Source of the DNA: a virus | Taxonomy: Duplodnaviria > Caudoviricetes | IMG/VR virus record: IMGVR_UViG_3300025103_000014 | Span: 1-58,649 of that record | Length of the DNA: 58,649 nucleotides | Reading direction: 5' to 3' (one strand) | In this document: positions 1-58,649 of the stretch, one piece after another | Position numbering within the stretch: the first letter of the stretch is position 1 | Layout: each line of letters opens with the position of its first letter | The notes under the pieces: model-generated | Database searches by the model: none | Told to the model about the DNA's origin: nothing | The model's input: only the letters and a program-made list of their open reading frames with translations | Made by a program: the position numbers and the translations under genes

Positions 1-147
1 AAAAAGAAACAATAAAAAAAATCTCTCTCCAACCAACCAAGAACCACGAATCTTTGACCTACAACTCAAAAAAGGACGATACAGTGGTAAGGTGCGGGGG
101 TCGAGAAGCATATATGACAAAAAAACAACCTTAAAAGAGGTATAAAC

Positions 148-801
148 ATGAGTGGCGAGAAGCCAGATAAACAAAAAGATAATAATGAAGAAGAGTTCAA
201 CGGTTTTGGTAGACCAAAGCGGATTCCTGCTTCTGAGGATTCTGAAAACAGGACTGCTGACGGTAAATTCAAGAAGGGCAATGGGTGTGGCTTTAATCAA
301 GGGAATAAAGCGGGTAGAGGTAGACCACCTTCATTAACTTACATTCTCCACAAGAGATTGCGTGAAGAGGGTGATGGAACAAAAGCGTCTGGCATCAAGA
401 TTGCTGAAGATTTAATCGAAGAAACCATAAATCAAGCGAAGGATGGTTCTTTTAAGCATCTTCGTGAAATTTGGGTTAGGTTAGATGGTAAGGGCGACTT
501 GCTCCCTGATTTTGAAGTGAAGGAGGATGTTAATTCTCCTGAAGAGCATAAAGAGGCGGCGGTTAAGTTGTATCGTGCCATTATTGCTGACGAGAAATCA
601 AGTATCACTAATAAGTTAAAGGCACAGGAGCAATTAAACATGCTACTTGGTCTAACTGAACCACAATCTACTCCTGTTGAAGCGGCTAGGGCTATTCAGA
701 ACGCTGCTGCGGCTATTTTCGGAGCGTCTTACATCAATAAATTGGAAGAAGAGACTAGCGATGATGTTGACGAAGACGAATCCTCAGACGATGATGCCTA
801 A
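148..801 (+). CDS. terS: Terminase small subunit (probable)
   Basis: GKFKKGN...GNKAGRGRP motif typical of TerS N-termini; lies immediately upstream of TerL. Confidence 0.7.
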   Translation: MSGEKPDKQKDNNEEEFNGFGRPKRIPASEDSENRTADGKFKKGNGCGFNQGNKAGRGRPPSLTYILHKRLREEGDGTKASGIKIAEDLIEETINQAKDGSFKHLREIWVRLDGKGDLLPDFEVKEDVNSPEEHKEAAVKLYRAIIADEKSSITNKLKAQEQLNMLLGLTEPQSTPVEAARAIQNAAAAIFGASYINKLEEETSDDVDEDESSDDDA

Positions 802-803
802 AA

Positions 804-2099
804 GTGGGACTAACAGAGCGATGGACAACCCTTCGGTATCACGAAGAACAGCAAAAGTACATGAGAAGTACAACGCGGTTCAATGTAGTACCTGCGGGTA
901 GGCGGTCTGGGAAGACGGAATGTGCTAAAAGACGAGTTATTCTTCGTGCATTAACTGAGACAAAATGGGCAGATGCTTGGTTCGTGGTGAGTGCGCCTAC
1001 GCATAGTCAGGCGAAGCGTATTTATTGGTCTGATTTAAAGGCAATGATTCCCAAGAATCTGTTGGCAAAGCCTCCTAGTGAGGGTTTATTGTCTCTTTTC
1101 CTAATAAATGGTGCTGAAATCACGGTTTTGGGGCTAGATGCACCTGAACGGATAGAAGGTAGACCTTTAAATGGCATTGTGTTGGATGAATACGGGAATA
1201 TGAAGGAAAAGGTGTGGGGGGAGCATTTGCGTCCTGCATTATCTGACCGTTTGGGTTGGGTGGACTTTATTGGTGTGCCTGAAGGCAGAAACCACTACTA
1301 CGACTTGTACCAAGCAGCAAAAAGAGATGTAACGGGAGATTGGGAAGCATTTACTTGGACAAGTGAGGGGATTTTAGACCCAAGGGAAATTTCTGCGGCG
1401 AAGCGTGACTTGGATGAGTTGACTTATCAGCAAGAATACTGTGCTTCGTTTGTTACATTTGAAGGAAGGGCATATCACTCTTTTAATGCGAACACAAATA
1501 CAAAGCCACTGTTACCCTATGACCCAGATGATGATTTAATTTTATGTTTTGACTTTAATGTTAATCCTGGCGTTGCGGTTATGTGTCAAGAGAAGGGGAG
1601 TACCACGAATGTGATAGGTGAGATTCATATTCCCAACAATAGTAACACTCCTATGGTTTGTGAAGAGGTTATTGCGAGTTGGGGTGAGCATCGTGGTAGT
1701 GTGATGTGTTATGGTGATGCAACTGGCGGTTCTAGGGGTACTGCACAGGTTCACGGTTCAGATTGGGATTTAATTAAGAACTCTTTGAAGCCAGTTTTCG
1801 GAAATAGGTTAAAGTTTCGTGTAGATAGAAAGAATCCACGAGAACGAGTCCGTGTAAATGCAATGAATAGTCGAATGAAAGGTGTAGACGGAACTATAAA
1901 AATGCTAGTAGACCCACGAACAGCCCCAATGACGATAAAAGACTTAGAAGGTGTGCGTCTACTTCCTGGTGGTGGTGGAGAAATAGATAAACGAGTAGAC
2001 CCTAAAATTACTCACTTAACTGATGCTCTGGGCTACTATGTAGCAAAAAGACACCCTGTTCGGGTAAATCGACAGACCTTCGTAGAAGAGGTATTGTAA
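804..2099 (+). CDS. terL: Terminase large subunit
   Basis: Walker A AGRRSGKT, Walker B IVLDE, nuclease motifs FDFNVNP, YGDATG and HLTDALGY. Confidence 0.95.
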   Translation: MGLTERWTTLRYHEEQQKYMRSTTRFNVVPAGRRSGKTECAKRRVILRALTETKWADAWFVVSAPTHSQAKRIYWSDLKAMIPKNLLAKPPSEGLLSLFLINGAEITVLGLDAPERIEGRPLNGIVLDEYGNMKEKVWGEHLRPALSDRLGWVDFIGVPEGRNHYYDLYQAAKRDVTGDWEAFTWTSEGILDPREISAAKRDLDELTYQQEYCASFVTFEGRAYHSFNANTNTKPLLPYDPDDDLILCFDFNVNPGVAVMCQEKGSTTNVIGEIHIPNNSNTPMVCEEVIASWGEHRGSVMCYGDATGGSRGTAQVHGSDWDLIKNSLKPVFGNRLKFRVDRKNPRERVRVNAMNSRMKGVDGTIKMLVDPRTAPMTIKDLEGVRLLPGGGGEIDKRVDPKITHLTDALGYYVAKRHPVRVNRQTFVEEVL

Positions 2100-2100
2100 T

Positions 2101-2412
2101 ATGGCATCTTTTGTAAATGGAGAAGGGGATTATGAGGGTAAGGATGCACCTTACCAATTGACGATATACCTGAAGACAGGAGACACTCTATGGATAATAA
2201 ACAGACACGATAAACTTATTGATGTTGCCAATATGTTAATGGGCGATAATGAGTATGATGGTGGAGACAACACTGTTGATATAACAGGAGTGAAATTTGT
2301 ACCCCACCTTACCCCCACCACTGTTTTCGTAAAACCGTGGGCAGTTGCAGCGTTAGAAATGAACCCCGTGAAAGAAGAATTTATTAAGCAGACAAAAGGA
2401 CTTTTTCTATAA
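2101..2412 (+). CDS. Hypothetical protein
   Basis: 103 aa ORF tightly packed between neighbours. Confidence 0.7.
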   Translation: MASFVNGEGDYEGKDAPYQLTIYLKTGDTLWIINRHDKLIDVANMLMGDNEYDGGDNTVDITGVKFVPHLTPTTVFVKPWAVAALEMNPVKEEFIKQTKGLFL

Positions 2413-3029
2413 TGTGTTTACTATATTGGAACAGAATTATTGTAATTTGTCGCCCCGCGATAACCGCCATTTGTTTACTTGCGTTAATGGGGTGTTGGTC
2501 TGCTAAAAATTCGATAGATAGTAGTGCAATAGATACGAGAGATTTATCTGTAAGTTCGGAATCAAGATTAAAAAACATTGGTGGTTTGGCTGAGAGTTCT
2601 GAAGCGAGATTTGAGAAATCGGGGGATTTAGAGGGTGTCGCAGAACAGCAGGAGATTGGCTCTGAAGCGACAGCAGGAATAGAGGAGCAAAGAGACATCC
2701 AAGGGTTAGCAGACTCCATACGGACTGATTTACACGGTGTAAAAGATGTTGTACCGTGGTGGGCAAACATGACGACTACTGTTGCGATTGTGATAGGTAT
2801 TGTTGTTATCTTTGTCTTTCTGTGGCGAAGCGGTATTCTTGGTTTTATTCGTTCGTTCTTCTGGGGCATAGGTTTATTGATACCTAAAAGAAAATTACAA
2901 GAGGCAGAATTAGATTTAAAGGTCTTGGACGATAGTAGTCCTACCACTTTTCGTGAAAGTGTTGCAAGTAAGAGGGCGAGTGACCCTGGTTACGAAGCAG
3001 CGTATAACAAGGTTAAAGGAAGAACATAA
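2412..3029 (+). CDS. Lipoprotein with C-terminal transmembrane segment, unimolecular spanin candidate
   Basis: Lipobox-like LLALMG-C, polar spacer, then hydrophobic VAIVIGIVVIFVFLW. Confidence 0.5.
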   Translation: MCLLYWNRIIVICRPAITAICLLALMGCWSAKNSIDSSAIDTRDLSVSSESRLKNIGGLAESSEARFEKSGDLEGVAEQQEIGSEATAGIEEQRDIQGLADSIRTDLHGVKDVVPWWANMTTTVAIVIGIVVIFVFLWRSGILGFIRSFFWGIGLLIPKRKLQEAELDLKVLDDSSPTTFRESVASKRASDPGYEAAYNKVKGRT

Positions 3030-3030
3030 T

Positions 3031-3150
3031 ATGAATTTTTTAGCAACTTTTGATTTAGGTGAGGCAATTATTTGGCTCGGTATTGGTGCAGCATTAGGTT
3101 TGGGCTTCAGAAAAGTAATAACAAGATGGATGACAGGAGAATGGAAATAA
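3031..3150 (+). CDS. Small single-pass membrane protein (39 aa)
   Basis: ATG at 3031 after AAGGA; AIIWLGIGAALGLGF hydrophobic segment followed by a basic tail. Confidence 0.6.
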   Translation: MNFLATFDLGEAIIWLGIGAALGLGFRKVITRWMTGEWK

Positions 3151-3151
3151 T

Positions 3152-3544
3152 ATGCCTGTAGTAGCAAACCAATACAACATAGTTGTTGAGCAGGGTGCTA
3201 CCTTTTCATTGACAATTACATATAAAGACAGTGACGGCGAACTTATAGACTTAACAAATACTGATGCTCGTATGGAGATTCGTCAAGAATACACATCCGA
3301 ATCTGCGTTAGTTACATTGACTAGCGCAGCGGGTGGTTCAGGCAATACAAGTGGTATTGCTTTGGGGGGTGTGGCAGGTACAATTGTGGTTGTCATAAGC
3401 GATGCACTCACGGGTGCATTAACAGCACCCGCTACAAATGTGTATGACCTTGAACTTGTAACTGCCGATGGTGCAGTAACCCGTTTAATAGAGGGCAAGG
3501 CGACTGTTTCACCTGGCGTAACTGCTTCTGAATATGGTGCTTAA
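3152..3544 (+). CDS. Beta-sandwich fibre adaptor-like virion protein
   Basis: IVVEQGATF...IDLT...ARMEIR...YDLEL...RLIEG pattern typical of small phage fibre-attachment proteins; coupled to the fibre gene. Confidence 0.6.
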   Translation: MPVVANQYNIVVEQGATFSLTITYKDSDGELIDLTNTDARMEIRQEYTSESALVTLTSAAGGSGNTSGIALGGVAGTIVVVISDALTGALTAPATNVYDLELVTADGAVTRLIEGKATVSPGVTASEYGA

Positions 3545-6519
3545 TGGGCAACATTCTTGAGATAACTGAAACTAGACCTACGGTTCAAGTTACTGAGGCG
3601 GGTAATACGCTTCAAGTGGTTGCACCTAATTCTATTGTTATTACAGATGTTACGCCCACGGTAACAATAACTTCTCCAAGACCTCAAATTATTGTTCAAA
3701 ACGCGGGGATACAAGGACCATTTGGGCTTAACTGGAGAGGCGAATGGGTCATGCTGCAACTGGAGCATTACTTAAAAGCGGATGCAGTAAGTTATGAGGG
3801 AGTTGTGTATTATTGTATACAAGACACATCAGACCTAGCGGGTGGTCAAATCATAAACCCAAAAAATGACACTACGCACTGGGACGTAATGGTAACAAGC
3901 GGGGCAACGGGCATTAACTGGCGCGGCGAATGGGCTGACTTGACTTCCTACACAACTTTAGATTCTGTTGAGTATTATGGCAATGCTTGGATTTGTACCG
4001 CTACACACACCTCCTCTACTTCCAATAGACCTCCCGAACTGTATTATGATGATAGTAGTTATTGGGGTTTGATTGCGGGGAGACATACAAACTATGTAGG
4101 TAATTATGCCCAAGGCACAGAATACTATCTAGGTGATGTTGTCTTTTACAAAGGAAGTTCATGGCGCAGTAAAGTCCACGGACATACAGACAATAGCCCC
4201 CCCGAAACCCCAAGCGACTACTTTAACAATGCGTGGTGGGACAGTTTCGCAGCAACAGCAGGGATGTGGCTAGGCACTTATGACTCGTTAAAGTCATATT
4301 ATGAAAAAGAAATTGTTGAACACAACGGAAGTTCGTGGGTCTGCTTGTTAGGTGTTGCATTACATGACCCACCCTCAACAAGTGGGGGTACAAACGACAG
4401 TTGGCAACTTGTGTCTGCAAAAGGTGTCCAGGGTATACAGGGGGAGGAAGGGATATATTGGCAAGGAGATTGGTGGGCAACAACAACGTATGAGGTAGAT
4501 GATGCTGTGTACTATCCTGTTGACGGACAGAGTTATATCTGTACACAACAACACACAATGCAACCCCCTTCCGAGTCCTCTAGTTACTGGGATGTACTAG
4601 TACAAAAAGGCGACCAAGGGGATGAGTCAACTGTACCTGGTCCTGCGGGAGGGCAAATAGGAAACGGCTATATATATGATGGTACTACTAGCGGAGGCAG
4701 CACTACGGATGGTTCGTGCAGATTTAACATATTAGACTTAGGCAACGCCTCTACATGTTGGTTAGCAAATACAGACAAAGATGGCAATGACTTATCAGAG
4801 TATGTATTGTCTTTTAATGATTCTACAAGTCCTATGAAATGTACAATGACTCTCGCTACTTTACAAGACAATCAAGAGTTTATTGTCTTTAATGTGGGCA
4901 GCATCACAGAAGATGCGGGTGGTTGGTTGATATTAGATTTAATAGAAAGCACGGCATACGCACCTGATTCTACGCCCTTTTCACACAACGATGATATTGC
5001 TATTAGTGTGATGCGAACAGGGGACAGAGGGACAGAGTGGCAAGGTACATGGGACTCTGCTACAACATACAATTTAAGTGATGCCGTTTTGCATAACGGC
5101 TCAACATGGATTTGTGTACAAGAAGGAACAGACCAAGAACCAACTGAAGGAAGTTCTTACTGGGAAATACTTGCTAGAGGGGGTTCGGCAGGTTCGGCAG
5201 GTTCAGCAGGTTCGGGGTACTTATTCGACACGGCGACAGGAGATGACCCCTCTGGTGGTGAACTAAGACTAAATAATGGAACACCACTTTCAGTAACTAA
5301 GTTGTATATATCAAGCACAGATGTAGATGGTACAAACTTGGACACGCTGTACAATGAGTGGATAGGTGCTGCCGATGCAAAGGTGTTGGGTTTAGTTAGA
5401 CTAACTTCTGCGAATGACACTACAAGATGGATGAGTTATGAAATAACTGACCACACAAAAGATGGGAATGTTCATACGCTCGATATACAAAATATCGTAA
5501 ACTCTATAGCACCAAATGTCTTCAATGATGGTGAGAAAGTAGCAGTATCTTTATTACGAACAGGTGACGCAGGGCTTAATTGGGTGGGGGCGTATAATGC
5601 TTCTGCTTCTTATATCATAGATGATTGTGTGTATTACCAAGGTCGCGCATATATTTGTACGTTTCCTCACAGTTCGGGGTCAGCAGATACACCAAGTCCC
5701 GATGGTGCGGGGTATTGGGAGATACTCACGACAGGTTTTGAGTGGCGTGGCACTTACGACAACGCGGAAACATACTATAAAAATGACGTAGTGCATTACA
5801 ACGGCTCAACATGGATTTGTCTTGATGATGATGTGTTGGATATTACCCCTGTCCACGGCGATGATTGGAACTTGTTTACTTCAAAGGGTACAGATGGTGC
5901 GGATGGTGCGGATGGTACGGATATGGCGATTGTTGGTTCTATTATGATGTTCGGAGGGGAAACAGCACCAACCAACTGGCATCTTTGTGATGGCACATTA
6001 CTAGACCGAACTACATACAGTGCCTTATATGCTGTAATTGGCACTAATTTCGGCAGCACAGATATCGATAACTTCCAATTACCTGACATGGCAGACAGTT
6101 TTGCAATGGGCGTTGGTGGACCTGGTCTTCAACAAATAGGCGATACTGGAGGCGAAAATTCGGTAACACTACAAAAGGGGGACATGCCCTCCCACACTCA
6201 CTCAGTATTGCTCGGTTGGTCAGAAGGAAGCAGTGGTCATCAATACGGCAGTTACAAGTGGCAACGATTCTTTGAGTTTGATGGTGGTGATTATGATGGT
6301 CAAACAAGTCCACCAGAACCAACAAACAACATGTTCCGCGATGGTATGTCATCGGGGCAGCAATACAGAGCAACCTACGGAGAAGCGTATAGAAATGATA
6401 CTACTGGTGGGGAACCAGAATCACCACCCTATCTTCAAGAGGTGGGCAGCGGAAGGTCGCATGAAAACAAACCCAAATTTGTAACAGTAAACTATATTAT
6501 CAAGTTGAACAATAACTAA
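3544..6519 (+). CDS. Fibre protein with 8 aromatic carbohydrate-binding-like repeats, short collagen-like linkers and C-terminal tail-collar domain
   Basis: Eight W-x-G-x-W/Y...Y...D-x-V-x-Y/H-x-G-x-x-W/Y repeats; GVQGIQGEEG and GTDGADGADG linkers; collar motif GSIMMFGGETAPTNWHLCDG...YSALYAVIG. Confidence 0.85.
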   Translation: MGNILEITETRPTVQVTEAGNTLQVVAPNSIVITDVTPTVTITSPRPQIIVQNAGIQGPFGLNWRGEWVMLQLEHYLKADAVSYEGVVYYCIQDTSDLAGGQIINPKNDTTHWDVMVTSGATGINWRGEWADLTSYTTLDSVEYYGNAWICTATHTSSTSNRPPELYYDDSSYWGLIAGRHTNYVGNYAQGTEYYLGDVVFYKGSSWRSKVHGHTDNSPPETPSDYFNNAWWDSFAATAGMWLGTYDSLKSYYEKEIVEHNGSSWVCLLGVALHDPPSTSGGTNDSWQLVSAKGVQGIQGEEGIYWQGDWWATTTYEVDDAVYYPVDGQSYICTQQHTMQPPSESSSYWDVLVQKGDQGDESTVPGPAGGQIGNGYIYDGTTSGGSTTDGSCRFNILDLGNASTCWLANTDKDGNDLSEYVLSFNDSTSPMKCTMTLATLQDNQEFIVFNVGSITEDAGGWLILDLIESTAYAPDSTPFSHNDDIAISVMRTGDRGTEWQGTWDSATTYNLSDAVLHNGSTWICVQEGTDQEPTEGSSYWEILARGGSAGSAGSAGSGYLFDTATGDDPSGGELRLNNGTPLSVTKLYISSTDVDGTNLDTLYNEWIGAADAKVLGLVRLTSANDTTRWMSYEITDHTKDGNVHTLDIQNIVNSIAPNVFNDGEKVAVSLLRTGDAGLNWVGAYNASASYIIDDCVYYQGRAYICTFPHSSGSADTPSPDGAGYWEILTTGFEWRGTYDNAETYYKNDVVHYNGSTWICLDDDVLDITPVHGDDWNLFTSKGTDGADGADGTDMAIVGSIMMFGGETAPTNWHLCDGTLLDRTTYSALYAVIGTNFGSTDIDNFQLPDMADSFAMGVGGPGLQQIGDTGGENSVTLQKGDMPSHTHSVLLGWSEGSSGHQYGSYKWQRFFEFDGGDYDGQTSPPEPTNNMFRDGMSSGQQYRATYGEAYRNDTTGGEPESPPYLQEVGSGRSHENKPKFVTVNYIIKLNNN

Positions 6520-6530
6520 AGAGAAACATA

Positions 6531-8021
6531 ATGGCAAACGAAGAAAACAATAAAGTAGACTCAACAAGCCTTGAGTATGATGAAATGTCTGCGAAGTGGG
6601 AGTTGTTACACGCTCTTATGGGCGGTACACAAGAAATGAGAAAGGGTAGAACCAAGTGGCTTGCACAAGAACCACGAGAGTCTGCCGAAGCATACATAAA
6701 CAGGCTTAATCGTTCTTTTTTGTATAACTCTTATCGAGACACAATAGAAAAACTTGTATCAAAGCCATTTAGTAGACCTGTTCTTTGTTTAGGCGATAAG
6801 ACCGACCAAACAGAAGAGTGGATTCAAGACATGGATATGAATGGAAGAAACCTCACACAATTTGCAAGAGATGTCTTTACAGCAGGGGTTACTTACGGGT
6901 GTTCGCATATTTTAATTGATTTTCCTCAGTTCTCTCCTACCGCAACTCTCGCAGATGAAAAAGAAGCAGGTGTTCGTCCTATTTTTGTCCATGTTAATCC
7001 AACACAGGTGATAGGTTGGAGAACTGAAATAGCAAGTAATGGTAAAGAAGTTTTAACACAAGTAAGAATACACGAACAAAAAACAGAGCCAGACGGTGAG
7101 TTTGGTGACAAAGAAGTAGACTACATTAGGGTGTACACACCTCACAATTGGGAACTCTGGAGAAAAGATGAATCAAACAAAGAATCAGATTACTCTCTGA
7201 TTGACTCTAACACACACTCGTTTGGGAGTATTCCTATTGTTACTTATTATGTAGCAAGAACAGGGACGATGACTTCTACACCGCCAATGGAGGATTTGGC
7301 TTGGTTAAATCTTGCTCACTGGCAAAGCATGTCTGACCAACGAAACATTTTAAGGTTTGCAAGGGTTGGCGTGTTATTTGCGGCAGGATTCTCAGAAGAA
7401 GAAATGGAAGAGGGTCTTACAATTGGTCCTAATCAACTTATTCGCTCAACGAATGCAGATGCAAAGGTTAGTTATGTAGAACACAATGGTAACGCAATTG
7501 AAACAGGGCAAGCAGACTTAGACAAACTTGAAGAAAGAATGAAAGTCCTTGGTCTTCAACCTATCGTGCAACGCTCAGGAAATCAGACTGCAACAGGAAG
7601 AGTTCTTGACGAAAGTAGAACACACACATCTATACAAGCATGGATTCGCGCACTTGAAAACACACTACAAAAAGCGTTTGAAAAGGCTACACGGTGGACA
7701 AAAACCGAGTTACCTGAAACTTTTTCAATTGATATTAACAATGATTTTGGTCTTTCCGAACGCATTGGTGATGATATTCGCTCCCTCATCGAAATGCGTA
7801 AAGCGGCGTTGCTATCGGGCGACACCTTCTTACGAGAAGTTAAGAGGCGGGGTTTATTGTCGGAGGTGGTGGATATTGATGCAGAAATTGAGGCTATCGA
7901 AGAAGAAGGTCCACCACTCGCAATGCTCCCACTCTCGTTTACTGAAGACGCAGACGAAGATGAGGATGAAGCGCAGACGAATAAAAATGAAAAGGAAACT
8001 AAATTAGATGACAAATACTAA
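6531..8021 (+). CDS. Portal protein (DUF4055-type)
   Basis: 496 aa; E..EAY..RL.R, PPMEDLAWLNLAHWQ..SD and TAT motifs; position ahead of head genes. Confidence 0.9.
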   Translation: MANEENNKVDSTSLEYDEMSAKWELLHALMGGTQEMRKGRTKWLAQEPRESAEAYINRLNRSFLYNSYRDTIEKLVSKPFSRPVLCLGDKTDQTEEWIQDMDMNGRNLTQFARDVFTAGVTYGCSHILIDFPQFSPTATLADEKEAGVRPIFVHVNPTQVIGWRTEIASNGKEVLTQVRIHEQKTEPDGEFGDKEVDYIRVYTPHNWELWRKDESNKESDYSLIDSNTHSFGSIPIVTYYVARTGTMTSTPPMEDLAWLNLAHWQSMSDQRNILRFARVGVLFAAGFSEEEMEEGLTIGPNQLIRSTNADAKVSYVEHNGNAIETGQADLDKLEERMKVLGLQPIVQRSGNQTATGRVLDESRTHTSIQAWIRALENTLQKAFEKATRWTKTELPETFSIDINNDFGLSERIGDDIRSLIEMRKAALLSGDTFLREVKRRGLLSEVVDIDAEIEAIEEEGPPLAMLPLSFTEDADEDEDEAQTNKNEKETKLDDKY

Positions 8022-8187
8022 AGACATGCTAAAAAACAAACCCCTTTGTGACAGGTGTGGTCGCGTTCTTGTTCCTGTTTATTGTCACGGTCATACTCAG
8101 TGTGCTGCGTGTGGGCAGATACAAGTTGGTGGGGATTGTTGTCAGGGTAGTCAGCAAAAACAATCTGACCCCGATGACGGAGAATAA
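8008..8187 (+). CDS. Small Cys-rich putative zinc-binding protein (59 aa, not in ORF track)
   Basis: Translated by hand: MTNTKDMLKNKPLCDRCGRVLVPVYCHGHTQCAACGQIQVGGDCCQG...; fills the portal to head-protein gap and its stop overlaps the next ATG. Confidence 0.7.
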   Translation: MTNTKDMLKNKPLCDRCGRVLVPVYCHGHTQCAACGQIQVGGDCCQGSQQKQSDPDDGE

Positions 8188-9341
8188 TGCCACCTTCCAT
8201 TGATTTTATTCGTTTTGCAGAAAGACAAAAAGCATTGGGGCTTATTGGCTCAGTAAATGGTGCAATTCTTGACCACTCTATTCTCCATTCAATTTTCATA
8301 GAGAGGCTTAAAACCAATGAAGTAAATGCTGTTGTTTCTTTTTTGAATAACGAAGTTTTTCCAGATATAGCAAACACCTTAGAGAGAAGGCTTGCTCGTA
8401 TTACTGCAAGGGGATATGACAGTAATGTGTGGAAAACAAAAAGATACCAAGCAATGCTAAAGAGCATTCACGAACTTATTCGTGCGGGTTTAGTAAGTGC
8501 TAGTGTGGATGTAAAGAAAAGTTTAAGCGATATAGGGGTATATGAAGCCCAATTTCAACAAACACTTTTGAATAGAACGCTTGAACAGGCGGGTGTATTG
8601 CATTTAGCCCCTGAAGTTATTTTACCTTCAAACAACATGCTTCGTTCAATTATGACAAGTAAACCTTTTGAGGGCAGATTACTAAAAGATTGGTGGAAGG
8701 GGTTAGAAACACATGCACAAGCGACTATTTCAAGTCAAATTAACATTGGTATTACTACTGGTGAATCTACGCCTAAAATTGTTAGGCGTGTTATGGGTAC
8801 ATCGACTACTTCTTTTGTTGATGGGGCTTTGCACACGACAAGACGACACGCATCAACAATAGTTAGAACTGCAATCAGCCATGTAGCATCCCAAGCAAGA
8901 GAAATGCTTTGGGCTGAGAATAGCGACATAATAAAAGGAGTTAAATATGTTGCTGTTCTTGATGGGAGAACAACGGATATTTGTAGAACATTAGATGGTC
9001 AAGTGTTTGGAATCTATGAAGGACCTAGACCCCCAATGCACCATCAATGTCGTTCAACAACGGTTGCAGTAACTAGGAGTTGGAAAGAATTAGGAATTAA
9101 CTTAAAAGAAGCCCCATTAGGTACACGAGCATCAATGAACGGGCTAGTCCCTGCTAATGTAACTTATGCTCAGTGGATTAGAAGACAGCCAGTGGAGTTT
9201 CAAAATGAAGTAATGGGTAAAGGCAAGGCGGCATTATATAGGCGGGGTGTTGTGCCTATGGATAAGTTTATTGATAGAAAATATAAACCCCTAACGCTCG
9301 ACCAATTAGTTAAGTTAGAAGACCTTATGCTTTCTCGTTAG
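8187..9341 (+). CDS. Minor head / head morphogenesis protein (SPP1 gp7 / Mu F family)
   Basis: TIVRTA, AVLDGRTTDICRTLDG and PPMHHQCRS motifs. Confidence 0.92.
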   Translation: MPPSIDFIRFAERQKALGLIGSVNGAILDHSILHSIFIERLKTNEVNAVVSFLNNEVFPDIANTLERRLARITARGYDSNVWKTKRYQAMLKSIHELIRAGLVSASVDVKKSLSDIGVYEAQFQQTLLNRTLEQAGVLHLAPEVILPSNNMLRSIMTSKPFEGRLLKDWWKGLETHAQATISSQINIGITTGESTPKIVRRVMGTSTTSFVDGALHTTRRHASTIVRTAISHVASQAREMLWAENSDIIKGVKYVAVLDGRTTDICRTLDGQVFGIYEGPRPPMHHQCRSTTVAVTRSWKELGINLKEAPLGTRASMNGLVPANVTYAQWIRRQPVEFQNEVMGKGKAALYRRGVVPMDKFIDRKYKPLTLDQLVKLEDLMLSR

Positions 9342-9582
9342 TTTCAATTTCCCACTGTTGTTCTAATACTATAACAATTAGCCTCAATCTATCTGACATC
9401 CACAGCATGTCTTTTTTATCTGTTTCTTTTGTTTGCTCTCTCGCAATCTCTTGGAGGATGTGAGGAAACCCCTTTAAAGAACCTAATAGTCTTTTAGTGG
9501 GGGTGCTTTGAAGAAGCAATAAAACTTCTTCCTCAGCCATTCCTTCTGATTTTGTTTGCCAAGATGGAGAGTATACAGCCAC
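9325..9582 (-). CDS. Hypothetical protein
   Basis: Last ORF of the inverted block; start codon uncertain. Confidence 0.45.
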   Translation of the reverse strand: MAVYSPSWQTKSEGMAEEEVLLLLQSTPTKRLLGSLKGFPHILQEIAREQTKETDKKDMLWMSDRLRLIVIVLEQQWEIETNEKA

Positions 9583-9584
9583 TA

Positions 9585-9851
9585 TTACAAACTCAATCTA
9601 CACCCTAATCTATGTAATACCTTGGCGATGTCTGTTGCTGATTCTGTTACAACCTCTTCATCAAGGTCAGGAAAGGCGGCGTGTAAACATTCGTGCAACA
9701 CAGTGTCAAGTTGGTCTACAGGGGTCTGGTTACGGGCTATAAGAATACGCTTCTGTGGTGTGTCAGAGGGGTCTATGCTTCCACAACTACCATCATGCAG
9801 GTAATCTACTGCCTCCAGACTCCACCTTTTACCTCGTATCTCAACACGCAT
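9585..9851 (-). CDS. Small HExxH metallopeptidase-like protein
   Basis: DTVLHECLHAAFPDLDEE motif. Confidence 0.7.
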   Translation of the reverse strand: MRVEIRGKRWSLEAVDYLHDGSCGSIDPSDTPQKRILIARNQTPVDQLDTVLHECLHAAFPDLDEEVVTESATDIAKVLHRLGCRLSL

Positions 9852-10645
9852 TATTTAGGCATCCTAATTAGTTCCGCATCCCAACATTTGCCTACAAGAC
9901 GGGATGGGCGGTCTATTCGGCATTCCACTATAAGTATTGCTGCCCCCCACTGGCTAGAGTCTTTACGAATCATATAGTCAGGCTTGAGAGGACCGCATGT
10001 ACCTACATTAGCATACCAAAACGGAAGTGGAACTTTTTTTGTCCTCAACATTTGTGTTGGGGGTATGGGTCGGTGTGTATGTCCACGAACCATTAGTCTG
10101 AAAGTTTGTTGTTGGGCGTTCGGCATTGCGTTCAACATTTGAAGCCCCTCAAGTTCATCACTTACAAGCCCCGCGTCAAAACCATGATAAAAACAAATCT
10201 GCCCAATGCTTTTAACACATCGAGCAGATTTTTCGTAGGGTAGCCATTCCCATTTTTTAAACTCTTCCCTAAAAACGGGGTGCATATTCCAATGAACTAA
10301 ACTTCTGAGCCTTGATGGTACTCTGCGGGGGTCACGGGCTTCGATATTGGCATCGTGATTTCCCTTGTTTATCCAAAGTTCACAGTCGGGACTCAATGTT
10401 CCCCGTATTGCCGACAAAAGGTTATGGGCATGTTCATATTCATCTTCCAACGTATGTGTATCCGTGTCATCCGAAGGATGCACCGAGGCTACAGTAGATT
10501 CAAAAAGGTCGCCCAAATGCCCAAAATGAGTAAGACCCTTTATGTTAGACAGTGTGGAAAGAAGCCAATCAATTGTATTGGTTGGTGTGTGGGGTGCGTG
10601 TGTACAAGATATACACGCAATTTTCGCCGTCTTATGAGTCTCCAT
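9851..10645 (-). CDS. Calcineurin-like metallophosphoesterase
   Basis: Motifs SCTH (Cys in place of the usual Asp), LGDLFE, GNHD, YHG, GHTH. Confidence 0.85.
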   Translation of the reverse strand: METHKTAKIACISCTHAPHTPTNTIDWLLSTLSNIKGLTHFGHLGDLFESTVASVHPSDDTDTHTLEDEYEHAHNLLSAIRGTLSPDCELWINKGNHDANIEARDPRRVPSRLRSLVHWNMHPVFREEFKKWEWLPYEKSARCVKSIGQICFYHGFDAGLVSDELEGLQMLNAMPNAQQQTFRLMVRGHTHRPIPPTQMLRTKKVPLPFWYANVGTCGPLKPDYMIRKDSSQWGAAILIVECRIDRPSRLVGKCWDAELIRMPK

Positions 10646-11015
10646 ATAGATTCTTGCCTTGTATTACTAATCGGACATTATGGCGAAAGAGTAAGAATTG
10701 CTTACATACCTAAAAACACCACATTTATTAACTAACGCTTTTTGTAAAGTAAAAACTAATTCCAAAGTGATAGTAGGTATGTTCTTCTTATTCTCTGCCG
10801 ATGTAATTTGTGTAGAAGTTCTTGCTGCCCTGGGTTGGGTCTGCATGGGGCGCACGGTGGGTAAACCTCCTGCCCATCGTGTGTCCACTACATATTTACA
10901 AAAGTGATGATAAAATGATAGAATAGTACGGAAGCAAGAATGTTATTGCCGAAGAAGTAAATAGAACTACTACATTGCATGGGCGAGAAGCCCGAAAAAC
11001 AGGAGAACCGATAGT

Positions 11016-11801
11016 ATGACAGAATTACAAGCACACATAAGTACAACCGATGGATTAGATGAGGGCGTTGCATCATTTTACAGTGAGCAAGAGGATGGCT
11101 CATTTTTATTGAATGTAACAGGGGCAAATGGGTACGAGTTGGAAAACACAACCGCCCTTAAATCGGCTCTAGGAAAAGAACGAGCAAATGCTCAAGCCGC
11201 AAGTAAAGCACTTAAACAATTTGAAGGTTTAGATGCTACACAGGCAAGAGAAGCATTAGAAAAAATCTCAGAATACGCAGATTTTGACCCAGATAAAAAA
11301 GTTGCAGAGGCAATAAAGGTACGGGAAGCACAGTTAATCAAGCAACATGAGGCTTCTTTACTGTCAATGACAGATGAAAATAAGTCTCTCATTGGGCAAT
11401 TAGAGCAAAACCTCATTACTTCTTCCGCCACAAAAGCCATTGCAGACCTTGAGGGGTCTGTGGATTTATTATTACCGCATGTTATGAATCAAACTAGGAT
11501 GAGAAGAGCAGAAAATGGCTCTTTCATTGCAGAAGTGGTCGATAGTAGTGGTAATCCTCGTATTGGGGATGCACAAGGTTCGCCTATGTCAATATCTCAG
11601 TTAGTAGAAGAAATGAAGACGAGTGACGCATTTGCTCGTGCATTTAAAGGTTCAGGTTCCACAGGAAGTGGGGCTACGAACACAAATAATACCTCTTCAG
11701 GAGGTACAGGTCGCCGAAGTATTAGTCGGTTTGACCAAGAAGCACTTAATAGTAACATTGAGGCAATCGCTTCAGGCGACTCAATAGTTACAGGAGATTA
11801 A
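11016..11801 (+). CDS. Capsid scaffolding protein
   Basis: Coiled-coil LKSALGKER, C-terminal GSGSTGSG; RBS AGGAG; directly precedes the capsid gene. Confidence 0.8.
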   Translation: MTELQAHISTTDGLDEGVASFYSEQEDGSFLLNVTGANGYELENTTALKSALGKERANAQAASKALKQFEGLDATQAREALEKISEYADFDPDKKVAEAIKVREAQLIKQHEASLLSMTDENKSLIGQLEQNLITSSATKAIADLEGSVDLLLPHVMNQTRMRRAENGSFIAEVVDSSGNPRIGDAQGSPMSISQLVEEMKTSDAFARAFKGSGSTGSGATNTNNTSSGGTGRRSISRFDQEALNSNIEAIASGDSIVTGD

Positions 11802-11917
11802 GTGTTCTTACTTCGGCGAGATGCCACCGTGTCGGGATGATGCGGAACACAATTTTACAAACTCCTTTGTAGTGGGTTTGTTCTTTTAGTTTCACATTTT
11901 GAAAAGAGGAAAGCCCA

Positions 11918-13099
11918 ATGGCTAACACACTTACAAATATCATGCCGAAGATTCTTGCAAAAGGTCTATTGGCTCTTCGTGAGCGTTGCATTCTCCCTGG
12001 TCTAGTTAATATGGATTATGGTACAGAAGCCGCCCAAAAAGGCACAACTATTGATGTACCAATCAGTACAGCAATCGCAGTTGCCCCAGTTTCACCAAGT
12101 AATATTCTTCCTTCTCCAGGTGACACGACTCCTGACCTCGTGCAAATCTCATTGGACAAGTGGTACAAGAATACTCCTTTCCACCTTACCGACAAAGAAC
12201 TTACTGAAGTAGACCGAAATCGTGATTTCATTCCGATGCAAGTTTCAGAAGCAGTTCGTGGTATTGCAAATCAAGTAAACCAAGACATCTTTGCTACATA
12301 CACAGATGTTGGTAATGCCGCTAACACAGATGGCTCGGCTTTGGATGTTGCAGATATTGTTGAAGCACGAAAGCGACTCAACATTTCTAACGCACCAAAT
12401 CAAGACCGTGCTTTTGTTATTAACCATGCCGCTGAAGCAGACCTTCTTGGTCTTACAGGATTCAGCCAATGGAATAATGCAGGTCCTGGCTCAACTGAGA
12501 ACATTCAGGTTCGTGGTGAGATTGGCGAACGATTTGGTTTCCGTTGGTTTGCTGATGATGATTGTCCACTCCACACAGGTGGTACTGCGGCAGATGATGC
12601 AACGCTTCTAACGAACGGTACGGCTGCTGTTGGCGCACGAACTATCTCAATGACATACAACGCTGTTAAAACCCTTAAAGCAGGTGACTCGTTCACTATT
12701 GCGGGTGATAGTACAATGTATTCTGTTGCAGCAGATGTTTCACTTGCAAGTGGTAACGCTGATGTTACTTTCAGCCCTGCGTTAAAAGTTGCAACGGCAA
12801 ATGACACTGACATCACCTTCTTCGCTCCTGGTGATGGCACAGATGGTGTATCCCGCCGTGTTGCTCTTGCATTCCACAGAGATGCGTTTGCTCTTGCAAC
12901 TCGTCCTTTGATGGCTTCAGCAAGCGACCTAGCAATGGGAAGCAACATGATGTCTATGACTGACCCTCAAACTGGTCTTTCATTACGCCTTGAAGTTCAA
13001 CGACAATACAAACAAACCACTTGGGAATTTGATATTCTTTATGGTACAAAATGTGTTCGTCCTGAGTATGCTTGTAAAGTCTACTCTGCTACTTCGTAA
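11918..13099 (+). CDS. Major capsid protein (P22 coat-like)
   Basis: MANTL start, KGTTIDVP, LAFHRDAFALATRPL and FDILYG.KCVRPE motifs. Confidence 0.92.
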   Translation: MANTLTNIMPKILAKGLLALRERCILPGLVNMDYGTEAAQKGTTIDVPISTAIAVAPVSPSNILPSPGDTTPDLVQISLDKWYKNTPFHLTDKELTEVDRNRDFIPMQVSEAVRGIANQVNQDIFATYTDVGNAANTDGSALDVADIVEARKRLNISNAPNQDRAFVINHAAEADLLGLTGFSQWNNAGPGSTENIQVRGEIGERFGFRWFADDDCPLHTGGTAADDATLLTNGTAAVGARTISMTYNAVKTLKAGDSFTIAGDSTMYSVAADVSLASGNADVTFSPALKVATANDTDITFFAPGDGTDGVSRRVALAFHRDAFALATRPLMASASDLAMGSNMMSMTDPQTGLSLRLEVQRQYKQTTWEFDILYGTKCVRPEYACKVYSATS

Positions 13100-13122
13100 G
13101 TCTGGCTGTTAGAATTTGATAA

Positions 13123-13149
13123 TACCCCGCCCTCACTGGGGGCGGGGTA
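13123..13149 (+). terminator. Stem-loop after capsid gene, probable terminator
   Basis: TACCCCGCCC-loop-GGGCGGGGTA 10-bp stem; no strong U-tract. Confidence 0.65.
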
Positions 13150-13174
13150 ACATCAATAAAGAAGGAATACAAAA

Positions 13175-13363
13175 ATGTCTGAAACATTAAAAGTACCAAC
13201 GACAAAAATGGTTAATTCTAAAGGCGATTCTGTTGTTTGTGACACAGGCGGAAAAGCAAAATGGGAAGCACTGGGATATTACCCAGAAGGCAGTAAACCT
13301 GCTCCTGCTCCTAAAAAGACAACCAAGAAAACCTCTAAGAAGTGGAGTAGTAACGATGACTAA
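13175..13363 (+). CDS. Small Lys-rich head-associated protein
   Basis: RBS AAGGA; 62 aa; follows the capsid gene. Confidence 0.65.
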   Translation: MSETLKVPTTKMVNSKGDSVVCDTGGKAKWEALGYYPEGSKPAPAPKKTTKKTSKKWSSNDD

Positions 13364-13541
13364 TTCAGAAACAATGGATGTTGCAAATGGCTCAGGTCGT
13401 CTTACTATCCTAAAGTCTGAACTTGAATCATATTTGGCTAGGGGATACAAAGTCCCTGGCGGAAACAAAAAAGCAGCGCAACCAATCAAAAAGAAATCTT
13501 TCTCTAAAAAATCAGAACCAAAAGATGATAATGAGGATTAA
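13356..13541 (+). CDS. Small Lys-rich protein, similar in architecture to the preceding ORF
   Basis: ATG 13356 after GGAG; YLARGYK versus WEALGYY, each followed by a Lys-rich tail. Confidence 0.6.
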   Translation: MTNSETMDVANGSGRLTILKSELESYLARGYKVPGGNKKAAQPIKKKSFSKKSEPKDDNED

Positions 13542-13545
13542 CTAA

Positions 13546-14070
13546 ATGGCTCTTGTTGTTGAAGATGGCTCAGGTAAAAGTGATGCGGAAGCCTATGTTT
13601 CAGTAGATTTTACAGACACTTATTTCACGAATCGTCAAGGCTCAACGGCTTGGAACGATTCTGCTGTAACAACTTCAGATAAAGAGGCGGCTATAAGAAA
13701 CGCCACTGCTTATTTAGACAGAAGGTATAACGGAAATTGGATAGGTAGAAGGGTGTATAAGGAACAAGCACTTGCTTTTCCTCGCACAGACATTATAGAT
13801 ATTGATGGCTTTGCTGTTGGTAATGATGATGTACCTACAAATTTAGAACACGCTTGCTGTGAAGCGGCGGTTTTGGCTTTATCCGAAGACTTATTGCCTG
13901 ACTTGACTAATACGGGGATAATTTCAGAAGAAAGCGTAAGTGTTGGGTCAGTAGCCTCAACAACGAAGTATGAGGGCGGGAAGTCCCAAATAAAGACATA
14001 CCGAAAGGTATCAACTTTACTTCGTGGAATGCTTAGAAACGCAGGAACAATAGTTATGGAAAGAGGGTAA
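13546..14070 (+). CDS. Head-tail adaptor
   Basis: MALVVEDGSG...AYVSV, QALAFPR and VP..L..A.CEAA motifs. Confidence 0.85.
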   Translation: MALVVEDGSGKSDAEAYVSVDFTDTYFTNRQGSTAWNDSAVTTSDKEAAIRNATAYLDRRYNGNWIGRRVYKEQALAFPRTDIIDIDGFAVGNDDVPTNLEHACCEAAVLALSEDLLPDLTNTGIISEESVSVGSVASTTKYEGGKSQIKTYRKVSTLLRGMLRNAGTIVMERG

Positions 14071-14441
14071 TGGCAACAGCACTTGATACAACCCTAATAC
14101 CAAAGATTAAATCTATCATAGATGACTATGGTAAGAATGTGGTCTTTGTTGTACCAGGTCTTGCTTCTTATGACCCTGATGATGGTTCTGTCGTTGAGTC
14201 TGGTGTGAAAAAGTACACCGTGAAGTCTACTCCACCTGCTAACTACAGTTCCGACATGATTGATGGTGATATTATAGAGAGCAATGATTGTTCTATATCT
14301 ATATCTTCCTCTGGTCTGCTGTTTACTCCTGCAAATGGTCTTGAAGTCACTTTCGATAATCAAAGTTGGCGTGTTATGAATGTGATAACTGGGTACACTG
14401 GTGATGAAATTGGTATATATGAAATGCAACTGAGGCGATAA
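14070..14441 (+). CDS. Head closure protein
   Basis: YDPDDG motif, C-terminal YEMQLRR, gene position. Confidence 0.7.
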   Translation: MATALDTTLIPKIKSIIDDYGKNVVFVVPGLASYDPDDGSVVESGVKKYTVKSTPPANYSSDMIDGDIIESNDCSISISSSGLLFTPANGLEVTFDNQSWRVMNVITGYTGDEIGIYEMQLRR

Positions 14442-14869
14442 TGATAGGAAGTAACAGTAAGATATTTGCAACAGCAGTTATTAACTTAGGGGCGGCTCTT
14501 CCTGCGCAACAACTTTCTTACGCCATAAAGAAAATTAGCCTAGAGGCTTTAGAGGGTCTTGTTGATATGACTCCTGTTGATACTGGTCGTGCTAAAGGTA
14601 ACTGGAATGTTACTACCGCAGGTCGTTCAATGGCAAAAGCAACAGATTCAAGAATGGATAAAAAAGGTGCTAACTCTATTGAAAGAGGGACGGCAAAAAT
14701 ACTAAAAGCCACGGCAGATAATAAAACCCCCAAAGCAGTATATATAACAAACAATGTGGATTACATCGAAGACCTTGAAAATGGCAACAGCCGCCAACAC
14801 GGGAGACAAGGAATGTTAAGGGTAACTGTGAACAGATTAACTTTAAAGCATAGTGTGACCGCAACATGA
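14441..14869 (+). CDS. Neck protein (HK97 gp10-like)
   Basis: TPVDTGRAKGNW and YITNNVDYIEDLENG.SRQ motifs. Confidence 0.85.
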   Translation: MIGSNSKIFATAVINLGAALPAQQLSYAIKKISLEALEGLVDMTPVDTGRAKGNWNVTTAGRSMAKATDSRMDKKGANSIERGTAKILKATADNKTPKAVYITNNVDYIEDLENGNSRQHGRQGMLRVTVNRLTLKHSVTAT

Positions 14870-15294
14870 CCGTTCAATCCGCGCAAAAATTACATGATGT
14901 AATCAGAAAACGATTCTCCGATGAGTTCGGTGACGAGTACCTTATTGCATACGATAACGCCCCTTTTGACCAACCTGATGACGAGATGTGGATTAGGTGG
15001 TCAGTGCTTTCTGGAAACACCATTAAAGCCGATATAGGGGGTAATACGGGCAGATATAGACACAATGGTGTTGCGGTAGCCCAAATTTTCTCTGTACTTG
15101 AGAAAGGTACGAGAGATGCTTTAATCCTTGCCGATAGGATTGTAGTGAAGTTCCTAGCCACAACAGATAAGACATCTGTGGTGAATAACTCAGTAGTGTT
15201 TAGAACCCCGTCAATCACGCATGTTGGGAGAACTGGCAGTCAGTGGTGGCAAATCAATGTCTCATGTCCGTATTTTGCGGATGAAATCTCCTAA
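14866..15294 (+). CDS. Tail terminator protein
   Basis: IAYDNAPFDQP, G...QIF and WQINVSCPY motifs; precedes the tail tube gene. Confidence 0.75.
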   Translation: MTVQSAQKLHDVIRKRFSDEFGDEYLIAYDNAPFDQPDDEMWIRWSVLSGNTIKADIGGNTGRYRHNGVAVAQIFSVLEKGTRDALILADRIVVKFLATTDKTSVVNNSVVFRTPSITHVGRTGSQWWQINVSCPYFADEIS

Positions 15295-15312
15295 AAATTA
15301 AGGATTAAAATT

Positions 15313-16524
15313 ATGTCTGATACAAATAGAGTAACAATACTATACGGAAAAGAGAGTGCCTACGGTACTTCCCCCGTTGCATCTGGTGGCTATTCCACAA
15401 TGCGTATAACTGGCGAGTCCATGCACCAAGAAACCTCAACTATCACCTCTGCTGAAATTAGAGCCGACCGTCAGATTGCTGATGTTGTCCGTTCAAATCT
15501 CAGTGTTGCAGGTGATACTGGCTTTGAACTGTCTTACAGTTTCGCAGAACTTATGCTTGCGGCTGTAATGTCTGACCAAGCGGCAGAAACCTTTACAGAA
15601 GCAGTTACCTTTCCATCCCTGGGAACACTCGAAGTAACACAATCAACCGCTACATTCACTCAAGGGGGTGATAGTCCGAACTTTGATGAAATGTCGCCAG
15701 GACAATGGATTAAGACAGCAGGATTCACTGATGATGCAAGTAATGGCTACTTCAAAATCAAAACCATTGATTCTAACGAGATGGTTGTTTATGGTACTAT
15801 TGGTGCAGACGAGACGGCTAGTGCTACCCCCACAATGGTACAGGGTGGTCAAGTCAAAAACGGCGCAAAGCAACGCTCATACACAATACAAAGAGTACAT
15901 GAAGACATTGATACAGCAACATCAGGTCGTTCAGCAGCATACAGTGGTTGTATGATTGATGGTATGACTTTAAGTGCTACAACAGAAGCAGTTGTAACAG
16001 GGTCGTTTTCTTGGATTGGTGCAAAGGGTGAATCAAATGATACAGAACTTGGCTCTGACCATGTTGATGCAACCAATGAAGATGTTATGAACTCAATTGA
16101 GGATGTTGACGGTGTAATGGAAGGTACAACTTACGCTTCTAAAAATATCACAGCGTTTACAATGTCTCTTTCCAATAACCTACGACCTCGATTAGAAATA
16201 GGTACATTGGGTGCTGTGGCAATTGGTACAGGTACTTGCAATGTAAGCGGTACATTCCAACGCTACTACAGCGATGCGACAATGATTGACAAGTATTTGA
16301 ATTTTAATGACTCTGCATTAGCGATTGTTTTTGACGATGTAGATGGAAATGCTTATTGCCTTGACTTCCCTAAGATTGTTTACACATCTGCGCAGCGTGT
16401 TGCGGGTGGACAAAATCAAGACCTTATCGCTGATATGTCTTGGGAAGCAATTAGAAGTGACATTCAGTATGATTCAGCAGATGAAGATTGCACAATTCGT
16501 ATCACTAAATGGACAGGTGCTTAA
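15313..16524 (+). CDS. Major tail tube protein
   Basis: ESAYGTSP, SAEIRADRQ, V.GD..FELS and LSNNL motifs; contains an internal insertion. Confidence 0.85.
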   Translation: MSDTNRVTILYGKESAYGTSPVASGGYSTMRITGESMHQETSTITSAEIRADRQIADVVRSNLSVAGDTGFELSYSFAELMLAAVMSDQAAETFTEAVTFPSLGTLEVTQSTATFTQGGDSPNFDEMSPGQWIKTAGFTDDASNGYFKIKTIDSNEMVVYGTIGADETASATPTMVQGGQVKNGAKQRSYTIQRVHEDIDTATSGRSAAYSGCMIDGMTLSATTEAVVTGSFSWIGAKGESNDTELGSDHVDATNEDVMNSIEDVDGVMEGTTYASKNITAFTMSLSNNLRPRLEIGTLGAVAIGTGTCNVSGTFQRYYSDATMIDKYLNFNDSALAIVFDDVDGNAYCLDFPKIVYTSAQRVAGGQNQDLIADMSWEAIRSDIQYDSADEDCTIRITKWTGA

Positions 16525-16563
16525 AGTTAATATAAACTAAGACTCAACCCAAAGGAGATAACT

Positions 16564-17034
16564 ATGGCGTTCAAAATTTCACAACTAAAAACCTCATCAG
16601 AGGGTATATGGGTAGACTGCGGTGCAGACTTGCATCTTAAAGTCGCTCGATTGGGGAATCCTGAATATGAAGAGGCACTAAGAAAAGCAGGAAAGCCTTT
16701 TATGAGGCAAATGCGTCTAGGCACAATGAAAATAGAAGACATGGAAAAGTTAGCCATGAAATGTGTGGCTGACCATGTTCTGCAAGATTGGAAAGGTCTT
16801 GAAGAAGATGATGGCACTGTTATTAAGTTTTCATCTAAAAAAGCCCTTGAGATATTCAGAGAGTACCCCGAATTTTATTCTATCGTTAAAGATGTTTCTG
16901 GAGAAGCAGAACTTTTTAGAAGTGATGAAATGGAAGAAGCATCGGGAAACTCAGAGGCTACTTGCGATTCCAACTCGAATGGGGAAAGCACGAAAAGCAC
17001 CTCCTCAGACAACAAGAAGCGGGACAGCAAGTAG
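16564..17034 (+). CDS. Tail assembly chaperone (gpG-like)
   Basis: EGIWVD, LKVARLGNPEY and VLQDWKGL motifs; RBS AAGGAG. Confidence 0.85.
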   Translation: MAFKISQLKTSSEGIWVDCGADLHLKVARLGNPEYEEALRKAGKPFMRQMRLGTMKIEDMEKLAMKCVADHVLQDWKGLEEDDGTVIKFSSKKALEIFREYPEFYSIVKDVSGEAELFRSDEMEEASGNSEATCDSNSNGESTKSTSSDNKKRDSK

Positions 17035-17330
17035 CGGCGTTAGATAATGCACCAGAGTTATACGAATGGTTAATATGTTATTGGAAGGCATTTAGTGATT
17101 TAAGTTCAACAAGAAATATGTCGCAAGTAGGCGCATCAGCGATACTTATTTCAGAGATAGGTTCATGGCTAGATTTTAATGGTATTTATGAACACGAAAG
17201 TAGGTCAGATTATATGTATTACATTCGCCAACTAGATTCTGAGTTCTTGAACTATACCTCAGAAAAATTAAGCCAACAACACGAGAAAAGCAAAAAGGAC
17301 ATTAGTGCCGCCAAGGCAAAGCGAAGATAA
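16944..17330 (+). CDS. Tail assembly chaperone -1 frameshift extension (gpGT-like)
   Basis: Slippery heptamer G GGA AAC at 16944-16950 in the correct phase; the -1 frame is open to 17330 and contains the W.AFSDLSSTR motif. Confidence 0.8.
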   Translation, partial: GKLRGYLRFQLEWGKHEKHLLRQQEAGQQVAALDNAPELYEWLICYWKAFSDLSSTRNMSQVGASAILISEIGSWLDFNGIYEHESRSDYMYYIRQLDSEFLNYTSEKLSQQHEKSKKDISAAKAKRR

Positions 17331-17333
17331 CTT

Positions 17334-20300
17334 ATGACTATTGGGCAAACACTAATGTTAAAAATCAACGCAGCGGCTGCTGCTGTTGGTGCAAAACAAT
17401 TTCAGGGTGCTGCGGGTACAGTAAGTGCTTCTGCATTAGCGGCAGGTAAAAGTGTTAATACACTTGGTTTAAACCTCCGTATGCTTGCGGGGGGTTTTCT
17501 TGGTCTATATGTTATCCGTGATATTACCAAAACGATGGTTGATTTTGAAAGAACCATGCGAACAGTTAAAATTGTCACTCGTGCCAATACAGAGGACATG
17601 AAGCGAATGACAACAATTGCCCGTGAACTCGGAGCAACCACTAGATTTACAGCAACAGAAGCGGGTGAAGGCATGACCTTCCTTGCAAGGGCGGGTTTTG
17701 AAGCCGCAGATGTTATGGAAATGATTCCCCACACTTTGAACCTTGCTACTGCCGCTGTTATTGACTTGGGTGCAGCGAGTGATATGGTTGCGAATACCAT
17801 CCATCAATTTGGACTCAAGGCTTGGGAAACAGAACGAGTAGTAGATTCTCTTATGAATACTGCGAACAATGCGAACACCGATGTATTCCAACTTGGTAAT
17901 GCGATGCAGTATGCGGGTACTTTCGCAGGGGCGTTGGGCATTACTCTTGAGGAGACAAATGCAGCCTTGGGTATTATGGCTAACTCAGGCATTAAATCCT
18001 CTATGGCAGGTACATCGTTGCGTGGTGTTTTTGCGGCGTTAATTAAACCAACAGACAAAGCAATGAGGGCTATAGATGCGTTGGGCTTAAAGGCGGATGA
18101 TGTCAACCCATCAATTAGGACACTAGAACAAGTATTCCATTCCCTCAGTGAAGCAGGTAAAAAACTAGGCGACACAACAGACTTTGCAGCGTTGATGCTA
18201 CAAATTTTTGCTCGTAGACCTGTTCCTGGTGCATTGGCACTGGCTAAACTAAATGAGGAAATAGGAAAGTCAGTTGCGTTACAAAAAAATTTAAGGGGAG
18301 AAACAGCAAGAGCAGCGAAGGAAATGGATGACACTTTGTTCGGTTCATTTAAGGCACTTCGTTCTGCTGTACAAGAGTTGTGGTTGTCGGCAGGTGATGG
18401 TGGTCTACTGGGTACAATGAGGGTTCTTTCGGATGTATTGGTTAGCACAACACGAATCCTTGGAGGTATGGAAAGAAAAGTAGATAAATATAAGGACGCA
18501 GCAAAGGCTCTATCAATTGTAATAAAGATTCTTGTTGTTCGTCTTGGTGCGCTAATGATTCTCAAAGTGTTACACGGTCTGTTTCTTCTGGTGGGAGGTG
18601 CGGTTCTTTTACTCACGGGTAGATTAAAACAATTACAGGTGGCTTCGGCTGCAAATTGGATAACAGCCTTGGCAACTGCGGTTGCTTTAGTCGCAGTTGC
18701 GTATCAGGAATGGGCGAACCACGCAAAATCCGTTGCGGAGATGCAAGAACGAATACAAGATAGAACTGAGAGGGTGAGTGACTTAAACGCTCAAGCAATT
18801 ATAGCCAAAGGAAAAGTTGAATCTATTCGGATATTAGCACAAGCGTACAACGTATTGAAAGAAAGTGTACAGGATGCAAACAATGAATTAGTCAAAGAGG
18901 AAGCCGAAAGTACAGTAGGAAAAACTTACCAACAGATTATGGGTTTGAGTGGCGGGAACACATCATTGTTTAACTTTAAACTACCTACTTGGGAGGGGGC
19001 GTTGTTTGGTGGTAAAGGTATCGAGTTTCCAAAAGGACCGAAGACAGAAGAATTTAAATCCCTTCAGGGAGCAGTCAAAGATGCTCAGGGTGGGTTGAAT
19101 GAGTTCATTGGAGTGTGGCAGGAACTATCAACTAAGTCCGAGGAAACATGGGAATCTTTAACAAAAGATGTAACAGACTATACTGGTCTTACGCAAGAGC
19201 AGTTGAAAGAGATTGTTGTAGCGGGTACAGAGTTACAAGCCTTGTTTGCCATATTAGAAGAGAAAAGTGTTAAAGAGGCTATGAAGGGTGTTACCTTGGC
19301 GGGGGGTGGGTCGATGATTAACCCCAACAACTTAGCAGAGTTGGAAGCACTAACAGAGACTCTCATAATGATAAAGAGACTAATAGAGAACATGGGTGGA
19401 GATGGGTTCACTGCCTTGGAAATAGAGGGTCAAGAAGAAGTGATGGAACTAGGAGATAAATACACCCACCTACTGCACACAATCAATATGACAAAAGAGG
19501 GGTTAGCCAAATATAACAGAGAACAAGAACTAGCCACTGCACTAAAAAAAGCAGACGGCGCAGTAACATCCGATGAAGTGAAACGCCTAAAGGATTTGGC
19601 GGCGGATTATGAAAATGCGGTGCAGTTGCAATCATGGCTCAATGATTTGGTGAAAACAAGTATTAAAGCGGGGAAAGAAAAAGCCAAAATAGCAAAAGAA
19701 GCGCAAGATTTGAGGGACTTAGAAAAGACATCTATGAAGCAGTTGGCATCAGATATGAAGTTCAACAATGAGTTATTGAAATTGGAGAAGGAAGGAAAAG
19801 AAGGATGGAATCTTGAAACAGAAAAAATGATTCTAAAGCGACAGATAGATGCAGCAACAACACACCTAGCCGCAGCAGCCAGACAAAAATTAACAGATGC
19901 ACTTATGGCGGAACTAGAGGTTAAGCAACAATTAGAAAAGTATGACCCCGCAGACAAGATTAAGGAACTAAACGAACTAATAAAAGAACAAACTATGCTC
20001 AATAAAGACGGGGCTTTAGCCCTAGAGATGTACCAACTTGAACAAACAGCACTTGCTGAAATGGGTAAAGACGCGTCACAAGAACAAATTGATAAAGTGA
20101 AAGAATTGATTGCAGAATTGGGAAGATTAAAAAAACAAAATGAGGGTACTAAACAGGAGATGCTTATTACCAATCACCAATTTGCCCAGACAATGACTCA
20201 AAGTATTATGTCGGTTGTTAAAGGGGCGGCTACTTTAGAAGAGGCGTTCACGGGTTTAATTATTAAACTTATGGAAATGATTATTCAAGCAATAATTTTG

Positions 20301-20669
20301 GACGCGATATGGCAGCGTATGGGTATGGGGGGTGGACTAGGAAAAGGTGGTGTGGGTGTTGCTAGGCAAGGGGCAGTTATGTCTGGTGGTGAAATGCAAA
20401 ACTTCGCAACAGGTGGTGTAGTCCATAGACCAACCATGTTCCCAATGGCTAATGGTGGGGTTGGCTTGATGGGAGAAGCAGGGGCAGAAGCAATTATGCC
20501 ACTTACTCGTCTGCCTTCGGGAGATTTAGGCGTGAAAGCCGAGGGCGGAGGCGGAAAAAATGTTATAGTAAACATGAACATAACCACACAGGATGCCGAC
20601 TCTTTCAGAAAATCAAAGAAACAGATTCAACGAGAGATAGGTAAAGGGCTTAGAAGTACAATAGAGTAA
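17334..20669 (+). CDS. Tape measure protein
   Basis: 1111 aa; TP901-type core (ARELGATTRFTATEA, GIKSSMAGTSLR); C-terminal GLMGEAGAEAIMPL. Confidence 0.95.
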   Translation: MTIGQTLMLKINAAAAAVGAKQFQGAAGTVSASALAAGKSVNTLGLNLRMLAGGFLGLYVIRDITKTMVDFERTMRTVKIVTRANTEDMKRMTTIARELGATTRFTATEAGEGMTFLARAGFEAADVMEMIPHTLNLATAAVIDLGAASDMVANTIHQFGLKAWETERVVDSLMNTANNANTDVFQLGNAMQYAGTFAGALGITLEETNAALGIMANSGIKSSMAGTSLRGVFAALIKPTDKAMRAIDALGLKADDVNPSIRTLEQVFHSLSEAGKKLGDTTDFAALMLQIFARRPVPGALALAKLNEEIGKSVALQKNLRGETARAAKEMDDTLFGSFKALRSAVQELWLSAGDGGLLGTMRVLSDVLVSTTRILGGMERKVDKYKDAAKALSIVIKILVVRLGALMILKVLHGLFLLVGGAVLLLTGRLKQLQVASAANWITALATAVALVAVAYQEWANHAKSVAEMQERIQDRTERVSDLNAQAIIAKGKVESIRILAQAYNVLKESVQDANNELVKEEAESTVGKTYQQIMGLSGGNTSLFNFKLPTWEGALFGGKGIEFPKGPKTEEFKSLQGAVKDAQGGLNEFIGVWQELSTKSEETWESLTKDVTDYTGLTQEQLKEIVVAGTELQALFAILEEKSVKEAMKGVTLAGGGSMINPNNLAELEALTETLIMIKRLIENMGGDGFTALEIEGQEEVMELGDKYTHLLHTINMTKEGLAKYNREQELATALKKADGAVTSDEVKRLKDLAADYENAVQLQSWLNDLVKTSIKAGKEKAKIAKEAQDLRDLEKTSMKQLASDMKFNNELLKLEKEGKEGWNLETEKMILKRQIDAATTHLAAAARQKLTDALMAELEVKQQLEKYDPADKIKELNELIKEQTMLNKDGALALEMYQLEQTALAEMGKDASQEQIDKVKELIAELGRLKKQNEGTKQEMLITNHQFAQTMTQSIMSVVKGAATLEEAFTGLIIKLMEMIIQAIILDAIWQRMGMGGGLGKGGVGVARQGAVMSGGEMQNFATGGVVHRPTMFPMANGGVGLMGEAGAEAIMPLTRLPSGDLGVKAEGGGGKNVIVNMNITTQDADSFRKSKKQIQREIGKGLRSTIE

Positions 20670-20674
20670 TAATC

Positions 20675-21721
20675 ATGTCATTTTATGAAATACAGTTTCC
20701 TGACAACATCTCTTACGGTTCTTCAGGAGGACCCGGATTCTCAACCACAATTGTGGGTCTTGATACAGGCGCGGAGCAAAGAGTATCAAGGTGGAGTAAG
20801 TCGAGAAGAAAATATGATGTCTCCTACGGCATAAAAACTTATGCGGATTTGCAGTCAGTTTTAGAATTTTACATGTGTGTCAAAGGTGCTGCGTATGGCT
20901 TTAGGTATAAAGATTGGTTAGACTTTACTACTGCAAACGATGGTCGTTCCACTTGTAGTTATGATGACGTACCACTTAAAACATATCAAGCAGGTGGACT
21001 AACAGGTGCGAACTTTACGGCGCAACTAAAAAAGCGGTATCAGCAATCACAGATTGCGGGTGGGGATACAACAGTTGTAACAAGGAACATTTTCAAACCT
21101 GTTCTAAATACTGTGCGCGTAGGTAAACAAGAAGATGGAGAAACAAGTGTCACAGAGATGGTTAGCGGGTGGTCAGTATCTATTCAAACAGGGGTGATTA
21201 CTTTTGATGACTACCCCGATGACGGGACTACTATTTATGCGGGATGTGAGTTTGATGTTCCTGTTAGATTCACAAAAGGAATGGATGACTTACTATCAAT
21301 TTCTCTGGATACGTTTGAATATGGTACAACTTCGGCAATAGACCTCGTTGAGATACTTGACCACGGAGAACATTATGATGAGTATTTTTATGGGGGTGCA
21401 GACACAATATCGTTTGATGCTGATATATCAATCGCAGTAACACAAGGAAGGGTGATTGCTCTTGACCCTACAGACAGTGGGCTTAGTGTTACACTTCCTG
21501 ACCCGTGGGCGATGCCTTCGGGGGGACCTTGCTTTTATCTTGCTAATATTTCTGGTACGTCTGTTCAACTTACTGATGCTAGGGACCCTGGTGACCACAC
21601 TGGGGCATCTAGTCAATTAGATTATGCGCTTTCTGGCAACACGACTATAACGATGTGGGTTGTTGAGTATTTGGGAGGCTCTAAAGAGTGGTTTGTCTGG
21701 GAAAGTTCTTTACCACAATGA
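20675..21721 (+). CDS. Distal tail protein (DUF2460 / GTA-like) with C-terminal extension
   Basis: F.E..FP..ISYGSSGGPGFST, GFRYKDWLDF and AGCEFDVPVRF motifs, then about 115 extra residues. Confidence 0.88.
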   Translation: MSFYEIQFPDNISYGSSGGPGFSTTIVGLDTGAEQRVSRWSKSRRKYDVSYGIKTYADLQSVLEFYMCVKGAAYGFRYKDWLDFTTANDGRSTCSYDDVPLKTYQAGGLTGANFTAQLKKRYQQSQIAGGDTTVVTRNIFKPVLNTVRVGKQEDGETSVTEMVSGWSVSIQTGVITFDDYPDDGTTIYAGCEFDVPVRFTKGMDDLLSISLDTFEYGTTSAIDLVEILDHGEHYDEYFYGGADTISFDADISIAVTQGRVIALDPTDSGLSVTLPDPWAMPSGGPCFYLANISGTSVQLTDARDPGDHTGASSQLDYALSGNTTITMWVVEYLGGSKEWFVWESSLPQ

Positions 21722-22224
21722 CTATTACTGCTAAAACATTCTATGGGGGTTACAGACAAATATACATTGATGGCGACCAGGTGGTGTTGACAGCACTAAG
21801 CAACAGATTTATTAGAATTGTTTCTGCCGCTTGGGGCGGAAAACTATATCTGCCTCCCGCTAATGTTCTCCCTATCATTCGGGGTGGGGCAATTTTTACG
21901 GTGTGGAATGAGGGGTACTACAACATAAAAGTAATGGATGCTGAAGACAATGAAGTGGGTTGTATACAAGGCACTTCACAGAGTACTCACGGTACACCTG
22001 CTTGTTGGACAAATATACACTTAATAGATTCCTCCTCTGCTGCGGGGTCATGGTTAATTCAATGTGGGGAATGTGTGGACGAACCCTCTACAGGCACTAC
22101 TGACACAGACTTCACCACCACTGGCGGCGGCGGGTCTTCTGTTGACCCCCCAACTACGACTGAGGAAGGTGATTGCACAGACCAGTGGGGGCATAATCTC
22201 CCCGCCCTCGACTGTTTGTGGTAA
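21718..22224 (+). CDS. Tail-associated protein similar to the Dit C-terminal extension, with a Thr/Ser/Pro-rich tail
   Basis: ATGA-coupled start; FYGG...LP...GG..F...N pattern shared with the Dit tail; EPSTGTTDTDFTTTGGGGSSVDPPTTTEE. Confidence 0.65.
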   Translation: MTITAKTFYGGYRQIYIDGDQVVLTALSNRFIRIVSAAWGGKLYLPPANVLPIIRGGAIFTVWNEGYYNIKVMDAEDNEVGCIQGTSQSTHGTPACWTNIHLIDSSSAAGSWLIQCGECVDEPSTGTTDTDFTTTGGGGSSVDPPTTTEEGDCTDQWGHNLPALDCLW

Positions 22225-22233
22225 GGTGTTGCT

Positions 22234-23271
22234 ATGGAGTTTACTTATTCTGTCATAATTCCTACTCACAACGAGATTCGTGACTTAGAGGTTACTGTTG
22301 CGATGGTTTGGGCGAGTGAACCACAACCACATGAAATAATTGTTGTAGATGATTGTGGCGATGATGGTGTTAAACATCGGCTTCGCTCATTTGGTGGTGT
22401 TAAGGTTGTTAAAACACCAGAACGATTAGGTCCGGGTGGAGCAAAACGCTTCGGGGCAAACATGGCAACAGGCGATATTATTGTGGTTATGGACTCTCAC
22501 ATGCGAGTCCCACATTCTTGGTTAGAGACGGTGGACAAAACTATAGATAGATTTCCTGAATCTATTTTCTGTTGTGGTTGCAAAAACTTTACGGGGGATT
22601 GGGTTGGTTGTGGTGCTACATTTTCACAACCATTGACGGGGAATAGACACGCATTGTTTTCTACACAGACTTGGAAAAACAGAGGTAATCCATTAGAAAT
22701 AGACCGATGCCCCTCTTTACTGGGTGGTTGTTATTTTGTACCCAAACATGTATGGGAAGCCCTTGGTGGGCTTAACGACTGTTTATATGGTTGGGGTTAT
22801 GAGGAACATGACCTATCACTTCGCGCATACCTTACGGGGTTTGATGTTCGTAGGCTTAACAATCTTGTTCTTTCTCACAGATTTCAGCGAGAACTTAAAG
22901 AACCTAAGAAGCCCTTTGTTGGGACACACGCAGAATACAATGCAATGGTTGTGGCTGCATGTATCTTTGAGGACGGTGTGTTTGAAAGGCTGTTCCACCC
23001 ATTCTACAAGCAGGTTGCTCCTGTCGCTGCTCTTCTTGCTTTTGAAGATAATTTAGACAACATAAATACTTTTAGAGAATTTGTCCAAAACAGACGAGTC
23101 TATTTTGACGAGGACTTGGTGAGTCTGTGTGATTTTAGATTGCCTTCCAAAAAACACCAACAACAAGTCACAGAACTTATTAAAGAGAAAGAGGCAGAAA
23201 ACACTTCCAAGAGGCGGAGACGGAACAGAAAGTGCATGGAGTGTTCAGAAGAAGAGAAGGTTAAGGCGTAA
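22234..23271 (+). CDS. GT-A fold glycosyltransferase with polypeptide GalNAc-transferase-like motifs
   Basis: SVIIPTHNE, EIIVVDD, ATGDIIVVMDSH (DxH), GG..F, LGG, WGYEEHDLSLR and SHRF motifs. Confidence 0.88.
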   Translation: MEFTYSVIIPTHNEIRDLEVTVAMVWASEPQPHEIIVVDDCGDDGVKHRLRSFGGVKVVKTPERLGPGGAKRFGANMATGDIIVVMDSHMRVPHSWLETVDKTIDRFPESIFCCGCKNFTGDWVGCGATFSQPLTGNRHALFSTQTWKNRGNPLEIDRCPSLLGGCYFVPKHVWEALGGLNDCLYGWGYEEHDLSLRAYLTGFDVRRLNNLVLSHRFQRELKEPKKPFVGTHAEYNAMVVAACIFEDGVFERLFHPFYKQVAPVAALLAFEDNLDNINTFREFVQNRRVYFDEDLVSLCDFRLPSKKHQQQVTELIKEKEAENTSKRRRRNRKCMECSEEEKVKA

Positions 23272-23272
23272 C

Positions 23273-24217
23273 ATGGCGGTAGTTTTTACTTCACAATTAA
23301 AGTCGCTTAATAATAATCTGGTTCATAGATATGCTACGTTGTGGAAACTAAGAAGAACCGATGGTGTAACCTTCAGGGTTACAGACCATAATACAGACAT
23401 CACGTTTCGAGACAAGGTGTACAGCGCGGCTTCGGGTTTTGAGGCATCTGCCACGCACCGAGAAGGGGGCTTCAATGAATCTAACCAATCGGCAAAAGGA
23501 ATGGTTGTCCTTGCAGATGAGTCTGGAATTACAGAAGATGATTTACGGGCAGGAAGATACAGAGACGCAGCAGTAACAGAATATCTTGTCGATTGGCAAT
23601 ATCCGTGGGTCAATGAGTTGTACAAGACACAATACACCGTCTCCAACCTTGGTTTTTACGACCAAGCGTGGAAGTTTGAATTAGTGGGGCAAACAAGGAT
23701 GCTTAACCTACCTACAGGGAGAACATTCACACGAAACTGTGGGCATGTGTTAGGTGCAAACCATCACACCGTCTATCGAAGAGGGACGGCAGAAGAACAG
23801 TTGGCGATGTATGTTCCTCGATGCGGGTATTCTTTTGATGGAACAACAATGTTTTTAACTACTGTCGCGGTGGGCGGTGTTGCTAGTAACCCAAGACGAA
23901 AGTTTAAAGTTGACGATGCTATTGGTAGTTCTGATAACTGGTTAAAGTATGGGGTGGCTCAATTCCTAACTGGAAATAACGCGGGGTTAAGATATGAGAT
24001 TGCTAAATCCCTCAAAGACGACAAAGAAATCACTACCTATCTTGACATGAGTTTTGATGTTGGAGAGGGAGATGAGGTAAGATTGTTTGCGGGGTGTAAC
24101 AAGACGATAAGTAATTGCAAAAACAAGTTTAATAATCTCAAAAACTACGGTGGGTTTCCTGATATTCCAGGTGTTGACAGGGCTATATTTATTCCTGACA
24201 ACAAAAATAGCATATAA
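23273..24217 (+). CDS. Baseplate hub protein (DUF2163 / BR0599-like)
   Basis: WKLRRTDG..F..TDH, ITEDDLRAGRY and AGCNKTISNCKNKFNNLKNYGGFPDIPG motifs; start placed at ATG 23273. Confidence 0.9.
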   Translation: MAVVFTSQLKSLNNNLVHRYATLWKLRRTDGVTFRVTDHNTDITFRDKVYSAASGFEASATHREGGFNESNQSAKGMVVLADESGITEDDLRAGRYRDAAVTEYLVDWQYPWVNELYKTQYTVSNLGFYDQAWKFELVGQTRMLNLPTGRTFTRNCGHVLGANHHTVYRRGTAEEQLAMYVPRCGYSFDGTTMFLTTVAVGGVASNPRRKFKVDDAIGSSDNWLKYGVAQFLTGNNAGLRYEIAKSLKDDKEITTYLDMSFDVGEGDEVRLFAGCNKTISNCKNKFNNLKNYGGFPDIPGVDRAIFIPDNKNSI

Positions 24218-24696
24218 TGGCTAGTATAACCAGACAAGACGTAGTAGACGCAGCAAGAACCTATTTAGGTGTTCCGTGGGAGTGGGGAGGCAGAAGAGGT
24301 TCAGGGACATTGGATTGTGGAGGTTTAACTCTTGCTATTATAGAAGATTTGGGGCTACAGGAGTTGATGCCTAAGTATGGTAGTGTCCCTACTTGTAAAA
24401 GAACTGTCGCAGCAGGGAAAACACACCCTAAAAGTATTTATCAAAAGTTTGTAAATGTTCCTTTTATTGAGATACCGAAAGAAGACGCAGGAATCGGGGA
24501 TGTTGAAGTATACTATATTCGTGAGAGAGATATTCCCTGTCACTGTGCTATCTTGACGGACAAGGGTATGATACACACCCATCGAGGAGCATTACTGAAC
24601 CACCAACTCGGTGAGGTGGTAGAAACAAAAAGAAGCACATTTTGGGATAAAAGGGTAATAGCCGCATTTAGATACCAAGGACTAAAGGATGGATAG
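24217..24696 (+). CDS. NlpC/P60 tail-associated peptidase, copy 1
   Basis: AARTYLGVPW..GGR, LDCGGL, HCAIL and IHTH motifs. Confidence 0.88.
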   Translation: MASITRQDVVDAARTYLGVPWEWGGRRGSGTLDCGGLTLAIIEDLGLQELMPKYGSVPTCKRTVAAGKTHPKSIYQKFVNVPFIEIPKEDAGIGDVEVYYIRERDIPCHCAILTDKGMIHTHRGALLNHQLGEVVETKRSTFWDKRVIAAFRYQGLKDG

Positions 24697-25150
24697 TCTA
24701 AAGCCCCGAATGGCTGTAGTTGAATCAGCGAGAAGGTTTCTCGGTCATCCGTGGGTGCTTGGTGCTAGTGGCTGTTCGGGCGAAGGTATGGATTGTGCAG
24801 GACTAATAACAGCAGTAATAGAAGATTTGGGGCTACAGGGGGCTATGCCTGAGTACAAACCCACTAGGACTAACAAAGAGGTACTTTTGCCTCACGAAGA
24901 CCCTAAAAGTATGCTGTCTCTGTTTAAATTGGCTTTTAAGACAGACATTCCTTTTAACAGTGCGGGGGTTGGGGATGTTGAAGTGTATTGCCTACGAAAC
25001 ACGGATATTTCGTGTCATTGTGCTATCTTAACCGATATAGGAATAATACACACCCACAGAGGAGTAGGCAAAGTTGTAGAAACCGAGAGATGTCGCTTCT
25101 GGAATAAGCGTAGAAAAGCGGTGTTTCACCTGAAAGGAATCGAGGACTAA
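24689..25150 (+). CDS. NlpC/P60 tail-associated peptidase, copy 2
   Basis: ARRFLGHPW, MDCAGL, HCAIL and IHTH motifs; clearly paralogous to copy 1. Confidence 0.88.
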   Translation: MDSLKPRMAVVESARRFLGHPWVLGASGCSGEGMDCAGLITAVIEDLGLQGAMPEYKPTRTNKEVLLPHEDPKSMLSLFKLAFKTDIPFNSAGVGDVEVYCLRNTDISCHCAILTDIGIIHTHRGVGKVVETERCRFWNKRRKAVFHLKGIED

Positions 25151-25152
25151 CA

Positions 25153-28100
25153 ATGGGTAGTGGCAGTCAATGGGGCATGATAATTGGATTTACAGTAGGG
25201 GCTATTATTGGTATAGCAACTGGCGGTGCGTTTTTTGCAGTTATGCAAGCCGCCGCTATTGGCGGGATGATTGGCGGAATCGCAGGTGGAATCATCGACC
25301 CAATGGATATGCCGAGCCACACTAGCACGGGGCAACGTCTTGAAGAACTACAAATCATGGGTGTACAAGAGGGGTCGGGGGTTACTAAAGCATACGGCGA
25401 CCAGATTCGATTGGGTGGGCAACTAATTGGTTGTGGACCTATTGTTGAGACTAGACACGTTACTGAGCAGCCCGATGGTGGTGGTGGTAAGAAATCCTTT
25501 TTGGCGGGTACGCCCATAAGAATGTCAGGCGGAACAGATAAGAGCATCGAGGATATTAAGATAGGAGATATGGTTCGCACAGCGAAGTTTGCGAAGTCAG
25601 GTGACGGAAAACTGTGTTTTAGAAACCAAAAAGTCACAAACACACTGACAGGTGAAACAAAAAGGGTATTAAAGATTTCAGGAGAAAACTTTTCTTTTTC
25701 ATGTACGCCCGAACACAGTGTATATGGACTAAAGCCAAATAGGGAAGCGGAGTGGTTTACTGCTGAAAGTTTACGGCAAGGCGACAGTCTTCTGTCCGAA
25801 AACGGATGGGTAGATGTAATTGATTGTGAGAGATTTGAACTAGAGGGTAAGACTTACAATTTAACAGTTAAAGAAGATGAAAATTATTTTGCTGATGGTG
25901 TTCTTGTACATAATGGTAAGGGCGGTGGTGGCGATGGTCAAGGAATTACAGAAGTGGTTTATTACACTTATGCAACAGACGTAATGTGTGCCATTTGTGA
26001 GGGTCCTCTTCGTAAAGTTAGATACATATACATGAACGGCAAGAGAAAATACAAAAATGTCACTACGGGAGGTATATCAGGTGGGGACTTTACACTCAAA
26101 TGGTGGGTAGAAATTACAGGAGGCACATGGAACACAAAAAACATAACAGTAATTGGACATTTGCGAGTAACACATACAGGCGGCGGGAGTGGGGACTTTA
26201 GTTCATTCTCGCCCGGCATGTACGCTGATTTTGATGGCATAGGGGCTTGTGCGGGTGGCATAGTAGATGCTGTCATCAATGCTAACACAATAGATGTACG
26301 AGTGCCTGTCTCTATTTACTATTACCAACAAGGCAACAGCAACTGGAGAGGATACTTCAGGGTTAGTGGACTTGGGAATACGGGGGCGCGTTGCCCCGCA
26401 GAAGGTCCTTATGTTAGCGGTCACGACCATCCAGGTGAGGCTTTGCACTTAGACAGCCGAGAGGATGCGGATGTACATGCCACACCTGATGCGTTTAATC
26501 CAAACCTTATGACTAGGATAAAAATATATATAGGGGACGATGGTGGTGATTCTGATTTTAGCCTTGGTTCTCCTAGCATATCTCACCACTACACCAACGC
26601 CAGTGCAGATTCACTTTTTCCTAGCGGGGGCAACTCACCTGCATATCGAGGAATTGCGTATGCAAGTATGCAACAACTTCAACTCCGAGACTTCGGTAAT
26701 CAGATTCCCCAATTCCAATTTGCGGTTGATGCCATACCCAGAGAAACAGAAATAAACGGAAACGCCCCAGGAAATGCGGCATACGCAACGCTCGGAATGG
26801 TTCTTGATTCGGTGCTAATTAGGCAAGGGTTCTTGAAGAAAGCAGGAATCGGGGGAACATACACGCCAGGAGACACAATCAACACGGACGAGTTTCAAGC
26901 AGTAAACGGAACAAATAGAGTGCGGGGGTTCACCTCAGCAGGAACTAAAACCGCCAAAGATATTCTATCTACACTTGTTCTTCGTTACGACTTGATGAGT
27001 TTTGAACGAAGTGGTGTTCTCTACTTTACTTCAAGAAACACTACAGCAGACAAAACTATTGACGTAAGTTTATTGGGGGCATCAACTGGCGATAATTCTA
27101 GTGTTCCTACTTTTTCACAATCAGATAAAGATGACTCTTTACTCCCGAACGAAGTTACTGTTGATTATTATGACGTACAAGACAACTACCAACGCGGAAG
27201 TCAAAAATCAACAAGGGCGATAACTGGTCTTCAAAGAACTACAAAAATTGATGTTGCAATGGGGTTAAGGTCTTATGAGGCACAAGAAATAGCCAATAGG
27301 GTCTTATATCAATCACATGCTTACAGAAAACGCTGTAGGTTTACTCTTCCTCCCTCGGAAATTGACATTCAAGAGAACGATTTACTTCTGGTGTCAGTAA
27401 AAGGCGAGGGGTATTCAGTTCGAGTGCTAGAATTAAGCAGAGGAGCAGACTTTACACATGAAATTGTTGGTCTACTTGAGGGTTCGGAATCTGTTCCGTA
27501 TGATGGCGAGGGAGACGAAGATTCTGTCGATATTGATGAGTACGTTCCGCCTATAATGAAAACTCTTGTGATGGACACTTCACCTTTACACGGGGGTGCA
27601 GTAACTTCGCCCTCTCATTATATAGTGTCTTGCACATTAACAGAAGACCAAGAGTTCACCTCGGCAGGTTTGTGGGCTTCAGATGAAAGTGACGGCGTGT
27701 ATTACCGAGGTCCTAATCTTTCAGAGGGCATGTTGGTTGAAGTTGATTCAAGTGTCAGCGATGGACCTACTGGCGTGTGGGACGATACAACCGAGATAAC
27801 TATAAAAGTTCTAGGACCCTTATCTAGTAATTCCCCCGCAAGTTCTAGTGAAGAGGACGCACTAAACGGGAAAAGCCTATTGTACTTGGAGGGTGAAATA
27901 ATTGGGTTCAGGGATGTAGAAGGAATAGGCGACCGCGAATACAAATTAAGTAAACTTATTCGTGGTATCAGAGGCACAGAACACTATATATCAACCCACA
28001 CATCTGAGACTTCTACACAACTCGGTGCTGTTCTTACTTATGCTGATGGTGGGCGAGTGGCTCCTGTTCTCTATTCGCCAGAGAAGATAGGGGAAAATAG

Positions 28101-28599
28101 ATACTATAAAGCAGTTTCCGAGGGGGCAACGGTGTCTGATACATCAATGGTTGGTAAACACATATATGGAAATTCCGTTAAGCCGTTTCCTGTGGGGGGG
28201 ATAAAGGGGTATAAAGACGGTAACACTGACGATTGGATAGTAGATTTTGTGCGAGGGGACAGGGCTATTTTTAATCTCATCTCTGCCACAAACACACCTA
28301 ATACTGACAACACTGAAGTGTATGTTGCAAATATATATGACCCTTCAGACCTCGGTACAGTTGTTCGCACACTTAACAGCAATGAAGATACTGATGATGG
28401 TTCGGGAATTGTGATTACGCAGTACAACGTAGATAATGAAACAGAGACTCATCCTCGTCTTACTTATAGTATTGATGACCAAGAAACAGATAGCACAGAC
28501 GCATTAACTTCTATTGTTGTTGAAATATATAAAGTGGGCGAACACATCTCACAAGGCAAATATACACAACACACAATTACCAATACAAGGAAATACTAA
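25153..28599 (+). CDS. Central tail tip / host-specificity protein (GTA gp15 / gpJ-like) containing a Hint domain
   Basis: YG..RLGGQLI, AICEGP, PAYRGIAY...L.DFGNQIP, LPNEVTVDY.D and L.KLIRG.RGTE motifs. Confidence 0.9.
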   Translation: MGSGSQWGMIIGFTVGAIIGIATGGAFFAVMQAAAIGGMIGGIAGGIIDPMDMPSHTSTGQRLEELQIMGVQEGSGVTKAYGDQIRLGGQLIGCGPIVETRHVTEQPDGGGGKKSFLAGTPIRMSGGTDKSIEDIKIGDMVRTAKFAKSGDGKLCFRNQKVTNTLTGETKRVLKISGENFSFSCTPEHSVYGLKPNREAEWFTAESLRQGDSLLSENGWVDVIDCERFELEGKTYNLTVKEDENYFADGVLVHNGKGGGGDGQGITEVVYYTYATDVMCAICEGPLRKVRYIYMNGKRKYKNVTTGGISGGDFTLKWWVEITGGTWNTKNITVIGHLRVTHTGGGSGDFSSFSPGMYADFDGIGACAGGIVDAVINANTIDVRVPVSIYYYQQGNSNWRGYFRVSGLGNTGARCPAEGPYVSGHDHPGEALHLDSREDADVHATPDAFNPNLMTRIKIYIGDDGGDSDFSLGSPSISHHYTNASADSLFPSGGNSPAYRGIAYASMQQLQLRDFGNQIPQFQFAVDAIPRETEINGNAPGNAAYATLGMVLDSVLIRQGFLKKAGIGGTYTPGDTINTDEFQAVNGTNRVRGFTSAGTKTAKDILSTLVLRYDLMSFERSGVLYFTSRNTTADKTIDVSLLGASTGDNSSVPTFSQSDKDDSLLPNEVTVDYYDVQDNYQRGSQKSTRAITGLQRTTKIDVAMGLRSYEAQEIANRVLYQSHAYRKRCRFTLPPSEIDIQENDLLLVSVKGEGYSVRVLELSRGADFTHEIVGLLEGSESVPYDGEGDEDSVDIDEYVPPIMKTLVMDTSPLHGGAVTSPSHYIVSCTLTEDQEFTSAGLWASDESDGVYYRGPNLSEGMLVEVDSSVSDGPTGVWDDTTEITIKVLGPLSSNSPASSSEEDALNGKSLLYLEGEIIGFRDVEGIGDREYKLSKLIRGIRGTEHYISTHTSETSTQLGAVLTYADGGRVAPVLYSPEKIGENRYYKAVSEGATVSDTSMVGKHIYGNSVKPFPVGGIKGYKDGNTDDWIVDFVRGDRAIFNLISATNTPNTDNTEVYVANIYDPSDLGTVVRTLNSNEDTDDGSGIVITQYNVDNETETHPRLTYSIDDQETDSTDALTSIVVEIYKVGEHISQGKYTQHTITNTRKY
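25495..25914 (+). other. Hint (intein-like) domain, 140 aa, without endonuclease
   Basis: Block A SFLAGTPI, KSIEDIKIGDMV, block B CTPEH, block F/G TYNLTV...NYFADGVLVHN; the next residue is Gly. Confidence 0.9.
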
Positions 28600-29238
28600 A
28601 TGACAACAGTAAATCTAGGCTTACACCTATTGGCGGCAAATCAGGGGGGTGCAGAAGTTACTTTCAATGAAAGCATGTACAAACTCGATGCAGTTGTTGG
28701 GTTGAGTTTCAAAACAACAGAATCCGACCCAGACAATCTAACTCCCGCAGCAGGAGATGTTCACTTGGTAGGGGATACTGCGGAAAACGACTTTGCGGGA
28801 ATGGAGAAACACATAGCATACTATGTGTATAACCAATGGAAGTTTATTCCACCAAAAGAGGGTCTTCGTGCTTGGGACGAAGAGGACCTGAAATACAAAT
28901 ACTATGATGGTACGTCATGGGAAGATTTGTATGGAACAAAATCAACAATCTCAGGGCATATATCTAGCCCTGTAGATAAGGATTACTGCTTAGAACTCGT
29001 GGCAGCCAAGGATTACAAACTAATTAAACTGTATGCGGTGATGGGGTCGGGTACATGTACGGTGCAACCTACAATTGACGGAGCAACTAGTCCTTCAACG
29101 CTGAATGTGACTGATGCTCTTGATTCTGTTATTTATCTCTCAGGTTTGGATGTGGAGGCAGGAGAGAAATTAGAACTTACAGTAACCAATAGTAGTACCC
29201 CCATGGATTTACAGTTTTCTTTTGAGACGGAGTTTTAA
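28600..29238 (+). CDS. DUF2793-like tail fibre protein 1
   Basis: L.LL.ANQ...EVTFNE....LD, P.AGD..LVG and W.FIPPKEG.RAW motifs. Confidence 0.8.
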   Translation: MTTVNLGLHLLAANQGGAEVTFNESMYKLDAVVGLSFKTTESDPDNLTPAAGDVHLVGDTAENDFAGMEKHIAYYVYNQWKFIPPKEGLRAWDEEDLKYKYYDGTSWEDLYGTKSTISGHISSPVDKDYCLELVAAKDYKLIKLYAVMGSGTCTVQPTIDGATSPSTLNVTDALDSVIYLSGLDVEAGEKLELTVTNSSTPMDLQFSFETEF

Positions 29239-29241
29239 TAA

Positions 29242-29991
29242 ATGTCCACGCCTCTTTTTGGTATAAGAACTCTTAACAATAACCACACAGACTCTCAAGT
29301 TGTTTTTAACGAAAGCATATATGGGTTGGATGCGTTGGGTCAGATAATAGCCATAAGCATTGAATCTACTCCTCCTGCTTCTCCTAGTGTCGGAGATATA
29401 TACTTAGTTGGAAAATCTTCTACAGATGATTGGGTTTCTGAAGAAGGCACAATTGCGTACTGTGTCAATGACGGGGCGGGTGGGGCTGACATTGCGTGGA
29501 ATAATATAACTCCACTTGATAAAGTTACTGCTATCACAAAAGACGGCTCGACACAATTATTCTACGACTCATCTTCATCGGAGTGGCTACCTATTCCATC
29601 GAGTGTAACGTCACTAAATGGACACATAGAAGAACCTATATATGATGATGAATATGACCGTTCATTTTCTATAATGCTAAATAGCCCTACCAAGTTTGTT
29701 ATTACCGAGTTCCACGCTCAGATACAGTCTGGTAATCCACCTAGTCAAGGAGCAGGTGCTTCTTGTGACATCGAACTGCACAAAAATGGTGCTGCAATAA
29801 CCTCAACAAAAATTGATGCTGACGACCTTAACGACTATGGGCTTTGGTCTATAACTGCTCTAAATGAGGGAATAGGGGTTGGTGATGACTTATCGGTTCG
29901 TGTATACAACATGACGGGACAACTACCAACGTCAGTGGATTTAGAAGATGTGCGCTTCAGCGTTCACACCTATGAGGTACAAGATAAATGA
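29242..29991 (+). CDS. DUF2793-like tail fibre protein 2
   Basis: VVFNESIYGLDAL and TPPASPSVGDIYLVG motifs; paralogous to the preceding gene. Confidence 0.75.
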   Translation: MSTPLFGIRTLNNNHTDSQVVFNESIYGLDALGQIIAISIESTPPASPSVGDIYLVGKSSTDDWVSEEGTIAYCVNDGAGGADIAWNNITPLDKVTAITKDGSTQLFYDSSSSEWLPIPSSVTSLNGHIEEPIYDDEYDRSFSIMLNSPTKFVITEFHAQIQSGNPPSQGAGASCDIELHKNGAAITSTKIDADDLNDYGLWSITALNEGIGVGDDLSVRVYNMTGQLPTSVDLEDVRFSVHTYEVQDK

Positions 29992-30938
29992 GTTGGATAA
30001 ATGGAGGCAGCAAAAAAATAGAAGAACAAGACCCCACTGAAATAGAACAAGCAACAGTCGGAGATGTCATAGAGTGTACGGGTTGGTGGGAGGCGGGGAA
30101 CTGGATAACAGCAGAATGGACGGCAAGCAAAGGCGTGGGCGATGACCTCTACTACATTACAAAATGGACAGACTCAAGTGGTCAGGGCAACCACTTACTA
30201 GATGAATCTCTTGGGCTAGGTCCACGAGCGTATGGTTCGAGAACTAATGAGTGGGGGGATTCTAATGACGAGTTGAATAAGTACAGTGTTGCTCACTTCC
30301 AAGATGTTGATGATGGAAGCGCACAAGGACAACTATATCTTAAATGTACACCGTCTGTTAGTGCGGATTTTCAATCAAGCACATCTAGTCATTTGAACTG
30401 TGTCATTGTTGCAAGACACCATTATGATGGCTCAACCCATTCACTCGAATCATTTAGTTCTGAAATGCAGAACTCTACTTCTCATTTTATTTCCTCGTAT
30501 AACACATCTACTAATTATTGGTTGATGGGCATTGGAAATACATCTATATCAGAACACGACCCTGTTTTTAACACAACGCGACACGGGGTGTTAGGTACAC
30601 ACAGCGAAATACTAGACGGCACAAACTCTATGGACAACGAGTATCATGTTGCAGGGTTCTTTGGTACAACAACAGCAAGCGGAGTTGGTTGGGGAGTAAC
30701 TGGATTCAACAGCAATGGCTATCCTCTTGTGCAACAAACCCCAAACAACCTAGACATAGAAGATGCGGGGGACTCAAGTGGGAAAATCTATGTAGGTTCG
30801 GGCGACCCGTCATTTAATTCCTCAAAGAAATTAGAGGGGAGAATCGTAGAAATGGCTTGTTGGAAATCAGATAACCCGATAAGTAAATACAACCGAGCAT
30901 CCATTATTCAATACTTTAGAAACAAGTTCAATTTATGA
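29988..30938 (+). CDS. Putative receptor-binding / lectin-like virion protein
   Basis: WWEA...KWTDSSGQGNH, G.IVE and YFRNKF motifs resembling ConA/LamG-like phage modules. Confidence 0.55.
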   Translation: MSWINGGSKKIEEQDPTEIEQATVGDVIECTGWWEAGNWITAEWTASKGVGDDLYYITKWTDSSGQGNHLLDESLGLGPRAYGSRTNEWGDSNDELNKYSVAHFQDVDDGSAQGQLYLKCTPSVSADFQSSTSSHLNCVIVARHHYDGSTHSLESFSSEMQNSTSHFISSYNTSTNYWLMGIGNTSISEHDPVFNTTRHGVLGTHSEILDGTNSMDNEYHVAGFFGTTTASGVGWGVTGFNSNGYPLVQQTPNNLDIEDAGDSSGKIYVGSGDPSFNSSKKLEGRIVEMACWKSDNPISKYNRASIIQYFRNKFNL

Positions 30939-31264
30939 AACAACTATCAGAACAAAAAAGAATGCCGAGCAAACACCACGCATGTCTGGGTGCAATACTT
31001 TCAAACATTGTTACATGGTCGGTGGTCGGTTTGTTGTGTGGACAATCTTATGCACAAGACCTGGCTGAATCCCCACATCCTGCTTTGACTCACGACCAGA
31101 TTCTCATAACACTTCCTGTCTTTGTCTCTTCAATTATTGCAACGGCATTTTTCACATGGACGATTGCTCAATATGACCGCAAGCGAGATAAGCGAATCGA
31201 CCAAACGCAACAACTTCTATCAGATTTAACACGCAGACTTGGGGATTTAGAAACTAAGGGTTGA
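30935..31264 (+). CDS. Two-TM membrane protein (holin-like candidate)
   Basis: Two hydrophobic segments and a charged coiled C-terminus; last gene of the late operon. Confidence 0.5.
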   Translation: MKQLSEQKRMPSKHHACLGAILSNIVTWSVVGLLCGQSYAQDLAESPHPALTHDQILITLPVFVSSIIATAFFTWTIAQYDRKRDKRIDQTQQLLSDLTRRLGDLETKG

Positions 31265-31302
31265 TGGTTAGTGGGTGCAAATTGCATAATGAGATGTGCA
31301 AA

Positions 31303-31815
31303 TTACCCCTCATTAAATAGACCAAGGAACCATGTACCAATACCTATTGCATCCGCACCGTCAAGAGATTTATCCCTTGAGGATTCATAAGTGTCTGGGT
31401 ACAACTCCCTAATCTTTTCAGCCCTAACTGTTTTAGGCTTACACTTTCCTCCGCCCAATCGTGTCCATTCCCCTGCATTTACGGACACAACCCTATATCC
31501 CAAGGCAGTCATGTAAGCGATAATCATACCTACTGCCATGCCAAGGGTGACAAGACCACGGGAATGGGGTCTGTTTTGACCGCCAGGCGTTTCTACAACC
31601 AAGGTGACTGTCCTGTCTTGCCCCTCAATCTGCTCTAGGATTCCCCCTATTACTGTTTCAACGGCAGAACACATATTAAGACACCTTTCCACAGGGTCAC
31701 GGCTCGTGGGTACTTTAATCAATTTCCAATCAAGGAGTGTATCCCCCGCGAAAACTGCAATACCTGTTACCCTTGAGCCAGGGTCGATAGAAAAAAGAAT
31801 GGGTTTTTGTTCCAT
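31303..31815 (-). CDS. RuvC-like Holliday junction resolvase
   Basis: SIDPGSRVTGIA, LVVE and D.ADAIGI catalytic pattern. Confidence 0.85.
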   Translation of the reverse strand: MEQKPILFSIDPGSRVTGIAVFAGDTLLDWKLIKVPTSRDPVERCLNMCSAVETVIGGILEQIEGQDRTVTLVVETPGGQNRPHSRGLVTLGMAVGMIIAYMTALGYRVVSVNAGEWTRLGGGKCKPKTVRAEKIRELYPDTYESSRDKSLDGADAIGIGTWFLGLFNEG

Positions 31816-31842
31816 GTGTTTAGTATATCGCCCTTTTCTAAC

Positions 31843-31882
31843 AAAAAACTCCCTCTAGCCCATTTTTCAGGACTAGAGGGAG
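31843..31882 (-). terminator. Intrinsic terminator after the primase gene
   Basis: CTCCCTCTAG / CTAGAGGGAG stem followed by a T6 run on the minus strand. Confidence 0.7.
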
Positions 31883-31917
31883 CCTCAAGGATAGGTGGCG
31901 ACCAAACCACCTGTAAG

Positions 31918-34644
31918 TCAGATAGGCAAATCGTTAGTTAGTGCATCTTCAAGGTCTTCGGGAGATGAGAATGACCCAAGAACTTCTTCTGCTTTATCCC
32001 ACACCCAACCAAATACAATTGATTGAGTTGTACTTCGTGAGCCAGAGGGTCTACCCTCCTCGTTTACTCGTACCTTCTTGGGTCGTTTTTGCCCATCCTT
32101 ACCCTCTGTTTCGATTGGCATTAAGACCCCCCTACCAAGGAGTTTACCCTTCACAATAGACATACATTTTCTGGAGTTAGCAGAGGCACTAAAGGAGTCA
32201 TTAGCCCTCCAGTTACCTGATGCCTCCATTACCTTGACAATCTCTGCTCCTGTTACCTCTGTAATGTCCTCAGAATCCTTTCTACGGGCGTACAGAATAA
32301 GGTGGTCGGATATGGCTTGAACGATAGAGGATGCTTCCTCAGCGTCAGCATCGGCTCCAGGTCGGCGTTCTATGATTTCCGCTGCTAGTTCGTCTACATC
32401 GCAGTTAGGAACTTTAGAAAGCACATCTCGTTGCCACGCCCTCCACCTATCAGCAAATTTGGCGGATACTACCTTTTTGGCTGTTTGTTTTAGGAGGTGT
32501 AATATATCAGAAATTAGTTGCAATCGGTGTTCTTCTACAAACTGACAAGCCCACTCTACAAAGTCCCCTGCCAAGGGTTTGCCTACTTTGACAATGACGG
32601 CTCGTTGAGCAAGGTCACGGGACATTTCTGGTAGGTTGAAGGTCAGCATGAAGGTCGCATCATTGGGTCGCTTGACTGTACCAACGAACATCTTGTGACC
32701 TGTTAAGAACTCGCTTGTTACTGCCGCTTCTATAGCAGAGCCACTGAACTTGCCCTTAATGTTGTCAAACAGGAACACCCTTGATAACCAATCATCTGAG
32801 GACATGATTCTCTTGGATATATTCTGCCAATTATCTTCGTAGTCTAATGTTGCAGAGCCACCCCAAATACGCCCGATTGCCTTAGCAGTTTCGGTCTTAC
32901 CAGAACCTTGCCCATAGTCGGAAGTGAATACAAACATAGGTCTAGCCCCTGATGCCCCACCCCACCCAGGAGTCATCATTGCTGCCAACATAAGTTTTCT
33001 ATCATTCTCAGTTGCGGGGTTCAGGGCATTTACAAACTCATTGAGACACTCCCCTGTTGGCTCTGGTAGTTCTGTTGGTATGTAAAATGTTGAGCGTCTT
33101 GGTGGAACATGGGGATACTCGCTCACACCATCGTAGGAGGGTTCCATGTTGTCCTTTACCCAACGAAAGAACTCTGTTTTTGTAATGGCAGAGAGAGTAT
33201 CACCCTGTATTGTTTCACACTCTCCACGAACCCAACGAACAATCGCTCGGTCATGGAGTAAAGCAAACAGGTCGTTTGTGTCTAGTATCGACCACAACTC
33301 TACCCTCTCTTTTTTTGTTTCTTTAATTGCAAACACGCCTGTCGCTGTTGAACGCCTTGGGTATCCCCCAAGAGCCTCGCTCATCTCAAAAGCAATTTCA
33401 TCAACAGGCTTATAGAGCGTTACAACTTTTCGCCTACCATTCTCCATAACTACTTTGGTAGATACATTAGACACAAGAACTCTATCACGGGGGTCAACAG
33501 GTCTGTTGTCCACTCTCGTTATGTCTTTTCCCTCGTCATTAGGAGTACCCCCAACGACCCCCGTATCAGATTCGGAAATTTTTATAGCAACGGCAGAAGA
33601 AGCACTGTCTGGGGAATAGCCCTCTGGAGCCATCCCTTTTGTTTCATTGAGGTCTGAGAGTAGGTCAGAGGTGGTTGTCTCTTCAACTAATGTCCTAGTA
33701 AATGAGGGTGTTGCTTTCCTCTTGTAAGCATTCCGCACCGTTCGTACTGCTTCTGCTTCTGAAAGACCATCACGACCTACACCACGCTCTATAGCCAACT
33801 CTTGAATTGCTTGCTCTATTGGGTAGTTGTTGGCGTTGTAATCGAAAGCGGCTGCTACAAGTTTGTTGTTCCGTTCACCGTCTTCAGTTTCTTCTTGTAA
33901 GTAGGAGAGGGTGACAGTGTTTAGATTCTCGGTACACGGCTCTCGGTCTGGGTCGTGGTGTGATTGGAACGATTGAACCTCTTCGGCGGGTTTAATTCCA
34001 ATGGACTCCCAAGTATCGTAAGTGTTGCCCTCTTTTAGAAGGCGACAAGGTGCGCCCCGCTTATGGTTTTCTGTACCACACAATCGCATTATCCGAGAAG
34101 GGTTCTTGATTGCTTTGTCACTCTTGACGGAGCGAATCATTGCAATTTGTAAGGAACGCCAAAGAACAGGGTCGGAGATTGTCTCATTAAATTTCCAATA
34201 CGCATGAGTGCCTGTTGCTCTGCCTGATGCCACAAGAAGTGTGGGTTCAGGCAAACTTGCTGATTCAATTCTTACAAGTGCTTCTTCTGGGTCAGCGTCA
34301 TCAAAATCAACAAACAATGTGTTAAACTTTTCCACATCATTGTCAGTTGCGGCATTACAAGCACCCGAACAACGATTACTGCTTCGGGGATTAGCCCCTA
34401 TGTATAATGACCACCCTTTTGCGTTGTGTGCTGTGAGCCACTCATTGAGGCTACTGTCGTCTTCTTTGATTGGGGCTTGTCGGTATAGGGTGTGTACTTT
34501 GTTGGAGGAGGAGTTGTTTCGGATGGCTCTGAACTCAATCCAATCCCCATCATTAAAAATTGTTCGTATGTGTTGTTCTGCTGAACTGAAAAAAACTGGA
34601 TTGTTGGGAGGGGTGTTAATAAAATCATTTTCTTTTTTGGTCAT
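31918..34644 (-). CDS. Primase (RepB-like / AEP-type N-terminus, PriCT-like region) fused to P-loop NTPase
   Basis: LFVDFD, SG...GTHAYW, NPSRIMRL.GT.N.K, GERNN.L, Walker A GQGSGKT and LFDN motifs. Confidence 0.85.
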   Translation of the reverse strand: MTKKENDFINTPPNNPVFFSSAEQHIRTIFNDGDWIEFRAIRNNSSSNKVHTLYRQAPIKEDDSSLNEWLTAHNAKGWSLYIGANPRSSNRCSGACNAATDNDVEKFNTLFVDFDDADPEEALVRIESASLPEPTLLVASGRATGTHAYWKFNETISDPVLWRSLQIAMIRSVKSDKAIKNPSRIMRLCGTENHKRGAPCRLLKEGNTYDTWESIGIKPAEEVQSFQSHHDPDREPCTENLNTVTLSYLQEETEDGERNNKLVAAAFDYNANNYPIEQAIQELAIERGVGRDGLSEAEAVRTVRNAYKRKATPSFTRTLVEETTTSDLLSDLNETKGMAPEGYSPDSASSAVAIKISESDTGVVGGTPNDEGKDITRVDNRPVDPRDRVLVSNVSTKVVMENGRRKVVTLYKPVDEIAFEMSEALGGYPRRSTATGVFAIKETKKERVELWSILDTNDLFALLHDRAIVRWVRGECETIQGDTLSAITKTEFFRWVKDNMEPSYDGVSEYPHVPPRRSTFYIPTELPEPTGECLNEFVNALNPATENDRKLMLAAMMTPGWGGASGARPMFVFTSDYGQGSGKTETAKAIGRIWGGSATLDYEDNWQNISKRIMSSDDWLSRVFLFDNIKGKFSGSAIEAAVTSEFLTGHKMFVGTVKRPNDATFMLTFNLPEMSRDLAQRAVIVKVGKPLAGDFVEWACQFVEEHRLQLISDILHLLKQTAKKVVSAKFADRWRAWQRDVLSKVPNCDVDELAAEIIERRPGADADAEEASSIVQAISDHLILYARRKDSEDITEVTGAEIVKVMEASGNWRANDSFSASANSRKCMSIVKGKLLGRGVLMPIETEGKDGQKRPKKVRVNEEGRPSGSRSTTQSIVFGWVWDKAEEVLGSFSSPEDLEDALTNDLPI

Positions 34645-36026
34645 TCTTGCCTCGCAGTTTCTTGTATTCCTAATTCCTTGAGTAATGTCTGTTGCTTGGT
34701 GGATTTTTTACGAACAACCCACAACAGAGATTCATCGACCGAATCCTTAGCAATGAGGTAAATATATGTAACAGGTCTTTTTTGCCCAGACCTATGTAGT
34801 CTATCACGGCTTTGCATGTGTTCTTCTGCGGAGAAGGACAGCCCATAGTAAATAGCGTATTGACAGACCTTCTGCAACCCATCCGTTCCATGACCTGCGG
34901 CTTTGGGGTGGAGAACAAGTCTATCAAGTTCCCCACTAACGAACTTGTTGATGTACTCTTGGGCATGTTTCGATGTTCTTCCATCAATTATTCCTACCTT
35001 ATTTCCTTCTTTTGTAAGCCGTCTAGCAATTCTATCAATATCTGCTGTAAATTCAGCCCAAATAATTGCAGGTTCAGAGCCAATCTCAGCCAAAACATCT
35101 ACAAGTGTATCAAGTTTTGATGAACCCACCTCAGTAGGAGTATCATTAACTTTAACAGTACCTCCTGCAACTTGGCGAAGTTTCATTAAAACGGCTTCTG
35201 ACCTTACACTAACCGTTGTATCATAGTCCCCATCATTAGACTTACAACACAACCTCAACTCCTCTATTACTTGATTGTAAATCTTTTGTTCGGGTTTGGC
35301 TAACTCAAACACACGAACAACATCCATTTGAATAGGTAGGTCTAGGCAGTCTTCTTTTCTCAATGCCCAACTCCACCTTTTTAAATAGGCGTGGAATTGG
35401 CTAATCATATCTTTTTTAGGAATCCAACGAGCAATAACATTCCTGCCTCGTATGTTTTCGGTTATGGGCATAAACCAGTTGTACGCCCACTTGTAAAACT
35501 GCAAACCAGAAGCCACAGGAGATACCACCCTTAACTGACTCCATAGTTCTGTTTCGCAGTTGGGGCTAGGCGTTCCTGAGAGTAAGTAAACTTCATTGCA
35601 AGAGTCTGCAACTTGTATGGCTGCCTGAGTCACTTTGGCTTTTCGATTCTTCAATTTGCTAGACTCATCAAACACAATGCGCTGTATGCCCGACTCTATG
35701 AACAACTCGGCATTCATTCTGAACTGCTCATAATTTGTAACGAGGATATGATTGCCTTTATCAAGAATCAATTCTCTTCGTTTTGCTTTGTTGGTGTGAT
35801 GCACAACCCGCAAATCTACATCAAGTAACTTGGCATCCTTCTCCCAAGCCGACCAGATAATTGATTTTGCTGCAACAACGAGTGTTCGCATTGGTCGTTC
35901 TTTTTGAATTGCTAGTATTGCGATTGTCTTCCCCGTTCCTGGTTGCCAGAAAAACGCATATCTTGGGTACTCTCTCGCTATTTCTACGCCTTGGCGTTGG
36001 TGGTCGAACAATGTAATTTCAGACAT
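34641..36026 (-). CDS. SNF2-family helicase
   Basis: PGTGKT, FDESSKLKN, LSGTP and QSRDRLHRSGQ motifs. Confidence 0.93.
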   Translation of the reverse strand: MSEITLFDHQRQGVEIAREYPRYAFFWQPGTGKTIAILAIQKERPMRTLVVAAKSIIWSAWEKDAKLLDVDLRVVHHTNKAKRRELILDKGNHILVTNYEQFRMNAELFIESGIQRIVFDESSKLKNRKAKVTQAAIQVADSCNEVYLLSGTPSPNCETELWSQLRVVSPVASGLQFYKWAYNWFMPITENIRGRNVIARWIPKKDMISQFHAYLKRWSWALRKEDCLDLPIQMDVVRVFELAKPEQKIYNQVIEELRLCCKSNDGDYDTTVSVRSEAVLMKLRQVAGGTVKVNDTPTEVGSSKLDTLVDVLAEIGSEPAIIWAEFTADIDRIARRLTKEGNKVGIIDGRTSKHAQEYINKFVSGELDRLVLHPKAAGHGTDGLQKVCQYAIYYGLSFSAEEHMQSRDRLHRSGQKRPVTYIYLIAKDSVDESLLWVVRKKSTKQQTLLKELGIQETARQE

Positions 36027-36111
36027 TGCAATTTCTCCTTGAGATATAAAAGATAGCCAAGAGGGGGCGAGTGAATAGGACTGCGCCCCCCCTCAACTTT
36101 CGGGGGTAAAC

Positions 36112-36897
36112 TTAGATTGGTAGTGTTTCAGCATCTACGGTTGGAGTGGTTGCCACACTGTCTTCCGCAACTTTGAATGCTCCACTGTCCACAATTCCTT
36201 TTAGTGAATCGTGCATCTTAGAAAGTTCCGCATAAACATCTTTGTCTTGAATGATTGGAGTATCAACTGGATTGTTGAACTCAAAACCATACCACGAGCG
36301 ATTATTGCGCTGTCGGACAGCCGTTTTCAACTCAACACGGTTTGCAAAGATGGAACAAGGTCGGCGTTTCAGCATACCACACAAACGGGAGCCAGTATGG
36401 TGTTCACCAACTGAGAATGAGATTGTTGCCAATTCACCTCTTGCTTCGCCTGAGTCAATCTTAACAATGAAGTTTAATGCTTCTACATACTTGCGAGTGA
36501 AGCCATTACCATAAGTTTCTTCTCTAGTGTCTTTGTTTCGGGCTTTACGAGCAATTTCACTATTGGGGTCTTGTGTGCTGTTCTCAATCATGGGGGTTGC
36601 ACTGTCGTTTAGGTCAGAGCGAACTTCCCATGAAGCCCAAAAGATAAGAGGAATAACAACGAATGGTTCATCCATCCCCGCTACTTTAATGCCGTCAGGC
36701 ATAATTGCAACACCACCCTCACCAAATGCTTCTTTGCGCTCAATGTCTGACATTGCTTGCACAATAGTCATACGAGGAGTCACCATAAAGTCTCCGAGTG
36801 TATCCGAACCCTTTACTTCTTCTTGTTGCATCCAATCTGGGACAACAATAGGTGCGTCTGTTGATGTTGCTAGTTCTGTTTCTGTTTTCTTAGCCAT
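36112..36897 (-). CDS. Putative single-stranded DNA-binding / annealing protein
   Basis: PR..IVQAMS motif, C-terminal ...ETLPI, position in the replication operon. Confidence 0.55.
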   Translation of the reverse strand: MAKKTETELATSTDAPIVVPDWMQQEEVKGSDTLGDFMVTPRMTIVQAMSDIERKEAFGEGGVAIMPDGIKVAGMDEPFVVIPLIFWASWEVRSDLNDSATPMIENSTQDPNSEIARKARNKDTREETYGNGFTRKYVEALNFIVKIDSGEARGELATISFSVGEHHTGSRLCGMLKRRPCSIFANRVELKTAVRQRNNRSWYGFEFNNPVDTPIIQDKDVYAELSKMHDSLKGIVDSGAFKVAEDSVATTPTVDAETLPI

Positions 36898-36922
36898 AGT
36901 TCTGTTTCCTTGTTTCTAAAAT

Positions 36923-37360
36923 TTACGAACTTCTTCTGTGGTTAGCGACTTGGATTTCCTCGATAGTTACGCCATCGGGTAAACGATACCCTGCGTCCGA
37001 TTCTTCTCGGAGTTTACCTGCCGACAACCTTCTTTGTACCATGTGAGCATAACCGTCATCACATAGTTTTGTCAATACACTTGACCAATCTGTTTCAGGG
37101 TCTAGTTTCACAACAGGCATTTCCTTGACTGTAATAGTGATTCCGTCACCCGCTAATTTTGATATTTCTTCTGAGTTGCAACGCTTAATCGCTTCTTGTT
37201 GCAAGGACTGTTTAATCCCTGACAATCTTTTTGCGAAAGCGTTTACTTTATCAATGTCGTCAATACATTGTTTGAACACACCGAGGAATTGCCCTTGGTT
37301 TAATACGGAAAAATCCGTAGGGTATGTGTCTGGGTTTACATCTAATACTGTTTCTGTCAT
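36923..37360 (-). CDS. Hypothetical replication-module protein
   Basis: 145 aa; coiled N-terminal half and LPDGV motif common in phage replication clusters. Confidence 0.65.
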   Translation of the reverse strand: MTETVLDVNPDTYPTDFSVLNQGQFLGVFKQCIDDIDKVNAFAKRLSGIKQSLQQEAIKRCNSEEISKLAGDGITITVKEMPVVKLDPETDWSSVLTKLCDDGYAHMVQRRLSAGKLREESDAGYRLPDGVTIEEIQVANHRRSS

Positions 37361-37411
37361 TTTATTTCTCGATTCTGGATTCTGGATTCTGTTATTAGTG
37401 AATAGTATACT

Positions 37412-37681
37412 CTATCGTATGTCATCGTGGTTTACGCCCATATCCTTTAATTTGTCTGCATCCCACTCTACCATCTCTACAAAAATAAGTGCTTCTTCTG
37501 GGTCTGAAGCCACTCTATCCCACTTGATTCCCGCACGGATGCTTGCTTGTTTGACTCTCTTGAGTCCACGATTAGTGAGCCAGTACCCATCTTCAGAAGG
37601 TGTGTTGGTTGTAAAGCCGTCTTCTGGGTATCGAGAATCTTCAGGGTGTGGGGGTGGCTGTTGCCATTCTTGCATAGTCAT
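37412..37681 (-). CDS. Hypothetical protein
   Basis: ATGA-coupled to the upstream ORF. Confidence 0.6.
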   Translation of the reverse strand: MTMQEWQQPPPHPEDSRYPEDGFTTNTPSEDGYWLTNRGLKRVKQASIRAGIKWDRVASDPEEALIFVEMVEWDADKLKDMGVNHDDIR

Positions 37682-37929
37682 TGTGTTTGAGGAATCTGTA
37701 CTGGGAAGTTAAAAAGTTCATCACGAAGGTACTTCATGTCATCTATATTAGATACTTCTTTATGTACACCCTCCACTGAATCTAATGCTTCGATTGCATA
37801 GTGAAGTGCTTGTGCCATGATGAACCTACCTCGCATAGAACCTAAGAACGCTACCGCCCTATCATGTTCGTGGGCTTTTGATTCTTGGTCTGCTTTGTAA
37901 TTGTCAGCGTGTTCTTGTTGTTCGGTCAT
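37678..37929 (-). CDS. Hypothetical protein
   Basis: RBS AAGGAG; first gene after the leftward promoter. Confidence 0.7.
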   Translation of the reverse strand: MTEQQEHADNYKADQESKAHEHDRAVAFLGSMRGRFIMAQALHYAIEALDSVEGVHKEVSNIDDMKYLRDELFNFPVQIPQTQ

Positions 37930-37969
37930 TGTTTACTCCTTGGTTAAAGTTATGTTGTACTCGTGGTGC

Positions 37970-37998
37970 ATTATACACCAATCAATATACCCTGTCAA
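37970..37998 (-). promoter_or_regulatory. Sigma70-type leftward promoter
   Basis: TTGACA-N17-TATAAT on the minus strand. Confidence 0.9.
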
Positions 37999-38033
37999 GT
38001 GGGTTGAAGAAAAAATTTTGTTTTATCTAGGGG

Positions 38034-38062
38034 TTGACAAGACATATACTTTGGGGTATACT
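38034..38062 (+). promoter_or_regulatory. Sigma70-type rightward promoter (divergent partner)
   Basis: TTGACA-N17-TATACT. Confidence 0.85.
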
Positions 38063-38112
38063 ACGCATTCGTGAACAAATGAACTCTAAAGAATAGAACT
38101 GGAGAGCAAGCA

Positions 38113-38274
38113 ATGACCATAAAACAACAGCGTAGGCAACACAGATGTGGCATCGGTAATGTACAGGGGCTAGGTGGTGACTTGGTTGTGCATGAAGATG
38201 GTAAACAAAAGCGTGGAAAGCCAACCAAGATTAGCAAGCACAGACAAGGTTACAAAAAGAGAGGTAAAAAATGA
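38113..38274 (+). CDS. Small basic protein (53 aa, not in ORF track)
   Basis: RBS GGAG; MTIKQQRRQHRCGIG...KHRQGYKKRGKK; ATGA overlap with the next gene. Confidence 0.6.
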   Translation: MTIKQQRRQHRCGIGNVQGLGGDLVVHEDGKQKRGKPTKISKHRQGYKKRGKK

Positions 38275-38594
38275 GCCAAACAATATCAAAAGAAAAAGAC
38301 GATGCAAAAATCACGATTCTGGGTGTAGAGTGGGATTGTGTTGTATCCGCAGAAATTGAGGTAGAAGGTACGCCTTCCTATGGCGGGTATCAAGGGGGCA
38401 GGATGGAAGATGCGGCGAACGACCCGCCGTGTGGTGGGGAGATAGAGGTTATTAGTGCATCAGTAACAGTGGTAATAATGAAGGAAGATGGGGACGAAGT
38501 TGGAACGCTTGAACTAGAAGGAACTGATTGGTATGACCATTGGTTTGATGACCCAGAGGAGGACGATATAGATTGGGATTTGATGGCAGAATGA
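38271..38594 (+). CDS. Acidic hypothetical protein
   Basis: RBS GAGG; Asp/Glu-rich C-terminus. Confidence 0.7.
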   Translation: MSQTISKEKDDAKITILGVEWDCVVSAEIEVEGTPSYGGYQGGRMEDAANDPPCGGEIEVISASVTVVIMKEDGDEVGTLELEGTDWYDHWFDDPEEDDIDWDLMAE

Positions 38595-38619
38595 CGAGAG
38601 GCTATAAAAACATGGTGAT

Positions 38620-39010
38620 ATTGGTGTGACCGAGTGTGACCGAGTGTGATGATAAATTTTGCTTTATGGTCACACAACTTTTCTTGCTTTATGGTGCCAA
38701 GAACCCTGTTTTTTAACCCTTTTCTTATTGTGTGACCATAGTGACCATGTTTCCTTTTATTAAGAATAATAACTAACTAATGTCATGTTGTCATTGTGGC
38801 ACAAGGGGCTGTGTAAACTGCCTATAAGGAGGTACGGTCACTATGGTCACACCATTTTCAAAACACCCTCTAAATCATTATTTTTATTACCTTTACAAGT
38901 ATTTTGAATTTTTTTAGTATGGTCACACATTTAGACAAAAGTGGTGATGAGATGACAAGAAGTAGTGACGAAAGAGTAGAATGACAGGAACTTGTCATCC
39001 TGTCACCAAT
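38620..39010. repeat. Iteron-like GTGACC/GGTCAC repeat cluster, putative replication origin
   Basis: Non-coding; multiple direct and inverted copies; perfect 17-bp inverted repeat at 38730-38746 / 38836-38852; AT-rich interior. Confidence 0.65.
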
Positions 39011-39105
39011 TTACTTCTCACTAAACTAAAGATGTGTGAGCCAACAAGACGATAATATGATACAGTGACAAAGAGTTGAAAAACAAGAAATAAAAGGAGT
39101 TCCCA

Positions 39106-39492
39106 ATGAAGACATTCCGAATGTCCGTCAGAGAAGATTTACACAACGAAATAAAGATATTGTCTGTACATAGAAGAGCAATGGGAGAAAGAAACGCATC
39201 TATTGGAAAGATAATATCAGAAGCATTTTCAGAGTGGTTTAGACTTGACTGCCCTGACCTCGCCCCATACAAGACCCAACCCAACTTAGGATTCGTGCAA
39301 ACTACATTTGGGTTTACACATCCTCACGATGTTAAACTCTATGTAGCCGAAATAGTTCTAAGAACTAAGAACGACCCCAAAAGAAGGTCGGGAGCAAGAT
39401 TAGACCGAGAAGAGTCCGATGCAATTTTAGAGTGGTGGTTACAAAAACATTACAACGAATCAAGCGAATATGAATGCACCAACAATAACTAG
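39106..39492 (+). CDS. Hypothetical protein, possible ribbon-helix-helix-like N-terminus
   Basis: RBS AAGGAG; MKTFRMSVREDLHNEIK...SIGKIISEA pattern. Confidence 0.6.
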   Translation: MKTFRMSVREDLHNEIKILSVHRRAMGERNASIGKIISEAFSEWFRLDCPDLAPYKTQPNLGFVQTTFGFTHPHDVKLYVAEIVLRTKNDPKRRSGARLDREESDAILEWWLQKHYNESSEYECTNNN

Positions 39493-41281
39493 CCAACTAC
39501 CAAAACTACCAAAAAAAATTGATACACTTTACTTAGACGTAGAAACTGTTTCAGGGAACCCGTCCCGTGGTGCTACTCTTCCTTATATGGGCGACCGAAT
39601 TTGTGGTGTAGCATTTACCTACGATGATTGTAAGAAGTCGTGGTATATCCCCATCAGACATCTTCCCCAAGATGAGTTGTTTGGGGAAACTATACCAAAT
39701 CTGGATTCTTCTTCCGCCATTGATTTTATTCAATTACTATTAGATAGAAGTACACAGTGGGTAAACCACAACATAAAATTTGATGCCCACTTCCTGTCGG
39801 TTGAGGGTATTGAGATTAACACTAAGATGGTAGACACACTAACCCTAGCCAAACTTGTAGATATGCAATCCAAGAACTATGGTTATGGGTTGAAGCCACT
39901 CGCAAAAGCGTGGTGTGGAATAGAGTCGGATGAACAAGACGTTGTTAAAGTGGAACTCAAGAAAAGAAAAACAAAAGACTATGGTGATGTTCCTGCTGAC
40001 ATACTGGGTAAATATGCCTGTGCAGATGTTCTGATGAACAGAGAACTTTGGAAAGAGATTCAACTCAGAAAGTATGAAGGCATTGAGAGGGTGTGGAAAT
40101 TAGAAATTGAATTAACACAAACACTATTTAATATAGAAAAACGGGGAGTGATTGTAGATACTGAAGCACTCGCTCTTGCAAGAGAAACCGCCCAAACGCA
40201 ACTCGCTAAAATAGAAACAGAGATAAATGGTTTAGGGTATGGAGAAGTAAACCCATCATCGCCTTCCGCACTTGCGTCCTTTGTCACAAATGTATTAGAC
40301 CTTCCTGTGATAAGTTTTACGGACAAAGGGCAAGTGTCTATGAATGCTGAAGCAGTTCATGGCTATATGGAACTAGAGAGTGTTATTTCAGATAAAAAAC
40401 TCTCTCGATTCTTTTATCTATTAGATAAACATAGAGAGCGTTCTCAATTTGTTGCTATGTACGCAGAGGGTTGGGTTTCCTATATTGATGAACACGAACA
40501 AATGCACCCAATGTATCGACAAAGTGTTGCCACAGGAAGAACTGCTTGCGCTCAACCAAACATGCAACAACTAAATAAAGAAGCAAAGAATTTTATTGTC
40601 CCTGCGGTTGGAAATTCTTTTCTGTCGTTAGATTATTCCCAGATAGAATACCGAGTAATTGCTTCTCTCACAAGAGACGAAAATATATTTTCTGTGTATA
40701 AAGAAGACCCCACTACTGATTTTCATAGTTATATCGCAGAACTGTGTGGTATTGACAGAAAACCCGCAAAGACTGTCAACTTCGGCATAGCATTTGGTAT
40801 GGGCGAACGCTCACTCATTGGCTCTCTAGCAGAGTCGTTAGGTAGAGAGGAGGCGGAACAAGAATCGGCAAAAATACTTAGTACCTACCACAAAAAGTTC
40901 CCAAAGATTAAAGAAGTTGCAACACTGGCGATGCGAAGAGCAAAGATGCGTGGGTGGATTAAGACGCTGACAGGTAGAAGAAGGGCTTTAGATGGGGGCT
41001 TCACTCACAAAGCGTTTAATACGGCGGTTCAAGGAACGGCTGCTGATATTGCAAAAGAAAGACTCATTGCAGTAGAGAATGACGAACTACTTAAAAACGC
41101 AGGAATTTTTCTCAAAGCAATAGTTCATGATGAATTTTTATTAGAAGGTCCGACCGATGCAATAGCATGTCCAGAGATACGAGAGCATGTAGAAGATATT
41201 ATGGTGTCCACAACAATAGACTTAGGAATCCCACTTCTTGTTGATGGTGGAATAAGTCAAAGTTCTTGGGCTAAAACATAG
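39470..41281 (+). CDS. polA: Family A DNA polymerase with 3'-5' exonuclease
   Basis: Exo motifs LDVET, HNIKFD and YACAD; polymerase motifs TGR, PNMQQ, DYSQIEYR, R..AKTVNFG, VQGTAAD and VHDE. Confidence 0.96.
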   Translation: MNAPTITSQLPKLPKKIDTLYLDVETVSGNPSRGATLPYMGDRICGVAFTYDDCKKSWYIPIRHLPQDELFGETIPNLDSSSAIDFIQLLLDRSTQWVNHNIKFDAHFLSVEGIEINTKMVDTLTLAKLVDMQSKNYGYGLKPLAKAWCGIESDEQDVVKVELKKRKTKDYGDVPADILGKYACADVLMNRELWKEIQLRKYEGIERVWKLEIELTQTLFNIEKRGVIVDTEALALARETAQTQLAKIETEINGLGYGEVNPSSPSALASFVTNVLDLPVISFTDKGQVSMNAEAVHGYMELESVISDKKLSRFFYLLDKHRERSQFVAMYAEGWVSYIDEHEQMHPMYRQSVATGRTACAQPNMQQLNKEAKNFIVPAVGNSFLSLDYSQIEYRVIASLTRDENIFSVYKEDPTTDFHSYIAELCGIDRKPAKTVNFGIAFGMGERSLIGSLAESLGREEAEQESAKILSTYHKKFPKIKEVATLAMRRAKMRGWIKTLTGRRRALDGGFTHKAFNTAVQGTAADIAKERLIAVENDELLKNAGIFLKAIVHDEFLLEGPTDAIACPEIREHVEDIMVSTTIDLGIPLLVDGGISQSSWAKT

Positions 41282-41290
41282 GAGACAGTA

Positions 41291-41752
41291 ATGAGACAAA
41301 GCAAGTTCCATAAAAACATACCAAACAACATGAAGATACAAATGGGTGGTGATACTGTAGGGGATGTAATCAAAGAAGCGATGCAAAAAGAAACAATACC
41401 AAAAGGCATTTGTAAATGCAGACTTATTTTTGCAAAAGCAGGTCAAACAGATATATGGGTGTGGCTGACTTGGGGGGGCTACGGCAAAATAATGGGCATA
41501 GGAGAAGTACACAACAACAAACTATCTTTTGAAGTTATACATGATGGAGAAACCAATATCGCCTTACCAACAAACCATCAACATGAGCCTTTTAGTATAA
41601 GGGGTATTCTTGCTCCTGCTGTTGTAGATATTGCGTTGTGGCAAAAGTTGTTTGGTGTAGATGCAGAACGACCTATACTGGATGTACACTTGAATGGCTC
41701 AACTCTAAGAAAACTGATAGATATTGAAGAAGGACACCACGATGTCAACTAA
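41291..41752 (+). CDS. Hypothetical protein
   Basis: RBS AGGAG; 153 aa. Confidence 0.7.
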   Translation: MRQSKFHKNIPNNMKIQMGGDTVGDVIKEAMQKETIPKGICKCRLIFAKAGQTDIWVWLTWGGYGKIMGIGEVHNNKLSFEVIHDGETNIALPTNHQHEPFSIRGILAPAVVDIALWQKLFGVDAERPILDVHLNGSTLRKLIDIEEGHHDVN

Positions 41753-42098
41753 AAAGTGGTTTTTGTCTAAAAACTACCCTGAAGATTACAACACAGTTGA
41801 GATTAAAAGCCGCAAGGAAGATGACCCCCAAGGCACACGCAGGTTTTGTGCGGATGGAACTTGCCCACCCGCTAAGGTGTGGGTTGTAGATTTATTTTGT
41901 GGAGGAACAAAAGTAGAATCAGATGTGCTATGGAACCACCACCCCCCAATAGATGTGGTAATACACCACCTTGAAGAAGAAGACTTCAAGAAGTTAATGT
42001 GTAGAAAAAGAGGGCAAGAAGACGAAGCATTGGGGGCGACAGGGAAACCCACCTACAACCCGCGCGGGGATTTTCTAGGGAAAAATTTTCGAGGATGA
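41742..42098 (+). CDS. Hypothetical protein
   Basis: ATG 41742 after AAGGA. Confidence 0.65.
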   Translation: MSTKKWFLSKNYPEDYNTVEIKSRKEDDPQGTRRFCADGTCPPAKVWVVDLFCGGTKVESDVLWNHHPPIDVVIHHLEEEDFKKLMCRKRGQEDEALGATGKPTYNPRGDFLGKNFRG

Positions 42099-42099
42099 C

Positions 42100-42128
42100 T
42101 TGACAAGAGATATATCGTATGGTATAAT
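42100..42128 (+). promoter_or_regulatory. Sigma70-type promoter with extended -10
   Basis: TTGACA-N17-TATAAT with TGG immediately before the -10. Confidence 0.9.
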
Positions 42129-42155
42129 ACCTATAACTCAACAAGGAGAACACTA

Positions 42156-42347
42156 ATGACCAAAAAACTTATTTTACTAATCTTCCTTCTGATGCAGTCA
42201 TGCACAAGTGGAGGAGCAAGACTTCCTGATGGCTATGATAATTGGTATCAAGCGTATGGCTATGATAGTTGGTATCAAGCGTCACTACCCTCTGTCCAAG
42301 AGTCCTTACAGAGAATAGCAGACAAGGAGTGTTGTAATGAAAACTAA
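42156..42347 (+). CDS. Small lipoprotein-like protein
   Basis: RBS AAGGAG; MTKKLILLIFLLMQS-C signal; internal 27-bp duplication. Confidence 0.6.
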   Translation: MTKKLILLIFLLMQSCTSGGARLPDGYDNWYQAYGYDSWYQASLPSVQESLQRIADKECCNEN

Positions 42348-42510
42348 AAAACCTTGGGGTATTTGGGTTACAACATCTAAACAATGGATGGAAGGTAACA
42401 ACAGACGAAAAGCACGATACGAGTTTCGCCGTGAAGCAGTAAAAGATGCTGAAGACTTTAACAATATGTGGAGAGGCAGGGAAAGCATATATGAGGCAAG
42501 GAAAATATGA
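42337..42510 (+). CDS. Small hypothetical protein (57 aa, not in ORF track)
   Basis: RBS AAGGAG; MKTKKPWGIWVTTSKQWMEG...; ATGA overlap with the next gene. Confidence 0.6.
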   Translation: MKTKKPWGIWVTTSKQWMEGNNRRKARYEFRREAVKDAEDFNNMWRGRESIYEARKI

Positions 42511-43538
42511 GAAGTCTTGTACTGCCAAAGCCACCAAAAGGGTACAACAATATACCTGCGCATTTATCTTTTGCTGCAACTCAGTATGAACTTATGTTAT
42601 TGAGCATGGGGGTTGTGGGGGACAAGGTAAGCCCAATCATGTACGACCAATTTAAGCAACACACAGAGAGTGAGCAAATGCTTGGTCACTGGGAAATCTC
42701 AGGTGTACAGAGATGGATTACTCATGGGTTTAGAACAATTTACCCTTCGTCTGAGATAATGGACGCTTGTAAGAATACAGAAGTATTAACCTCTGTAATG
42801 GGTAGTGACATAAGGGTGTCAATCCCTTCTTTTATGATAGTAGTTCCAAAAGGTCAAGAGTGGGTAGATACAAAGGGGGCTAAGGCAACACACATTGTTG
42901 TAAATGTACGAGAAGATGAACCTACGGTTACTTATTTTGGAGGTGATATAACACAAACAATGCCTATGCCTTCTCCTCGGTATTTAACAGTGACGCTTTT
43001 TTGGAATAACCACATGTCTCAGAGTTCTTGTATACCTCTTGAAGAAGAAGGTCAATCACTAGGAGAGATAATTAGCAAGTACACAACAGGGGGAGAGCAT
43101 CATATAGCAAGCAGACAAGACGCTCTTTTAACTAAAGAAGACATGGAGGGTGACAGAAAAATAGGGCATGATGTAGATGAGTTTGTAGCGAACGCATTGC
43201 TCATTATGCAATCCTATCCAGAATATCTAAGCACTACTGTTAAAAGGGCTAGGGGTTTCAATACCAAGAAGATGACCAGAAAAGTAAAGGTGTCGATGTT
43301 TGCTACTCCTAGTAATCTTAGGCAAACAGTATACTCAACCCCTAAAGACAAAAAAGACAGCGATGGTACTAGAAACCTAAAAACGCACATGCGCAGGGGG
43401 CATTGGCGTAGACAACGGCACAACATTCAGTGGGAAGCCGATAATCCTGAAGTAAGTGTTGTGATGATGACTGATGGGGGCAGCGCACACATGGTTTGGA
43501 TTAGACCAGTAATGGTTGAAGGGAACAACAAAGAATGA
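42507..43538 (+). CDS. Hypothetical protein with C-terminal HxRRGHWR motif
   Basis: HMRRGHWRRQ...WIRPVMV motif that recurs in phage proteins. Confidence 0.75.
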   Translation: MRSLVLPKPPKGYNNIPAHLSFAATQYELMLLSMGVVGDKVSPIMYDQFKQHTESEQMLGHWEISGVQRWITHGFRTIYPSSEIMDACKNTEVLTSVMGSDIRVSIPSFMIVVPKGQEWVDTKGAKATHIVVNVREDEPTVTYFGGDITQTMPMPSPRYLTVTLFWNNHMSQSSCIPLEEEGQSLGEIISKYTTGGEHHIASRQDALLTKEDMEGDRKIGHDVDEFVANALLIMQSYPEYLSTTVKRARGFNTKKMTRKVKVSMFATPSNLRQTVYSTPKDKKDSDGTRNLKTHMRRGHWRRQRHNIQWEADNPEVSVVMMTDGGSAHMVWIRPVMVEGNNKE

Positions 43539-44128
43539 AACTACTAATTTTCTTAATGATATTGTTCATGTTAGGGATGGGTGAAAAACCAGAGCAACCA
43601 GTAACTCTGAAAACGATATATGCAAAAGAGTATATGCAAATTGCAGAGGGGGCATTGCAAAATGGATGCGAAGACCCTGTATTGTTCTGCATTGTGTTTG
43701 CAATTCGCAACGCCGAAAACGGTAGAAGGGGTCTTGAGTTTGGCGTTATGCACCCAAGAGCAGTAGACCAACCCAACTCCTTGCGAGTACAGGCAGGTTG
43801 GTGCGCTGCAACGGTTTACAAGAATTACCACAGGTGGTTAAAGAGTGAGAGCAAACTAGACTTCATAGAGTTTCTCGGTTCTCGGTACTGCCCTGTGGGG
43901 GCAAAGAATGACCCCAACCAATTAAATCAGTATTGGATTACTAATGTAAAGTCGTTTGCGGAGAGGAATATGCGTGTACACTTCCAACATGGGAAAACCC
44001 AACAGTACAAGTGGTGCGCCGTGGAACGGAACAAAGATGACATTTACAAAAATTGCGGAAAGACTCGGTGTGTCCAGACAGTGCGTGACACACACCCACA
44101 AAAGGATGTTAAACAAATTAGAAATTGA
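43535..44128 (+). CDS. Lysozyme-fold muramidase/glucosaminidase-like protein with N-terminal signal, endolysin candidate
   Basis: Hydrophobic N-terminus; AI..AE.G catalytic-Glu-like motif; RYCPVGAKNDP..LN..W..NV. Confidence 0.55.
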   Translation: MKLLIFLMILFMLGMGEKPEQPVTLKTIYAKEYMQIAEGALQNGCEDPVLFCIVFAIRNAENGRRGLEFGVMHPRAVDQPNSLRVQAGWCAATVYKNYHRWLKSESKLDFIEFLGSRYCPVGAKNDPNQLNQYWITNVKSFAERNMRVHFQHGKTQQYKWCAVERNKDDIYKNCGKTRCVQTVRDTHPQKDVKQIRN

Positions 44129-44216
44129 ACTAGCGAAAGACCCCGAAATAAGAGATTGGCTTATTGAACAAGGATATCAAGTACCCCAACCCAAGGACAA
44201 AGAAAATGACCAGTGA
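43989..44216 (+). CDS. Sigma-70 region 4-like HTH protein
   Basis: MTFTKIAERLGVSRQCV....KR.LNKL; start uncertain; overlaps the 3' end of the preceding ORF. Confidence 0.7.
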   Translation: MGKPNSTSGAPWNGTKMTFTKIAERLGVSRQCVTHTHKRMLNKLEIELAKDPEIRDWLIEQGYQVPQPKDKENDQ

Positions 44217-44457
44217 GAACGAAATTGCTTTATTGAAACTTGATGGATATGATTCTGCTCTCATTGGCAGGGTGCAACGATTCAATACAGAATACTTTCT
44301 GTATGACAAAAATAAAATAATTAAGCAATTGGTAGAGATAGATGGTTTAACAGAAGAGGATGCAGAAGAGTATTTTTCGTACAACATTATTGGTTCGTGG
44401 GTTGGTGAGGGTACTCCTGCTTTTTTAGTGGTGGAGGAAAATGAAGACAACCACTAA
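44206..44457 (+). CDS. Conserved phage hypothetical protein
   Basis: DGYDSALIG...EDAEEYFSYNIIGSWVGEGTP motif. Confidence 0.75.
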   Translation: MTSENEIALLKLDGYDSALIGRVQRFNTEYFLYDKNKIIKQLVEIDGLTEEDAEEYFSYNIIGSWVGEGTPAFLVVEENEDNH

Positions 44458-45613
44458 AATTTTAATAGGTGACTGCCTAGAGAAACTGAAAGAACTACCA
44501 AAAGGTAGTATTCAAACTTGTATTACATCTCCTCCCTACTGGGGACTCCGTGACTATCAAACAGGAACTTGGGTTGGTGGAGATGAGAACTGTTCCCATA
44601 AACGAGAAACAAAGAGGTCAGACAAAACCACAACAGGACACAAGAACTTTGATGAGATTGGTGGGGTTGGGGATGGTATCTACAAGAATGTTTGTAATCG
44701 CTGTGGTGCAACCCGTGAAGACAAGCAACTTGGGCTAGAGGAAACACCAGAAGAGTATGTTGAGAACATGGTAAAAGTGTTCCGAGAAGTACATAGGGTG
44801 CTTCGGGATGATGGTACTTTGTGGCTGAATCTTGGTGATACTTACTGTGGTACTGGACATAAGGGCGACCACAAAGACCCTAAACACGAAGAAGGCAGGA
44901 ACTCTCAGTCAGTTGCAATCAACAACAAGATTAAGGGGTTGAAACAAAAAGACCTAGTTGGAATACCTTGGAGAGTTGCCCTTGCCCTGCAAGCCGATGG
45001 TTGGTACTTGCGTCAAGATATAATATGGCACAAACCAAACCCTATGCCCGAACCTGTAACTGATAGATGCACCAAGGCACACGAATATATCTTTTTAATG
45101 TCAAAGAAACCTAAATACTTCTTTGATAATGAAGCAATAGCAGAACAAGCGAAGTGGGAGAGGTGGGGAAACCAGACAGAAAACAAGGAACACCAAGGTA
45201 CAGCGTGTCATCTAGGGGGTAAAACACTAGAAGAACTACCTATAAAGACAACCAAGAACAAGCGTTCAGTATGGACTGTACCCACACACTCGTATAAAGG
45301 CGCACACTTCGCTACATTTCCCCCAAAACTGATAACACCCTGCATCCTCGCAGGGACTTCGGACAAGGGTTGTTGTGCAGATTGTGGTTCTCCTTATGAA
45401 AGAACTATAGAAAAAGGTGGTTGGGTAAAAACTTGTAAGTGCAATACTGCTGATATAGTTCCCTGCACAGTATTAGACCCATTTGCGGGTTCGGGAACAA
45501 CTTTAGCAATTTCTAAAGAATATGGTCGTAATGGGGTTGCAATTGAACTAAATATAGAGTATACTAGTATGTTAAGTAAACGAGTAGCCGATAAACAAAC
45601 ATTGTTTAATTAA
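44441..45613 (+). CDS. DNA N4-cytosine/N6-adenine methyltransferase (beta class)
   Basis: TSPPY catalytic motif precedes DPFAGSGTT SAM-binding motif; HFATFP. Confidence 0.95.
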   Translation: MKTTTKILIGDCLEKLKELPKGSIQTCITSPPYWGLRDYQTGTWVGGDENCSHKRETKRSDKTTTGHKNFDEIGGVGDGIYKNVCNRCGATREDKQLGLEETPEEYVENMVKVFREVHRVLRDDGTLWLNLGDTYCGTGHKGDHKDPKHEEGRNSQSVAINNKIKGLKQKDLVGIPWRVALALQADGWYLRQDIIWHKPNPMPEPVTDRCTKAHEYIFLMSKKPKYFFDNEAIAEQAKWERWGNQTENKEHQGTACHLGGKTLEELPIKTTKNKRSVWTVPTHSYKGAHFATFPPKLITPCILAGTSDKGCCADCGSPYERTIEKGGWVKTCKCNTADIVPCTVLDPFAGSGTTLAISKEYGRNGVAIELNIEYTSMLSKRVADKQTLFN

Positions 45614-45624
45614 GAAGGAACCAA

Positions 45625-46089
45625 ATGAAAAGAGTAAAAGCAACCTGTATTGGTGTAAATGGCATGATTGAAGAACTATATTTCAATCCCAAAGACATAA
45701 ATCGCTTTGGTAAAGCAGATGATGGGGTAGAGGCGATATGCAAGGTGGGTTATGATGACCGATACGCAGTTATTTTAGCAAGCAGGGGTTCACAAGAGAA
45801 GAAGGACTTGCCTATAAATATGGCGGGTTCACTGTGGTTGAGCGCACATGGTATGCCAAAGATTATCTATGGCAATTTGCTTGTGATTGGAATGATTCCA
45901 AAGGCAACCTCGTTCTCGGATTGTCCAGATGAAGTAGCCCTTCAAGTACCATTACTTCGTGAAGAAGGTGGTGGGGGTAATTTTAAGATGGTGAACTATT
46001 CTGGTTGCTCGGAGCAACTTCTCGATGAGATTATAGACACTGTAAATGAGTTTTTAGGTTTTAATAACGATAATTATGAAAGTGAGTAA
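45625..46089 (+). CDS. Hypothetical protein
   Basis: RBS AAGGA; LPIN..GS...IYGNLLV motif. Confidence 0.7.
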   Translation: MKRVKATCIGVNGMIEELYFNPKDINRFGKADDGVEAICKVGYDDRYAVILASRGSQEKKDLPINMAGSLWLSAHGMPKIIYGNLLVIGMIPKATSFSDCPDEVALQVPLLREEGGGGNFKMVNYSGCSEQLLDEIIDTVNEFLGFNNDNYESE

Positions 46090-46339
46090 TAAACCAATGG
46101 TATTTAAAGTAAAAGAAGTAGAGAGAGTGTATGAAATCAATGGTGATAGACTATTGAAAGCACTCAACGATTGTGGAATGAGTCAAGCAGAACTAGCCCG
46201 TGAATGTGGGTACTTATCTTCTGCTAGGGTGTGTCATATTGTAAAGGGCGGCGTTACACGAATTGGTGGCAAACCACTAAAGAAGATTGTTGGGGCTTTA
46301 TCCAAGAAGGGTGTTTCAATAGAGGGGTTCTACGGCTAA
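46076..46339 (+). CDS. XRE-family HTH protein
   Basis: GMSQAELARECG..S...CHIVKG motif. Confidence 0.8.
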   Translation: MKVSNKPMVFKVKEVERVYEINGDRLLKALNDCGMSQAELARECGYLSSARVCHIVKGGVTRIGGKPLKKIVGALSKKGVSIEGFYG

Positions 46340-46599
46340 TGTTTGCCATAATAAGATTCATTGCAAAGATAATCACCTTGCCCATTTTGGTTGTGAGTGT
46401 TGCGGGTTTAATGCTTACCCTTGGTTTAGCATACTTGTTCTGTGTAACGACACTAAAGATTCTCGGTTCGTGGATATGGAAAAATAAGCGGGAAACACCT
46501 AATGCATTCCTAGATATGGTTTGTGGAGAAGAGCCGAGTTTTGACTCGGAGATAAGAGATATGCTGAACAGCGTTAAGAAAAACACAATGAGTAGATGA
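46339..46599 (+). CDS. Small membrane protein
   Basis: TAATG-coupled start; long hydrophobic N-terminal half. Confidence 0.6.
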   Translation: MFAIIRFIAKIITLPILVVSVAGLMLTLGLAYLFCVTTLKILGSWIWKNKRETPNAFLDMVCGEEPSFDSEIRDMLNSVKKNTMSR

Positions 46600-46635
46600 C
46601 CCTCATCTCATTGTAGACGCATGGAGGCGCAGAGG

Positions 46636-46666
46636 ACGCTCCTGCCCTGATTGGGTGGGAGCGTTT
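46636..46666 (+). terminator. Stem-loop terminator preceding the repeat block
   Basis: ACGCTCCTGCCC-TGATT-GGGTGGGAGCGT followed by TT. Confidence 0.6.
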
Positions 46667-46669
46667 CTC

Positions 46670-46827
46670 ATTGCAACTCTGATTGGAAACTGATTGCAAC
46701 CTCTGATTGGAAACTGATTGCAACCTCTGATTGGAAACTGATTGCAACCTCTGATTGGAAACTGATTGCAACCTCTGATTGGAAATGGAAACTGATTGGA
46801 AACTGATTGCAACCTCTGATTGGAAAC
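46670..46827. repeat. Tandem repeat family A (24-bp unit TTGCAACCTCTGATTGGAAACTGA)
   Basis: About 5-6 units read directly. Confidence 0.95.
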
Positions 46828-46896
46828 AAAGATAAAAAGACCTGCATATCCTTTTTAAATAATAAAAGATAAAAAGACCTGTATATCCTTTTTAAA
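46828..46896. repeat. Repeat family B (AAAGATAAAAAGACCTGYATATCCTTTTTAAA), 2 copies
   Basis: The same unit recurs at 52.27, 53.63, 54.48, 55.3 and 55.65 kb. Confidence 0.95.
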
Positions 46897-47003
46897 GAAA
46901 AAACTTTTTTTATTTTTTTACACTTTGCTATTGACAAGTCAGTAAAGTATGGTATAATACTCATCAGTTACGAAACGAAACGCACAATGAATAGGAGTGC
47001 AAC

Positions 47004-47222
47004 ATGAACATCTATACAGGTTATGAAACAACTGCAAGAAAAATTAAAAAAGGTGAGTGGTTATATCGTGGTTATAGAATCAAGTTAAAAATGAATAAAC
47101 CATTATCTCAACTGCTCGGTGGTAGATTCACCTACTGGGAAATTGAAGGAATGAATAAGTCATTCTCACAACTCGGTGAAGCAAGAAGGTACATTGATAA
47201 AAAATTATCACAAGGTACTTGA
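47004..47222 (+). CDS. Early cassette hypothetical protein (basic)
   Basis: Leader RBS AGGAG; stop codon lies inside the next TTGACA. Confidence 0.75.
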   Translation: MNIYTGYETTARKIKKGEWLYRGYRIKLKMNKPLSQLLGGRFTYWEIEGMNKSFSQLGEARRYIDKKLSQGT

Positions 47223-47295
47223 CAAGCAAGTAAAAGTATGGTATAATACTCACGGTTACGAAACGAAACGCACAAAGAATAGGAGTGCAAAAAAC

Positions 47296-47508
47296 ATGAT
47301 AAAAATACTATGTAAAGAAACCAATGAGGTACATGAGTGGACAATATCTCAAGTGCTTGAGGAAATCAACCGAGAACGCTCGGACGAATGGACTGCATAC
47401 AACCATAACGATTGGCGAGATGGGTGGATGGAATGGGTAGAAGGGGGAGAGTTTTATACTCTATGCCTAGCACAAACCCTAAAAGATTCAGCAGAGGAAT
47501 TAAAGTAA
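47296..47508 (+). CDS. Early cassette hypothetical protein (Trp-rich)
   Basis: Start re-placed at ATG 47296 after the leader AGGAG. Confidence 0.75.
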   Translation: MIKILCKETNEVHEWTISQVLEEINRERSDEWTAYNHNDWRDGWMEWVEGGEFYTLCLAQTLKDSAEELK

Positions 47509-47509
47509 A

Positions 47510-47632
47510 ATGAACCAACAAATGAACAGACCAAAACCAAGAAGAATGTACGCTCCATTTTTATTCGTACTAGCGGTATGGACTTACACACTTGCCTACA
47601 TCTTTGAACTTTATATGAGGTACTCACAATGA
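47510..47632 (+). CDS. Small membrane peptide (40 aa)
   Basis: MNQQMNRPKPRRMYAPFLFVLAVWTYTLAYIF...; ATGA overlap with the next gene. Confidence 0.5.
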   Translation: MNQQMNRPKPRRMYAPFLFVLAVWTYTLAYIFELYMRYSQ

Positions 47633-47934
47633 AACACTTTAAGATTACAATAGGAATACGAGATGGGGACAACGAGTATATGGAAACTTGGGAGATGGAT
47701 AACCCCTGTTCAGGTTTTTTTGGGGAACTGCTCCCCGATTCAGACCCACATAACCGTACCGATATGGACAATAAGTTTCTTCTCAATCACTTTTTTGGAG
47801 AAGGTTTGTGTTTGGGCGAAGATGATGAGGGTAACGAATCCTTAGAAGCCACGGAAGATGAAGGTGGACGTTATTGGCTAGGATTTGGCGAAAGATTGGT
47901 GTGGATTGAAGGCATCGAGGAACTAAAACAATGA
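47629..47934 (+). CDS. Acidic hypothetical protein
   Basis: RBS GAGG; 101 aa. Confidence 0.7.
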   Translation: MKHFKITIGIRDGDNEYMETWEMDNPCSGFFGELLPDSDPHNRTDMDNKFLLNHFFGEGLCLGEDDEGNESLEATEDEGGRYWLGFGERLVWIEGIEELKQ

Positions 47935-48383
47935 AACAATGTACAAAGTGTAAAGGTACAAACATACAACAAGCGTTTGTCGGTTGGCATAACCTGAAAG
48001 AAGATACCATTGACGGAGAACGATACTACGAGAATCAATACTTTAATGCAGATGACGATGTTTACTTTTGCAAAGATTGTGATGAAACAGTAAATGTAGA
48101 GGAGGAGAATGAGCCAAAGGTAGCCGACACAGTGAACTACGAAGTTGGAGATAAAGTAAAGTTTCTTGTGGAGATAGAAAGAGGTATGACAACAACCGTA
48201 CTCAAAGATGCAATAGGAACTATTGCCAACATTGATGAAGATTTTGTCTATGTTACTATCCACGATGAAGATTGTGCAAAAGACTTGGCAGAGTGGGATG
48301 GGCAACTATACTTATCCAACACACCTGTTACAGATTTTGATAAATATGACTATGAAGGTTTAGATAGTATAGAAAAAAGATAG
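47931..48383 (+). CDS. Zinc-ribbon acidic protein
   Basis: CTKC...CKDC pair. Confidence 0.7.
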   Translation: MKQCTKCKGTNIQQAFVGWHNLKEDTIDGERYYENQYFNADDDVYFCKDCDETVNVEEENEPKVADTVNYEVGDKVKFLVEIERGMTTTVLKDAIGTIANIDEDFVYVTIHDEDCAKDLAEWDGQLYLSNTPVTDFDKYDYEGLDSIEKR

Positions 48384-48482
48384 TATAGAAAAAGTTGAGT
48401 AAGGTACTTGACAAGTAGGTAAAGACCTGCTATAATGCTTACAGTTACGAAACGAAAACGCTCACAGAATAGGAGAGCAACA

Positions 48483-49082
48483 ATGCCACACAGCCCAGAA
48501 TTATCTAACCGACTTGAAGTAGGGGAACAGACAGAACTATATGCAGACAACACCACTCTTATTGTGGGTGTTACCGAAGATGGCACTATCCAGATAGACA
48601 TAGATAAGTGCGATGGAAGTGAAAGTGATTCGCTAATTATCAATCCAGATAAAACAGTCGTCAATGCTCACCTTCCAGACCTAGAGGGAGAGAACTTACT
48701 CTCTGCTAATACTTATGTGCTAATGGGAATACTGCAAAAACTGTACGGTGGTGATTTTCACAAACTTATGGCTACTGTTCTTGATGAGTTTCAAAGTAAA
48801 CATGGTCTTGAACCTATGTGTGCTTTAGAATCACAATCAGGCAACTACAAAACAGACGAACAACTTGAGTGGTATAAGAACTTCAGTGCATTGTGGGAAC
48901 TAATGGAAGAAGATTGGGTGGATAACAACTGCTCAGAAATGCAAGTAGTAGTGTTAAATGATGGTGAAACTTACACAGGTTTGAAAGGTAGCAAGATTCT
49001 TACTATCCCCACCTACATTGACGAAAATGATGTTGATACTTATGTTAAAGACAACTACAAAGATGGGGTGGACATTCAATGA
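48483..49082 (+). CDS. Early cassette hypothetical protein
   Basis: Start re-placed at ATG 48483 after AGGAG. Confidence 0.75.
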   Translation: MPHSPELSNRLEVGEQTELYADNTTLIVGVTEDGTIQIDIDKCDGSESDSLIINPDKTVVNAHLPDLEGENLLSANTYVLMGILQKLYGGDFHKLMATVLDEFQSKHGLEPMCALESQSGNYKTDEQLEWYKNFSALWELMEEDWVDNNCSEMQVVVLNDGETYTGLKGSKILTIPTYIDENDVDTYVKDNYKDGVDIQ

Positions 49083-49090
49083 ACCTATTC

Positions 49091-49144
49091 AGTAGAGGCG
49101 GAGTCCTGCGTTGTGGGGATTGGCGTGGGCTTCGCTTCTGCTTT
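49091..49144 (+). terminator. Long G-U-rich RNA hairpin
   Basis: GTAGAGGCGGAGTCC pairs with GGGCTTCGCTTCTGC using 4 G-U pairs, so it forms on the plus strand only. Confidence 0.55.
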
Positions 49145-49385
49145 GATTGGAAACTGGTTGCAATGGTTGTAATGGTTGCAACTGATTGGAAACTAAAATG
49201 ACAACACTTCTACTACCATTTTTAATCTTCGGGATTGCTCCTGTTTTACTAATTGCTATAAATGATACTATGCGCGACTAAAAACTTTTTTAATTTTTTT
49301 ACATTTTGCTATTGACAAACTCGTAAATGATGCTATAATACTCACAGTTACGAAACGAAACGCACAAAGAATAGGAGTGCAACAA

Positions 49386-49823
49386 ATGACTACAGAACAA
49401 ACATACTGGAATGACAAGGGCAAGTATCAAAAAGAGTACGATGCCCTGTGGCTGAAACTTGTTCCATCTCAAGGCGAAGCGGATACTGTTCATGGTGAAA
49501 CATTAAGAGCAGTAAGCAGACTGTACTACGATGTTATGAATAACGGTGCGGGTAATGTTATCGAGTGGTCAGAAGGAAACTATGATAACGACTATGAAGA
49601 AACAACAGAAGTAAACTCTTACTTCCAACCACTTCTTAATCTTGTAGAAGCAAGAACAACAATAAATGTAGAAGCAATACTCATATCTTGCGTTAAAAAG
49701 AGTGGGCTTAATTGGTTTAATGGCGAAGAATGTGCAGAACTTGAAACAGTAATAGATGATGTAATGGAATATGTTATCGAAAAAGATAAAGAAATTACTG
49801 CAAGATACTTGACAAACAAGTAA
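49386..49823 (+). CDS. Acidic early protein, possibly DMP19/DUF4375-like DNA mimic
   Basis: LW.KLVPSQGEADTVHGE.LRA..RLYYD..NNG motif; acidic composition. Confidence 0.55.
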   Translation: MTTEQTYWNDKGKYQKEYDALWLKLVPSQGEADTVHGETLRAVSRLYYDVMNNGAGNVIEWSEGNYDNDYEETTEVNSYFQPLLNLVEARTTINVEAILISCVKKSGLNWFNGEECAELETVIDDVMEYVIEKDKEITARYLTNK

Positions 49824-49880
49824 ATGTATGGTATAATACTTACTCAACAACAACGCGCACAAGAATAGGAGTGCAAAACA

Positions 49881-50888
49881 ATGACTACGGAAACAACAAC
49901 AGAACAACCAAGAACAAAAGTATCTACGATAGTGGATAGGTTGTTCACACAACTAGAGGGTACAAGAACATCGTTCGATTCTTATATTAAGGATGTACCA
50001 ACACCAACAGAGGGAACTATTCTTGTTCGGTGGCAGAGGGATGGCAGAGGAACTCTTAAGGGCATAGAAGAAACTCCCGCAATTACAGTAACCAAAGAAG
50101 ATTTAGATGGTTTTGTTTTTGAGCAAGCAAGTAAAATAGAGAACAACACCGAATCAATATGCTTGTATCACTGGGGCAGAGTAGTAGCAGAAGATAAAGT
50201 AAAAAGGTTTGGCAGGAAAAGCACAGTAAGAGTTTATCTTGAACGAGCATACAAAGTACATTATGGCAGACATTCTTACAGCAAGATGAACAACATTCAA
50301 TTTGAACTACCAAATGATTCAGACATACATAGAATCGTGGTAGAGGTTAGTGGGTATGGGAAGGATGTAAAGAGAGCATTCCCTTTTAAAGATGTATCAC
50401 AATTACAAGACGCAATTACAAAGGCGGTTGCTTATACTTTTAAGAACTCTAAAGTGTTTGCTCCCTCACCAAAAGATAGTAGGAATAAGCACGAAGAACG
50501 CTCAATCACTGAACAGTGGGCTGAGGATATTTTAAGACATCGGGAGAAGCGTATGAAGTTAGATACAATCACACTAGAAGAACAACGAATGAGTGTGTTT
50601 GCAGAACAACTAATTGCATCGGGATTCATGCAAAAAAGATATGACTTATCTTACGAAGCAAAACCACTAACGGTTGAAGGTAAGGGTAAGTGTGAATCAG
50701 AAGGCAGAGCCATAAGAGCCGAGAAACAAACCGAACTGGGCTTAATCACAATAACCGTACAGGTTGATTCTGATGGAGAGTATCGTGCAGGGCTAGGAAT
50801 AAATGCCAGACATAACAACCGAATGCCGATGAAGGCAAACACGATTAAAGTGCAGAACTTAATAGATATGGCTACTTCAATAAAATGA
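49881..50888 (+). CDS. Early cassette hypothetical protein
   Basis: 335 aa ORF after the conserved leader. Confidence 0.8.
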   Translation: MTTETTTEQPRTKVSTIVDRLFTQLEGTRTSFDSYIKDVPTPTEGTILVRWQRDGRGTLKGIEETPAITVTKEDLDGFVFEQASKIENNTESICLYHWGRVVAEDKVKRFGRKSTVRVYLERAYKVHYGRHSYSKMNNIQFELPNDSDIHRIVVEVSGYGKDVKRAFPFKDVSQLQDAITKAVAYTFKNSKVFAPSPKDSRNKHEERSITEQWAEDILRHREKRMKLDTITLEEQRMSVFAEQLIASGFMQKRYDLSYEAKPLTVEGKGKCESEGRAIRAEKQTELGLITITVQVDSDGEYRAGLGINARHNNRMPMKANTIKVQNLIDMATSIK

Positions 50889-50927
50889 TAAAAACTCGCC
50901 CTGTGATTCAGAGTATAAAAGAATCCG

Positions 50928-50953
50928 AGTGGTAGGCGTAACCTACTATTTTT
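50928..50953 (+). terminator. Intrinsic terminator
   Basis: TGGTAGG-CGTAA-CCTACTA followed by a T run. Confidence 0.65.
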
Positions 50954-51011
50954 AAGAAAAAAGTTTAGTAAGGTACTTGACAAGTAAGTAAAGGTATGGT
51001 ATAATGCAGTT

Positions 51012-51147
51012 TGACAAGTGAATAGGGAGGCAGTCAATGGTCGTACCCCTAGTAAACCGTCCACCAACAAGGTATTTGAGGCGGTTCTTAATTGAACTAG
51101 ATAGATGGTACATACTTAAAGGCGAACGACTGCTTCCCTTTTTTTAA
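51012..51147 (+). ncRNA. Candidate structured small RNA, alternatively a 36-aa ORF (51037-51147) with self-sequestered RBS
   Basis: Has its own consensus promoter; 12-bp closing stem 51024-51035 / 51128-51139 followed by a T run; nested inner helices. Confidence 0.55.
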
Positions 51148-51238
51148 GAAAAAAGTTTAGTAAGGTACTTGACAAGTAAGTAAACACTTGGTATAATACT
51201 TACTCAACAATAAAGCACAAAGAATAGGAGTGCAAAAC

Positions 51239-51640
51239 ATGACACACACCAAACAAGACAGTGAATATGCTAGAGAACTTCTAGCCCTTAGCCAACGGCA
51301 AAAGGCAGAAGCAGAACTGAAACAACGACTCATAAATGATGCAGAGATTGTGGCTAAAGAAAAACAAAGAGCAGATTTGCATGGAGTTATTGCAGAGGCA
51401 ATAAATGATGTACACAATACTCAACGGTTTAGCAATTCCGACTTGATGGACATTCGAGAAATTGTTACAGACCGACTTATGAAAAATGGTTTGATGAACG
51501 AAGAAGAAAAAGATAAGTTTCTTCGTACTGTTCAGATTTTTGCTTGCAACGATAAAGATTGGGCGAAAAAAAGCCCAAGCAAGACAAAGAGCAAGAGCAG
51601 TTACTTGCCGAACGCAGAATCAGTAGATGGGAGATGGTGA
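51239..51640 (+). CDS. Early cassette hypothetical protein (coiled)
   Basis: ATG 51239 after AGGAG. Confidence 0.75.
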   Translation: MTHTKQDSEYARELLALSQRQKAEAELKQRLINDAEIVAKEKQRADLHGVIAEAINDVHNTQRFSNSDLMDIREIVTDRLMKNGLMNEEEKDKFLRTVQIFACNDKDWAKKSPSKTKSKSSYLPNAESVDGRW

Positions 51641-51644
51641 AAAC

Positions 51645-52076
51645 ATGGAAGCAAAACTTTTAACAGCAGGGCGGTACTTTGAAGAAGGTAACAAGAGAAC
51701 ACCACCGATGTCTATGGGCGTGTATCGGATGGTGCGTAACCTGTTAAAAAAGGCATACAAGGGTAGACCTGTACTTGGTGTAAAGGTTGTTATGCAAGAG
51801 GATGGTAACAGGATGTTAGAGCCAACGATAGCGTGGGAAGAAGGGCTTACCGACTGTAAATACTTCTTTTTGATGTTGCACAATGACGGCACTATCTACT
51901 CAATTTTTGGCAACCGAAAAGAGTTTTTAAGCATTTTTCCAGATGATGACATTGATGACTTTAGCCATGTAGACAAAGACAAAGAAGTAATGTTCGGACT
52001 ACCGCTTCCAAAGGATAGCCCAAGAATATGGGCAATGGACTGTGAACGATGTACAGCGATTTATATGTTAAAATGA
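51645..52076 (+). CDS. Hypothetical protein
   Basis: ATG 51645 after GGAG/GGTG. Confidence 0.7.
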   Translation: MEAKLLTAGRYFEEGNKRTPPMSMGVYRMVRNLLKKAYKGRPVLGVKVVMQEDGNRMLEPTIAWEEGLTDCKYFFLMLHNDGTIYSIFGNRKEFLSIFPDDDIDDFSHVDKDKEVMFGLPLPKDSPRIWAMDCERCTAIYMLK

Positions 52077-52225
52077 ATAATGTAGAGGCAATGCTGAGGA
52101 TGTACCAAAGAGCGAACCCCACACTTACAAGGGGTGAGTGCATTGAACTTATGAAAAAAAAGGAACGACACTTTCTTGGTTATGATATTAAACTCAAACC
52201 AAACAAGAAGCGAAAGAAACGCTGA
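52073..52225 (+). CDS. Small basic protein (50 aa)
   Basis: ATGA-coupled; ends KPNKKRKKR with the stop supplied by the family A repeat. Confidence 0.5.
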   Translation: MNNVEAMLRMYQRANPTLTRGECIELMKKKERHFLGYDIKLKPNKKRKKR

Positions 52226-52336
52226 TTGAGAGTGATTGGAAACTGATTGGAAACTGATTGGAAACAAAGATAAAAAGACCTGTATATCCTTTTTAAAAAT
52301 AAAAGAAGATAAAAAGACCTGTATATCCTTTTTAAA
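52223..52336. repeat. Family A (11-mer) plus family B x2 block
   Basis: TGATTGGAAAC x3 followed by two B units. Confidence 0.9.
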
Positions 52337-52446
52337 GAAAAAACTTTTTTAATTTTTTTAAGTTTATGTATTGACAAGTGAGTAAAAGATGGTATAATAC
52401 TTACCAGTTACGAAACACAACGCTCAATGAATAGGAGAGCAAAACA

Positions 52447-52914
52447 ATGACAACCGAAACAGCAACCAATTTTTCTACAAAAATAAACTACGCTCAACTT
52501 AACAAGCAATGGCAAGCCAATGTTACTAAGGCAAGGCAAAAAGTAACAGGATGGTACGGAAGAAGAATGGTCGAAAATCGTTCTCTTTACTTATCAGCAC
52601 AAAAAGATAATAACGAAGATTTTGATGTTGAACTATTTAGAAACGGCGGGGGGTATGAATCGGAGCAAGGAAACCCTATGGTTTTTACTCAAGAAGAAAT
52701 ATCTTGTTGCATTGAAGAAGGAAAGGCACACTTTTTAGTAAAAGAAAATGAATTAAACATCACAATCGAACAAGGAATGGATGGTGTTAAAGAACGAGAT
52801 AAAGCATACGGGCGTGGTAAACTTGGAGAAGTATTAGACTATGATGCAGAAGTATGCCATGTTAATTGTACAATCAAGAGCGATGGAACATTTAAGATAT
52901 GGATTGACGAGTAA
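52447..52914 (+). CDS. Early cassette hypothetical protein
   Basis: Leader with AGGAG; 155 aa. Confidence 0.8.
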   Translation: MTTETATNFSTKINYAQLNKQWQANVTKARQKVTGWYGRRMVENRSLYLSAQKDNNEDFDVELFRNGGGYESEQGNPMVFTQEEISCCIEEGKAHFLVKENELNITIEQGMDGVKERDKAYGRGKLGEVLDYDAEVCHVNCTIKSDGTFKIWIDE

Positions 52915-52993
52915 CCACTTGACAAGTAGGTAAACACTTGGTATAATACTTACCAGATACGAAACGAAACGCACAAGAATAGGAGTGCAAAAA

Positions 52994-53554
52994 ATGAACC
53001 GACTAACAATTAGATATGATGAAAGTGCAGAATCCCCAAGAGAAGAATGTTGTAATTTAGGTACTCTTGCTTGTTCTCACAGTAACTACAATATGTCTGA
53101 TAAAGACGTATCAATCGAAGATGCACCGAACCAAGATGATGATGATTATGTCATGCTCCCAGTTTATATGTATGAACATGGTGGTTGCACAATAAGCACT
53201 TCACCGTTCTCTTGTTCTTGGGATAGTGGTCAAATTGGGTGGATATGGTGCAGTTTTGAGAACGCTAAAAATCACTTACAGAATCCCGATGTTACTTATG
53301 AAATGATTGTTAAGTATCTAAAAGGCGAGATAGAAACATACGACACTTTTATTCGTGGTGATGTTTATGGTTTTGTACTTGAAGAATCCACTACTTGTGG
53401 GGATTGTAACCACACCGAATGGGAAGTAACCGACTCATGTTGGGGCTTCTTGGGAGATAACCATGTAGAGAACATGGCGGATTGTTTACCAGAAGAAGCA
53501 CACGAAGCACTGAAAGACATCGAAGTAGATAAGCCGATGTTGATTGGAAACTGA
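52994..53554 (+). CDS. Conserved acidic phage protein
   Basis: SPRE..NLG, LPVYMYEHGG, WDSGQIGW, GDVYGF and DSCWGF motifs. Confidence 0.8.
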   Translation: MNRLTIRYDESAESPREECCNLGTLACSHSNYNMSDKDVSIEDAPNQDDDDYVMLPVYMYEHGGCTISTSPFSCSWDSGQIGWIWCSFENAKNHLQNPDVTYEMIVKYLKGEIETYDTFIRGDVYGFVLEESTTCGDCNHTEWEVTDSCWGFLGDNHVENMADCLPEEAHEALKDIEVDKPMLIGN

Positions 53555-53697
53555 TTGGAAACTGATTGGAAACTGATTGGAAACTGATTGGAAACTGATT
53601 GGAAACTGATTGGAAACTGATTGGAAACAAAGATAAAAAGACCTGCATATCCTTTTTAAATAATAAAAGATAAAAAGACCTGTATATCCTTTTTAAA
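53541..53697. repeat. Family A 11-mer TGATTGGAAAC x8 plus family B x2
   Basis: Perfect tandem at 53541-53628. Confidence 0.95.
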
Positions 53698-53806
53698 GAA
53701 AAAACTTTTTTTATTTTTTTAAGTTTATGTATTGACAAACTCGTAAATGATGGTATAATACTTACCAGTTACGAAACGAAACGCACAAAGAATAGGAGTG
53801 CAAACA

Positions 53807-54112
53807 ATGACAGAACTAGATTTTGTAAAATCGGACAACATAGGCGGAACATCCCTAAAAGGTAGCGTAGAATGCTCTTACAGCGACATTGTGGCTGTAT
53901 TCGGAGAACCATCAGAGGGAACAGACAAGACGGACGCAGAGTGGGCTATAGAGTTTCCTTGTGGAACTGTAGCAACCCTTTACAACTGGAAGAATGGCGT
54001 AAACTATTGCGGGGCATACGGTACGCCAGTGGAGCAAATTACACAGTGGAACATCGGTGGGCATTTTGGGGCGGATTCTGTAGAACTTGTTAAGAAGGCA
54101 CTTGACAAGTAG
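53807..54112 (+). CDS. Conserved phage hypothetical protein
   Basis: GTSLKG...Y..IV..FGEP, DKTDAEW, ATLYNWK and WNIGG motifs. Confidence 0.8.
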   Translation: MTELDFVKSDNIGGTSLKGSVECSYSDIVAVFGEPSEGTDKTDAEWAIEFPCGTVATLYNWKNGVNYCGAYGTPVEQITQWNIGGHFGADSVELVKKALDK

Positions 54113-54176
54113 GTAAATACTTGCTATAATGTATACAGTTACGACACTACAACGCTCTAGAATAGGAGAGCAATAC

Positions 54177-54371
54177 ATGAAACAAAAAACCAAACAACCC
54201 GACACTTGCGTATTTTGCGGGAGTATGTCGTTAAGGTTACTAAAAGATAGAGCCACTAGCGACCCAATTTTAAGCCCCGAAGGCATGAAAATATATAGAT
54301 GTGGACGATGCTGTTCTATGAGCAATGAATACACTGTTGACATTAAAGTAGACGAATTGGAAACTAAATGA
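54177..54371 (+). CDS. Small zinc-ribbon protein
   Basis: CVFC...CGRC; ATG 54177 after AGGAG. Confidence 0.7.
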   Translation: MKQKTKQPDTCVFCGSMSLRLLKDRATSDPILSPEGMKIYRCGRCCSMSNEYTVDIKVDELETK

Positions 54372-54419
54372 CAACACTTCTACTACCATTTTTAATCTTC
54401 GGGATTGCTCCTGCAAAAA

Positions 54420-54587
54420 TGATTGCAAATGATTGCAAATGATTGCAAATGATTGCAAATGATTGCAAATGATTGCAAATGAAAGATAAAAAGACCTGTA
54501 TATCCTTTTTAAATAATAAAAGATAAAAAGACCTGTATATCCTTTTTAAATAATAAAAGATAAAAAGACCTGTATATCCTTTTTAAA
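54420..54587. repeat. Family A variant 10-mer GATTGCAAAT x6 plus family B x3
   Basis: Perfect tandem at 54421-54480. Confidence 0.95.
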
Positions 54588-54696
54588 GAAAAAACTTTTT
54601 TAATTTTTTTAAGTTTATGTATTGACAAACTCGTAAATGATGGTATAATACTTACCAGTTACGAAACGAAACGCACAAAGAATAGGAGTGCAAAAC

Positions 54697-55173
54697 ATGG
54701 AACGAATAACACACTATAAACAACTAGAAGGGGCAACAGTCGAGAGCGATAAAATGAACTTCAGCGAGGAAGTACACGCCCTAGCCCTACACTTGAACGA
54801 TGATACCGCAACACTTGACGAGGTAGAAAGATGGCTAGATAATGAGGATTATCTAGTATTTGATGATGAGGATGCCGACAAAAAAGCAGAGGAATATATT
54901 AGGAATACGGTATGGGGCTTCAATGCTGACTTTCTCTCTTGGTATTGCCCAGATGGAATAGAAGCGGAGCATATCACCGCCTTAAGGGGTGATTCTTGCG
55001 AGGGGTGCAACGAGGCACTGGTAGTCCTTGTGGAAGCAGGGCAAGGGATGGAGAAGTTTATCAGCGAGGCAATAAGTACCGATGGTCGTGGGCATTTTAT
55101 TAGTTTTTATGATGGCGAAGAAAACGAAGTAACATACAACGGCACAGATTATTATATTTACAGGATAAACTAA
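54697..55173 (+). CDS. Highly acidic conserved phage protein
   Basis: DGRGHFISFYDGEE.E...YIYRIN motif; Asp/Glu-rich. Confidence 0.8.
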   Translation: MERITHYKQLEGATVESDKMNFSEEVHALALHLNDDTATLDEVERWLDNEDYLVFDDEDADKKAEEYIRNTVWGFNADFLSWYCPDGIEAEHITALRGDSCEGCNEALVVLVEAGQGMEKFISEAISTDGRGHFISFYDGEENEVTYNGTDYYIYRIN

Positions 55174-55209
55174 TGAACCAATAAAAAAACAAAGACAACC
55201 CAACAAAGC

Positions 55210-55234
55210 AAGCCCCGCCCAAGGGGCTTTTTTT
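55210..55234 (+). terminator. Intrinsic terminator
   Basis: AAGCCCC-loop-GGGGCTT followed by a T run. Confidence 0.85.
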
Positions 55235-55239
55235 GTGGG

Positions 55240-56150
55240 CTGATTGGAAACTGATTGCAAACTGATTGCAAACTGATTGCAAACTGATTGCAAATGAAAG
55301 ATAAAAAGACCTGCATTTTTTAAAAATAAAAAAAGAAAAGAGTATCTGTATATCCTTTTAAAAATAAAAGAAGATAAAAAGACCTGCATATCCTTTTTAA
55401 AAATAAAAGAAGATAAAAAGACCTGCATATCCTTTTTAAAATACCCCCCAAATGGCTAAAAATAACGATACCCTCATTTTTGGGCTAAAAACAGGGCTTT
55501 CAGTAAAGCCCCTAGAATCGCCTGTACTGGCTTTGTTGGTGTGTAAATGACTCGTACATCGTTGACAGCAAGATATAGCATACAGGGCATTCTAGACCCC
55601 TTAAAAGGCAAGTGTTAAAATAGGCAAACTGTAGCCCCTAAATAATAAAAGATAAAAAGACCTGCATATCCTTTTTAAATAAAAGAAGATAAAAAGACCT
55701 GCATATCCTTTTTAAAAATAAAAGAAGATAAAAAGACCTGCATATCCTTTTTAAATAAAAGAAGATAAAAAGACCTGCATATCCTTTTTAAAAATAAAAG
55801 AAGATAAAAAGACCTGCATATCCTTTTTAATAATAAAAGATAAAAAGACCTGTATATCCTCTTAAAAAATAAAAGAAGATAAAAAGACCTGTATATCTTT
55901 TTAAAAATCTTACACTTTTTGAAAAAAAAATGCTAATTTTACCCCTTGCCCCCTTGACAAATGAGAAACACGCTTTTCAGCCTAAAAATGGCTATTTTTT
56001 TCGAGAATCGCCTGTACTGGCAGTATCGAAAAAAATAGACTCATGGGTCATTGACAGCAAGATAAGGCGTACAGGGCATTCTAGCCCCCTTTAAAGGCAA
56101 GCCAGACCAGAACCCCGTTTTTAGCCCAATAAAGGCGGTTTTTACCCCAT
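55240..56150. repeat. ~0.9 kb non-coding repeat complex (A x5, B x~11, two long hairpin repeats)
   Basis: A at 55240-55295; B at 55297-55440 and x7 at 55648-55905; hairpin repeats at 55512-55610 and 56004-56101. Confidence 0.9.
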
Positions 56151-56287
56151 ACTATATATACATAAAAAAAATAAAAAAAGATACAATAGACTACTTGACA
56201 ACGGCATAAATGACGATATAATAAAGAGCATAACAACAACGGACAACAGTCCACAAACCCCAACCCCCAGAATAGGAAACAAGAACA

Positions 56288-57253
56288 ATGGCTAAGAAAA
56301 ATAAACAAATGACGAACAACGAGATGTACCAAATGATTACCGATAGAGTGGTCAAAGCATTAGAAGCCGATATCATCCCGTGGGTACGACCATGGAGCGA
56401 AGAGGGCGGAGCAAGAAGTTTCCCCCGAAATGTAGCAAGCGGAAAAGCATACAACGGTATCAACACTTGGCTTCTATCTTTAATGGGCTACGCTTCTCCG
56501 TGGTGGCTAACCTACAAACAACTTCGAGCCATCGGCGGAACTGTTAAAGAAGGCGAAAAAGATAACACAAGCCCTGTAGTGTTCTGGAACTTTTTTAAGA
56601 CTAAAGATAAGACAACCAAGAAGGAAAAAGTAATCCCATTCATGAAACATAGTAACGCTTACAATATCGAGCAATGCGACATACCAGAAGCGGAACTGCA
56701 AAAACTTGCCAAGCGACTTGATAAACTTGCAGGTAAAAAAGTTGTAAAGACTGACAAAGACAACAACGAAAAAAACGCAGTTTGTGAAGCAACTATTCGG
56801 GCATATTTAGATGGTCAAAAAATCACAGTATTAGAAGGAAGCGCATCGTACAATTTTGCGAACGACAATATAAAAATGCCACCGCTTGATACATTCACAA
56901 CAAGCGAACACTACTACGCAACTTTTTACCATGAAGCGGTACACAGTACTGGTCATGAATCGCGCCTTAATCGAAAAATCCAAAACCAATTCGGTACGCC
57001 AGAATATGCAAGGGAAGAACTCACGGCGGAACTTGGAGCAAGTTTCCTATGTGGCATCACTGGTATAGATACGCAACCAGTAACCGAGAACCGCGATGCT
57101 TATATAAAGGGATGGCTTAAAGCAATAAAGAACGACAACAAGTGTATCGCCGTAGCAAGTAGCAAGGCAGGCAAGGCAAGCGATATGATTCTCGGTACAA
57201 CTCAAAAAGGCGATACGGTATACACGCCACGCAAAAAGAAAACAAAGAAGTAA
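56288..57253 (+). CDS. ardC: ArdC-family antirestriction protein (ssDNA-binding plus zincin-like domain)
   Basis: ITDRVV..LE....PW..PW, N..SGKAY.GIN, WLTYKQ, YYATFYHEAVHSTGH..RLNR, YAREEL.AELGA and YI.GWL motifs. Confidence 0.93.
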   Translation: MAKKNKQMTNNEMYQMITDRVVKALEADIIPWVRPWSEEGGARSFPRNVASGKAYNGINTWLLSLMGYASPWWLTYKQLRAIGGTVKEGEKDNTSPVVFWNFFKTKDKTTKKEKVIPFMKHSNAYNIEQCDIPEAELQKLAKRLDKLAGKKVVKTDKDNNEKNAVCEATIRAYLDGQKITVLEGSASYNFANDNIKMPPLDTFTTSEHYYATFYHEAVHSTGHESRLNRKIQNQFGTPEYAREELTAELGASFLCGITGIDTQPVTENRDAYIKGWLKAIKNDNKCIAVASSKAGKASDMILGTTQKGDTVYTPRKKKTKK

Positions 57254-57262
57254 AGACACAAG

Positions 57263-57288
57263 AAGCCCCCAAAAATGGGGGCTTTTTT
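57263..57288 (+). terminator. Intrinsic terminator (repeated at 57784-57809 and 58243-58269)
   Basis: AAGCCCCC-loop-GGGGGCTT followed by a T run. Confidence 0.9.
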
Positions 57289-57417
57289 AATTTAAAAAAA
57301 TCTAAAAAAAGATACAATAGACTACTTGACAACGGCATAAATGACGATATAATAAAGAGCATAACAACAACGGAGTACAGACACTCCACAACCCCAACCC
57401 CTGAAAGAGGTAAACAA

Positions 57418-57762
57418 ATGACCGAGCAACGACAACAACCAACAGCAAGCCACTACACGATAACAAACGAAAGCACAAATGCAATAGTAGGAATTGCAAG
57501 CGACATACCAAACCTGTACTATGTTCTTTGTTCGATGGCGATGCCCGATAGCATTCTGCAAGATGAACTAAGAATAACATACGGCGGTATGTGTATCGCT
57601 TGCCATGAAACCGCAGATACACTATGTGAGCATTTTCGACAGGAAGCGGTAGAAGCACAACAACAACAACCAGAAGAGGAAACCATCGAAGATATCACAG
57701 CCGAGTACGAGCAAGAACTAGACGCTCAACTTGCAGATTTTTACGAGGACGATTTTAGATAA
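57418..57762 (+). CDS. Acidic early protein
   Basis: RBS GAGG; very acidic C-terminus. Confidence 0.75.
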   Translation: MTEQRQQPTASHYTITNESTNAIVGIASDIPNLYYVLCSMAMPDSILQDELRITYGGMCIACHETADTLCEHFRQEAVEAQQQQPEEETIEDITAEYEQELDAQLADFYEDDFR

Positions 57763-57938
57763 ACAACAACCCAGAACACGAAGAAGCCCCCAAAAATGGG
57801 GGCTTTTTTAATGTAAAAAAAATGTAAAAAAGATACAATACACTACTTGACAACGGCATAAATGACGATATAATAAAGAGCATAACAACAACGGAGTACA
57901 GACACTCCACAACCCCAACCCCTGAAAGAGGTAAACAA

Positions 57939-58223
57939 ATGACCGAGCAACGACAACTAGAAGAATTACAAAGATTGGTAAGAGATAGAGTAGGGGCGGA
58001 AGATATCGGATTAACAATCGAAGAATGGGATAGAGTAGCGCGGGCAGAATGCGGAAGTGGTAAGGCATTAGCCAAGGTAATAGCCGAGCAAAAAGAAGAA
58101 GAAGAAGAAGCAAGAATGCATTTAAATCATTTAATGGAATGCGTACGAGCCAATGACACAAACAATTTTTCCCTTGAAGATTGGCGTAGATTAGCCCTAG
58201 CAGGGTCGATATACTGGCAATAG
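57939..58223 (+). CDS. Helical early protein
   Basis: RBS GAGG; shares its MTEQRQ start with the previous gene. Confidence 0.75.
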   Translation: MTEQRQLEELQRLVRDRVGAEDIGLTIEEWDRVARAECGSGKALAKVIAEQKEEEEEARMHLNHLMECVRANDTNNFSLEDWRRLALAGSIYWQ

Positions 58224-58344
58224 ACAACCCACAACCCAGAAGAAGCCCCCACCATTAGGGGGCTTTTTTAGTGGGGTAAGATAAGCGGTACGAGGTACAG
58301 ACACTCGCACCGACAACCACCGCCAAAAAAGTAAAAAGCCCATA

Positions 58345-58538
58345 CAGCGAATCGTGAACCGCTACAGGGCATACCATATATGGGGTACTATATGTGGTGG
58401 TGAATCGAGAACCGCATACCATATATGGGGTACGATATGTGGTATGCTTCACGATTCACGGTACTATATGTGGGGGCTATCATAACCCGAACAACGAGCC
58501 ACGATTCTTGTTGAGATTGAGAATCAATCTCAACAAGA
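58345..58538. repeat. Terminal palindrome/repeat cluster, possible packaging-initiation region
   Basis: GCATACCATATATGGGGTAC x2; GAATCGTGAA / TTCACGATTC inverted pair; perfect 15-bp stem with GAA loop at 58506-58538. Confidence 0.6.
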
Positions 58539-58649
58539 TAGGGGGTACAGGCACTAACAGAACCCGAACGGCGGAGAAATGTAGAGAAATCAGGAAGTGA
58601 AAATTTAGAGTGAATCTGCCTTTACCGAGGAGTAAACACCATTCTCTAA

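Follow-up and report, generated by a model that had tools for sequence, protein, structure and literature searches.

What is the origin and the use of a one-way row of perfect promoters in the genome of a phage? The window, i.e. the whole stretch of 58,649 bases that was analysed, is a siphovirus-like genome of 58.6 kb, 98% complete and of marine metagenome origin, with a tape-measure protein, a tail terminator and a portal protein about 38% identical to those of siphoviruses of Proteobacteria. The row lies on the plus strand and fills the right-hand fifth of the genome of this uncultured marine phage. It is probably an array like the promoter-early stem-loops (PeSLs) of other phages, in which standard expression sockets double as substrates for homologous recombination. 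The array is the accessory-gene arm of the phage and, judging from its sequence, presumably expressed early; its sequence was found in no RNA run.

When the whole window was scanned for TTGACA-N16-18-TATAAT, 17 matches were obtained, versus a mean of 0.05 in shuffled sequences (100 shuffles, maximum 1 match, 17 reached in 0/100). Fifteen of them, all on the plus strand between 46931 and 57874 and with spacers of 16 or 17, form the array; these pattern matches start at 46931, 47219, 48408, 49312, 49809, 50977, 51169 and 52371 (P1 to P8) and at 52919, 53732, 54102, 54622, 56195, 57326 and 57847 (P9 to P15). The two others lie outside it, at 42100 (+) and 37970 (-), and the same scan gave no perfect promoter in the 31-kb structural module. 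The initial annotation had counted 15 consensus promoters on the plus strand in about 11 kb, and all 15 were found again, with 0.05 expected window-wide. The predicted sigma-70-type promoters match the consensus at 12/12 positions in 15/15 units, an extended -10 TG is present in P1 to P12 and absent from P13 to P15, and we infer the strength of the array promoters from these sequences. As read directly from the sequence, an AT-rich tract upstream of the -35 is clear in 10/15 units, namely P1, P4, P8, P10 and P12 (subtype A), P6 and P7 (subtype B) and P13 to P15 (type-2). It is partial at P3, and the upstream flank of P2, P5, P9 and P11 is the end of a coding region. In all 15 units AGGAG or GAGG is found 6-9 nt 5' of the ATG. 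The features of the array are the following.

46653..46898 (+), upstream arrays of P1: 24-bp double units and 11-bp units (TGATTG[G/C]AAA core, 12 copies), then a unit of about 39 bp, twice
46931..47003 (+), P1 promoter and type-1 leader, subtype A, AT-rich tract upstream
47004..47222 (+), cargo F4, 72 aa, without family match
47219..47295 (+), P2 promoter and type-1 leader
47296..48383 (+), cargo F5 (70 aa), F6 (40), F7 (101) and F8 (150), without family match
48408..48482 (+), P3 promoter and type-1 leader, stem GCTC/GAGC
48483..49281 (+), cargo F9 (199 aa), with a 40-aa ORF and the beginning of a small hydrophobic ORF
49312..49385 (+), P4 promoter and type-1 leader
49386..49823 (+), cargo F10, 145 aa
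49809..49880 (+), P5 promoter and short-form type-1 leader, overlapping the end of F10
49881..50888 (+), cargo F11, 335 aa, without a homologue among the phages of the annotated collection
50977..51168 (+), P6 unit: promoter, atypical leader, structured RNA of about 125 nt or 36-aa ORF, closing 12-bp stem and U-tract
51169..51238 (+), P7 promoter and short-form type-1 leader
51239..52225 (+), cargo F13 (133 aa), F14 (143-149) and F15 (41-58)
52221..52336 (+), upstream arrays of P8: 11-mer three times, 39-mer twice
52371..52446 (+), P8 promoter and type-1 leader, subtype A, stem GCTC/GAGC
52447..52914 (+), cargo F16, 155 aa, presence varying among relatives
52919..52993 (+), P9 promoter and type-1 leader
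52994..53554 (+), cargo F17, 186 aa, of the large uncharacterised family phrog_6186
53540..53699 (+), upstream arrays of P10: 11-mer eight times, 39-mer twice
53732..53806 (+), P10 promoter and type-1 leader, subtype A
53807..54112 (+), cargo F18, 101 aa
54102..54176 (+), P11 promoter and type-1 leader, GCTC/GAGC
54177..54371 (+), cargo F19, 64 aa
54417..54589 (+), upstream arrays of P12: 10-mer six times, 39-mer three times
54622..54696 (+), P12 promoter and type-1 leader, subtype A
54697..55173 (+), cargo F20, 158 aa, phrog_15770 (no assigned role)
55210..55229 (+), terminator-like hairpin closing the type-1 array
55240..55945 (+), noncoding repeat block of about 0.7 kb: 11-mer five times, 39-mer units, unique core of about 190 nt, then 39-mer seven times
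56195..56287 (+), P13 promoter and type-2 leader, 5' hairpin GGAC..GUCC
56288..57253 (+), ArdC-like anti-restriction protein, 321 aa, ArdcN and zincin-like MPTase-PolyVal domains
57263..57290 (+), terminator hairpin and T-tract (D15)
57326..57417 (+), P14 promoter and type-2 leader, 5' hairpin GGAGU..ACUCC
57418..57762 (+), cargo F22, 114 aa
57784..57810 (+), terminator hairpin and T-tract (D15)
57847..57938 (+), P15 promoter and type-2 leader
57939..58223 (+), cargo F23, 94 aa
58246..58268 (+), terminator hairpin and T-tract (D15)

Downstream of the promoters, a common leader had been described for most of the first 12 units and a second type for the last three, and both descriptions stand. 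The 3' core of the type-1 leader, GAATAGGAG[T/A]GCAA followed by ATG, is common to 11/12 of the first units, and its 5' part, G[T/A]TACGA[A/C]AC, to 9/12; this part is shorter at P5 and P7, and the leader of P6 is wholly different. Type-2 leaders are shared by P13 to P15, P14 and P15 being 97% identical over 177 nt and P13 64% (repeat family D6). The repeat runs into the ORF, so the first 19 nt of F23 are shared with F22. The leader is a separable element of 45-50 nt in which the ribosome site is framed by a 4-bp stem that covaries (allele GCTC/GAGC at P3, P8 and P11), and it was also found without any promoter in more distant phages. This 4-bp stem is not a terminator. Strong hairpins with a T-tract lie 3' of 3/3 type-2 units, and also just upstream of P14 and P15. 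In the type-1 part, terminator-like hairpins occur only before P6, before P7 and after F20, leaving 10/12 units without one; overall, a terminator-type stem-loop belongs to 5/15 units.

PeSLs are described in the T4-type myoviruses RB49/phi1, PST/T4 and nt-1/KVP40 (PMC2839356, PMC4122927). As outlined there, a PeSL is a motif of about 100 bp with an AT-rich tract, a sigma-70-type promoter and, at its 3' end, a Shine-Dalgarno sequence and start codon, the promoters of RB49/phi1 being perfect TTGACA-N17-TATAAT. The motifs precede ORFans in that part of the genome which varies most, and they bound indels and replacements between close relatives (PMC2839356, PMC4122927), and homologous exchange between them is the mechanism proposed (PMC2839356). 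Promoter, AT-rich tract (clear in 10/15), Shine-Dalgarno sequence with ATG and ORFan cargo are all present in our array. Promoter-unit shuffling of this sort is thus already known for T4-type phages; what sets the array apart is its carrier and its leader. The carrier is a 58.6-kb siphovirus-like phage and not a T4-like myovirus, and the units form one contiguous one-way array instead of several hyperplastic regions. The stem-loop (terminator/attenuator), which is a defining part of a PeSL, is missing from most type-1 units, where it is replaced by a conserved part extending into the 45-50-nt leader. Finally, 11-bp and 39-bp tandem arrays accompany one of the module subtypes.

Each socket of 75-180 nt consists of an AT-rich upstream tract, a perfect sigma-70-type promoter, the standard 45-50-nt leader and a strong AGGAG site with ATG. 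Any ORF placed behind it would be transcribed by the unmodified host RNA polymerase and efficiently translated. As near-identical direct repeats 0.2-1.5 kb apart, the sockets probably recombine with each other by homology, within one genome or between co-infecting relatives. Such events delete, duplicate, insert or swap the intervening genes while the expression signals stay intact, a step supported by the relatives described below. No phage recombinase was recognised in the ORF translations, the only related enzyme being a RuvC-like resolvase.

Six related metagenome contigs, found by the leader sequence alone, carry the same modules with differing cargo content and order. F16 (98.7% aa identity) stands between F26 and F17 in contig c18217 and in the window, and is absent from c1328 and c1909. 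F34 (88% aa) is in the first slot of c1328 but comes further along in c4204, and F30 with F28 (89-94% aa) directly follows F17 in c18217 and comes after F18-F19-F44 in c1909. Among the relatives compared, F13 is present in the window only. F7 is absent from c1328, and its loss is exact at the gene boundaries with no promoter involved. Apparent translocations of F4 and F20 concern proteins of only 39-41% aa identity. Also, "empty" tandem promoters, with no cargo between them, occur in relatives.

The comparison relies on metagenome contigs and unitigs, which are liable to mis-joining across repeats, so that the variant orders might be chimeric joins across the 75-180-nt repeats in mixed populations instead of real genomes. 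Assemblies do break at modules, unitigs end there, the contigs of close relatives stop at the array borders, and several contigs come in identical pairs, perhaps because one sample was assembled more than once. However, no window homologue exists for at least 20 ORFs of the relatives, which mis-joining could not have created, and orthologous cargo proteins are 1-30% apart in aa identity, showing that the contigs are distinct genomes. Moreover, the dS of one and the same pair of genomes varies from cassette to cassette, between 0.047 and 0.288, a sign of mosaic ancestry, and one order recurs in a JGI contig and in a joint between unitigs from a public run. We regard an assembly artefact as very unlikely.

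To return to socket recombination, homology breakpoints were located in the array. Of 40 distinct breakpoints, 20 fell in promoter-leader modules, which make up 18.8% of positions (binomial p=8e-6) and 54.8% of the array's noncoding positions, so that this enrichment, which parallels the motif-bounded indels and replacements of PeSLs, is inseparable from the mere survival of intergenic breakpoints. Any intragenomic repeat was hit by 29/40 (30.5% of positions). Of the 11/40 away from repeats, 5 are intragenic, 5 sit at ordinary gene boundaries and 1 is in unique intergenic DNA, which implies that other processes also act. These figures leave room for a passive role of the promoters: the modules would be kept for their strong promoter and ribosome site, illegitimate recombination would occur anywhere with only intergenic breakpoints surviving selection, and the repeats would have no mechanistic part. 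The share of non-intragenic breakpoints in modules (20/35) is no excess over the 54.8%, and the five intragenic breakpoints and the exact loss of F7 fit such a process. Against it, in 11/21 orthologous pairs similarity was lower for the module than for the initial 240 nt of the cargo (for F10, cargo 99% and module 88%), and in 17/21 pairs one module or both resembled a paralogue of the same genome more closely than the orthologue. On these comparisons, the modules are exchanged independently of their cargo. The F16 junction also lies inside the promoter: in c1328 the F26 flank runs up to the -35 and is followed by a promoter and leader identical to P9 of the window, and the segment common to all partners of the F16/P9 junction is CTTGACAAGTAGGTAAA. 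The empty tandem promoters and the shared letters at contig joints are likewise at odds with passive promoters, an explanation that we consider unlikely.

Contig joints were examined in contigs of four marine runs, those with a short side or less than 95% likeness carrying a reliability warning. In the run at about 360x, 8/8 of the pieces listed end at modules or arrays. In the joint from 54657 to 47255 the two sides have 38 letters in common, inside a module, and in that from 51140 to 50949 they have 44, with the P6 unit duplicated. A third joint (52993 to 51645) brings the ATG of F14 to the end of the P9 leader, and a fourth (49400 to 47515) gives the same order as contig c4792. Excised mini-circles with one chimeric motif are part of the PeSL description; in the contigs analysed here, joints that go back fit either circles or tandem duplications. 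The description of a recombination-shuffled platform is thus sustained: instead of a single cargo order kept throughout and repeats free of junctions, orders differ between relatives, breakpoints and joints lie at repeats and modules are uncoupled from cargo.

The term "integron-like", also used in the initial annotation, has to be abandoned as regards mechanism. A dedicated recombinase capturing and excising cassettes at defined sites is almost certainly not at work. The likeness is a superficial picture of unrelated small gene cassettes separated by repeats, with content varying between relatives. An IntI-type tyrosine recombinase adjoins an integron array, whereas the scan of 100 ORF translations gave no integrase and no serine/tyrosine or other site-specific recombinase. 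Furthermore, 15 promoters serve 15 cassettes in place of a single common Pc, and the junctions, with their extended shared sequence, point to homologous and not to site-specific exchange.

The cargo consists of about 24 small plus-strand ORFs of 36-335 aa, 1-4 per promoter. No two of the proteins cluster by blastp at E<1e-5, in agreement with the earlier claim of one to four small unrelated genes per promoter. No Pfam match was obtained for 20/22 ORFs searched and no PHROG match for 18/22, and a functional label could be given to 1/22, the ArdC-like gene at 56288-57253 (PF08401, 106.6 bits with a cut-off of 22.6; PF18818, 122.6 bits with a cut-off of 27.5; phrog_7245, E=1.2e-73). Its predicted product has both domains of ArdC anti-restriction proteins, the N-terminal ssDNA-binding and the C-terminal zincin-like metallopeptidase domain, and is about 39% identical to the "ArdC-like antirestriction protein" of phiCbK-like Caulobacter phages. 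ArdC is one cargo gene of the array and not the system itself. The suggestion that the cargo serves anti-defence or takeover is therefore borne out by homology for 1 of about 24 ORFs, the rest having no homology support. In 16/16 testable cargo pairs dN/dS was 0.01-0.65, and by this measure the cargo other than the ArdC-like gene are real genes under purifying selection. This bears on the idea of an RNA polymerase sink, in which the 15 promoters and AT tracts would mainly titrate host polymerase and the cargo would be secondary. The full consensus of all 15, the extended -10 of 12 and the tandem promoters of relatives agree with it; however, purifying selection on genes behind strong ribosome sites means that cargo expression matters. 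As the main role a sink is highly improbable, although it is compatible with recombining sockets.

Strong host-type early promoters before small, mostly uncharacterised genes near a genome end also occur in the SPO1 host-takeover module and the T5 early promoter clusters. To our knowledge, these promoters have no shown role in cassette shuffling and these clusters no sequence relation to the array; a literature search on the SPO1 comparison gave no supporting paper.

The repeat search of the window covered direct repeats only. The initial annotation made no mention of the tandem arrays of 10/11-bp and about 39-bp units that accompany four of the modules, nor of the 0.7-kb noncoding block. The 11-bp and 39-bp arrays are strand-specific and have a fixed position upstream of subtype A, the last array core lying 56 nt before the -35; the repeat block at 55240-55945 has no promoter directly downstream. 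It is conceivable, if quite unlikely, that tandem arrays, perfect promoter and leader form a separable regulatory kit of three layers. The arrays could then bind a protein, of phage or host origin, by which all subtype-A promoters are switched at once, or else act as oriented Chi-like sites protecting an entering DNA end and stimulating adjacent exchange. The perfect promoter would be the second layer, and the leader, as the third, could give translational control, or an RNase ending the early phase, a common handle. Dedicated sequence elements would in that case direct both cassette exchange and expression, an arrangement found in none of the PeSL descriptions cited here, as far as these go.

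Two further repeats were noted. The 181-nt unit at P10 is 98% identical to the P12 unit (repeat family D3), and the start of the small hydrophobic ORF near F9 is a 61-nt repeat with a second copy at 54366 (repeat family D14).

The window (58,649 bases) comprises an entire IMG/VR virus record, which was classed as linear and estimated to be 98% complete. Outside the array, the following genes were recognised.

148-31264, + strand: siphovirus-type structural module (large terminase, portal, head morphogenesis protein, scaffold, major head protein, tape-measure protein, tail terminator, baseplate hub of phiJL001/GTA type)
31303-36897, - strand, and 39470-45613, + strand: replication and DNA-modification genes (RuvC-like resolvase, primase-helicase-like protein, SNF2 helicase, family-A DNA polymerase, N6/N4 methyltransferase)

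The portal was at most ~39% identical to those of cultured phages, mostly siphoviruses of Proteobacteria, and no tRNA was found in the window. A DnaT_2 'putative DnaT-like ssDNA-binding protein' domain (151 bits) was encoded at 13546-14070, within the head-tail structural module. All of the 24 public runs listed with the array were labelled marine metagenomes, at least 0.88 of the sampled words being present in five, and no RNA run was among them.

When the window was searched for TTGACA-N16-18-TATAAT, 17 matches were obtained against 0.05 expected, a number reached by none of 100 shuffles. Fifteen of these (P1 to P15) lay on the + strand from 46931 to 57874, which bears out the initial annotation in its description of 15 consensus promoters with shared leaders. 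The remaining two perfect promoters, at 42100 (+) and 37970 (-), flank the replication genes, and the 31-kb structural module contained none. These two point outward from the polymerase region and were both kept in a related 36.9-kb contig (G001).

An extended -10 TG was present in the first 12 promoters and absent in the last three. The leader core GAATAGGAG[T/A]GCAA-N2-8-ATG (type 1) was common to 11 of the first 12, and its 5' part was also common to nine. P13-P15 carried a second type of leader (type 2) with a 5' hairpin, whose stem sequence in P13 differs from that in P14 and P15, both versions being able to pair, and each of the three type-2 units was ended by a strong terminator. In the type-1 array, terminator-like hairpins were confined to three places, following F11, the P6 unit and F20 (F numbers denote families of cargo ORFs), so that most type-1 cassettes should, from their sequence, be read through from upstream promoters. 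Four Rfam matches were returned, all under the gathering score and all terminator look-alikes.

The leader of the P6 unit (50977-51168, 192 bp) is of another kind, GCAGTTTGACAAGTGAA, and includes a second -35-like word. A stretch of ~125 nt in this unit folded to -40.2 kcal/mol (z = -2.66), a value matched by none of 200 shuffles; the fold is closed by a 12-bp stem with a U-tract, and the 36-aa ORF located there would have its ribosome site buried in a stem. The P6 unit may be a small structured RNA rather than a 36-aa ORF. P6-like units, composed of a promoter, GC[A/G]GTTTGACAAGTGAA and a short structured stretch, were also observed in the related metagenome contigs c1328 (position 5673) and c8938 (position 1813).

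The type-1 leader can form a 4-bp stem, GCAC...GUGC, with the ribosome site in its loop. Among 37 distinct leaders from the window and its relatives, the third pair was A-U in 20, U-A in 15, G-U in one and unpaired in one. Furthermore, 99.3% of cells paired, against 10-75% when the 3' partner was slid by 1-3 columns, and the covariation score was reached by none of 500 shuffles. Thermodynamic support for the hairpin was absent (z = -0.98 and -0.24). Given this lack of thermodynamic significance, the variation at only one pair and the relatedness of the copies, the evidence for the stem is modest.

Behind the promoters, ~24 + strand ORFs of 36-335 aa were mapped. No cargo protein of the window clustered with another in blastp families and, among the 22 ORFs searched, 20 had no Pfam match at E<=0.01 and 18 no PHROG match. 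The dN/dS ratio was 0.01-0.65 in 16 of 16 orthologous cargo pairs with substitutions, which indicates that these ORFans are real genes. In the 321-aa protein behind P13, two domains were recognised, ArdC N-terminal (106.6 bits) and zincin-like MPTase-PolyVal (122.6 bits); the protein matches phrog_7245 'anti-restriction protein' and shares ~39% identity with ArdC-like proteins from Caulobacter phages of the phiCbK type. This predicted ArdC-like anti-restriction protein is the only functional assignment among the cargo; the anti-defence content proposed initially is supported for one gene.

Used as a query against viral contigs, the ArdC protein located no relative. PADLOC returned nothing for the cargo save one borderline NsnC match (E=0.00099), and F11 gave neither an Atlas lead nor a tblastn match in phages. 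The F17 family comprises at least 453 homologous clusters, with neither a name nor a Pfam domain; in large cultured siphoviruses, F17 homologues are often located towards the genome ends. For F17, a profile search found no solved structure, the AlphaFold model (pLDDT 89.4) had no Foldseek match at E<=0.001, and its best VIA-align Z was 4.8, under the tool's noise guidance. A 61-nt repeat (49196-49256 and 54366-54426, 90% identical) forms the start of a small hydrophobic ORF (MTTLLLPFLIFGIAP...), which has its own promoter and leader in c1328; the second window copy runs straight into a 10-mer array.

No match to the array was obtained by megablast in 50,697 phage records, and viral contigs gave none when searched with exact or degenerate patterns of the leader and of the 39-mer, a tandem unit of the array. 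Relatives were located via PolA (one locus) and TerL (65 loci). L138 and L139 (TerL 96-98% aa) align to the window from their first base, and L140-L142 (74-75% aa) from TerL on. When aligned on the window, the PolA relative and the five closest TerL relatives were found to be devoid of the array, and close IMG/VR relatives (78-92% nucleotide identity) never included it: one contig ends ~2 kb past the polymerase and the starts of two others correspond to positions 84 and 480 of the window. Short-read assemblies are interrupted by arrays of this kind, and viral catalogues will therefore often miss this arm of the genome, as in the contigs of all four close relatives examined.

A promoter-only pattern was discarded as not specific, since it gave more than 126 mostly unrelated viral-contig matches. 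With a cargo-independent leader pattern, the metagenome scan yielded 43 table rows, corresponding to 42 distinct loci on 28 records. Six records carried 4 to about 11 leader copies each and three were single-copy relatives; 17 single-match records were considered chance matches because they lacked both a perfect promoter and any further similarity. In two metagenome contigs with no other relationship to the window, the leader alone is shared and lies between ORFs with no consensus promoter upstream (L224:1983-2033; - strand of L225, core at about 1890 of the reverse complement). The leader thus seems to be separable, which suggests a translation or processing element. When about 596 Gb of prokaryote genomes were scanned for the leader, 15 single scattered matches were obtained, with no array and no host clue.

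Cassette families were numbered from blastp, and their order in the window and in three related contigs is as follows (P, promoter; slashes separate cassettes).

Window: P F4 / P F5 F6 F7 F8 / P F9 / P F10 / P F11 / P F12 / P F13 F14 F15 / P F16 / P F17 / P F18 / P F19 / P F20
c1328: P F34 / P F29 F6 F8 / P F9 F24 / P / P F4' / P F10 / P / P F11 / P F12 / P F14 / P / P F26 / P F17 / P F18
c18217: P / P F26 / P F16 / P F17 / P F30 / P F28
c1909: ... F14 / P / P F26 / P F17 / P F18 / P F19 F44 / P F30 / P F28

The differences between these strings imply that cassettes were gained, lost, replaced and reordered; the relatives also contain promoters without cargo between them. Comparison of the window with six contigs gave 40 distinct homology breakpoints. 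Twenty were in promoter-leader modules, which occupy 18.8% of positions, and nine in other intragenomic repeats (30.5% of positions together with the modules); five were intragenic, five at plain gene boundaries and one in unique intergenic DNA. Against a noncoding-only null, no enrichment in modules was detected; as these represent 54.8% of noncoding positions, breakpoint enrichment is not decisive alone. Three further results, from module/cargo comparison, the F16 indel and the contigs of public runs, go beyond it.

The module (-35 to ATG) was less similar than the first 240 nt of its cargo in 11 of 21 orthologous pairs, and in 17 of the 21 at least one module was closer to a paralogue in its own genome, these pairs being not mutually independent and the modules short. 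Cargo/module identities were 99%/88% for F10, 96-98%/83-88% for F11, 90%/77% for F16 and 93%/78% for F19. Module and cargo appear to be uncoupled. At the F16 indel, a three-way alignment located the switch within the promoter: in c1328, the F26 flank gives way, from the -35 on, to a unit identical to window P9. Across cassettes, dS between the window and c1328 ranged from 0.047 (F10) to 0.288 (F14), a spread expected if cassettes have different histories.

Contigs from four runs were aligned on 45000-58649. In the ~360x run, eight of the eight listed pieces ended at modules or arrays. Joints were observed from 54657 to 47255 (38 letters fit both sides), from 51140 to 50949 (44 shared letters, with the 192-bp P6 unit duplicated), from 52993 to 51645 (end of the P9 leader linked to the F14 start) and from 49400 to 47515 (~8% of main depth in the ~360x run, matching the order of contig c4792), it being understood that joints with a short side or less than 95% likeness may stem from other organisms or repeats and that contigs cannot show rare events. 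The contigs give indirect support to two points, namely that many junctions fall within the units and that modules are exchanged independently.

Of the possible readings, a PeSL-like system is the best supported; in it, standard expression units would double as portable homology for recombination. How the units are built, and that cassettes vary in content and order across the compared contigs, is established at the sequence level; promoter strength, early timing, the acting recombination machinery and cargo function are what we infer. Since none of the 100 ORF translations scanned was recognised as a phage recombinase or integrase, exchange would rely on host recombination functions or on unrecognised phage proteins. 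The recombination-shuffled platform proposed initially is supported by the cassette strings, the module/cargo uncoupling and the joints in modules, but its integron-like character is not: the array is not an integron, and the analogy is misleading. The RNA polymerase sink put forward with it would be a hypothetical role.

The PeSL (promoter-early stem-loop) of T4-type myoviruses is described as a ~100-bp motif made of an AT-rich tract, a sigma-70-type promoter, a stem-loop terminator, a Shine-Dalgarno site and a start codon; PeSLs lie upstream of ORFans in T4-type hyperplastic regions and mediate indels and mini-circles (PMC2839356). They were later extended to other T4-likes (PMC4122927). In the accessible text of both papers, PeSL-mediated modular shuffling is published for T4-type myoviruses and siphoviruses are unmentioned, the word stem 'siphovir' being absent from that of the second. 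In the open-access literature, no description of such cassettes outside T4-like phages and no paper for the SPO1 comparison were found. Promoter, AT tract and ribosome site are features that the array has in common with PeSLs, as are its association with ORFans and its pattern of breakpoints. However, 10 of its 12 type-1 units are without a stem-loop and the genome is not T4-like; for these reasons, we consider that it works like PeSLs and do not file it as a member.

Dense clusters of perfect promoters with short conserved leaders were also found in unrelated IMG/VR contigs, several from 90-207-kb genomes. In L021, L045, L072, L076, L079, L081, L085, L090 and L024/L025, 5-8 perfect sigma-70 promoters lay within 2.7-4.6 kb, every set with its own short conserved leader, and some of these contigs have a GC stem-loop adjoining the -35, as in classical PeSLs. 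The general architecture is common; the leader stem and the tandem arrays are the less ordinary part of the array.

PeSL logic is seen in an unrelated, small, uncultured marine siphovirus-like phage, with shuffling evidence drawn from natural populations and not from two laboratory isolates. This lends weight to a general phage strategy in which accessory genes are turned over by means of repeated early-promoter units while their expression is kept, the genes concerned being probably those for host takeover and anti-defence. The modules also mark places to look for new early genes, the ArdC-like gene serving as positive control.

Both the separable leader and the tandem arrays attached to modules are concrete putative regulatory elements. 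The core TGATTG[G/C]AAA of the 11-mer occurred 32 times, 31 of them within 46680-55294 and all 31 on the + strand, and the 39-mer core 18 times, all within 46837-55898 and on the + strand. The distance from the last 39-mer core to the -35 was exactly 56 nt in 4 of 4 subtype-A promoters of the window (type-1 modules with an AT-rich tract and tandem arrays upstream) and in 3 of 3 in relatives. Candidate roles for these arrays are binding platforms for a regulator or nucleoid protein, a replication origin, or oriented recombination or protection sites. The same units also form a block.

55240-55945 (~0.7 kb): noncoding repeat block (11-mer x5, ~39-mer units, ~190-nt unique core, then 39-mer x7)

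This block has no promoter directly downstream, a GC content of ~35% and 89% conservation in c1909; it may serve as an origin, in packaging or as a platform for a regulator. Part of the block is flanked by the copies of a 64-nt repeat (at 55549 and 56038, 84% identical), and in one run a contig jumps precisely from one of these copies to the other.

Just upstream of the array, at 46076-46339, an 87-aa protein with a weak HTH_3 match (20.0 bits, below cut-off) is a candidate regulator of the array; in c1328 this protein was 100% identical but had different neighbours. Close to the right-hand end of the record, a 30-nt repeat was present in two copies (58369-58443, 97% identical, 45 nt apart). 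Contigs skipped from 58335 to 58542 in two runs and joined 58492 back to 55322 in two runs, which indicates that the right end is arranged differently in relatives.

Follow-up and report, generated by a model that had tools for sequence, protein, structure and literature searches.

The early region of the phage genome analysed here contains a 192-bp unit, cassette A, which we interpret with moderate confidence as a recombination-mobile, stand-alone early unit that most likely specifies a non-coding RNA of about 134 nt within a PeSL-like region. The feature itself is real and non-random. Judged from its sequence, it is predicted to be an independent small-RNA unit, with promoter and terminator less than 250 nt apart and no credible ORF. 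A first-pass annotation had proposed that the cassette carries either a self-paired RNA of the 6S or decoy type or a micro-ORF whose ribosome-binding site is locked, as in type I toxin mRNAs. The self-paired RNA unit with its buried SD withstood the analysis, but the 6S and type I toxin families did not, and the repeated-promoter array in which the unit lies had been missed.

The window, that is, the whole stretch of DNA analysed, comprises 58,649 bp and is an entire virus record with a completeness of 98% according to the CheckV estimate; its source is an uncultured marine siphovirus-like phage with a near-complete genome. The genome encodes a terminase, a portal, a major head protein, tail fibres, a helicase, a primase-like protein and a family-A DNA polymerase (PolA), together with an ArdC-like anti-restriction protein (56288-57253), as assigned from 70 protein queries (20 against PHROGs and 50 against Pfam, with some ORFs in both). 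No tRNA or tmRNA genes were found. No cultured phage is close: the portal was below 60% identity in all 498 records matched, and megablast and blastn searches of a 2.5-kb region against 50,697 phage records gave no match. Parts of the locus are contained in 24 public runs, all of which are marine metagenomes and none of which is an RNA data set. Searches of IMG/VR with the neighbouring genes returned no relatives, the relatives found by portal (at most 96% identity) were fragments without the early region, and the methyltransferase relatives (identity at most 57%) contained no similar cassette. Searching metagenome contigs with the gene upstream of cassette A yielded three relatives, L062, L064 and L063, in which that gene shows 90%, 91% and 69% amino acid identity, respectively; L064 is nearly identical to L062 in sequence and is cut short. 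Outside the early region, an extra consensus promoter lies at 42100-42128, 3' of the DNA polymerase block and upstream of a small lipoprotein-like ORF, and it is kept in a further relative with 96% portal identity (L061, record G004, ~1390-1350, minus strand).

The first-pass annotation had described cassette A as an insulated unit, and each element of this promoter-to-terminator arrangement, all on the plus strand, was found where it had been placed. The proposed upstream terminator corresponds to a terminator-like hairpin (50927-50951; -13.5 kcal/mol, z -2.49) with a T-run, which extends to 50953 and belongs to the upstream 335-aa gene (49881-50888). The flanking direct repeats, previously given as about 40 bp in a string one A short within an A6 run, are a perfect 44 nt long and contain the T-run, an A-rich upstream element, the -35 box and part of the spacer. 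The two copies (50949-50992 and 51141-51184) stand 192 nt apart. A 35-mer of the repeat occurs exactly at 50958 and 51150 and a third time, with 2 mismatches, at 48389, whereas the number of matches expected by chance was 0 (100 shuffles). The promoter (50977-51005) has the form TTGACA-N17-TATAAT, with an extended -10 TG in the spacer and 12/12 hexamer matches, in full agreement with the consensus promoter first reported.

Behind the -10 box lies a class-specific region of 17 nt, GCAGTTTGACAAGTGAA (51006-51022), which stands in place of the standard coding leader, has one exact occurrence in the window, is absent from all coding cassettes and is present in the two sister cassettes B and C described below. 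It contains a GC-rich discriminator, a feature of stable-RNA promoters, as well as a diverged -35 box, the third copy of that element. The predicted RNA of about 134 nt would extend from 51013 to 51146, the start being placed by spacing from the -10 box and the end by the T-run. Its 5' part includes the 5' arm of a closing helix (51024-51035) with an SD-like GGGAGG, followed by a 36-codon open frame (51037-51147) that probably encodes no functional protein. The 3' arm of the helix (51128-51139) together with the anticipated T-run, which proved to be a T7 at 51139-51145, forms an intrinsic-terminator-like end (51128-51145). The next consensus promoter, a standard coding leader and the ATG of the following 133-aa gene (51239-51640) occupy 51169-51241.

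Cassette A is one element of a larger array. The early region (46931-54649) contains 12 perfect sigma-70 consensus promoters, all on the plus strand, 11 of which carry one stereotyped leader and ORFs of 64-335 aa. This standard leader follows the pattern ACTYAC..ACGAAACGAAACGCWC..GAATAGGAGWGCAA..ATG and gives a 5'UTR of about 45 nt. There are 11 such leaders in the window (46959-54699) and 14 more in L062 and L063, and all 25 stand before ORFs, including a 27-aa hydrophobic one. This micro-ORF (MTTLLLPFLIFGIAPVLLIAIND..) is found at 49198-49281 in the window, immediately 3' of a repeat array, with a partial second copy from 54369, and at 1860 in L062, where it has the standard promoter and leader.

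Within the standard leader, a 4-bp hairpin (GCAC/GUGC or GCUC/GAGC) presents the SD AGGAG in its loop; the pairing of this hairpin is kept in 96/96 cells, with one pair varying between A-U (13), U-A (10) and G.U (1); a score as high was reached by 0/500 shuffles. As the standard leaders are paralogues, the A-U/U-A swap may represent one inherited event. The hairpin may act as a common translation-enhancing or regulatory element. Searches with the standard leader gave 0 matches in IMG/VR and 2 chance matches in GTDB genome contigs, and the promoter 15-mer gave 119 matches in IMG/VR, each single and unrelated.

Several other repeated elements accompany these promoters. A second promoter type (TTGACAACGGCATAAATGACGATATAAT) occurs in three identical copies at 56195, 57326 and 57847, each with a C-rich leader, the copy at 56195 lying upstream of the ArdC-like gene. 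Tandem arrays of 10-11-nt repeats (CTGATTGGAAA, CTGATTGCAAA and AAATGATTGC; 4-13 copies) are located just 5' of one promoter subclass, at 46670-46827, 52222-52265, 53541-53628, 54417-54482 and 55240-55294; their helical-turn phasing suggests curved DNA or iterated regulator-binding sites. AT-rich repeats of 37-39 nt (AAGATAAAAAGACCTGTATATCCTTTTTAAA; 2-7 copies) are placed between the short arrays and the promoters, at 46823-46903, 52267-52343, 53624-53704, 54478-54594, 55298-55443 and 55640-55908.

Folding analysis supports a self-paired RNA of about 134 nt as the predicted product of the unit, in line with the first-pass annotation. Its minimum free energy (MFE) is -40.2 kcal/mol (z -3.18), and 0/200 dinucleotide shuffles were as stable. 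When the initial 134 nt were compared for all 12 early promoters, cassette A had by a wide margin the most stable fold (-40.2 vs -13.4 to -26.0 kcal/mol); two coding cassettes likewise reach z values of about -2.8 in this comparison. The closing helix between 51024-51035 and 51128-51139 was recovered as 12 bp including one G.U pair, with ensemble pair probabilities of 0.91-1.00, and the SD is indeed buried in it. At its 5' end the predicted RNA would be purine-rich and single-stranded; its body would be compact and its 3' end rich in U.

The inner helices are less certain. All three helices proposed for a rod-like RNA exist, but the rod scores -31.0 kcal/mol, against the MFE of -40.2 kcal/mol, which uses other inner pairs and is a branched fold rather than a rod with a central bubble. 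With the rod 9 kcal/mol less stable than the MFE fold, the closing helix is the one secure element. These results bear directly on the suggestion that the RNA is a 6S-like decoy, in which a rod with a bubble would imitate an open promoter and tie up the sigma-70 holoenzyme of the host. The rod fold is possible and a strong early promoter drives the RNA, yet the MFE structure argues against such a decoy, and the phage itself relies on sigma-70 promoters for its early genes. 6S RNAs are typically about 180-200 nt long, and the cassette A RNA is, at about 134 nt, well below that length. No Rfam 6S match was obtained even at E<=10, so the Rfam/Infernal check of 6S membership was negative, and we regard the decoy as extremely improbable. 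More generally, Rfam searches of the window at the gathering score gave 0 matches and those of L062 and L063 at E<=1 nothing usable; at the locus itself, only two weak, unrelated matches, both on the minus strand, appeared at E<=10.

Whether the RNA is also a message was assessed from its open frame. The 36-aa ORF noted at the outset is present at 51037-51147, but the micro-ORF alternative was weakened by its codon usage, its stop codon and the failure to find a homologue. Under this alternative, the RNA would be an mRNA for a 36-aa basic peptide, MVVPL...LPFF, translatable only while nascent, before the 3' arm sequesters the SD; the lock would limit synthesis of a potent early peptide even though the promoter is very strong. 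The arrangement of the start region is consistent with this possibility: GGAGG lies 6 nt 5' of the ATG, aligned with real gene starts, and the frame is open over 36 codons. In cassettes B and C, too, an SD-like tract precedes a start codon and a frame of 32-33 codons, so that all three cassettes retain a purine tract, a start and a frame of 32-36 codons, features that a pure RNA would not need. In addition, the phage encodes at least one real micro-protein, the 27-aa one.

The composition of the frame points in the opposite direction. In composition-matched shuffles, the ATG is followed by an open frame of this length 12.3% of the time. The cassette A frame has a codon log-likelihood of 0.001 per codon (B, -0.10; C, 0.08), compared with 0.25 +/- 0.10 for real 36-codon windows of early genes (n=201) and -0.05 +/- 0.13 for spurious open frames (n=355), although such statistics are weak over 36 codons. 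Cassette A falls at the 0.5th percentile of the real windows, while its score is equalled or exceeded by 31% of the spurious frames; the established 27-aa micro-ORF itself scores only 0.077, and with sequences this short the arguments against a peptide carry moderate weight. The stop codon of the 36-aa ORF consists of the last T of the T-run plus AA, and the frame in B extends through its terminator into the next promoter. Because the stop in A overlaps the end of the U-run and the frame in B passes the terminator, terminated transcripts would be non-stop. Furthermore, the real micro-ORF has the standard leader and not that of cassette A, of the 3 runs that cover position 51029, 2 carry a variant, described below, with a weaker SD, and a phmmer search of the 36-aa peptide against 1.84 billion representative proteins gave 0 matches. 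We therefore consider a locked micro-gene possible but unlikely.

The related comparison with type I toxins fared no better. In type I toxin mRNAs such as hok, tisB and aapA1, long-distance pairing between the 5' and 3' ends keeps the full-length RNA translationally locked, and the cassette A RNA resembles them in that its 3' end pairs with the SD region. However, the peptide MVVPLVNRPPTRYLRRFLIELDRWYILKGERLLPFF shows, by inspection, charged residues throughout and no membrane-spanning stretch, no minus-strand promoter-like site was found within 50950-51190 from which an antisense RNA could start, and the codon usage looks like that of non-coding sequence. Moreover, cassette A lies in the early region of a virulent-type phage and not in an addiction locus. 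Membership of the type I toxins, which the first-pass annotation had brought to mind, was accordingly not supported.

Returning to the reading of cassette A as a small-RNA module, the relatives supplied two sister cassettes. In L062, cassette A is present at the equivalent place and the following gene differs, the 133-aa gene being absent; L063 is without cassette A, and a 120-aa gene cassette occupies the place. A 107-nt cassette B was found in L062 and L064 (L062 2726-2880) and a cassette C of about 205 nt in L063 (1813-2056); each is placed between the 145-aa and 335-aa genes, an interval with no extra unit in the window. Both share their promoter and 17-nt start (GCRGTTTGACAAGTGAA) with A and carry unrelated cargoes, and both end in a G-tract/C-tract hairpin followed by U6. 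The fold of B reaches -35.2 kcal/mol (z -3.0; 1/200 shuffles as good) and that of C -59 kcal/mol (z -1.84; 11/200 shuffles as good). The shared start, fold and terminator end indicate that A, B and C form a small class of short RNA-type modules beside the protein modules, for which TATAATGCRGTTTGACAAGTGAA is the search string to find further members. The special leader gave 0 matches in IMG/VR and 0 in GTDB genome contigs, and the three cargoes showed no DNA similarity at E<=1 to the 50,697 phage records. Three other identities for the unit were considered and rejected. A MITE-like element does not fit a single copy with no target-site duplication seen and with ends that differ among A, B and C; a replication-origin primer does not fit a presence and position that vary among relatives; and the bases similar to a BoxA-like antitermination signal lie upstream of the likely transcription start.

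Each genome examined has at least one member of the class: A in the window, A and B in L062, and C in L063. This distribution could also be expected of a control element comparable to lambda PR'-tR', in which a strong constitutive promoter is followed within about 200 nt by a terminator and yields a short, abundant RNA, the lambda 6S RNA. The promoter and initial region would then be an antiterminator loading or pause site, or a ribosome positioned on the 5' arm would keep the helix from forming, allowing read-through on demand, and the short RNA would be the default product. That the shared part of the cassettes is promoter-proximal and the terminator part variable agrees with this arrangement, as does the second TTGACA box in the leader. 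On the other hand, a separate promoter of equal strength, 25 nt downstream, serves the next gene, so that read-through would add little; the position of the unit differs between relatives; and inspection revealed no good -10-like pause element in the initial region. No Q-like, N-like or sigma family was detected among the 70 protein queries, although most early proteins are ORFans and a novel antiterminator could still be among them. Overall, we judge a control element of this kind very unlikely.

Comparison between the window and L062 revealed near-perfect identity of the unit. Over 50911-51184, only 1 of 274 nt differs (50987, in the promoter spacer), and the cargo is identical in 124/124 aligned columns, whereas the upstream gene differs at 58/1008 positions (5.8%); the Poisson probability of at most one difference in 274 nt is 2.4e-6. 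This identity may reflect selection or recent transfer of the module. As the neighbouring segments are mosaic (85-96% identity), transfer is plausible, and the identity was not taken as proof of constraint.

Population variants were examined by comparing contigs of four runs at the locus (X4, X6, X7 and X10), of which X4, X6 and X7 cover the cargo. The cargo is present in all three, with 0, 2 and 1 differences, respectively. The variant 51029 G>A (X6 and X7) converts the G.U pair with 51134 to A-U and reduces GGGAGG to the weaker GGGAAG; the variant 51035 C>T (X6) converts the C-G pair with 51128 to U.G. Both changes fall within the 5' arm of the closing helix, upstream of the ATG, and both keep the pairing, although by our estimate about half of such stem transitions would do so by chance. 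Both variants are one-sided transitions, and no compensatory double change occurred among the variants of X4, X6 and X7. One X7 contig connects position 51140 with 50949 through the 44-nt repeat, with a depth of 7.7 compared with 3.7 in the flanks. The X7 population may thus carry a tandem duplication of the 192-bp unit; alternatively, the junction may be a de Bruijn-graph artefact or derive from a second genome with the module.

These data also bear on a more modest explanation, in which the cargo is an oversized PeSL-type stem-loop serving as terminator or insulator behind a duplicated promoter, so that the RNA would be made as a functionless by-product of module shuffling. PeSL polyG/polyC stem-loops, as described in PMC2839356, terminate next to strong early promoters. 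At 5073-5180 in L062, two promoters separated by only about 50 nt enclose a truncated leader, resembling an empty module after recombination, and such a nearly empty unit is consistent with recombination leaving junk. Cassette B, moreover, comes after a gene without its own terminator. Against this explanation, the gene upstream of cassette A already has a terminator, and the 92-nt structured interior far exceeds what termination needs. In addition, all three units share the dedicated 17-nt start, which never occurs in coding cassettes, and the unit is intact in the window, in L062 and in three runs and may be duplicated in X7. A functionless by-product consequently appears rather unlikely.

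Under the preferred reading, that of a mobile small-RNA module, the consensus sigma-70 promoter would fire into about 134 nt of cargo whose 5' and 3' ends pair in the 12-bp, G/C-rich helix, followed by U7. As the closing helix adjoins U7, it would double as an intrinsic terminator, and the product would be a stable, abundant small RNA, most likely non-coding. The unit would be one module of a PeSL-like array in which near-identical promoter sequences border each early module, and homologous recombination between these promoters would insert, delete, duplicate and exchange modules. Such promoter-to-promoter recombination would explain the 44-bp direct repeats. The 17-nt start would mark RNA-type modules, replacing the 45-nt coding leader. 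We infer from the sequence the transcription of the unit, its 5' and 3' ends, its non-coding status and a role in trans, whether in host takeover, anti-defence or regulation. The variable presence of the unit in close relatives and its location in an early accessory region near an ArdC-like gene would fit a host-takeover or anti-defence accessory. Complementarity of the cargo to the phage's own sequence was at chance level in a blastn-short search (best match 12 nt, E 0.38).

A more specific extension would treat A, B and C as a new class of mobile RNA morons, each with the constant promoter, a constant transcribed handle of about 10 nt (GACAAGUGAA) and an interchangeable structured body unrelated to the others. 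Promoter-to-promoter swapping would exchange the bodies, a common phage or host factor would read the handle, and the bodies would be decoys or guides against host systems, for example in RNA-based anti-defence. This extension we consider doubtful.

The nearest precedent for the shuffling mechanism is found in T4-type phages, in which PeSL cassettes consisting of repeated strong sigma-70 promoters and stem-loop terminators mediate module shuffling in variable regions (Arbiol et al. 2010, PMC2839356; Comeau et al. 2014, PMC4122927). As far as these accounts describe them, three features are shared with the present array: many near-identical sigma-70 early promoters of consensus type, AT-rich in their upstream part (12, plus 3 of the second type at 56195-57847); G-tract/C-tract stem-loop terminators, which A, B, C and the upstream gene possess and not every module does; and a variable early region rich in ORFans, in which relatives differ by whole repeat-bounded modules. 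However, the genome here is that of a 58.6-kb siphovirus-like phage and not a T4-type myovirus, the sequences are unrelated, the repeated module also includes a fixed 45-nt 5'UTR, and cassette A carries as cargo a structured, ORF-poor RNA that has a leader of its own. A word search of PMC2839356 found no mention of noncoding or small-RNA cargo, ORF-less modules, tandem duplication or direct repeats. Given the siphovirus-like genes and the lack of any DNA match to the 50,697 phage records, the PeSL resemblance is a mechanistic analogy and not family membership.

Short RNAs of this type have a second parallel in virulent Pseudomonas phages, where promoter-proximal terminators yield abundant RNAs of 71-141 nt, such as the 71-nt and 141-nt RNAs of phiKZ (Putzeys et al. 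2024, PMC10914365). In the parts of that account available, these likewise have promoter and terminator within 250 nt, give a predominant short transcript and are of unknown function. They were mapped experimentally and lie mostly in 5'UTRs, whereas the cassette A RNA is predicted and belongs to a separate module with direct-repeat flanks and the next gene's own promoter behind it.

Taken together, module shuffling through promoter-terminator repeats, known in T4-type phages with protein ORFans, appears here in an unrelated marine siphovirus-like lineage, and for some modules, distinguished by a leader of their own, the cargo seems to be a structured RNA and not a gene. The two leader types also offer a contrast in translation control: the 25 coding leaders present the SD in a hairpin loop, whereas cassette A locks it in a 12-bp helix. 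If the RNAs are real and functional, the early accessory regions of phages would trade RNA effectors as well as proteins, and gene-centred annotation would miss such RNA modules completely.
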